Shown: in pieces, positions 1 through 48,431 of the stretch | Layout of the letters: every line of letters begins with the position of its first letter | Position numbering within the stretch: position 1 is the first letter of the stretch | NCBI GenBank assembly: GCA_000934665.2 | Contig: JYFJ02002967.1 | Location: 1 to 48,431 of the forward strand | Length of the DNA stretch: 48,431 bases | Direction of reading: 5' to 3' | Source: Catajapyx aquilonaris | Taxonomy: Eukaryota | Notes under the pieces: generated by a model | Databases searched by the model: none | Told to the model about the DNA's origin: nothing | What the model saw: the letters and a program-made list of their open reading frames with translations, nothing else | Program-made: the position numbers and the translations under genes

Positions 1-414
1 GGGGGTGAAGGGAGGTGGGGGGTCTGGCCCAGCATGACTGCATGTAACATGTCATGGGTCAAAAATTCCAAAAGGCAGCTTGACATACTATGGACTACGG
101 AAAACCCCTTACTCCCATGTCACTTTCCAGTTCATGTACCTGATCCTGAATCACTCACAGATCTTATTCTCAGGATTAGTGCCAAACAGATTTGTAAACG
201 AAAAACAGGAATTTCCCCCACATCGATGTAAATGAGGTGGTGGTCTTTACTTAGCTTTGCGAATGGGAGGTTAGGGGTAGGATGGAAAGTCTGAAAATAT
301 TTCAAATACTGTATTTTTAGTGAAAGTGTGCTATAGTATTGCTTAGCACACTGGTTATAGTTTTTGGCGTTTGAGCCTACTGTACATAAAGGACATTTGA
401 CTGAGGACTGGGGA

Positions 415-620
415 AATGGCACTGCAGTAATGTATGTGCCTGTAGGTGGAAGGGTCCCAGGTTTGATCCCGAGCCTTTTTTCTTGTATGGAGTTGGTCAT
501 CTCTGGCATCATCTTGGGTGGGAATCCTTGAGACTAACCACCCAGGGGTACTCAGAAAATGACCAAGCAAAGACAGTGCACATGCACCTTGCACCTCCCC
601 TCCCGTCCATCCTGACTTGC
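415..620 (+). mobile_element. Degenerate tRNA-derived SINE remnant
   Basis: AAGGGTCCCAGGTTTGATCCC (B-box-like, about 451-470) resembles AAGGTCCCAGGTTCAAATCCC of the SINE at 25217. GTGCACATGCACCTTGCACCTCCCCTCCC resembles that SINE's body. Boundaries are uncertain. Confidence 0.4.
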
Positions 621-1023
621 CTGACCTGGGCAGAAAATCATGGAATTGATAGAACAAACTGGTGAAGTAGTGATATTCGGAAACCACAACATGAGTGCTA
701 CGTGCAGGATCCCAGGTTGCTAGTGCTAGTGCCAAATGATAGGTGCAGATTGGTCAAAGCCACAGTAATTTTCTTCAGACTGAAGCGTACAAGATGAACA
801 GCAGTGGTAGGATCACCCTAGAGGCCTAGAAACATTACCCTTGTACTACAGAAAAATCATGAGAAACAGGCAAAAGTTTGATTCATACAATGCAAGGAAA
901 AATATCCTTATGATGTGATTGCTCAAGAGCAAAGGAGCTCCAGTTACTCACTGACAATGTTTACTCTTAATTATGATATGTCTGTTGTTCTCCAGCATAA
1001 CATATGTTCATGCCCTTTTGCAG

Positions 1024-1439
1024 CTGCCCTAAATGCTTCAGCACATGGTGTAACTTACTTCAAGGCTCCTGCAGAGAAGTCCTACAAGTGTGGCCCAACC
1101 CAGCCCCTGCCCCTCAATGTGACTGACACAAATGACAAGAATTCCACCGTCCTGGCTGGTGTGCTCAAGGTGCAGGATCTGCAACTGCAAGCCTTCCACA
1201 AAGGCAAAACTGATAAATATGGAGAATGTAAGTACTAGCAGAATTGCACACCAGCATAACATGCTAAATGTATGGTTTTCCCCCCCCCTCCTGTAGCTTT
1301 TGACTGTGAGCACGAGAAGCCATCTGATGTTGTTCCAATAGCAGTGGGAGTCGCATTGGCTGTTCTGGTGGTCATTGTTCTCATTGCCTACCTGATTGGC
1401 CGCCGCCGCTCTAGGGCAAGGGGATACCAGAGCGTGTAA
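1024..1439 (+). CDS. LAMP1: Lysosome-associated membrane glycoprotein (LAMP family), last two coding exons; 5' part lies upstream of the window
   Basis: Exons 1024-1227 and 1297-1439 (GT-AG, phase 1) read ...YFKAPAEKSYKC...VQDLQLQAF...YGESFDCEHEKPSDVVPIAVGVALAVLVVIVLIAYLIGRRRSRARGYQSV*. This is the end of a LAMP domain, one TM helix and a terminal GYxxPhi lysosomal sorting motif. AATAAA at 2140-2145. Confidence 0.93.
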
Positions 1440-2899
1440 TGATTCCGACAAATAGGAACTACAGGCTTTCAGCCCCCATCCCTACCACTCCCCCCTCCCA
1501 CCTGCCCTCTTTAGTTTCTCTCTTTTTCATGATGTTGAGGAAGGAAGAAATGGGAGCTACAGTGTCACAGCAATAATGCCGATTTTGGCAATGTTTTTAG
1601 CAGTAATTGGATGGTGTCTGAAATTTTTAAGTGTGGGTAAGGTGGGAGGGGGGATCTTTGGTGGGATGTGGGTGTGTGCAAAGTCTTGTATTTGGAAATC
1701 ATGTGATATGTTCAGCATACATTCTTGTGTCCGGAACTCTTCGGTTCAAGAATGTAAACTTTTTTCTACTGGATAAAAAGAAACGCGTGGGGTGACTACT
1801 CATCGGGTGGATTGAATCATGTTCCTATTGCACAAGGGTGGCAGGAAATATGAAAACCGTGAGCAAGAAGTAGAGTGAGTGACACGTGTTTCCCACCCTC
1901 TTCTCTTTGGTACTGTTTGTGTAAGAAGTGCAGAATCATTCGTATAAATAATGTATGAGGGTGTGCATGGATCATGCACACTTTAGATGTAAGATGGGAA
2001 CAGAGCAATTGTTGCTTTTCTCTAGTCCACTATTGGTTTGTAAGCCACTTAAAAGAGTGAGGAAAATTAGAAAATAAGAGAAAGACAGATGGGCTGAGGA
2101 AAGGCGTTGATTTTGCCAATATGTTGTGCTGTAAGTCAAAATAAACGTTATTGATGCCAATTGACCCATTTTCAACTAATCATTTTAGTTCTTTAACATG
2201 TTATTACATACAGCAGAAGGATCTGCTCATGCCTTCTACAACTGGATTCACAGGTAGCCAACCCAAGACTTTTTCAGGATATGGGGCACGTATGTGGGAC
2301 TTGCCATGTTAAGGGAGGGACATAGACATGTGATTTTGGTGGGAAGATGAACTTCCATTACCTGTAATTCACCATCCTACCCTCAATGGATAACCTCAAA
2401 CCCATGATATGCCTTGAACATTCATGGATAATGTAGGTAGGCTAAGGAAAGCTCTTATCTGAGCACTAGGATGGTCTTGCAGAACAGGAGTTGCATAATT
2501 TATATTTGGGTCATGGATGCCTCTGAAATCGAGTTTTAACCTGGTGGTGGTATCAGAAGTCGAGATTTGTCATGCCAATCCACTGACCACTGCCCATCAG
2601 ATTTAGCCTTTTATGCAGTACTGTGTATGTCAGTGTCTGTCCCTGGCACTTCCCAATCATTTTAGCTGATGAATCGAAAGGACATGTGTAAAGAGAAGGC
2701 GTCAACTCCCCTTGACTCCCCTAGTCCCTCATCCAAGCAAAAATAATGTCCACTTCTTGTCCGCAAAATATCCAGTCATGCACCCGCAACCTCACCAATG
2801 ACACCAAATATTACCCGTGACTTTCTAAGGGAGCCCTATCCTGTGAGAAAAATAAGATACTTCCTCAAAATACTCTGTAGAATGATTTCCCTGGACAAC

Positions 2900-3240
2900 G
2901 GGAAATAAGGAACTGGCAAATCTGGGTTGCGGACCTGGACCATGCATGACTTGAACTGCGGGCTACCGAATTCCTTCCTGGGCTCTTGCAGGCCACCAAG
3001 CCCAACCAACAATGAATAAGAGTATTTCGAGGCGTTTCTATGGAAAAAAAAAAGGAGCAGCACAATAGAAATTATTCTGGTGTAGGCCCATTAGGGAGCC
3101 AAATTTTTCGTGTTCCGCCTGGGGCTGCAGGCACCGAACCTGACAGATCCCATTATTCGTCACCAACTCCATCCGAAGTCATTTATGAACTACGGGGCGG
3201 GAAGAGGAAGGCTGCAGCAGCGCCACTCGTGGACCAAGAG
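2900..3240 (+). promoter_or_regulatory. CpG-rich promoter and non-coding first exon of GHITM
   Basis: Locally CpG-rich. Strong donor GAG|GTGAGT at 3240/3241 and a pyrimidine-rich acceptor ending at 3965, 9 nt before the GHITM ATG. Confidence 0.6.
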
Positions 3241-3974
3241 GTGAGTGTGGCTGGCGGCGCTCGTGTCGTGTCGGGCTGGGGCCCATTCGTGCGCCTGTGG
3301 GAAAGTGACGAAGCGGTGACCGAACGACGGAGAAGGTGAGGGGAAAGGGTGTGTGGGGCGACGGAACCATCTCGAACGAGGAACGAAAATCTGACGCAAT
3401 ATACGCGAAGGGGGCCCACATTCTAGCTCTGACACCACCGAGTACAGTACGTGCGTTAGCAGTACCCTGCAGGGGCACAGGAGGAACAGGTGAGAGAATG
3501 ATGGACCAAGTACTGCCGCTTTGTTTAGCCTGGTTCGTGGTCTGGTTGGTGCTGGGCCATGGGCATTGTTGTTGCGGGAGAAAAAGTGTTGGTTTGATAC
3601 AGTTGGTCAATTAAGGCTCGTGTACTGGATTCTTTGAACTGGGCTGCTCATATGCGCAGGTTCTTGCTGTTGCCAAACATCGTGCAATTGAGAATTTTGA
3701 AGGGATGATGGAACAGCTTGGTATCCATGCCCTGAAACATTTTGATCCTTCAATTCAAACTTCAGTTTACTGACTTACTCAGCTCACACCACACTGACAA
3801 GGGGGAGGTGTCATATTTATCTGAGTGTGTGTACATTTTATAATTATATTATACTACCTGACTGTAATACTGTAGTATAATTTGTGCATGTGGACTGTTA
3901 TTGTGGAAAAAGAATGACAAACATTGAAAAGAATATTTCCTGATTTTCTTTTTGTTTTCCTCCAGTTGCCCAGC

Positions 3975-5175
3975 ATGTATGCTGTTCGACTTGTCACTGC
4001 TGTCACCCCCTCTACCTCGGCCTGCCTTCGTTTGAGCCTGGGCCATGCACGTTCCCACCTTTCCCCAGCCAAGCAGCATCTGCGCAACTTCAACCAGAGC
4101 AACATCTTTCGAAGTAACGCCTTCCGCGGTACCCGCACCAGTAAGCGACGTACCCTTCGAGAGATGGCCTTAGCTCCTACGTCTGGATCACCTTTCATAT
4201 TGGGCAAAGGTGTGATAGCAGGTGCAGCAGCATTTGGCGTAGGATCCATGTGTTACTATGGTCTGGGGTTGTCAAACCAACCGGGAGCTGTTGAGAGGGC
4301 TGCCCTGTGGCCTGATTACGTGAGAGATCGCATACGTGACACCTATGCTTACTTTGGCGGATCTATTGCCTTGACTGCTGCGAGTGCTGCAGCTGTCTTC
4401 CGATCACCTGCCCTTCTGGGATTGGTGACCAGAGGTGGTTTCCTGGCCATGGCAGGGACATTTGCAGTCATGATTGGTTCTGGAATGGTGGTGAGGAGCT
4501 TGGAGTACAAGCCAGGGTTTGGTCCCAAGCAGCTGGCCTGGGCTGCCCACTGTGCAATCATGGGAGCTGTTGTGGCACCACTGTGCTTCTTGGGGGGCCC
4601 ACTGCTGATCCGGGCTGCATGGTAAGTAGACACACCTTCACCATATTGTTTCCTTTTTATAGGGAGTACCAGTGCAAGAATAGGTCCATAATAACAAAAG
4701 TTTACTTATGTTCCAAGGAACTGCTAGACTTCCAAAAGTTAGTATGGCTTGATGTAAAGAGGAACTTTGCTGAGCGATATCCATGTATCTCTGTAGGTAC
4801 ACAGCTGGAGTGGTTGGAGGCCTGTCCGTAGTGAGTGCCTGTGCCCCGAGTGAGCAGTTCCTGCACATAGGTGGTCCCTTGGCCATGGGCCTTGGGGTGG
4901 TCTTTGCCTCTTCAATTGGGAGCATGTTCCTCTCCCCTGCAACAGCCCTGGGAGCTGGTCTCTACTCCATCAGCCTGTATGGTGGGCTCGTGGTCTTCAG
5001 TGGATTCCTGCTGTACGACACCCAGAGGATTGTCAGGATGGCGGAGTCGCATCCCACCTACAACGTCAGGCCCTACGATCCCATCAACGCTTCCATTTCG
5101 ATCTACCTGGACACCCTCAACATCTTTGTCAGGATTGCTACCATACTGGCTGGAGGTGGAGGAAGGCGCAAGTAG
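3975..5175 (+). CDS. GHITM: Growth hormone-inducible transmembrane protein (TMBIM5/MICS1, Bax inhibitor-1 family), 341 aa
   Basis: Exons 3975-4621 and 4797-5175 give 1026 nt in frame. Arg/Ser-rich N-terminus resembles a mitochondrial presequence. Motifs CYYGLG, WPDYVRDRIRDTYAYFG, RAAWYTAG, FLLYDTQ and YDPINASISIYLDTLNIFVRIATILAGGGGRRK. Confidence 0.96.
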
Positions 5176-5510
5176 ATTGGTAGTCCACAAACACTGCAGT
5201 TTATTAGACAGTTTCACCCTTCTGAAGTGTACATTCTAATCCAGTTGAACCCATTCTTTTTTCGGCATGCTTTACCATTATTAAACACTTCTGCGCCTCC
5301 AACTTATTGTGCAGTTGCCATTATTTATGTGGAAGTATTGCCATGTAATTGAATTGCTGTCACTCTGCCTACACATAGTAGCGCTGCTGCATTTGAAGTG
5401 GCAGTAAACATGGAATGTAAAGAAAGTCATGCATAATTAATAAATAAGCACAGTCCAAGTAAGCAGTGTGACAGCACTCTTGCTGGAAAAGGAAGACAAT
5501 AGGTAGTACA

Positions 5511-8500
5511 TCAGACATTGACTTTCTCATCAGACTTGGCCCCTCCCCCCTCCCCTCCTGCTCCCGCACTGCCCCAGTCTTGCCTCAGATAATCCGAGAA
5601 AAGTCTCCTGGCTTGGTGCAGGACGCACCTGACATCATGCTTCCGGACCATCTTGTCAAAGTGCATGGCTAACTCGTTATAGTCCATGCGGTTGCGGATT
5701 ATGTGGTCACGGTGCTGCAGCAGGAGGGTCAGACACAGGAACATTAGGAATGGGTTGCCGCCACCAAATGCCAGTGGAGGTGGGAGGCCCTGGGAACACA
5801 CTCCAGTGCTGCTAACAATTCCCCATGACGAGAAAGAGATGTCGGACTCCGTGGCCTCCTCACATGAGTTGGTCATGACTGGATGCACGCTTGGAAGCGG
5901 GTTGGACCACACGTACTGTGATTCAGCTTCTTCAGTTGCCGCACTAACTGGGGTTGAAGTTTGTGGCCCAAATACTTTGGAGTCGAGACTTTCAAGTTGC
6001 TGTTGCATTTCTTTCATCTGCTTGGTGGTTATTGGGATGTACTCCGAGAGGTCATCAGTTGAGCCACGGTTCAGGGCTGAATCAACACTCTCTGGCTTCC
6101 AGTCAGAGAGTGATTTACGGGCACCTCGACTGGCGAAATTCCAGAACTCATTCAGGTTCTTGACCAGTTTGGTTGCTGATGCTGATCTTTGGTCTGCTGA
6201 TAGGTCATTGGAGTCACCACCTGAAGCGGCACGATGTACACGGCGCTTCAGCTCTTTCAGGCTGACAGACCTTGCAAAGTTTTGTGCAATTGGTCGCTTG
6301 AATGGTGAATTAGGTGGTGTCTCAATAGCATCATTTGAGCCAAATATAGACTCAGGAGGAGTGTCCAAGCAGGTTTCATCTAAAGAGCGCAGATTACGCC
6401 TGAACTGCTTATCGGGTGTGTCACCCCCACCCATTGAGCTCAAGCTGGATTCATCCAGCGAGTGGTTAAGACGTGGACAGTGTTTTCGGTGTTGTCCTGA
6501 GGTTGAGCTACGTCTGCGCATGGCACACACCTTGGCATATGCTGTTTCCCTGGACCGTATCCCAGGGCTTGGTGGTGGGGGGGTTGCTCCTGAATAGCGC
6601 CTCTGGAACAGGGGCAGCTCCTGCCCATGAGCGATTGCTTCAGGTGGTAAAGATGCCCATAGCACTTCAAGCATATGCAGTGCATCATCAAAGGCAAACT
6701 CTCTCTTCAGCTCCAACAGCAGCCACCGGTAGCAAAACAGGAGATCATCTGCCTGCCGTGCCTGCAACGAGAAGAAGCATGGCCGAATAGTCATCTCCAC
6801 AACCCCAGCTTTGTGGTGTTGACAATGGAAAGGCACCTGGGAAAAACTAGGGTCATCCCCAGAAGATAAGTAGTAGTTGCTTATGTGCAAGTTAAGTTAG
6901 ATTTACCACAACCTATCACTTCCCACCTAGCAGTTGTGCAAAAGGTCCATGCAAGGGCCATTGCATTCCAGAAACATGATTCAAATACTGTATAGCTGGA
7001 TCATATTAATTAATCAGTGCCATCATCACCAAGAGTGAAGAAAATTGTCACTGTTACAGTAGTGCAAAAAAAGGGCATACTCTGTTATATTACAAGTATG
7101 GTACGAACCTTCAAGTACTGGAAAAACTCGGGGTCGTGGTAGAGTAGAGCTTCAGTCAGATGCTGGAACTTGAGTGTCATAGCGTCTCCATCCAACTGGA
7201 AGTTTGGTGCCAGACGACGCATCAAGGCGCAGAAGCATATGTATGCATGTGCCTCCTCCCCCATAATGACCAGCAGTGGTGATGCCAAGTCTGACATACC
7301 TTGGCAGTACCCGACAGAAGGATGGTTGAGGGAGTATGTTGTGAGGATGTTAAACAGTGACACCACGTTCTCATTCTCATCAGTCCCAGCATAAAATTGG
7401 TGGTGTCGATCAGTCCTAAGTACATCCTTTCGCACCATGTTAGTGACATGTTTCACCTCCTCTGGTATGGTCCCAGTGGAAGAATGAATAGTGTCCTTCC
7501 ATGAATCACGCAATGATTGGTACTCTGCTGACTTGCGTTTCATGTAGTCCATGCGTTCTTTCCCAGTGAGGCCAACTGGATATACATTGAGTATGTGCTT
7601 CCAAACCACGCGTCGCAGGCTAGGTTCAATTCCACCTTGGAAGATGGCAAGTCGGAGCTCATTGGTGCGGACCAGCTGCCCAACAGTGTCCATGAAGGAA
7701 CGGAACTCTGAGTCGGTTAAGGGTGGGCGTGGCGGTGGTGGTGGGGGAGCGGGTTGGAGGAGGGAGGTAGTACCAACTGATGATAGGTCAGGGCTGTTTT
7801 CCTCAGCGAAGTTGAGCGCACGTTGGACTATACTGTTCAGAGTTTTCTCCACCTGTGAATTTGAACACATGGTCAATTGGCCATACATCCATTTATGAAA
7901 TCACTCATTCATAAAAGTGGTGGTTTTATTCCACAAGTGGAATCAGTTGTATCAACAGTTCAAAAAGAATTGTCCCTCGCGTCGAGCGGGCAGCCACGCG
8001 TCAGGATGAAAGCAACCAGTTAACTGGTTCCTTTCATCCTGATGCGTGGCTGCCCGCTCGACGCGAGGGACAATTCTTTTTGGACTGATGATACAGGTCT
8101 ACCGGCAATGCAAAATATAGCTCACATGGGTTAATAACAGGGTAGGGAAACGGTTGAATGACTTAGATTCTGTGGAAGTTTGTGCGGTGGTGGCAGCAGC
8201 GGCTTGGACAGTTCCAACCAGGTCCCACTCATCTGGAGGTATGCAGTCCTCAAATGGGCGCAACTCCACGCGAAGACAGAGGCATGGGTCGGAAGCGCTG
8301 GAATATGTGCATTCTGTTAAATGTGAACGTAATTGAAGCAAGTGATGTACTGTCAATATGCAGTCACTCAGTACCCAAGGGATCATGATGTAGAAAGAGA
8401 AACAACAGTATTCTGACTATAGTGAATGTATCTGATTATCTCATCCATTGGGTTATTCTTCTTTTAAAACCTAGTGTAAAGAGTCCATAGCCATAACAGG

Positions 8501-8991
8501 AAACCTGGTCAGTGAATCACATGCATATTAATTCAATGAGTAAACATTTAGAGAGCTTAACACTACTGAAAGTTAATTTTTAAGAGCAATGTACAACCCA
8601 AAGGGCAACATTTAGTATGGCAAATAACAGGTTACCTAAGGAAAGCAGCGTCCAAGTCCCAATCTGACAGTAACGAGAGGTAAGTCTCCTGGCCACAGTC
8701 ATCCACAGCCAGGTACTTGACAGCAAACTCTCCCTTGATGTCAAAGGCCCTGGCCAAGAGGCTCTGCAGCACCTCGAAGGACGTGATCTGTGGGTCCACA
8801 CAGAACTTGCGGTACTCTGGCTGCTGGTTCCCATTGTACTTCTGCCACGAGAGAGAGTGTCGCAAGTAGGAAGCCCCTGGACTTGTACAGCCCATTCAAC
8901 GGGCAATTCCCGTGCCTATTAAATCCCCCACTTGACGTACCTTAACTTTGACCCTTACGGCCTCCCGATTGTATCCCATGTAGCCAGTCAT
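5511..8991 (-). CDS. TBC1D25: TBC1 domain family member 25 (Rab-GAP, OATL1), 807 aa
   Basis: Exons 8991-8941, 8841-8636, 8297-8126, 7852-7109 and 6761-5511 are all GT-AG and total 2424 nt in frame. N-terminal REAVRVKVKK..YRKFCVDPQITSFEVLQSLLARAFDI..LLSDWDL, candidate LIR DEWDLV, TBC catalytic motifs VRKDVLRTDR and GYCQGMSDL, FCYRWLLLELKREF, GGGNPFLMFLCL. Confidence 0.95.
7948..8095. repeat. 148-bp near-perfect palindrome (foldback MITE-like) in TBC1D25 intron 3
   Basis: Two 74-bp arms centred on ACCAGTTAACTGGT, four mismatches seen, no spacer. Confidence 0.9.
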
Positions 8992-9149
8992 GGCTGGCAG
9001 AGTGGGCCGACCTTTACTGACTACCTTTGAGGGTGACTGGCCTGGCCTGTGGGCCTGGCTGTGTGCTCAATGACTGACTTGGGTAGTTGAGCAGTGCAAG
9101 GTAAACAAGTCACAAGACAAGCGAGTCTGACTAGCTGTCCATTCATAGG

Positions 9150-9700
9150 GGCATGTCATGTGTGATGAGTGTGTCAGTCAGTTGTCCGTCTGGCGGAGAC
9201 TAGAAATGATCGTCGATTGGAGCATGCAAGGAAGCACCGGGGGTCGGAACATGTATTAAAAGCGGTCAGTCAGTCTCTTGGGGTAAATGCCACGCATGCA
9301 ACCCCGCGGGTGGGTCACTGGTCGCATGAGGAATGGCTGGAGGGGATGGGTGGCATTGCTCCTCCAGCACTGTCCAGGAAGGGGCTGGGGGTCGATTACG
9401 ACAGAATCATCAGTCGGAGTAGCGATGGGGGGAGAGAGACGAGGGTCCGCTGTGCCTGCTCCTTGTCATCCTCTCTCTCTTCTCTTCTCTCGACCGGCTG
9501 ACATTTTGGACAGGTTGCCAGGTCCTACTGACTTGCACTGGAATCGAAGAGCGTATTTTCCATTTGATGACCGAGGGTTCATTGAGGAAACTTAGCTCTT
9601 GGAATGGCCTGTCCGGTGAGCACGGGCGATCTTATGCGACGCAGTGGAGCAAGGTGTGTGGGAATCTGGTACCACTGCAACAAGTACCGCGGGGTTTTCA
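9150..9700 (-). promoter_or_regulatory. CpG-rich 5' region or promoter of TBC1D25
   Basis: CpG-retaining stretch just upstream of the TBC1D25 start codon at 8991. TSS not determined. Confidence 0.45.
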
Positions 9701-10306
9701 ACCACCATGATCAACCAATATGGATGTATTACAATTGCATGTTATAATAGCCTCGTCATTCATCTGTTCCAGGAAACAAAATTTTCTGGAATCAGTAACA
9801 TTTAAAATAATCAAAATTTGGCCAGCTTTTGAGGTCAAATACAGTACTACACTGTGAGACGGTTATTTCTGCAACAATCTGACTTATTGTATTATTGGTG
9901 GCGCCATACTAAATTGATATTATCAGAACAGATTAACTACTGGAGTTATTAGAGTCAGCTCAAATGCCATCATTGACAACCAGTGTTTCATTTTAAAAAC
10001 TATATTTTTACCTGAATTGCATGTAGTCCTTCAAAAGTGCGATTTTTACCAACTTTTTTTTTTTTTATATGCCAAGAATTGGATGGACGATGCCAGTGCA
10101 CACTCACACATTCACAAGGAAACTATAAGAGTGCACCCGTTCTGTTTTGTGCGCAGAATGGATAAACGCCATTACATGTATTGCCTCTTTATACTCGTAC
10201 CATAACTTATTGACGTGTGTGATGTGAGCAATTTGAAACGCATGTTCTCACGCATATAGGAGAAAATATCGAGATAGCGAAACTACGACTCGTATTATAT
10301 CGCTCA

Positions 10307-10382
10307 AAAAGATAGAGACGATTGGCATTTGATTCAAGTGCAAGTTGCACTTGAGTCAAGTGCAAAATCGTCTCTATCTTTT
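10307..10382. repeat. 76-bp imperfect inverted repeat
   Basis: AAAAGATAGAGACGATT...TCAAGTGCAA-G-TTGCACTTGA...AATCGTCTCTATCTTTT. Confidence 0.8.
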
Positions 10383-10424
10383 CGATGAAGACACTATTCA
10401 TTAGTAGGCGACGTAAAACCATAT

Positions 10425-11385
10425 GAGGGGTGCTCTTCCATGACGTGGCAAGTGCCATTTTTGCGAAAAATCATTTTTTTGTGTTTTCTCGCGGCAAATG
10501 CCACCCTGCAGTTGCCCAAAAAAAGTGGCTGTCCTATGAGCCTCCGTTCCGAAAGTATCAATACCGAAAGTTTTTAGCCATCACTCATATACGTAGGCTA
10601 CAGTACAATGGGTCAGAACGAGGCAAGTGCCAAGAGAGATGGAGGTCATTGCCTCATCTGCGGCTGAGAAAGGGACAACAGGACGTCCGAAGAAACGCTC
10701 AAATTCAAAGAAATTGGAAAAAAAACTGGAAAAAACATTCTGCAGAAGCGCCGCAATACTGTCACAAGTTGTTACACTGCTACGACGGGAGAGGAAAGAA
10801 AGGCAAAGCCACCCCCAGCGCAGGTGTGGCCAGAGTGCTCCACGTTTTATTCCTCTGTTACAATAATTAGTATATCATCCTCCACACTTTTTAAAAATAT
10901 TGACAAAATATAAATAAGAGGTCTGCAGCTCGCATGATTCCACGACAACAATGCATGAACATCAATTTTGTTTGCCACAGTTATAGCCACTAATATACTT
11001 GTAATAATTAAATCATTACAGGCATCATGTAATGCTACTTTGCATGCCACTCATTTACTACAAGACAGAGAGAGAAGCTCTTTCACGCTTTTTTCAACTC
11101 TCTTTCAACTTGCAAACTTCCTTTAGTTTCTCATCACACACTGATTCTCATTGCAATCCAATGTGGCACTTACCTCGTTTTGGAACGTTTTCTTTTTTTG
11201 CAAAATTTTCCTACTATGCCTTTTAATACAAGCATAATTTGAAGTGTTCTTTTGGTTAGTATTGTTGTATGGTTTTTGAAATAAAAATTGTAGTCCTCAA
11301 GGTACACATGTTTCCTCACAAAATGGAAAAACCTTCCCCTGTAAAATTTCATTATTGGCACTTACTATATGGAAGAGCACCCCTC
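10425..11385. mobile_element. Non-autonomous TIR DNA transposon, Sola-like (GAG...CTC ends, 4-bp TSD)
   Basis: TIRs GAGGGGTGCTCTTCCA..AGTGCCA and TGGCACT..TGGAAGAGCACCCCTC, flanked by ATAT at 10421-10424 and 11386-11389. A TA TSD reading is also possible. No transposase recognised. Confidence 0.72.
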
Positions 11386-12039
11386 ATATATGCTGTGAAA
11401 TGAGAAATATCGCATTTATGCTGCTACATACTACAAGTGGACAATGCCACATTTGGCACACTACGTATTCAAATGTATAAAAATTATAACGACATTAATA
11501 TGCGCATCTTTTTAATGTACATACGCCAGTGAGGTTTTAAAACTTTACATGCAAAAGACAAGAGCTCGTCTTCCTTTTCGAGCTTCTCCCTGGAAGGACG
11601 CTATAATTTCACTTTTCCAAAGGCAACTGGCCTGCTCCACGAAAAGAAAATTGTTCCTCTTCGCCAGAACCAGCCCGAGTTCTCTTCTCTTGTGAGCACC
11701 GCGTGAATAGATGAGCATCGCTTCCATGATTGCCAACAGGAAGCCTTGCATCCCAATCACGGCCCCAAGTCAATACCCACTTGGGGTCTATATTATTATA
11801 CTTTCCTCTCACTTCATTTCCTGCATCTCACAGAATGATACGAATGAATCACGCCGACACTCGGGTTTAATCCGCTGGTGGACAGTACGCTGATCCCAAA
11901 TGAGCGATACATCTTGATACATCCCCACTGATGAAAAACACGCACCACAGCTTGTGACTGACTGTGCAAATCTGGTGCAAATGCTCCATATGAAGCCAAG
12001 TGTAACACCAGACGTCGGCAATAAAGAACAGTAGATAGC

Positions 12040-12664
12040 AGTGTGTCGATGTCCCTGCGACCTGGCAGAGCCTCATCAGATCTGTGTGTGGTCGGTCGGT
12101 CAAAGCGATCGGTCGGTCGGTCGGTCTAGAGTAGCAGCTACATTGGGGGCTGAGAGAGTGAGTGTCATGGCGTCGGGTTTTTGTGCTCGGTTCATCTCGT
12201 TCTCCCGAGTAGTAGCCTGGATGGGCTCCGTCGAGGCCTCCTGCGACTCCGGCGCCAGGCCAGCCCTGTGATCCCACGGCTTTCCCTCTCTCTCTCGCGG
12301 GCCGGGAGGGGAGGACAGGCCCCTGGCAGGAAGGAAGGGCGGACGGGCAGGCGGAGGCGGCCTCCGCGCGAGAGGGATAGGAAGGCCAGCCAGCCAGCCA
12401 GCAGCACGGGAGTGAGGAAGGAAGCACTGCAGCAACGACGCCGAGCCACTTGCAGGGGGCAGGCTGACCGCAGGGGGTGACCTGGCAAGGGCAGGGCTGG
12501 AGTGGCACTGACAGGGACACCTGCACAAACGTTTGGTCACCCAGTCACCCCCAGCCAAAGAAGGGAAGAGGTCATCCGGAACTGCAGGAGGAGGAGGAGA
12601 GACCCACACTCTCACCTCACCCCGTGACACCTGCATGAACACTCAGGAGAGTGCTCTCTATACG
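12040..12664 (+). promoter_or_regulatory. GC/CpG-rich promoter and non-coding first exon of the MLK gene
   Basis: GC-rich island with (GGTC)n and (GCCA)n runs, ending at donor ACG|GTGAGT (12664/12665). Acceptor TTTCAG at 16285 precedes the first coding ATG. Confidence 0.6.
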
Positions 12665-13034
12665 GTGAGTTCAGCATTGTGCTTGGATGATGGTTGGACA
12701 GCCTGAACGCAAACCTGGTGCAAGAGTCTGGCCCAGTTCACAAAACAATCTAATCCAGAAAGAGGCTTGCTTCTCACAGTGCAATTCACAAGGAGTTGGA
12801 CATTCCAAGAAAACAGCAAGGTTCATAAGTGATTGTCATACCTCTTGGTTGCACATATAATAGTGTTGTGTAGCTGAACAGAAATATTAACATTATGCAT
12901 AATTTAACAGGGAAATGACTACTACACCATGAAGCAGTGGATTCAAGAGATGGCAAAAGTTCGTTTTCAATGTGGAATACATTGTAATATATTGATTTAG
13001 GTGAACATACTTTGCTTCTGGCAGGGAGCTCTCA

Positions 13035-13212
13035 AGGTGGGTTTACATGTGAGCGATTTGACAAGCAAAGTGGAGCGAAGTCACCGATATTGTTTGAGGT
13101 GAAAGTAACAATCAATTTTCGCCTCAAACAATACTGGTTGCTTGGGTTACTCAGCAATGTTACCGCTCTGCAATGACTTCGCTCGTCAAATCGCTCACAT
13201 GTAAACGCCGCT
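13035..13212. mobile_element. PIF/Harbinger-type MITE
   Basis: TIR cores GTTTACATGTGAGCGATTTGAC and GTCAAATCGCTCACATGTAAAC. 3-bp TSD TCA at 13032-13034 and 13213-13215. Confidence 0.82.
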
Positions 13213-13327
13213 TCATGCAAGGGGTTGGGTGGAATGATACTGGATCAGCACAAGTACTTTCCTGCCTATGCTTCATTTCTTGTGAAGCATTGTACCACCA
13301 TATTCATAACATAAAATTAAATTTATA

Positions 13328-13578
13328 ATAATAATGGATACCCCGTGATAGGCCTTGGGCCTCTTAGGGGATCATCTTTTCGTGAACCGACTTTAATCAT
13401 TGCCTGCGTGTGATGGATTTTGATTGCGGGAGGAAACGGGAGAACCCCAAGAAAACCCTCGCGAACACGGAGAGAACCCATCAAAACTCTATCCACATAA
13501 GTATCCTCTGCGCGACCTCGGGACCTTAGAGATGGAAGGCTGCGGCACTAACCACTCCGCCACCGTGTCGCCCTACAG
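13328..13578 (-). mobile_element. tRNA-derived SINE with a V-domain-like core
   Basis: Minus strand reads GGGCGACACGGTGGCGGAGTGGTTAG (A box), core GTTCTCTCCGTGTTCGCGAGGGTTTTCTTGGGGTTCTCCCGTTTCCTCCC, then an (ATT)n tail. Flanked by about 19-bp imperfect direct repeats ACATAAAATKAAATTWATA at 13309 and 13579. Confidence 0.85.
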
Positions 13579-14257
13579 ACATAAAATGAAATTAATAAAT
13601 AATAGAAACTGTTATAGGCCTACCATGTAAAACCACATTTCTCATGCATTTGTGTCATTGTATTGTATGTCAATCGGCCCGTATCATACAAATCTTGATT
13701 TTTGTGGCAGATAATGGCTTCCTTGACAGATTGGTCCAGTATGAGGTACAATGTCTTTGCTTTTAAATTGATGCACCCATGTTAGGTTTCTACATTGATA
13801 TTGTACATTTACCACATCTGCACATAAGTACTTTTGAATGCAGTAGCCTTCTCTGTAGCAAAACGTACAGGTTCTATTTCTTGGTCACCCTAAAGAGCAC
13901 CATAACCACAACATGCAAGCAGAGGGAATGGAAATACTCCCATGAGAAAACATTAACTTAGTCCAGCAGTAGTTATTGAATATATGTGTATGTTTAGCAA
14001 GTCATGCATGTGGATACCAGTTAGAGCGCAGTATTAAAAGTCACTTGTTACATAAAACCTTAGAGTTTTGTTGGATCAAGCAATAAGCCTATACTGTAAG
14101 GTTATAGGTTTTTTTAGTGAGCGGGTTGAGTACATGCAGGAGTAATATCTGTATTGAATGTCATAAGTGCATTGTCACATGAAAATATGTGGCAGTATTT
14201 TGATGATAATTGCCACATGAGTACAGGAGGACTTTGGGTTCCCATTTTTGCAAAGTA

Positions 14258-14865
14258 CAGGGTGATCGAAAAAGAATGTCCCAATTTTAAAACTCTATAA
14301 CTTGAAAACTTGTGGACATATCTAAAGTTTTGAAATGCTAAGAAAAAAGTTGTGGTCCCACCTAAGTTTGTTTCGATATGAACTCCATTTGTCGCTCAAA
14401 AATTATAAATACGATAATTGGTGTCGTGACTAACCCAATCAGACATGTCTGAAGTCACCATTGTGATCCNGGGGGGGGATTGGGGAAACTTCTCATTCTT
14501 GACTTCGCACACTGGGGGGCTGAACAAATGAAACTTTGCTGCAGCAGGTTTGTTTCATGGATGAGGCGACTTTTTTATTTGAATCATCAAGAACTATGTG
14601 TGTGTGTAAAGACCCATCATCTCCAGCATCTACGGGATGGGATCACAACGGTAACGCCAGATATTATTGAGTGGGTTTGGCTCGGGACCGAATACCATCT
14701 TTTAAATTTGTTGAGCAACAAATAAAGCTCATATCGAAACAAACTAAGGTGAGACCAAAACCTTAGACATTTCTTGGCATTTCAAAACTTACGTCATTAA
14801 GATATGTCTACCAAGTTTTCGAGTTATAGGGTTTTAAAATTGGGACATTTTTTTAGATGACCCTG
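14258..14865. mobile_element. Tc1/mariner-superfamily deletion derivative with long TIRs
   Basis: TA|CAGGGTGATC...TGTCCCAATTTTAAAAC is mirrored at 14821-14865, and the arms extend over 100 bp. Internal LQHLRDGITTVTPDIIEWVW..EYHL resembles the C-terminus of DD37D-type transposases. Contains an N at 14470. Confidence 0.8.
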
Positions 14866-15018
14866 GAGCCCCAGGGGAGGCTTTTTGTTGGAACCTAATA
14901 CCAGCAGATAATTTTTTTTACTGTCTAAAAGTGACTGTTCCATAGCAGCTGCTTAAAATAAGCTGCTTATGGCAAAATTCTAATTGCAATGTACACCTTA
15001 TGTGGAACATGCTGTATA

Positions 15019-15192
15019 CAGGGTGGTCGGTAAATGGCACACAAGCTTCAGGTAGCGAGATTCCTTGTGAAAAACCAGTATATGGAAGTGAACGTCCTAT
15101 TGCTCTACGATGCCTGGTCAGAGCTCACGAGGCCTCCAAAGTTTGGGCCAAATCATGATGTCACATCCGCCGAAATTCAAACACTACCGTAT

Positions 15193-15254
<62 letters not shown>

Positions 15255-15520
15255 GTATGCGGTACGTTTCCAGGCGTTGCCATGTTGACATCCCCCACAT
15301 TTCCACCTAACTATGGAACCGTATAAACTCGCTGGGATGTTGCCAGGGACTCAGCGACGACGGTACATGCTGTCGTCGCTGAGTAATTTGGCCCAAACTT
15401 TGGAGACCTTGTGAGCCCTACCCAGGCATCGTAGAACAATAGGACCTTCACTTTCATATACTGGTTTTTCACAAGGAATCTCGCTACCTGAAGCTTATGC
15501 ACCATTTATTGACCACCCTG
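15019..15520. mobile_element. Tc1/mariner-type MITE with about 135-bp TIRs
   Basis: TA|CAGGGTGGTC..AAGCTTCAGGTAGCGAGATTCCTTGTGAAAAACCAGTATATG..TTTGGGCCAAAT is mirrored at about 15385-15520. Confidence 0.88.
15193..15254. repeat. (CTA)n microsatellite of about 20 units inside the MITE
   Basis: Direct reading of a perfect trinucleotide run. Confidence 0.97.
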
Positions 15521-15930
15521 CATACTACAGTAGATTAGGACTGTCAGCTAATTACAAGTATTGAGTTCTCCACTTATTAACATGTGTTACTAATTTGTAA
15601 GTTTGGCCTTTTTCCATCTCATTCTAAACTTGTTAGAGTTTGGGATACACTGCAGTATGTGTGGAAGCACAGTATACAAGGTGAAGGGATTCTCGCCAGT
15701 TAGACTGATAGTGCTCTCAAAACTACTGAAATATAGGGATGTGCAATTAGTTTTGGGTACCGCTGCGTAGTTAATATGTACAGCGCCTTCAAAGTTTCGT
15801 GACGTCACATTCGCTCCGCCAGTTTCAAAGATACAAATGCCAGTCCTTGGTGCAGGTCAGAGACCCTCCCGATGCAGGTGAAAGGGAACTCCCAGGCGCA
15901 CCCCCACTTCCAATTCAACCCTATCTCCCT

Positions 15931-16090
15931 CAGTGGTAGTCAATGACAATAATCACTAAATTAACACATCTTCTCGTTTATGGAACTATAGAGTCATTTT
16001 GTAAAAATAATTTGCAACCCTCCCTCGCGACCCCAAATATTATGTTTGTGATCCCATTTTGGGTCACAACCCACACTTTGGGAAGCACTA
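15931..16090. mobile_element. Possible hAT/Charlie (MER5-like) MITE remnant
   Basis: Right end TTTTGGGTCACAACCCACACTTTGGGAAGCACT and internal CTCGCGACCCC resemble hAT MITE subtermini. Left end CAGTGGTAGTCAA. No matching TSD. Confidence 0.4.
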
Positions 16091-16333
16091 GTCTAAGTAA
16101 TGACTTGACAAGTCAAGCTGGGTCCTGGATTCTCATAATCCATTGTCTGTAATTTGCAGACGTCTATCTGAAACTAACCTTGGGGCACAATTGGCATCAG
16201 AAAGGATGATGCAAAGATTAATGAAATTTTCGTTAATTTATGTCAGTCAAATTGACAATTTTTGTTTACTCTATTTTTATTTCAGGAAAGGTGTTGGGGT
16301 AGCCTCTGCCCTGGGAGCCTTCACCCCGAATGA

Positions 16334-20987
<4,654 letters not shown>

Positions 20988-23900
20988 TGGTAGGGGTGGC
21001 AGCTTAGGTGAATGGTGTAAGGGAGGGGGCAAGGAGGTGGGGTTTTTGGGGTGTAGTGATGTGGGATGTGAATTGCAGGACCTTTTTGCACTGGCACTTC
21101 AACATAATCTATTGAGAAATATGATAATTCGTCTTCAAGAAATCCATAGCATTACATTCCAGTGCAGGATTAAAGAATAAGAAGTGATGATTTTGAGGAT
21201 AGGCTATCTGTAGGTTTATGGGCATATTGTTGCTAAAGGGAAATTTTGAGATTTTTTCCCCCTTGTAACAGCAGAAAATCAGAAGGTGAGGGAGGCCAAA
21301 TTGTGTCACTCACATTTGCATTGCCATCTGGAAATTGATGTTACACTTGTCCACAAATATAAGTGAATAGGGTCCAGCACGTGACTGCTGCCATGAGATT
21401 AGCAGTTAGGTACAAAGCACAATATTTGGAACATTGGATGTTATGTCCATGCTGCATGTAGAACCAATTGCAAGTTCACTAGAAGCTGTGTAATGTTTCA
21501 TCTGTGCAAGGGTGCAGTTGAAAGATCACTCTCAATTATTCCTGAGTTATACACTTTGACACTTTGTGTCAGGTCAAAATGTGCAGTTTTAGAAATGCAG
21601 AGCTTCTCTTACAAGAAAGCTGGACTTTGTTTTGCATTAGGAAGTGTGCTTGTTGCATGTTCTGATGGTAGTAGTTGATAACCAATTGACTGAAGATTCT
21701 GCTTCAGAGTATAGCACACCTTCAGGAATGTTTATCCTTCGTCATACTTTAGTTATGGGGGGGGATAGCGCCCATTAGGTGGGTGACAACAATGTTCTTA
21801 TGTGATTAGTGGAGTTAGGAAGATAATTTGAATCCCACTTACAATGAAAACGATGACACCTTTTTAGCAATGCCCGTTAAAAATACAAAGTACCTACAGC
21901 CATACTGCAGTACCACAGAGATGTATACATATTATGTTCCACAGTCGAGCAGAGACCTAAATGTCAGGTATTGTACAATAATTAAACAGCAGGTGTAATT
22001 TTGGAATTGCAATGTGTGTGTGCATTAACTCAGAAGTAAATTCCAGTTTAACAGTTCCATGTTGTGATTCAAACAGATGAGTCAAATGTGATGAACATCA
22101 TTCCACAAGTGATGCACATTCTTTTTGGGAATAGGGACCAGTGAAAGTACTGCAATAAGCAGTTCATGTTGCTTGTGCCAGTGCAAAATGACTCAACCTG
22201 AAATGTATCAATTATAAGGTGACATCTATTGAACCCGGTGTTATGACTGAAGGGGATGAGTAGATCTCCTGCCATTTTCATCCCTCTCCAACTCATCATT
22301 AATTTCAGAGGTCATTGGCGATGATGACTTTACATGTAGGGAGGGCCAAGGGAAATGTTGACATCCCATCAATGCCATATTCCATCTTGCACAAGTCCAG
22401 CACTTGCTAGTTTCAAGGACTTCATTGGGGCAGTGAAGGCCAAAATTGGCTTCACCAACCAATATAAAAATTGGTTTATTATTAAAATATTTGGGGTAAA
22501 ACGTGCACCACATTATTAAATTTTACAGGGATTTTTATTGGGGGATATTAAATTGCAAATTATTTACAGTCATTTATTTAAATACTTCACTTGGTTGGAG
22601 TGTTGCTGATGAAAGCTTGCTTTCATTTGTGATGTAACACTAGTCTTCAAATTGGAATTAGGGAATGTTTATAGGTATTTTGAAGCCAGCGTCTGAACAA
22701 CTTCAGCGTACTAAGTTAGTTAATTTAATATTTAAGTGGCCAGAGGGGTGTGGGATTGCATTCCGTGATGGATGCATGGGAATGGATGGTTTCTGCCGTG
22801 TGACATTCCACACAAAAAAGAAGGTAATCATGGATGAACCTCACATTCAGTCAGTATTCATCCTCCAGGGCAGTCAAGACTAACATTGCTTCCAGGAATT
22901 CAATTTTGCAGGGTACAGAATATTCATCACAAAAATTACGAACATGTGATCCAACCGAGGGGAAGAGCATTTGTTGTATGTTGCTTCTGTACAAACATTG
23001 CCTTTGGAATGTGACTTTCTTTTGTGATATGTAGAATTACTGTGTGTAAAAGAATTTTTAAATTTTGGGCCTGAAACAGTGATGACATGATTTTGTAAAT
23101 GGTGGCACTTTGATGTAATTTTGTTATATTGGTACTTCGCATTGAGTGAAGGATCGCTTTTCTTTTTAAATCTTGCAATTTGTCATGATTTGTAGTTGAT
23201 GCACAACACGAGAAGAATAATTGCAGTGTCTTCTAGAACCCAGTTTGAAATGAGTGTTGATTTTTGCACCAAAAAGTAAAGAAGTAATTTTCTCTGTGGG
23301 AAGTGCCAAAATGATCGAGTTGTGCCAAGTGGACTATGGTGACAAATGGATTGAGAGAATGTAACTGCACTGCAACACGTAACTTTTGGTTCGACATGCT
23401 ACATTGCACACCTGACAAACCTCATTTTAAGAACTTTGTAAATAATTAAACTTCCTACTAAAATTAACTTGACCTGTGATTACCAACACTTAGATGGTGG
23501 AGTTGCAGGCATCCCATAATAATTGGGAAATGCACTGTGCACTAAAACAATGCTTCACCTATACAAGTACCTCTGCTTTTCAGTGACCTGTGAATTTTGG
23601 TGACCCTTATCCAACATTTTCCAATGTGGGCCAGATCATTATCTGTCTTTCCCTTTTATTCATTCCAATTTCCATTATTCCAAAATCATTCACCACAAAA
23701 ATGAAGGGGTGCTGATATGATTTTTTTATTTCGCATTAAATTTTTGTATGTGTGTGGTTGTGTGTGTGTGATTGTTTCTTAATGATTATGTTCATTCCAT
23801 TGACTATTCCAAGATTGTGAATAATGAAATATCAAGATTACATGTAAGTTGATGCCTTCAGAGATGTGCAGGACGTTGTTGCATGTAAGCTTAGGCCAAC

Positions 23901-25216
23901 TTCAGGCCATTGACCAGGATTTTAAATGAAGGTTTTGTATCACAAGCCTGCAAAGTTATGCAATGTTGAATATGTGGAAATGAAGTGGCCTGAAGTCCGT
24001 CATCCCTTCTCCCCCTCCCATTTTTTTACCATTTTACGTAGTGCTTTACGTGATGACATTTACGCTTGTGGTGGTTCCACATTACTTGGATGTGAAGTTT
24101 CAAACTGTAAATCAAAATGCTCCATAGCTGATGATGTGCACTTACATTGCACAAAAGGCAAACATTTTATACGTCACTGTCAATTGGTTTCATAATGGCA
24201 GGAGGAACTGAAAGCTAAGTGTTTTGATAGCCAGTGTGATAACTTCCACATAATGGCAATAAATCCATTGAGATTGTGCAGAAGGATGAGTGCTGAATAA
24301 ATTGATCTATTGTGAGCTTTATTGGCTTTTTAACTGATAAAATTTAATGGAGTTTTGTGTTTATGGTAATGGAATTTATTGCTTTTAAAAGGCCTGCGTT
24401 TATGGGTTTATTGACTTATTTGGCTGGTGTCATGTCATTCTTTCTGATCATTTCTGTGTAGATTATTTGTACCTATCTTCAGTTGGTGTTGTATATATGA
24501 ACATGTAAATATAAGCTGCTTATTTTTTCTTAGCGGGGTGTATAAATAACAATATTGTCTTGGCTGTATGTACTTTGAAGTGGATTATAGAAAAAATGAT
24601 GGGTATTTCTCCTGTACAGCGCAAAACACACTTACCTTCTGTAAAGTCATGCAAAGCAAACAATACAGCACGAGTACTTTGATATATGTCGTTGGTGTTG
24701 TCATTTACCTGATCAGTTGCAGTAACCTTTCTGTAATTCCTTCTCTCTTTCATGGGGCCGGGCTGGTTGCATGATAAACAGTAAATCCAGAACAAGCTCT
24801 TTACCCTGTGGCAATAACACTGATCAGCCACTTGAGCTGGGAGTACCATTGATTGTGCAACCAGCCCTTGATTAATGTTGTGTTTTTAAAGGGTTTCCTT
24901 TTTAGCCCATTATAATTATGCCTTCAGTAGGCCTACCATTTTTTTGATGGCTGAATACATTATACTTGAATGAGTCTTGGAGCTACTTTTCATTTGGGAA
25001 TGTGATGCCAAGGTGAGTCCGGGTGAGTCAGGACGTAGCATAAATAAATGATGAAAAATTGGTAGTTTGATGTAATCTATTATTCCTGTTGTAGTAAGTG
25101 CCAGACTTGAGTATAATTACTATATGTGTAGACGTCATGTGTTTGACATGTTGTGACACTGCACTGGTTTGATCCCAGTTATCTTCCGAACACATTGAAA
25201 TTATTATCTGCATGTT

Positions 25217-25569
25217 GGAGGAGGCACGGTGGCCGAGATGGTAACGTCTCGGCTTGCTATGCGAAAGGTCCCAGGTTCAAATCCCCACCCGGGAGCAAAC
25301 CTTTCGCTTGCGTCATTGGGTCGTGACCCGCGCCTAAGGAGGCGTCTTGGCAACCTGACCTCCTGGGGGACTGTACCTGGCCCACCACTGGACAATGCAC
25401 CTGCACATGTGTCCCCTCCCCAAAATCCCCTACCCTTACCCAATTTCCTAGTATTCCTTGCACCGGTGTCTGAAGAAAATACAAGCTGAAAACTGTATGG
25501 TGGTCTGCCACCCCCCAAAAGCGACATAGAGTTGTATCACGGGGTAATTAAAATAATAATAAATAAATA
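25217..25569 (+). mobile_element. Young full-length tRNA-derived SINE
   Basis: A box TGGCCGAGATGG, B box GGTTCAAATCC, (AAT)n/A-rich tail, and a perfect 14-bp TSD ATTATCTGCATGTT at 25203-25216 and 25570-25583. Confidence 0.93.
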
Positions 25570-25849
25570 ATTATCTGCATGTTTTTGGAATATTACATTT
25601 CTGGCAATTCATCTGTCTTCTCTCATGCATGGTATAATGGATGAAAGTGTATTTGTCATTCATTATATTATCCATGTCATTATCTTGTGAATTCACGGAC
25701 CACCACCACTTATATGCGAATGTACAGTACCTGATCCCACTTGATCTATTACAATATTGTACTATCTAACTCTTTTCGAAGTTCATTCAATATGAAGTGC
25801 CAGCTGACACACTGCGTATTGTGTTGATACTGCCTGTTTGTACAGATAG

Positions 25850-26320
25850 TAGACTGCAGGATTGAAAAGTGGCGGGCTTGGGACGAGAGGGCAGGGGGAT
25901 CAGCAGCATCAGGCCGTGTGTCCCCGCCTCTCGTCGGATCGGCAAATCTCCGGACTTGCCGGTGGGCGGGACGGAGAGAGAGGCAGGAACAGTAGTTGCG
26001 GTACACCCGGGTGGCGGGTACACCGTACGCACACCGACTGCACCCTGCAGCTGTCTGGCTGTCACACACACGGTCGTGCCGCCAACACATTCCCTCGATC
26101 CCCCAGGGCGAGAGAGGGGGCCAGGAAGGACGAGCTGCCAGAAGGAGAGCAGGTGGGGATGATGGCACGGTGATTATTTATTGTCGGTCAGGCCTGACCA
26201 CCGTCGATCGTCGGTGGGCATGCCCGCCCGCCTCGGTTGTTGTGCTATACGCACCTGGTCTGGCTGGCTCAGGGTGGCGTCCAGAAGGTTGCAACACACC
26301 AGCAATACAGTGAGGGTAGT
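25850..26320 (+). promoter_or_regulatory. CpG-rich promoter or 5' non-coding exon of the long ORP1 transcript
   Basis: GC/CpG-rich island with GC-box-like GGCGGG motifs, upstream of the acceptor at 27814 that precedes the first coding exon. Confidence 0.55.
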
Positions 26321-26782
26321 ACAATCAGCTGACAGGCCACACCCACTTATTGGAACGTCCACCACAACAACTGTACAACAACTACAACAATTAATAATAG
26401 TCATGGCTGGTAGTAGCTTAGACCTTTCTCCTCCCTTGGGTTTGTGCATCTCGCAAACCTCAGTCAGTTTCAGTATAATTTTCCTTGCCATAAGGAGGCA
26501 CCTTTGTGGATAATTTTAATACCTTGTTCATGTGCTCATGAGTGTGATAAACAATGCAGTTATGCAGATTTACATCTGCATCTTGAGTTTCTAGGAGTGG
26601 TTTATTCAGTTTTAGGTGCCGGCAGGTTTAGGCAGGAATTTTTGAGGAAAGAAAGATGGAAGGAACCCCCCCAAAAAAGTGAGAATGAGGCTTTACACTT
26701 TACAGTTTCACCCTCTGATCATATCATGTTATCAGACTTTTCATTGCTGTTGTGTCTGTGTTAGAGAAGGACTCAGGGTATA

Positions 26783-27456
26783 CAGTAAAACCTCGATATA
26801 ACTCTCCTGCATATAACGCTTGCTTTCCCTGTACCCCAGAGAAACTTACACCGCACATTGCCACGTAATGTCAATTTCAGTCGATTATGCGGAGGAAAGG
26901 GATGGAAATTGAAAAAATTCTAATTCGGCTACAGATTTTTAAAACATTTTGTGGATTTTTCCCTTGTTTGGCGTTTGTTTCTTGCCATAAGAAAAAAAAC
27001 CAACGTGTCAATACGTGACGGTCGCCTTTATTCATAATTATTTATAGTTGAAAATGTAGGTTTTTGTCAATATTTTAAAAAACAATGCAATTAAAATTTC
27101 CACTTTTGTGGAACCTAGGATGACCGTTCCTGTTTTTGTTTTATAGCCCTTTTGAAGACGCTTTTAACCTTACCTTACACTTTTAATTTTTACAGTAAAT
27201 TTAAGCTTGAGAAATGAAAAACCTTGATATGTTATGGGGGTGGTCCTAGACTTTCGGGAAAGACTGCACATGGTACATGGACAGGTCAGTTCAGGTTAAA
27301 GTGGTTTATAGCCTTCAATCTACATAGTAACAGTGAAGGCATCCATTACCTGAGAAAAGGGTGAATTAATTCATGTTTCCTGCATGTAATCACTATCCCA
27401 CTTATAACGCTACTTTTGGATGGTCCCTTGAAGAGCGTTATATCAAGGTTTTACTG
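26783..27456. mobile_element. pogo/Tigger-type MITE
   Basis: TA|CAGTAAAACCTCGATATAAC ... GTTATATCAAGGTTTTACTG|TA. Confidence 0.88.
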
Positions 27457-27843
27457 TATTTATTAGACCTATTTGTTTACCAGCCCTATAATATGTAAGG
27501 GGCAGTGCAGTGACGTTGGTGAAAGCCAGTGTATAACTGCCTTACACTGATCTAATTGTACTGTGGATTCAAAACATGCAGCCAGTGCTGCAATGGTGTA
27601 ACACATGAGCTAACACCAGAATAAACTAATGGAGAACAGCTATGCTCCGCCCCCTACTGCCCCTCAACTGGAATCAACAAATGCCCTGCTTGCACTGATT
27701 TTACGCCAGACGTGTACTTGGTAGGCCTATATTCAAAGAGAAATCTCAACTTATAGTGTCAGCCATTTTTCCCTTGCCTGCTGATACCAATTTATTTATT
27801 TTTGTGATTTTTAGGCAGACCTTACTAGGAGGATCACGGATGT

Positions 27844-30800
27844 ATGCATGTATGTAGGCTATGCTTAGGAGGCAGTGCCAAGAAGAACAAGAAGATGAAA
27901 GATCAACCAGCTGTGTCTCCCACATCATCCTCAGGGATGGCAATTGGGGGACTACCTCCTGATGGAGGGATGGAAGGGGGAGGGGGACTGGGGGAGGAAT
28001 TTGAGGAGATGCTGCTGCGCAGTGCTCGCAACGGAGATGAAAACATGGTGCGGGAGATGATGTTGGCTCATGTTGAAGGGAAGGTTGACCTCAACATCAG
28101 TTGTAAAGGTATGTTCTTATACAGTATAATTATGCTTGGTTTTCTCTGGAAGTTTTAAAGAGCAAAGCTCGGTTTATATTGCTGAACCTTGATCTCCTTC
28201 AGCATCGGCCGAATGGGAATGATTCTTTGTTGTGCTCCTCAGTGCAATTTACTCTTAAAAGGTTGCTTTAGTCATGCAGAAAGTGTAAACTGGGCAGAAA
28301 CTATATATGCTCCGGTTTGTTTTGCTGGTCGATTCCGGTGACTCATACAGTATTCATGAAGAGCTTTTTAATTTCATCTTCATCCTAGAGAATAATGAAA
28401 AATAAATATCGTGATCAGTAACCTGGTAAGGCTTCAGTTCTAAGCCATTGCCAGGGGCAGTGACAGGGCTGGGAAATAGAAAGCAGTAGGACTGACATGG
28501 AATTTGAGTATACTTCACCTTGTTGTTTGAATTTATTCAAGAGTAGTAATACATTTTGGTGCAGGGAAATCGAAGAGCAACCTGGGCTGGACTCCCCTCC
28601 ACCTTGCAAGCTACTTTGGCCACCTGGGAGTGGCTGAGATGCTGCTCAAAAATGGGGCCAATGTAAACTCAGTAAATGATGCAGGGGACACACCTCTTCA
28701 TAAGGCCTCCTTCACAGGCCGTGAAGTAAGTGCCAATAGTTGATGCCAATAGTGTTTGGCCCATAGTGATTCTGTATCTAGTTTATCTTCTTTTTTTTGC
28801 ATTGAATAGGATCTGGTGCTTTTGCTGCTGCAAAACAGAGCTGATGTAAATGTGATAAATGGAGAGGGTCAGCGCCCTAGGGATGTCTCTCTCAGCAGTG
28901 ACGTGAGGAAACTGCTTATTGCTGCAGAACAAACTGAGCTCAGGAAAAAGGATGATAATCTACTCGCTGCCACACGTGATGGACATCTTGAGGTTGTGAG
29001 TGACATGGTGAGCTATTATAGGCTAGTCAATATTGAAAACATTATGCGAACTAAGGACAATTCATAACAAGTTTTCCCATCCTAGGCCTCAGTGATTATT
29101 CCTAGGCCTAGAAGGAGCAAATAAAACAAGAATGAAGGAAATAGAGCAAAAATAATTGAAAGACACAAATTGAATGCACCATATTACTAGAATCTAAAGC
29201 ACACCCCTAGTAGTTTTAAGTAGTGAAAAGTTAGCTATGGAGAATGCTTTGTACCAGTTTCTAAGATGTACGAGGTAGGCGCCAAAAGTTTCTGTGATGG
29301 CTATGTTCCAGGGGTGATGGAAATAAAACGATTGTGTCATTTTTCAATATAGTCTCCTTCTACATCAATGCACGTCTCATATCTCATAATTATAATTTCA
29401 ATACCTCTGGAAGAATAGTCCAAAGTTTTCTCTACAAAATGCTCGTATACTGCCTCTTACACCTCTTCATCACTTTTAAACCGTACCTTGAAGTTCTTTT
29501 TTGAGTTTGGATAACAGGTAATAGTCACTAGGGGCCAGTAGGGTGGGTGATCAAGCTCCTCGAAGCCACAGTTCCTCACAGCAGTCTTGGAAACATTGTC
29601 CTGTAACCTGGTTCATTATCCAGATGTTGGAGAACACCCCAACTCAACTTCCCGCATCTGTTCTTCTTCATGGCATCGCGAAACCTGTGCAGCAGGCCAG
29701 AGTAAGACTCCCTGTAGACAATCGAGGTTTAATCCTTGAAGTCTATTAGTAAGATTCCTTTGGAATTCTAAAGAACCGTCACCATGGTCTTCTTGGTGAC
29801 CGGGTCACTCGGCCGCTTTCCGCCTGCCCTAAGCTATTCCATTAATTCTCATTTTGATAGAGGATCATAGCACGGGACCATAGTTTCATCTCCTGTGACG
29901 ATGAACTCCAGTACTTCTTTCTGTTTGCCACGGCGAAGGTCCGAAAACGTTTCGCAACATGTTACGCATTTTTGCTTTTTAATTGCGGACAGAAGTTGGG
30001 GCACCCATCTTGTGCTGACCTTTTTCATGTGAAGGTGTTCATGAATAATGAGAGGAATGGTGGTGTCTGAAAGCCACAACCTTCCCAAGAGTTCCTCCAC
30101 CTCCAAGGGTCTGCTTGCAGCACCTACTCCTCCACAAGAGAGACGGTTTCTGCAGTCATCACCTCCACGGGCCGAAAGTCGCATAGCCCGCCTTCGATGT
30201 TCTCTCAGCCCAAACGAAACTGCTTAGCCCATTCCTTCATGGTGGAATATGAAGAGGAAGCTTCACCATACACACCACCCAAGGCCTGTTTAATAGACAT
30301 CGTAGTAAGGCCTTCCTTGGTGAGGAACTTGATCACTCTCGATACTCGATTTTCACCATGTTGCAACTCGTCTAACTAAAGTTGACTTTTCTAAGAGACT
30401 GACTGACGTTGCCGGGTGAAACTTGTACATTCCTCAACTCATGGTTGGGACTACCTGTCACTATAGTTGTTTCATTTCTATCACCCCTGGAACATAGCCA
30501 GGACGGAAACTTTTGGCGCCTACCTCGTACCAATTTTTTGCTGTATTTTTTAGACTAAAAGTGCATCGTAGATTAGAGTAAATAGGGCATTTCATGTGTG
30601 ACTGCTATAATAAGGTTTACATCTAACAAATAATAAGATTTGTGACAAGGAAACCATTAATTTGAGCAGAAAAACTGGCTATAAATGGCGCTAAAGGTAG
30701 TGGAGTCATGTCCATAACAGATATCTTTTTAGTTACAAATATTTAAAACTGGTTAGTGTTTTAAAATGTGTAAATTTCACAATTTTGGTTATTGATTTGT

Positions 30801-33800
30801 ACCTTTATACTTTTAATTTTGCAGTTACGTAGCACAAACCCACCCAACATAAACTGTGTGGATGCCTTGGGGAATTCCTGTCTGCATGTAGCAGCATATA
30901 GGGGCCACAAGGAAGTGGCTGTGCTGCTGCTGCAGAATGGTATTGACACTAGCCTTCGCAACCACCGGGGACAGACTGCCCTGGAACTCGCCAGGGATCC
31001 TCAGATGCAGCAGGTTCTGGATGTGCAACCCTTGAGGAGACTGCATAAGACAGCCACTCGTTTTGAGGGACAGCTTCTGAAGAGGTCTCGATTTATTGGA
31101 TGGAAACCTGTTTGGGTAAGAAAATAGCAGTTATTGGTTATCACTCTTATCAGTCAATTTTGATTTCATAAGTGAAAAAATAATCCTGTCACATTTGCCT
31201 GAAGGTACAGACATGATATTAACAAATATTTTTATTTGCCAATATTTTACTAGCTTCCTTGTCATGGTTGATTAGTGGATATAAATAGGGTAAACTGCTC
31301 TAATGAGCATCTATATTGGAATTTCCATGTAACTAATGGAAATATCTGGCTTTCTTCCAGGCTGTGTTGGAAAGGGGTGTTTTGGCCTACTTTAACAACC
31401 GTGCTGATGCGTGTTCAGGTGTTCACCGGAAAGATTTCAAATACCTTGATGGTGCTAGAGTGGTGCTTCTAGAAACCAGTGCTTCCACCTTTGTCATACA
31501 TTTCTCAGACAGCACCGTTCATCGACTCAGTGTACCAACAGTTGAAGCTAGTGAATTCAGTAGGCAGGTATGGAATGTCTCTCTTACCTGTCAAACTACA
31601 TGTGGTGAATTACACTATGTCCGATAGGGTCAGAATCTCATATTTCTAAAGGTGTCTGTAATGTATAAGAGCTTGCATCCTGTGTGATACCACCAACATA
31701 CATATTCAGTATCTTTTCATGGTATTTCTTTAGGAGCTGATAGCATCTGGAGGAGATTTAGAGAATCCTCAGTATTCCGAGCTTAATTTTCGGTTAATTT
31801 AGATATGTGGAAGTAGTGTTGTAAAAAAGCAGGAAATACTGACTGCTGGGGAAAAATGAAAGAAACACAATATTTTTTCCCCATGCCATCCACCACCTCC
31901 AGGTGATAGGCATTCAGAAAGGTTCAGATTTTATTTCACCTGACACATTTACTCAACTCATGTACAATCTATAAATTACCATCTCACATATGACTTCTAC
32001 ATGACTGGAGGGCCCAGTTGTCCAGTCTCCGCAAACTTGAATATGATCGGTGTTTCTGTAAACAATTTGGCCAAACTAAAATTGAAAATGACTGTTGATA
32101 ACTTTTGCTTTTATGCAGAAATGGATTCATGCCCTTCAGGAGCATATCTCCTTCAGCACCCATTACCTCAATCAAGGAAGTGTTATTTATGACAGTGATG
32201 AAGATGATAGAGATGTCAAACCACTAGGATCTATGCAAGTTAGTATATTGGTTATGAAGCAGTGCTCTGAGGCTATAAATATTTTATTGCCACTCACAAA
32301 ATAATAACACTTTCCCAGGATGCTCTTAAAAATGCTGCTGCTCATCATGGACTCCTGCAAAAGCAACTGACCGAAGCGTCAGGTATAATGGATGCACTCA
32401 CTACCAATGCACATGCTGAGGGGATTTATGGAGGAATGCTCAGAGTGAGTTAATTATATTTTCTTGTTGTTTACTTGTAACTGGGAAAGATGCAATTGCT
32501 GGGATATACTGATATGCCAGATTCATGCATTAGTGCAGTGATTAGCACCACACCCTTCCACGTCTGGGGTCCCAAGTTAAGTCCCTTAGTCAGGCGGAGG
32601 ATTCTCAGGTGTAAAAGAGTTTAGATGGGTTCTCTGTATGTTTGTCTTTGATTTCTTGATTTGCTCCAATTTCCTCCCACAATAAAAAGTCAATGAACAA
32701 TGCAGTGATTAAATATAGCCATGTCATTTAAAAGAGGATTCCCTAAAACACAGACCTCGCACTGTGGAACCAATTATATTATTATTATTGTAAGCAGAAA
32801 TTATACTTGAATCTAAATAATTATGTAGTGAAGGGTCTATTGTATTTCCTGTTTGAATTGTCATAATGTGACTTTTTTTTCTTTACATTTCCAGCGGATA
32901 CAGGGGATGTCAGACACTGCCCAAAGCATGCTGGGCACTTTAGGACACTGCCTGACCTTGTTTCAGCAACAGGAAGAAGTAAGCCAGTCTTTCTCAAACT
33001 CATGTTACAATTCACACCTCCAGACATATTATGTATTGACCACATGTACGGTCTGGCAATTCCTCCATCTGTACTAGATCTTGTGGCATCATAGCACAGG
33101 TAGACCCTGTTTTATGAAGAGATGAGATTCCAGCAAAACTGGATTATAAAGGGAAAAGTCATAAAACAAGGCCTACCTGTTCATGTGTGTAGAAGTGTAG
33201 ATACTGCCACAATGCACCACGAAAGACTAAAGAAATGCCTCCAGTGTGTTTGGATTCAGGTGTGTTACTAATTAGTTTTTTTGTTATTTTAAAATTTGTT
33301 TCAAATTGTTCATATTTAAGGTAATTTTGTAATGTGATACATAGTACATATGGTGTGCATCATGAAATGGGATCTACCTGTACTTGTAGTGAAGTTCTTT
33401 TGTGTGCTTTTTAAAAGCTGCATTATATCCTACAATACATTCCGAGTCTGCTAATACAGGTAAACCTGGATATAGCCAAAACTTGTTTGGTGGAGAAAAG
33501 TTTTGTGGTCCCAGCAGCAAGATAGGGTTTTTGTTTTAAATTTTCTTCATGGCAGAGCTGGTCTAACATTGAAATGCACAGCATTTATACACCCCTCATT
33601 AAGGAATACCCAGTGCATAATGAATTATTTGATATTTGATTAAAGACCATATGGTAAACTAGGAGTGGGCCAAAAAGTTAGAATGAAAATAGCCAAGAAT
33701 GGGTCAGTCAGCAGCATCAAAATAGTGGGCGATAGGTCAGTGATTAGCATTTGATGACCCCTTCCATGACGAGCGATGAATTCCACTACCCCATGCTGCA

Positions 33801-36800
33801 GAAATTTTTAAACATTTTTAATTGTGGCATTATGAAAAGGGTCCTATCCAAGAACAGTTAACTGAATATCAACGAGCATGGCTTTGTCCCTTCTTTTCAA
33901 GGTACGCTCCCTGCAATTGAAACAAGAGCAAGAGAAGTGCCGTGTTCTGGAAGAAGCACTTCATGTCTTGGCCAAGGAGCATCATGAACTTGAGCAATCA
34001 GTTGCCTCGCACCTCTCCTCCCCTGTTGGGTCTCCTGCTGTGAGAGCCACTGCTGGGTGCACTCCACGATTTTATGACACTTCTGATGATGAGTTTTATG
34101 ATGCTTTTGATGCAGGTAAATTTTATGATATTAATTCTATGTAAATACCTCCAGTAGTTTATCTTTGGTCAAAGCCCTCAAATTCTGTCAAATGTACTCC
34201 TAATTTTTTAAATAATTCAAATTGTAAGTCAAAATTAGTTTTTATTTCCACTTGTATCAAAGATTGTTTCATATGACCCCAGAAATGGGTAGAAAATAAT
34301 GATATTTATTCTGTTCTGATAGATACTGATGATGGAACATTGGTGACTGCTGCATCAAATTTCTCTGACTCTGACTCTGACACTCTTGTTAGTGTGCACT
34401 CTCTAGCTGCCAGTGAGTCATCCACCGGTACTCTGACCTCTCCGTCCCACAGTGTTGCTGTTGGTGCCTTTGCTGATCGACAATTGCATAAACGTCGTCC
34501 AAGGAGAAATGTTTGGAAGCATCACCATGGGCGGCAAGTACCTGATCCCATTTCAGCATGCATTTTTCAAGTCAACTTGAGTTTGAGAAGTTGTGGAATG
34601 CTGCTGGTCTTAGTTAATTCTCATGCTTTAGGACTTGTTCAAAAGTACTCACCTTACACAGGTTATATTTGTTAGGGCTGAGGTAGCATGTGTTTTGTGT
34701 ACTACTGTACAATAATTTTCGAGTAATCAAAACCTGGGTTGAGATCTGAGATAAAAGCTTTTGAAAATATGAATGCTATTAGGTTTTTAAAAGTGTAGGT
34801 TGAGGTTGCTCTGATTGCATAGGGTTGGCCGTGTGTCCATTACTTTTTCCCTAATAAATGATATGCAGTAAGCCACATGAATAGCAAAGGGTGTTCTTTT
34901 CTAATGAGAAGCTCTTAACCCTTCTTGTGTAATTACACTGGATGAAGTAGTATTAATGTAAGTGCCATATAAGTACTTGACTAATACCAAATCTTTGGAA
35001 TAGGCTTTATGAGTGTGGTTTTGCGTAGGTGTCCTCTTCCTTCTGCATACTAGCTTGGCACACTGGTTATTGAAACTGGAGAGGAAAGGTGAGGACATGT
35101 AGCATTGCCATGTTGCTCATGTTTAATGAAAATGGAAAGAGATGGCGATTGACAAGTTGACCATACCATCTACTCAACCAGAGCTAAATTCAAGCTTGAC
35201 ATTGGGAAGTACAAGGTGTCATGTAAAACACTGACAAACTTGTAGGGGTAATAGAGGGGACCAAAACAAACATATTTCTTATAGGAACCCATGTCCAGAA
35301 ACTCCATCTAGAGGTGGTTCATAGACAAGGAACGGGTCGCTCAGACGCGTTTCCGGACACTGGTTCCTACATGAAATATATTTGTCTTGATCCCCTCTAT
35401 TACCCCTACAAGTTTGTCGGTGTTTTTCATGAACACCCAGTATATTTTTAGACAGTTATGTCCGACATTGCACTCTGTCAACAAAAAAACACACAGTTTT
35501 GACTGAACATATCCTGGCACTAAACAGCCATTAGCACTCTCCCAAGGTAAAGCCTATGAAAATGAAAGCCTCGAAGCGATGATGGTTGTATAGCACCAGG
35601 ATACGCTTGGCCAAAAAACTTGCCAAGAATTAGTACCAAACCAGTATCACGAGAGAGCACTTCAAAGCCCTTGGTTCCTTGAAATATATGACACTGCATG
35701 CACAGTCTGAAACCAGATAAGATTCATTTATGGAAGGTGTGTTGGGTTGTAATGGTAAATCCACATGTGCTGATGTGTATTTTCTTAGCTATAATCCTGC
35801 AATAATGACAGGGATGTACTGATAATGGTTTTGAATTATTATATTGATGGGTCTCATTATGCTACATCAATCAAATCATCGGAATCAATTGTAAATCATT
35901 ATTTATTACATGTTGACAGGAATTATATTTGGGGTTGTTCAAGGCTTCATAGATTATTTCAGTGCCTTCTGCATGTCATTGCGCCAACTTGTTTGGTGGC
36001 ATTAGGTACAAGGGGCGAATCCTAGTAACGCACCACCTGCACATTTGAGGAACCCACACAAATGTGGGAACAAGTGTTCTACCAATATGACGGTGGGCGT
36101 TGTTGAGTCAATATCTGGCGTCACCTGCACAATTCCATTATGACAACAATACCCGGACCTCAACAGAGGTGCTTGCGTCAAGTCCTGAGGGAAGTACGCG
36201 TTTGTGGCGACGTCTGAATCGCACATGGAGGCATTTGTTGTCCACCGATTTCCCCACCCCCTGTGGTAGAAGAGGCAGCTCCTAGTGGTTCCAATGGAAG
36301 GTCTGCGATCGATTTTAGGTATGGAGCAGGCAGGCAGGGCGGGCAGGGCTTGTGTAGGAGGGTATAAAATAGGGGGTGGCAGGCAGAGGTGGTAAGAGTG
36401 GAATGGTTCCAGGCGCTGGCGCCGCGGCTTCTGCTGCTCCTACTACTGACACTGCATCTGGTGGTGGCCGTGGAGGTGACCGTGACATTGGTGGTGACGG
36501 TGGTGCTTGTGGTGGTCATGATGGGCGCATCCATGCATTGATTGGCGCAAGGTGATTTTTTGTTGCGTTTCCCCCCCTGTCACTCTTCCCCCGCACATCA
36601 CCAAAAAAAGAGAGAGGAAAATATGTGTCTCGGCCCCGTCCACCTCCGCATTTTGTGCCGACCACTTCTACTTGCGTTGGCGGTAGTCCACCGAAGATAG
36701 TATTCACTCCCCACTTCCTCCCCTTCACTAGTGATTGATGGCTACACTGACGTAGTACTATGACAATAGAGACAGTCGGGTCAGTAGGACGGCCTTTAGT

Positions 36801-39800
36801 GGCTAACCCTGAGTTAGATTTGAGCATGCAGTGTAGCTGGACCTCTAGTAGCACTCTGGATGCATCGTACTTGAGGAATGAATGGCCCTGTAGAATTTTG
36901 GGATGGTGCGACGTCATTTTGTCACGACTGATTTGCATTGCAAATCGTCATTTTTGGAAATAAATTCGTTAGAGTCGTGTACTGTACTTCAGTGCGACTT
37001 TTGTGTTTGACATGCAAAATGTAGCGGGAGATCGTCCCATTCCAGGTATTTTGTGAGTAAACATCACTCGACGTAATTGCTACGCACCATACTGCCCTGA
37101 GGGCGTGTGGTGGTTATCGCCATAGCCTTTCGGCTTGAGTGTTTTTATCAGCTGCCATAAATTGTAGCGTAAGTTATCTTAAGCATCATTTCCGTAACGA
37201 TGCCATTCACAGTTGATCAGCAAGACTGGAAAATGGAATATCTGTCAACAATATTTTAAAATTTGAATCACTAGCTACCCCCGGAATCCATTAATTAAGT
37301 ATTCCTGACAATCGAAAGGCAAAAGGAAATGACACTCTGAGACATTCGCATTGGCCAGTCTAGGTTTATGCCAGATATTTTGTAGTCTCGTTATAGGCAC
37401 AACTGCCACCTTACAGGTAAGAGCGTAGGTTTTCCGGAGAGGATTACGTCAACAACGCAGCGCAATACAAATTACCCGTGAGCAGTCCGTGTTAAGCTGT
37501 TATACTGAGGCCTGAAACATGAGGTAAATGAGGAGAGCTACTTGCAAGTCTGCATGTGCAATATTATTGTAAATGGTGCGTCATTCTTTCATAACTTGAA
37601 ATTACATCTCATCTCGCGCACGGTTATCCTTGAGACCGCGTTCCAGCTGGGTGCTCTAGCCGACTTATTACAGCATTTGGTGAGGAAAATGTTCAAACTG
37701 CACGCAGCTCCAAACCCCATCATTTTCCATATTACTGCGCGTGAAATGGTTGTAATGGCAGGAATGGCCGCGAATAAGGCAATCTGCCAAACACAATGAC
37801 ATTCTGCGGCGGCTGTGTTGTCGGAGCGATTAAAAGGCGGATCAGATGTACCGAGTGGGGTGGGACTGGTCACCTATGGGAGATTCAATTTGCTGGGCCA
37901 ATGGGAGCTTGTTAGTTCAGCGCCAAGTCAATTTGATGGACGAGAAAGCATTAGGTGTAACCAGGAGGAAATGGTCTCCCCCTTCGCCAGTTTATATCAC
38001 GGAGGCAAGAGCCATGGGATATGGATCTTCATCAAGTATTAATTCCCGGTAGTAAATGGCTCCCAAATAGGACTTGAATCTTGGATCCTGCCTCCTCGCG
38101 ACAGTTGGTAAATGAAGCTATTAGTTTAGGTACTGAATCCTTGGACCTGATGAGCTGGCGCCGACTTCCAACAATGACTTGCATATTTTATTCTCTTTGA
38201 TCCATTAATAAAATCGCGCTTAACCTTTTCGCAAATAGGACGACCTTCGCGGTGTCCAACATGGCCTAGTAGTCAGTGGAAACACTCGTTACTACTTAAT
38301 TAGTGGGACATAAGGCGTGCTCCGTAGCTGCAAGTATACAAACGGATGTTTGCTAGCATGTGCAAGGTCACATGTATCATCTGGTTTTAAAATTGCGCAT
38401 ACATGTCAGACCTCGTGACAGGTAGTTTGAGTGGGAAGGAGATAATCGAATGGCATGTAAGAACAGATGTAAGGGTGAAGACAACCGTGGTATGCTATTT
38501 GGAATCCCCCAAGAAAGATTTCAGTCTCAGTGACGTCAGTTGTCGGTCGGTAAAAAAAAGTTGCTCTCAACTTTATTGCCCGTGTAACTTTTAAGGTGCG
38601 GTGAGTTATGGTCCAGAGAATAGTTCTCATTAGTATTGTTTAGAATCAGTAGCCAGTAGGTACAGGCTACCCTTTTAAAAAGAGCATAGATGCTCTTTTT
38701 AAAAAGGTAGCCTGTACCTGATAACAAAAATTTCATATCCTTTTTATGTGTCACATCTGAATTTCCGCTGCTAGTTCTTCCATTGCACTTGTAGCCTGTG
38801 GAGAAATTCAAAGTTACGCCATTATTTAGTCAAAACCGGACCGAGTCATGTACCAGTTGTATATAAATGCAAACTAAGGCAAAATCTCTGATTATATGAC
38901 GTATGATCATGTGACGTAGACTTCGTTTTGGAACCGTGGAAATGGAAGGCCCCTACTGCTTCTGCTTCTCGGTGAAGCGAGAAAGGCACAAGGTTTGCCT
39001 ATCGTCCAGGATAACATGTACTACTTTCGTATGCTCTGCTCTCATCTGAGAATTACATGCATCAGGTGCTAGACATGCTGAACAGAGTGGCAATGAGATA
39101 AGTAATCAGGAATTGCGTAGCGGCAACATTGTATAGGCGGTAATTAGAGCACTCCATTCATCAGGGTTGTCAGGATGCTTTGACATTCTACTACTAGGTC
39201 TACATTACACTGTCTATTCAAAACGAACCGGGTTGTAAAGTTCTTCATGACACGCAGGGCGGTACCGTCTGTTATTCGAGTATAGCGCCCATTGTATGCG
39301 ACCCTGCGACCTGTTCAAAAATTGCTTAAGCCGTAAATCGTTTGTCATTTAACGATAAGCTACTTGTCCAGCTATCACAATGAGCTTAGAGCTAGTGAGA
39401 ATATGGCACAATCAATGTTCTGCTATAATATTGGGCAATTGTGGGTTTCCATAGTTTCCATGTAAACTCGCACATAGCTTTCCCGGATGATTACACCAGC
39501 CCGGCACATTTTCTTTTGATCACGAAAGATGGACAGAGGAATCGCAAGTTGTTCTAGTATTTTAATTAGAAGTAAATGATTTTTTCAATACTAAACCGAC
39601 ATGTGCGTGTACTAAATGTTGCAACGGACTATTGCACCACACTTGCACCGCAGAAGGTCGTCCTGTGATGTATCTCTTAACTAACACGAATGTTAATTTG
39701 ATACGCCATTTGCATCGCGTGGTCGCGTTATTGCACGCACCAGACACGCACTACACCCGATTGTAGTGGTGCATTTGTGCATAATCCCCGGATTTATTAT

Positions 39801-42800
39801 TCGCATCCTGGTGTCATCTGAAAAGAGCGGCTGTCACTCCAATGAGCCGTGTTGCCAGCAGCCCTGGCCATAACGGGAATCGATATACCAGCCCTGTTTT
39901 TTGAGACCACCATCCAAATTTAAATTGTTGACATTGGCGATATGCTATGCTGCACGCAGAGGTCCAATCTGCACGGTACCCATTGCGTACCAATTCGCAC
40001 GCAATCCGATTGTCCACGTCCTAATCGACCAAAAAGGGTGAACGTCTTCGCTCGCGTTTTTGGTTAAGATGTCATTGTTCTTGAAGCAAAAAGATGCCAT
40101 GCCAACCTGACTTGCGAATTTTTCGCGATCGACCTTGCGGGACGGTAGGGTGGGGTGGGGGATGTAGGAAATGGTTGAGTTGTGCGCGTGACGTCATTGT
40201 GACGTGGGGCGCCCCTCCTCTGGCGCGTCTCTTATTGTGCCATGTAGGGGCCAGTTCGCAGCTATGTCTTCCGAGGGCTGGTTCAGAATGGTAGGGGTTC
40301 AGATTTCGAAGGACAAGCATCGACCGCGAATCACGTGATTCAGTGCTTAGAGGGGGGGAAAGGGGGCTTAGTACGACGGAGGTGGTGGAGAACTCCGGGA
40401 GTCTTTGAGTGGTGTCTTAGGCAGTTAGTCTCGCAGTTAGTGGTCTGAGCCGTAATAAAAATGTATGGGATATGTAGTCCCACCTACGGTTGACACTTGC
40501 TGCACGTGCTTGTAGGCCGCGGTTATGTAAGATCGGGGAGGAAAAGTGCGAGATGATCTCATCACCGAATTGTGCATAAGCCAGGGGTGATGTTTTTACC
40601 TGTACGCATGGTAGAAACGGTGATTGGGATTGACTTGCCGATTGTTGAAGCGTAATTATTGCACGTGAAGCCACGGGCGGATATTCTGAGATCACCGCCG
40701 ATTTGCATTGTACTTCCTTCTTTTTTAAATGTTAACCTTGTTATATGACAACCGAAGCGAGTGTGATGTAGTGGTGATGAGTGTGTGATGCGGATGGAGA
40801 TGTGACCTCATTTTTTGTCGTATGATTTTCATGTTTGGTGACATCCTTACATTCCTCGTCCATTTCACCTGGTTTTCTTCCGTACTTTTTTTTTGTGTTG
40901 ATTTTCGTTCACTTCAAATCCACTACATCTGTTTTGTCCAATGTACTTTGTCTAGAACTTCTAAAGAGTGAGGTGTGGTTTGAGTGCGAGAAAAAAGGAG
41001 TGAGAAGATGGCAGCAGCTAATGATGAGGAGGAATCTAAACGCAGGTTAGTTCAAGTGTGGTTATCTTCACCAACTATAATGTGTACCGGGCCCGTGATT
41101 TGAGAAGGTCGGGTGACTCAGGTAATTGCATGGGTAGGACAGCAGGTGTTGACACCGCCTAATCACAGCTCCATGACAATTTGATAACCTCTCGTCAGTC
41201 CTTCGAACCGTAATTTCTTTGGGTATATGGAGCTTACAGGTCATTGCTCGATTCAAGAGAAAAAGTGGGTGCATGTCTCGAAGAGTATTGTTTCCGACGC
41301 GACGGGGACATCGGTTGCTGGGTTACCGTCTGGGGGTCTGCCTAAGGTCGTGAACTGTGCAGGTCAAATCCGTTGCGTCGCAAATGAAACTGCTCTCTGG
41401 CTGCAATGAATATGCACTGGACCTGGAGGTGTGTGCAGGCAATCGCGAAGAATATCATGGAGCGTGACAGTGAGTTTGAATCTAATATTGCAAAATCAAA
41501 GAGGCTATCACCTAGAAAGGGGATGGACTTCCGATAGAGATGTGATAGTATAGTTTCCAGAGATACAGCATGCTGGAAATTGAGATGGAAGGCTGTAAAT
41601 CTAGTTAGTGGGAGTAAACGTGAGTTACCAGGCCGTTATTGGCGGAATGGTCGAATGCTCATCAGATCGAGGGTGTGTAGGAAACACATTTTCCAGGCGT
41701 TTCATTCGACCGAGAGGAGTTTGTCTTCCGCTCTTCTGACCTGTTGTAATAATGGCCAACATTGGCAGGAAATTGAAAGGAAAAAAAGCTGGAGCGGAAA
41801 AGGGTTGGTGGGGCGCCTGGTATTATATCCCTATTGATTTTGCTTCCTGCAAGACCTGCTGGCTATTGATTGCTGGAGAGCACAAATCCTGGTTTTGGCC
41901 CACTGAAGGGGGTAGGAAGGCACCCCAGTTTCCACCCAGCCGAGTGTCTGGGACAGGATAATGAGGATGGTCGAGTGTCTCTTTTATATTTTGGCTCCAG
42001 TCCAGTATGAACCACGTGGGAGGCTTCAAACGGGATGCTGTGTGCTGACAGCTCCAGAAAAAGAGCTGGAAGCTTCCAGGCGCTCTCAATTTTCCAGCTA
42101 AACCCGTCGCATCTGTCTAGGTGCTGATGGTATTGACCCACTTGGTGGACGCAGAGGGTGTTGGAAATTGAAATTAAGCCAGTGCAGTGACGTCAAATGC
42201 AGCTTCTGTTGAAAAGGAGGAACAATGGTGGCTGGCAAGGATGTCTTGTTGAACTAGACGGAAATTAGAAACAGCCCGGCCAGTAATTAAAATGGATGAC
42301 CTTGCCCTCTTTGGAAGCGTGTTTGTTCTTCTGGTGGAATTACAAGGTTTTGGTCGATGGGATGCCCCTATTGCGCGCGTACCTGTAGGTGGTCGGATGG
42401 GAATCCACTTATCGGATGGTATTTAGCGAGACACTTAACGGCCAGAAATTGCGTCTTCCTGATTGGATGTAGACGAGAAAAATGGTGTGATTGCCGAACT
42501 TTGGGGGTGCTAATTGTGGAAGTTTGGAAGTGGGTCGGGTGTTGGGTGACTTCTCAAAACGTTCCGCTGATGGGAGGATTTCAATTGATTTGGCTTGTAA
42601 TGTTCGCAGAAGACTTGACATTCCGGGTATTAAAGAGTTCATAGGTGTGCTCAATAGAGGCGGAATTAATGTGATCAGTGCCCTGAGACATTATTCCATC
42701 CCACGCCTGTAAATAAAGGAATGAATAGTTAGTAGTGATATTAACTCAGGAGAGCATTTTCTTGTGTCTGCGTGTTTTCGCTGTAGAGCTATCTCAGGGT

Positions 42801-45800
42801 TTCTCCTTGAAAGAAGCTTTTATCTGGCAAACTCAATTTTTGGGAGGGATCTGGCCCCGAAGCCTTCAGCCCTCTCGCACTAACTCGGTCTTTCCTTTCC
42901 TTTATGAAATTTCCGAGAGAACTCTGAAGTTTGTTTCTTGAGTTGGAGACAACTCAGTCTTCTTTGCCGAGGCGTGCCGGGAATTCGAAGCCAGTAGAAA
43001 ACCAGTTCTCTTCCGCAGACCATATATATTGGGAAATACGTTTCCAGACTGTGATTTGATGTCGATAAATAAATAATGAATACGACTTTTTTCTGTTCCA
43101 TGCAGTGCCAGGAATATGTCTTACTCTAAGATGCAAGAATAAAATGTAATCATAATGTTAACCTAGTAAAAGTGAAGTGGATCTACCATGTTTTACTTCC
43201 CACTAGTGTAATAAAGCAAAAGTTTCGAAAATTCAAGTTGCATTATCGATTTTTACATTAATTATAAAAGCTACTTAATGCATGGACTGGATTTATAATC
43301 GATCTGTTGCATATTATCTGTTGGAGGTTATAGTGGATCCCTCAGAGTACTACGCACTTTTTCAGAATCCGCAGGTGAACCAGGTGGCAAAAGTTTAAGC
43401 ATGCCGTATACTTATTTTTAGCTGTGTCTAAGCTAGTGTTTTGTGAAATGTGAGTAATATTTAAGTAGTTGGAGTGTGATTTTTTTTCGCTCTGCAGGAC
43501 TCGGCTCCCTGTGCCTATGTTCAGTCGGAACGACTTCAGCCTGTGGTCAGTTCTGAAGCAGTGCATTGGGAAAGAGCTCAGCAAGATCACCATGCCTGTC
43601 ATTTTCAACGAACCAGTCTCCTTTCTCCAGCGTATGACGGAATATATGGAGTACGCTTTCCTCCTGAAGAAGGCAGCCCAACAGAGCGATCCTATAGAAC
43701 GCATCCAGGTCTGTGCCACTTTCACATTACCTGTACCAGAGAGAGACCTTGGCTCTCTTCCTATAATATTGATTTGCAACCGAGCCAGGAGGGAGAGGGG
43801 GAAAAAATGATGGGAGCCCACCTCATTAGCATATTTTTGGGAAAGTAGGCACTTTCTGTTCCCCCGCATGGCTCTCATGCAGAGGCTTACGAGTGCTCAG
43901 GAAGATATGGACTTGTGGCCTAAAATTAGACTGTGGATTTTGCTGCAATTCATTAACCAAGGTGGTGTGAATGAGAATTTATAATCTGCTGCTGCTTACT
44001 TTAGTAATGGGAAAGTTCTCATTCTGTCAGTGATAATTTAAATACGTACATATATTTGCAATTGACAAGGACAGTTTTGTGGAAATTTTTAATACCAAAA
44101 GAACACCACTAGGTGTCACTGTTTCATTAAAACCTTGTTAGGTGAAGCTAGAAGTTATGGTAATAACTGTAGGAAGAAAGGGCAAAAGTTGAAGTTCTGG
44201 TCTTAATTTTGGGCCAATTAAAAAGATCCGAGTTATTTTTCATTACACTAAAGAATGCTACAAAAAGTCAAGCTGAAGTGGTATTAAAGGCATTCTGTGA
44301 GAAGCAGTCGGAACAGCCTGCATTTGCCCCACGTCCTAGCATGCCATTAACATGCCCTCTAATGGGCTGAGAGAGGGGGGGGGGATTAGGACTTGAGTGA
44401 AGTGAGGTGCCTTGATTTGGGAGTTGCAGCTGGGAGTTCTCACTTCAAAAGCAGAAAGAAAGTGCTGCAGTTTTTACTCAGATTCCCATGTTTCTCCGAG
44501 AATTTACAGGATTCTTCTCTTGCCTCAGAGAAATGCATATCATGAATTTTCTGCACTCACTTGTCAGTCTAATACATTCTAGTTACTTTTTGGACTTGTT
44601 GATTCAGGGCCGGTTTCACCGAGCTCTGTACATGATAAAACCAGGTTTCTTTAGGAAAATCCATACAAATATGTAGGGATTTTCCGAAAGAACCCTGGTT
44701 TTATTCATATACCGAGCTCGGTGAAACCGGCCCTCAGTATGTTTTCATTTTCCAGTTAGATTGAGATGTATGGATGTGATTGATATGTCATTACAATATG
44801 TCTACTTGATAAAATACATCTTTTGCATAAATGGTTGTTACTCAAAAACTTCAGTATGCCTCTAATGAGAGCATGTTGATTGTGTATGAATTAATGGCCG
44901 TCTCTGCTCTTCCAGTATGTCACTGCCTTTGCTGTGAGTGCTTTGGCTTCCAATTGGGAAAGACTAGGAAAGCCATTCAACCCACTACTTGGAGAGACTT
45001 ACGAACTTGAGCGGGAGGACTTCAGGTTAGCATTTTGTTGTTGTGTGAATGAACTTTTTCCTTACTCCAAGCTGGCCTGCAATAAATTATCAGTAGGAGA
45101 AGCTGTAACTGGTAAAGTACAATCCTATACAAACAAAGGAAGATGAATGCTGTTCCTCATAAAGTTGGGGAATTTATGTTGTTTTCCTTGCTACCACTTT
45201 TCTAAGGAGTGAATCCAACATGACTTCAACTGGTCCTGTTTCCATCTCAGGATTGTGTGTGAACAAGTGAGTCATCACCCTCCAGTGTCTGCATTCCATG
45301 CTGACAATGAGGATTTCATCTTCCATGGGTCAATCCACCCGAAACTAAAATTCTGGGGCAAGAGTGTGGAGATCCAGCCAAAAGGATCAGTGACAGTCGA
45401 ACTCCCCGCCTGGGGGGAGGCCTACACTTGGACTAATGTAAACTGTTGTGTCCACAACATTATTGTGGGTAAGCTATGGATTGAGCAGTACGGGACATTG
45501 GAACTGGTCAATCACTCTACAGGACATCGATCAGTGCTTACCTTCAAACCTGCTGGGTGGTTCTCTAAGGATCTTCACAGAGTAGAAGGATTCATCACTG
45601 ACAAAAAGTGAGTCTGGTTGGGGCAATTATAAGGTTTTCAAGGATATTGTGATCAAGGAAAAAGAAGTGTGCATCTTTATGATTCTTGGAGTGAATAAAG
45701 TAAATTATTATCATTATGGCAATAACACACTGACATCGGCCAGTCATGGACCCTCGATAGTGGCAAATGGTCTAATGCAGAAAGATTTTGCTGCCTCATG

Positions 45801-47564
45801 AGCAGGATAGGATTTTCCCTGAATTTTCATCAGATATGATAAAACCTGTCTAATGCGGTTATGGACAGTATTTTTTATCTCCATCAGTAAAGAAAAACGT
45901 GGATTGTGAGCCACAACGTATCTCTTAACCAAACCACTTACCACTCTTTGAACTATTTTTTGTGCATTTCAATCGCTTTCCTAACTTGCATTCAATTTGA
46001 ATGCTGCAATATTCGCATTGGGCCAGTAATTTCTAGTTTTGAAGAAAATGTGTTGTGTTGCAGCTGTCCTTGTGCATTGAAATCTTTCAGTGTGTCAAAA
46101 ACTACTAACAAGCTAACAAAAATTATACGGGGATGCAGGGTATCCTCCGGTATCCTCAGTTTTAGCCGTGGTAGAAATTAAAATGCAATCATATTTGTAA
46201 TATTAAAAGCCAAAATACTGCATAGCTGGAATCACCTAAACGCATTTACATGTGAGCAATTTGAGCAGCGATGACAGTGAGTTGTGGTGGTTCTGACATC
46301 ATGATGCAAGGGAAAGCACGTAAGCATTGCACGTGTGTTTACAAGCCGGCAATGTGCATCGCTACCAGAATGCCAACGGCATTGCCCGCGCAAATGTCGA
46401 TGGGAATGTTGCATTGAACGTAAGCAATCCAATGAAACAATTGGGTGCCTACCTGTCACAATATTTCCACCCGAATACACCTTGGTGTGCTGCTGCCTTA
46501 TTGTTCGGCTCGGTTCGGTTCGTTTATGACACCATGTACTTCGCTGTAGTCTACATCAAACAGACCTGAGCGATGTCATCGCTGATGCCCTCCCTTTATA
46601 AACGTGATTGCTACTTTTGGCCCAAATCACTTCTCTCATTAGGATTTATTCGCTCAGCTATGACTTTGCTCAGCTATGACATCGTCGTCAAATCGCTCAC
46701 ATGTAAACACGGCTTAAGGTGATTACGTGTTTGAAGAGCTTCAAGAGATACTTCATGAAATTGCTATGTGGAGGGGAAATATATTCAAGTTGGGATATAA
46801 ACATGTTTTTCTTCTTCTTCTGTGCAGCAAGAAGAAGCTGTTCTTCGTGTATGGAAAGTGGACTGAATTCATCCGATGTACAGACTTCAACTCATTTGAG
46901 GAGTACATGAAGTCTAATCCTAACAAATTTAGGTACAACTTAAGCATGTATGTGGTCATTTTTTTATTTTTATTTTCTTAAGTTGACAGCCATTGGAGTG
47001 GTAGTGAGCACTTTGGCAGAGTTTTTTAGGAAAATATTTTGTTCAATTAGACCAGTTTAAAAGATTTTGCTTAATGAGCTTCATGACTGTGGAGTGACTG
47101 ATTATAGTGGAGGGTGGGGGAAAGTGTGAAGCTGGCATTATCTTCAATATTGACATTTTCCTAAATGAAATTAGGATTGGCAGTAGATGTATTTCATGTA
47201 ATCAATTTTTATGCCCTTCTGAGATATTTTGTATTTTTATTTTCATTTTTGTTCTCTCCTGATTGGTTCTATGGTGAACATATCCTTAGAGGTATTCTTA
47301 GCTAATATCATTTAATTTACTACCTCTTTTCACTAATAAGGAGAAAACTCATTCTTTTTAGTGTGCCATCATTTTGACTACTTAGTCCAGCGTGATATTT
47401 CATTGTGCTTTCATGTATTATCCTCTCACAGGAACTCATCAGACTCTGAATCTCGGTCAAAAGGCCCGTCCCCAATGGCCAGTCCTGCCAACACTCCGAA
47501 GAAGGTCTTGGCCAAGCTCAATAGCCTCACAGTCAGTCCCTTCAGGCACTCAACTGACACCGAG
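27844..47564 (+). CDS. OSBPL1A: Oxysterol-binding protein-related protein 1 (ORP1L-type: ankyrin-PH-FFAT-ORD); 3' end lies beyond the window
   Basis: Exons 27844-28108, 28565-28725, 28810-29007, 30825-31115, 31361-31567, 32119-32238, 32319-32444, 32895-32978, 33902-34115, 34323-34533, 43498-43708, 44916-45025, 45251-45607, 46828-46932 and 47432-47564 give 931 codons in frame. Ankyrins ([22 protein letters not shown]), PH ([14 protein letters not shown]), FFAT (SDDEFYDAF), ORD ([35 protein letters not shown]). Start could be 27844 or 27895. Confidence 0.95.
29271..30527 (-). mobile_element. Full-length (1257 bp) mariner transposon, decayed, in ORP1 intron 3
   Basis: TA|CGAGGTAGGCGCCAAAAGTTTC..GGCTATGTTCCAGGGGTGAT and its mirror ending CCTACCTCG|TA. 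Confidence 0.93.
29337..30359 (-). pseudogene. Mariner transposase pseudogene
   Basis: Starts MVKIEYR then frameshifts. Fragments [37 protein letters not shown] and terminal GDYIEK* lie in different frames. Confidence 0.88.
32530..32790 (+). mobile_element. Older copy of the V-domain-like SINE family at 13328
   Basis: Collinear matches AGTGATTAGCAC, CCTTCCA, GGTCCC, GAGGAT, AGAGTTT.GATGGGTTCTCT, TTTCCTCCC.CAAT.AAAA, TGATTAAA and an (ATT)n tail. Confidence 0.75.
35212..35440. mobile_element. Tc1/mariner-type MITE with about 90-bp TIRs
   Basis: TA-flanked. GACAAACTTGTAGGGGTAATAGAGGGGA is mirrored by TCCCCTCTATTACCCCTACAAGTTTGTC. Confidence 0.85.
36403..36551 (+). CDS. Candidate alternative first coding exon of a short ORP1 isoform (Gly/Ala-rich leader)
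   Basis: TATAAAA at 36363, ATG at 36403, open [25 protein letters not shown]...IHALIGA-AG|GTGATT. Phase 2 matches the acceptor at 43497. Confidence 0.45.
38658..38719. repeat. 62-bp hairpin (30-bp arms, one mismatch, 2-nt loop)
   Basis: AGGTACAGGCTACCCTTTTAAAAAGAGCAT-AG-ATGCTCTTTTTAAAAAGGTAGCCTGTACCT. Confidence 0.88.
40180..40700 (+). promoter_or_regulatory. Candidate internal promoter with CRE and E-box cluster
   Basis: TGACGTCA at 40189-40196, palindrome GAATCACGTGATTC around 40328-40341, CACGTG at 40503 and 40662. CpG-rich. Confidence 0.5.
41008..41045 (+). CDS. Candidate alternative start exon of a short ORD-only (ORP1S-like) isoform
   Basis: Long pyrimidine tract with acceptor at 40955, AAGATGG start, [20 protein letters not shown]. 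Phase 2 joins 43498 to give ...[16 protein letters not shown]. Confidence 0.62.
44607..44733. mobile_element. Palindromic PIF/Harbinger-type MITE
   Basis: TCA|GGGCCGGTTTCACCGAGCTC ... GAGCTCGGTGAAACCGGCCC|TCA. The whole element folds back. Confidence 0.88.
46240..46714. mobile_element. PIF/Harbinger-type MITE of the same TIR family as 13035-13212
   Basis: TTTACATGTGAGCAATTTGA ... TCAAATCGCTCACATGTAAAC. TAA on both flanks (46237-46239 and 46715-46717). Confidence 0.82.
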
Positions 47565-47763
47565 GTGAGTCACATCATTTGTCCAATTTCTGCATCCCCT
47601 GCAAGTAAGAGTCCTAAGACAAAATAGCACTGCTTATAGCGGTATCAAGTTATTAGCTCTTGGCGGTATTTATGCTTGAAAAACAATATGTGGCCAAAGT
47701 CACCATATCCAGTTGGGTCTGTTTGTGTCATAAAATATATTAATGCAAGTATGGTAGTGACAA

Positions 47764-48431
47764 TCTATAATATTAAAATGCTTGCGTTGCATGTATAAGC
47801 CCTCTGATTGGTCCGCCCCCGCATTGTCGCCGCCACCTCTTCCCATTGGCCCCCTGTCCATTGTTGCTGCGTCGTATCCATGACGCACTGTTACCACGAC
47901 GCCTCCGATTGGCCCCCGTTCCGAGCATGCGCAATGGGTGGGAGAACGCCTCAGTCGCTTGCTGGACGTCAACGCGGACGCATCATTCTCCTCTCCCGTG
48001 AAGACCCCTCCACCCTGCCACCATCCTCCGCCCGCACGTCTTCACAGTGACCTCACATCAGGGGAGGGGGAGAGGAAGGAGGAATGGAACGTGCCGTAAA
48101 CAAACCAAATCGAATGTTGGCCAAGGGCGAGATGTTGATTATTATCAGTGGTGCCAATAACTACATGGACGTTTATGAACAAAGTAAAGTAAATTTCGGT
48201 TTTTGGCCACTTCCCCTTGCGGCGAGAAAAAAAGCAGTGGTACCAAAAGCACCCAACAGGTGGAGTTGGGATGCCGTTCCTTTTTCCCCCTTCCCCCAAC
48301 GCCACCTCTTGGATGCTTTCGGTAACACTTGCAGACTTGCTTTAACTTTTCTCGACGCACGTGGATATTGAGTAATACGGTCCTCTCACATCTGACGGCA
48401 GTCTACTGGCATCCCCAGTGGGAAGAGTTGG
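47764..48431 (+). mobile_element. Possible Helitron-like or other CpG-rich insertion, truncated by the window edge
   Basis: Starts A|TCTATAATATTAAAA, similar to Helitron 5' ends, with an abrupt switch to CpG-rich DNA and three ATTGG boxes. 3' end not seen. Confidence 0.3.

Follow-up and report, generated by a model that had tools for sequence, protein, structure and literature searches.

An intronic start may supply an ORD-only form of ORP1 in the hexapod Catajapyx aquilonaris

Introduction

Does the long intron in the middle of an ORP1 gene of Catajapyx aquilonaris harbour promoters of its own, from which proteins consisting of the lipid-binding ORD could be made? Arthropods obtain sterols from the diet, and if the switch between long and short ORP1 is conserved in them, it would be a place where sterol routing is controlled. 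The gene lies on contig JYFJ02002967.1 (assembly GCA_000934665.2), which was analysed over its whole length of 48,431 nucleotides (the window). An initial annotation had proposed that the intron is a cassette of alternative promoters producing several ORD-only isoforms, pointing to its retention of CpG and to three ATG-to-donor segments within it.

Results

The long ORP1 gene

Mapping of exons by tblastn with four insect ORP1 proteins gave a stop-free, 13-exon model on the forward strand (27937–45607) encoding 820 residues. Coding exons 1–10 (27937–34533; open model, insect tblastn, Pfam) specify the ankyrin repeats, a PH-like region, a coiled region and the FFAT motif; exons 1–5 are at 27937–28108, 28565–28725, 28810–29007, 30825–31115 and 31361–31567 and exons 6–10 at 32119–32238, 32319–32444, 32895–32978, 33902–34115 and 34323–34533. 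The N-terminal ankyrin repeats of a long ORP1 are recognized on exon 2 (about 28565–28725) and exon 4 (30825–31115) by Pfam Ank, Ank_2, Ank_4 and Ank_5 (best E 2.8e-15). Ahead of the ORD, as in a long ORP1, the sequence EFYDAFD (34091–34111, read directly inside an acidic tract and found too in insect long forms) is what we take to be an FFAT-type motif. The first ORD exon (43498–43708, forward strand; Pfam Oxysterol_BP) matches PDB 5ZM5 (ORP1-ORD, E 2.4e-31) and includes, at 43517, an in-frame ATG that corresponds to human Met541. Further ORD exons (44916–45025 and 45251–45607; tblastn, open model, Pfam) carry the EQVSHHPP signature. Additional exons are found near 46840–46932 and 47432–47564, and the gene extends past the end of the contig and hence of the window.

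The ORD belongs to PF01237, conserves the Tyr583-equivalent residue and has its best PDB matches with ORP1 and then ORP2, far above ORP3 and OSBP; it is the single ORP1/2-type match detected in the genome. A quick tree places the protein among arthropod ORP1, its lineage lying outside all winged insects (support 92 and 93). The PH domain is less clear: exon 31361–31567 searched alone gave no Pfam or PDB PH match, and the putative PH region aligns at 44–60% to the four insect ORP1 proteins. (The Anabrus long form likewise has no Pfam PH match.) The division of ankyrin-PH-FFAT exons from ORD exons described in the initial annotation is confirmed for ankyrin and FFAT by the model and Pfam, with the PH part depending on alignment to relatives.

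A GC–AG intron at the start of the ORD

The intron (34534–43497, forward strand, 8964 nt) is of phase 2 and, from the gene model and the junctions of relatives, interrupts the codon equivalent to human Arg534, at the start of the ORD N-terminal loop. Its donor is GC instead of GT (G/GCAAGT), a feature absent from the initial annotation, and is otherwise close to the donor consensus (score 5.7). Splicing at this site gives His-Gly-Arg at the junction, matching cockroach and termite long forms; Arg occupies the equivalent junction in 80 of 81 long relatives. Were the GC donor unused or seldom used, the locus would be split into an N-terminal half ending at the read-through stop at 34673–34675, with a poly(A) signal at 34853, and a separate ORD gene with its promoter in the ‘intron’. 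The frame does stay open for 46 codons into the intron and an AATAAA does stand at 34853, and N-half-only models ending just past the junction are recorded for Schistocerca americana, Nezara and an older Halyomorpha entry. However, AATAAA occurs at 0.6 per kb in the window, the GC site fits the consensus and yields the expected residues, and the proteins of sister species and of newer records are long and joined. A split locus is thus quite improbable, and its short ORD product would be identical to that of the explanation we prefer.

CpG retention in the intron

CpG observed/expected is 0.31 in 34534–35990 and 0.81 in 35991–43497, a part that is apparently single-copy (CpG count and own-genome searches), against 0.35 (81 observed, 231 expected) for the other 11 modelled introns pooled (binomial p 3.6e-13 for the contrast). 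The asymmetry is also seen at the ends of the intron, with 0.18 in its first 500 nt and 0.74 in its last 500 nt. The reported retention of CpG from about 36000 is therefore real relative to the pooled introns (0.81 vs 0.35), but it lies near the genome background (median 0.71 in 200 1-kb windows, 60% of which are at 0.65 or above), and two downstream intronic stretches, 45608–46700 (0.73) and 47565–48431 (0.79), behave likewise. With 0.81 so close to the background median, the region does not stand out as a CpG-island promoter would, and the value is a sign of non-depletion rather than of a promoter as such. Only 39500–40800 reaches 1.08–1.10 within the intron.

Comparison with the orthologous intron, suggested in the initial annotation as a check, bore out the CpG pattern and not the presence of conserved non-coding blocks. 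At three termite-type loci CpG observed/expected is 0.65–1.15 across 4 kb of the orthologous intron, whereas the 3-kb intron that follows the ORD exon shows depletion throughout (0.07–0.47), so that length alone is no cause of retention there. No non-coding block aligned with the termite-type intron (best E 0.14) and no leader exon was found within the 5.3 kb examined at these loci. In termites, unmethylated CpG within methylated blocks mostly marks promoters (PMC5111047). We propose that CpG is kept here because an internal promoter region escapes gene-body methylation.

It seems hardly credible that CpG is retained on account of sequences unrelated to ORP1, whether a nested or non-coding RNA gene or recently inserted mobile elements. 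CpG-rich patches elsewhere in the window do coincide with repeats, and the intron contains a perfect-stem hairpin (38658–38719) and a MITE-like foldback repeat (35219–35432; 84-nt arms, 88% complementary) with 107 own-genome matches from 40 scored of 1205 candidates. The MITE, however, sits in the CpG-poor first part, outside the promoter model; none of 80 intron ORFs of at least 50 aa reached the Pfam cut-off (best E 0.011); an Rfam search of the window gave no match; and five own-genome DNA searches with 35900–43497 returned self-matches only, although very common words can escape such searches. Repeated or paralogous exon units were not found in the intron.

Short leaders in relatives

Predicted gene models contain both long and ORD-only forms in 6 of 11 arthropod species and several short N-termini in four (two to three each in Ischnura, Cloeon, Neocloeon and Anabrus), which makes a multi-isoform idea reasonable; among the clusters listed, the other five species have long models only. 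The ORD is identical in the long and ORD-only models of Anabrus, Ischnura, Cloeon, Sitodiplosis and Lycorma. The 105 distinct short leaders have a median of 15 aa; 55 of them open with Met-Ala and 95 close with the split Arg. Leaders are present at this same junction across insects, a centipede, crustaceans, horseshoe crabs and molluscs. Extra ORD-only forms in relatives begin at an internal Met. We found no paper on arthropod ORD-only ORP1 isoforms, which are known from database gene models.

Phase-2 segments and a leader mini-exon

The segments 36403–36551, 37519–37523 and 41008–41045 are indeed open, end in phase 2, run in frame into 43498 and have a purine at −3. Their number is within chance (P 0.33–0.78): when the intron was dinucleotide-shuffled 1000 times, donors having an in-frame ATG averaged 2.07 at a score of at least 4 (P for three or more, 0.33) and 4.14 at a score of at least 3 (P 0.78), and real background DNA has 1.77 such segments per 8964 nt. 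The phase-2 donors 36391 and 41428, which are equally strong, had gone uncounted; the five observed at a score of at least 4 correspond to P 0.06. Nor does an ORD-only protein require phase 2 at 43498, as had been supposed, since ATG 43517 lies in frame within the first ORD exon. Exon 34323–34533 codes no Met, so a short form requires either its own leader or this downstream ATG.

The segments were scored against a profile built from 67 collapsed leaders of relatives. Segment 41008–41045 scores 8.9 bits (7.8 without the length term) and ranks first of 34 phase-2 segments (runner-up −1.8), the value being reached in 1 of 1000 shuffles and in none of 79 background segments (400,000 strand-bases) and falling between the lower quartile (7.1) and median (11.4) of true leaders scored by leave-one-out, with the qualification that the profile and splice matrices were made by us after the candidate was seen and that predicted and redundant models are among those used for training. 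The segment codes 12 residues plus the split Arg codon, a 13-aa acidic leader that agrees with the short, acidic/basic Met-Ala/Glu type ending in split Arg. It departs from relatives in the penultimate residue, which is Tyr, Leu or His in 83 of 105 leaders and Arg, as here, in one; this costs 4.3 bits, and the codon (CGC) is one base off His CAC.

The ATG lies in a candidate mini-exon (40956–41045, forward strand; leader profile, upstream tract and in-frame splice) with a 52-nt UTR, an in-frame stop at 40969–40971 (37 nt before ATG 41008) and the donor CAG/GTTAGT. Before it stands a 154-nt AG-free tract (40800–40955, forward strand; 71% pyrimidine) ending in TAG at 40953–40955, a probable 3′ splice site from run-length comparison, 52 nt upstream of the ATG. 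No longer AG-free run exists on the forward strand of the window; runs of at least 154 nt occur 8 times per 400,000 background strand-bases, or 0.18 expected per intron length. The local acceptor score at 40956 is only 0.8. Because 41008–41045 comes after this tract, it probably belongs to a coding mini-exon to which non-coding first exons are spliced; it resembles a second exon more than a first exon driven by a promoter of its own. Conceptual splicing of 41045 to 43498 is in frame, with the junction at human Arg534; the predicted product lacks ANK, PH and FFAT and, at the sequence level, keeps the ORD N-terminal loop and lid.

That the intron has no promoter and is an ordinary unmethylated long intron with a chance leader-like segment, only the long form being made, would agree with CpG near background, the absence of non-coding conservation with the termite-type loci, the atypical penultimate residue and the five species with long models only. 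We judge this very improbable in view of the rarity of the leader score in shuffled and background sequence, the position of the AG-free tract 52 nt upstream of ATG 41008, the depleted neighbouring intron of the termite-type loci and the same-junction leaders from insects to molluscs.

Three separate promoters with coding first exons at 36403, 37519 and 41008, giving three ORD-only N-termini, are a better alternative, yet an unlikely one. Besides the open frames, phase and −3 purines, it could draw on the two to three short N-termini of Ischnura, Cloeon, Neocloeon and Anabrus. The region 36200–36551 (forward strand), a possible distal promoter and first exon, is GC-rich (58%) and G-skewed (+0.29) and lies near the onset of CpG retention, with TATAAAA at 36363, 40 nt upstream of ATG 36403, and the donor at 36551. 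The segment 37519–37523 (ATG-AG/GT, forward strand) has a good start context and would place only Met-Arg ahead of the ORD, a match to the soluble human 534–950 construct; its profile score of −4.3 bits is uninformative, because the minor leaders of related species themselves reach only −6.5 to 2.4 bits. Against this, the count of segments equals chance expectation, with 36391 and 41428 equally strong; TATAAAA is no commoner here than in background DNA; and 36403–36551, in G-rich low-complexity DNA that easily stays open, scores −28.6 bits, its 50-aa Gly-rich product being unlike any conserved leader. A G at +5, present in 12 of 13 verified donors, is missing at both 36551 and 37523, and if the 40956 acceptor is active, segments 36403 and 37519 spliced there would stop at 40969 as upstream ORFs. 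On sequence grounds these two segments are indistinguishable from chance, and three coding N-termini are unsupported. Of the several isoforms proposed, one intronic start is upheld by the 41008–41045 leader match, the AG-free tract and the CpG of the termite-type loci.

Candidate promoter regions

The most likely, putative site of an internal promoter and non-coding first exon is 40000–40800 (forward strand; CpG observed/expected 1.10, G-skew +0.26). Its motifs are a presumed CRE palindrome at 40189, TGACGTG at 40200 and CACGTG at 40332, 40503 and 40662; candidate first-exon donors are weak (best 2.5). Among 18 motifs tested, TGACGTCA was counted 3 times where CpG-rich background predicts 0.5 (P 0.014), and its half sites 12 times where 4.0 are predicted (P 0.001). 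The paired CRE pattern is hardly commoner genome-wide than its reversed control (88 vs 69). A third CRE palindrome at 42188, together with a CCAAT in reverse orientation at 42461, marks 42188–42466 (no strand assigned), 1.3 kb before the ORD exon, as a possible proximal promoter or enhancer; the termite-type loci have one CRE about 1.95 kb before the equivalent exon, which does not align with the CRE region here. The strongest GT donor of the intron (37416, score 7.3) has no in-frame ATG and, with a weak acceptor (1.6) at 37397, may end a non-coding exon or bound a 20-nt micro-exon (37397–37416, forward strand).

Discussion

The explanation we favour, and hold with considerable confidence as a whole, is that an upstream promoter yields long ORP1, the GC donor at 34533 being spliced to 43498, while at least one intronic promoter, most likely at about 40000–40500 and free of gene-body methylation, yields an ORD-only protein. 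The short transcript would splice into, or start just before, 40956–41045, begin translation at ATG 41008 and join 43498 in phase 2; the likely sole job of the 13-residue leader would be to place a start codon in front of the ORD N-terminal loop. Further promoters may exist at 36200–36550 and 42200–42500; these would mostly feed the same mini-exon or skip to ATG 43517, altering chiefly the 5′ UTR and regulation and the protein little. One conserved ORD-only isoform is, from such sequence comparisons, very likely, and several promoters in the intron are plausible.

A broader reading is offered tentatively, since its parts taken jointly fall somewhat short of even odds. In the protostome ancestor a single ORP1/2 gene would already have contained an internal promoter together with a dedicated phase-2 leader exon exactly at the ORD N-terminal loop; the intron would have stayed unmethylated from a time preceding the origin of winged insects; ORD-only genes in flies, mosquitoes, beetles, moths and lice would be the internal unit left over after loss of ankyrin-PH-FFAT, not orthologues of vertebrate ORP2; and in C. 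aquilonaris promoters at 36200–36550, 40000–40500 and 42200–42500, with CRE and E-box sites, would set the short:long ratio in competition with the weak GC donor. A conserved long/short switch would also give a simple route to an ORD-only gene in several insect groups. A gap in gene-body CpG depletion can, moreover, flag an internal promoter in a non-model hexapod. Most likely the intronic start arrangement is real but mostly ordinary, having a precedent in the human gene and predictions in other insects; since the long/short principle is known and already in other insects’ models, what is gained concerns chiefly evolution and annotation.

The published literature agrees with the initial annotation that mammalian OSBPL1A makes ORP1L and ORD-only ORP1S (PMC3208247, PMC7185962), with alternative transcription start sites described for the human gene (PMC3208247). 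As there, one gene here has a long form (ankyrin repeats, putative PH region, FFAT and ORD) and an ORD-only protein, the latter predicted from sequence. In those sources human ORP1S is residues 514–950 of ORP1L with no unique residue (PMC6381110; PMC3208247, Table 2). Its start codon is an in-frame Met codon that the long form also contains, unlike that of the putative short form here, which would need a dedicated leader exon within the Arg534-equivalent intron. Human ORD constructs from 524 or 534 are soluble and loss of the loop is not tolerated. Human ORP1L and ORP1S are described as moving cholesterol from endolysosomes in opposite ways, and transfer towards the plasma membrane is a matter of human data only (PMC7185962); reasoning from human ORP1S, we would expect the short form to carry sterols in the cytosol, without Rab7/late-endosome and VAP anchors. 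Vertebrate ORP2 (OSBPL2) is an ORD-only sterol carrier with a close ORD (PDB 5ZM8, E 9.1e-28), but a separate gene encodes it, its leader (about 62 aa in the listed bird sequences) includes an FFAT-like motif of its own, and it groups with vertebrate ORP1 in the quick tree.

Drosophila, as described in PMC7353163, has an ORD-only ‘ORP2 orthologue’ (CG3860) and no ORP1L; we liken CG3860 to the ORD-only genes from that published description only. ORD-only proteins of mosquito, beetle, moth and louse have a like leader at the same junction and no long form among the proteins listed, whereas the gene in the window has both halves. The arthropod ORD-only models (Ischnura X3–X5, Cloeon X2–X4, Neocloeon X2–X3, Anabrus X2–X3, Lycorma X1–X2 and Sitodiplosis X3) share the junction residue, a short Met-Ala/Glu…Arg leader and an ORD common to long and short forms. 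The gene in the window, whose long-form donor is GC, differs in having Arg in its leader where most relatives have Tyr, Leu or His.

Structure and identity of the gene

The contig (48.4 kb, from a 286-Mb animal assembly) carries 13 ORP1 coding exons on the forward strand (27937-45607), whose joined reading frame runs for 820 residues without a stop; more ORD exons are present 3' of 45607, before the end of the contig. By Pfam, exons 2 and 4 encode ankyrin repeats, and the oxysterol-binding domain lies at 43499-43708 and 45252-45605. An EFYDAFD motif is found at 34091-34111 on the forward strand, and support for the PH region comes solely from alignment with insect ORP1 proteins. Human ORP1 is the best match of the first ORD exon (PDB 5ZM5, E 2.4e-31), followed by ORP2, with other ORPs far behind; no protein more than 84% identical to this exon occurs among the best 120 of 1337 matches. 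The remaining three matches in the animal's own genome are 36-50% identical, which leaves a single detected gene of the ORP1/2 type. In a quick tree of 36 proteins, a set from which wingless hexapods are absent, the protein falls outside all 17 winged-insect rows and within a clade that excludes the crustaceans, centipede and chelicerates [support of the two groupings 93 and 92, neither starred]. On this placement the animal would be a hexapod-type arthropod of an early-branching lineage.

Three other genes, recognised by eye, we take to be GHITM-like (3918-5175, forward strand), TBC1D25-like (5511-8900, reverse strand) and a mixed-lineage kinase that carries an SH3 domain (16334-20987, forward strand). 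Mobile-element-like insertions lie in ORP1 introns other than the one under study. One (29500-30540) holds a reverse-strand reading frame (29849-30223) that presumably resembles a mariner-type transposase fragment; the other (44601-44737) is short, has inverted ends and matches background loci.

The intron and its GC donor

The intron that separates the ankyrin, PH-like and FFAT exons from the ORD exons (34534-43497, forward strand) is in phase 2 and opens with the GC donor G|GCAAGT (34534-34539). This donor yields His-Gly-Arg at the junction, the residues that the long forms of cockroach and termite have there; Arg stands at the junction in 80 of 81 long relatives and corresponds to human Arg534 (numbering checked at Ile549, Ile557, Met559, Arg579 and Tyr583). 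The phase-2 GT donors at 34443 and 34644 were tried for exon 10 and rejected, as neither yields the residues that relatives have at the junction.

It is possible that the upstream exons and the ORD half are separate genes, since the donor is GC, the exon-10 frame continues to 34675 and is followed by AATAAA at 34853, and N-half-only records exist in some relatives; joined long proteins in sister species, together with the agreement of the junction residues with those of relatives, argue instead for one joined gene. The open frame covers 46 codons of the intron and includes a hydrophobic stretch, and read-through from exon 10 could possibly give a truncated ANK-PH-FFAT product. A weak GC donor lying upstream of an internal promoter region might shift the ratio of long to short forms. 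Towards the 3' end of the intron an acceptor-like site at 43106 scores 7.3, equal to 43498, and is followed by donors at 43374 and 43449; it is possibly a non-coding exon or a cryptic acceptor.

CpG retention

The initial annotation held that the intron keeps CpG from about 36000, unlike its neighbours. The CpG observed/expected ratio (o/e) is 0.31 over the first 1457 nt and 0.81 over the other 7507 nt, against 0.35 in the other 11 modelled introns (p = 3.6e-13 for the contrast). The difference from the neighbouring introns is thus real, but the retained value is near the genome's ordinary level (median 0.71 over 200 1-kb windows from 20 stretches), and CpG is also kept in two downstream intronic stretches (0.73 and 0.79). 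The pattern is an interruption of gene-body depletion and not an island. CpG o/e is described as a proxy for methylation (PMC5915941), and in the termite Zootermopsis introns are reported to be methylated, with unmethylated CpG inside methylated blocks marking mostly promoters (PMC5111047).

Repeats were not found as a cause of the retention: 35900-43497 matches itself alone in its own genome (a search in which very common words may be skipped), and no stretch of the intron matches 200 kb of background loci, an insensitive check that misses the MITE at 35219 as well. A nested gene was rejected, as none of 80 intron ORFs of at least 50 aa reaches the Pfam cut-off; Rfam gave no matches. The MITE-like foldback repeat (35219-35432) lies within the CpG-poor part and has at least 107 genome matches. 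A near-perfect hairpin with 30-nt arms (38658-38719; -46.3 kcal/mol, z -9.6) sits in a local CpG dip and is single-copy, the genome search returning self-matches alone; it may be a decayed foldback element or a hairpin RNA.

Isoforms and leaders in relatives

We compared 335 proteins of relatives, obtained by homology searches and cluster look-ups; the predicted gene models among them presumably rest on RNA-seq. Both long and ORD-only models occur in 6 of 11 multi-isoform species (Anabrus, Ischnura, Cloeon, Neocloeon, Lycorma and Sitodiplosis). Five of these six were compared, and in each the long and ORD-only forms agree in all of the first 150 ORD residues. Two or three different short N-termini, internal-Met starts included, are predicted in four of the six. 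Long models only are found for Periplaneta, Hetaerina, Halyomorpha, Schistocerca gregaria and Oratosquilla in the clusters listed, which may omit isoforms. Among the proteins listed, those of mosquitoes, beetles, moths and lice are ORD-only and carry a leader (the short peptide preceding the ORD) of the same kind, whereas long forms are listed for gall midge, fungus gnat, soldier fly and sand fly, which suggests that the 5' half was lost repeatedly. Drosophila is said to be without ORP1L and to have an ORD-only 'ORP2 orthologue' (PMC7353163). A literature search covering mainly open-access papers found nothing on long plus short ORP1 isoforms in arthropods.

Leaders were collected from proteins of 400-560 aa with a Met start and 4-35 residues before the junction, giving 105 distinct sequences (some clear mispredictions) from insects, a centipede, crustaceans, horseshoe crabs and molluscs. 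Their median length is 15 aa; 55 start with Met-Ala and 20 with Met-Glu. The split Arg is the last residue in 95, and Tyr, Leu or His precedes the split Arg in 83.

One segment resembles a leader

The three ATG-to-donor segments proposed in the initial annotation (36403-36551, 37519-37523 and 41008-41045) are present and read in frame into 43498. Their shared phase, offered as evidence, is at chance level: among 1000 shuffles of the intron, scored with an approximate donor matrix of our own, at least three such segments arise in 33% at a score of 4 or more and in 78% at a score of 3 or more. Five phase-2 segments are observed at a score of at least 4 (P = 0.06), and real background DNA holds 1.77 phase-2 ATG-to-donor segments per intron length. 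Nor would an ORD-only protein need phase 2, as had been assumed, there being an in-frame ATG at 43517.

A leader profile was built after candidate 41008-41045 had already been seen, by removing 10 leaders not ending in Arg and collapsing the others on their last five residues, which left 67. Across 34 phase-2 segments of the intron, 41008-41045 scores 8.9 bits (7.8 without the length term) and the runner-up -1.8, with -4.3 for 37519-37523 and -28.6 for 36403-36551. A score of 8.9 is reached by 1 of 1000 shuffles and by none of 79 segments from 400,000 background strand-bases; true leaders, left out one at a time, have a median of 11.4 and a lower quartile of 7.1. Counting against the leader reading, Arg precedes the split Arg in the 41008 leader, as in only 1 of 105 leaders of relatives. 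Minor leaders of relatives score from -6.5 to 2.4 bits, so a low score only removes comparative support for a lineage-specific extra exon. A possible 20-nt micro-exon lies at 37397-37416; position 37416 is the intron's strongest donor, the acceptor is weak and there is no ATG, and its phase-2 frame closes with Tyr-Arg, like most leaders of relatives.

An ORD-only isoform made via 41008-41045 is very likely. The wider proposal of several such isoforms with different N-termini holds to that extent only: a single segment is leader-like and three coding N-termini are unlikely, while more than one internal promoter is plausible, at roughly even chances.

Candidate mini-exon and promoter region

An AG-free tract of 154 nt, 71% pyrimidine and the longest on the window's forward strand, occupies 40800-40953 and ends 52 nt 5' of the ATG at 41008; runs this long are expected 0.18 times per intron length. 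With this tract, an in-frame stop upstream of the ATG (40969-40971) and the leader-like segment, the simplest reading would be a spliced mini-exon at 40956-41045 (forward strand) with a non-coding first exon upstream. The 40956 acceptor scores 0.8 on our local matrix against 1.0-8.9 for verified acceptors, and the first-exon donors in 40000-40800 are weak, the best being 2.5 at 40290. Should the 40956 acceptor be active, splicing to it would carry the 36403 and 37519 segments into the stop at 40969 and make them upstream ORFs.

Just upstream, 40000-40800 has a CpG o/e of 1.10 and a G-skew of +0.26, and contains the CRE palindrome TGACGTCA at 40189 and CACGTG at 40332, 40503 and 40662. Against a CpG-rich background TGACGTCA is counted 3 times in the region versus 0.5 expected (P = 0.014) and its half sites 12 times versus 4.0 (P = 0.001). 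This excess is modest evidence, because 18 motifs were tried and core promoter motifs are not enriched: strict TATA, DRE, Ohler motifs, Inr, GC box and CCAAT show no significant enrichment over 300 shuffles, and TATAAAA occurs at the background rate. A paired CRE pattern was set aside as uninformative genome-wide (88 versus 69 in the control).

The orthologous intron in termite-type loci

A metagenome scan gave 22 loci, four of which include the first ORD exon (92-93% identical to a termite protein). CpG is kept in the orthologous intron too; no non-coding block aligns with the window (best E 0.14). In the three loci with 5.3 kb upstream, two of them nearly identical, CpG o/e is 0.65-1.15 up to about 1.3 kb before the ORD exon; the 3-kb intron 3' of this exon is depleted in all four (0.07-0.47), so length by itself does not preserve CpG in these loci. 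At about 93% identity, two of the loci are too similar to reveal constraint. The 5.3 kb upstream contains no leader exon. Each of the three loci with 5.3 kb upstream has a single TGACGTCA about 1.95 kb 5' of the ORD exon.

The termite-type loci (positions 3350-3915 in one of them, L026) have CCAAT-like boxes and a strong donor (3915) together with a CRE, 1.5-2 kb 5' of the first ORD exon; this region may be a non-coding first exon giving an internal-Met form. A 14-nt exact match between window 36158-36171 and L026 3232-3245 (E 0.49) is probably due to chance.

Comparison with human ORP1

Human ORD constructs 514-950, 524-950 and 534-950 are reported as soluble; removing the first 20 residues barely alters oligomerisation, and solubility drops sharply once the N-terminal loop is deleted (PMC6381110). 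By this measure the leader sequence would be nearly free, its role being to place a start codon ahead of this loop, and different leaders would yield nearly equivalent proteins; initiation at ATG 43517 (Met541) would remove part of the loop. With leader sequence nearly free, useful variation would lie in promoters, not in N-termini. In human cells the reported destination of cholesterol moved by ORP1S is the plasma membrane, and that of cholesterol moved by ORP1L is the ER (PMC7185962); for the present gene the same division of labour is suggested by analogy only.

Human OSBPL1A is described as using alternative start sites for its long and its short form, with no residues unique to the short form (PMC3208247). 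The Catajapyx gene probably works like it in having long and short forms, but would differ in having a leader exon for the short form, like the models from arthropods and molluscs.
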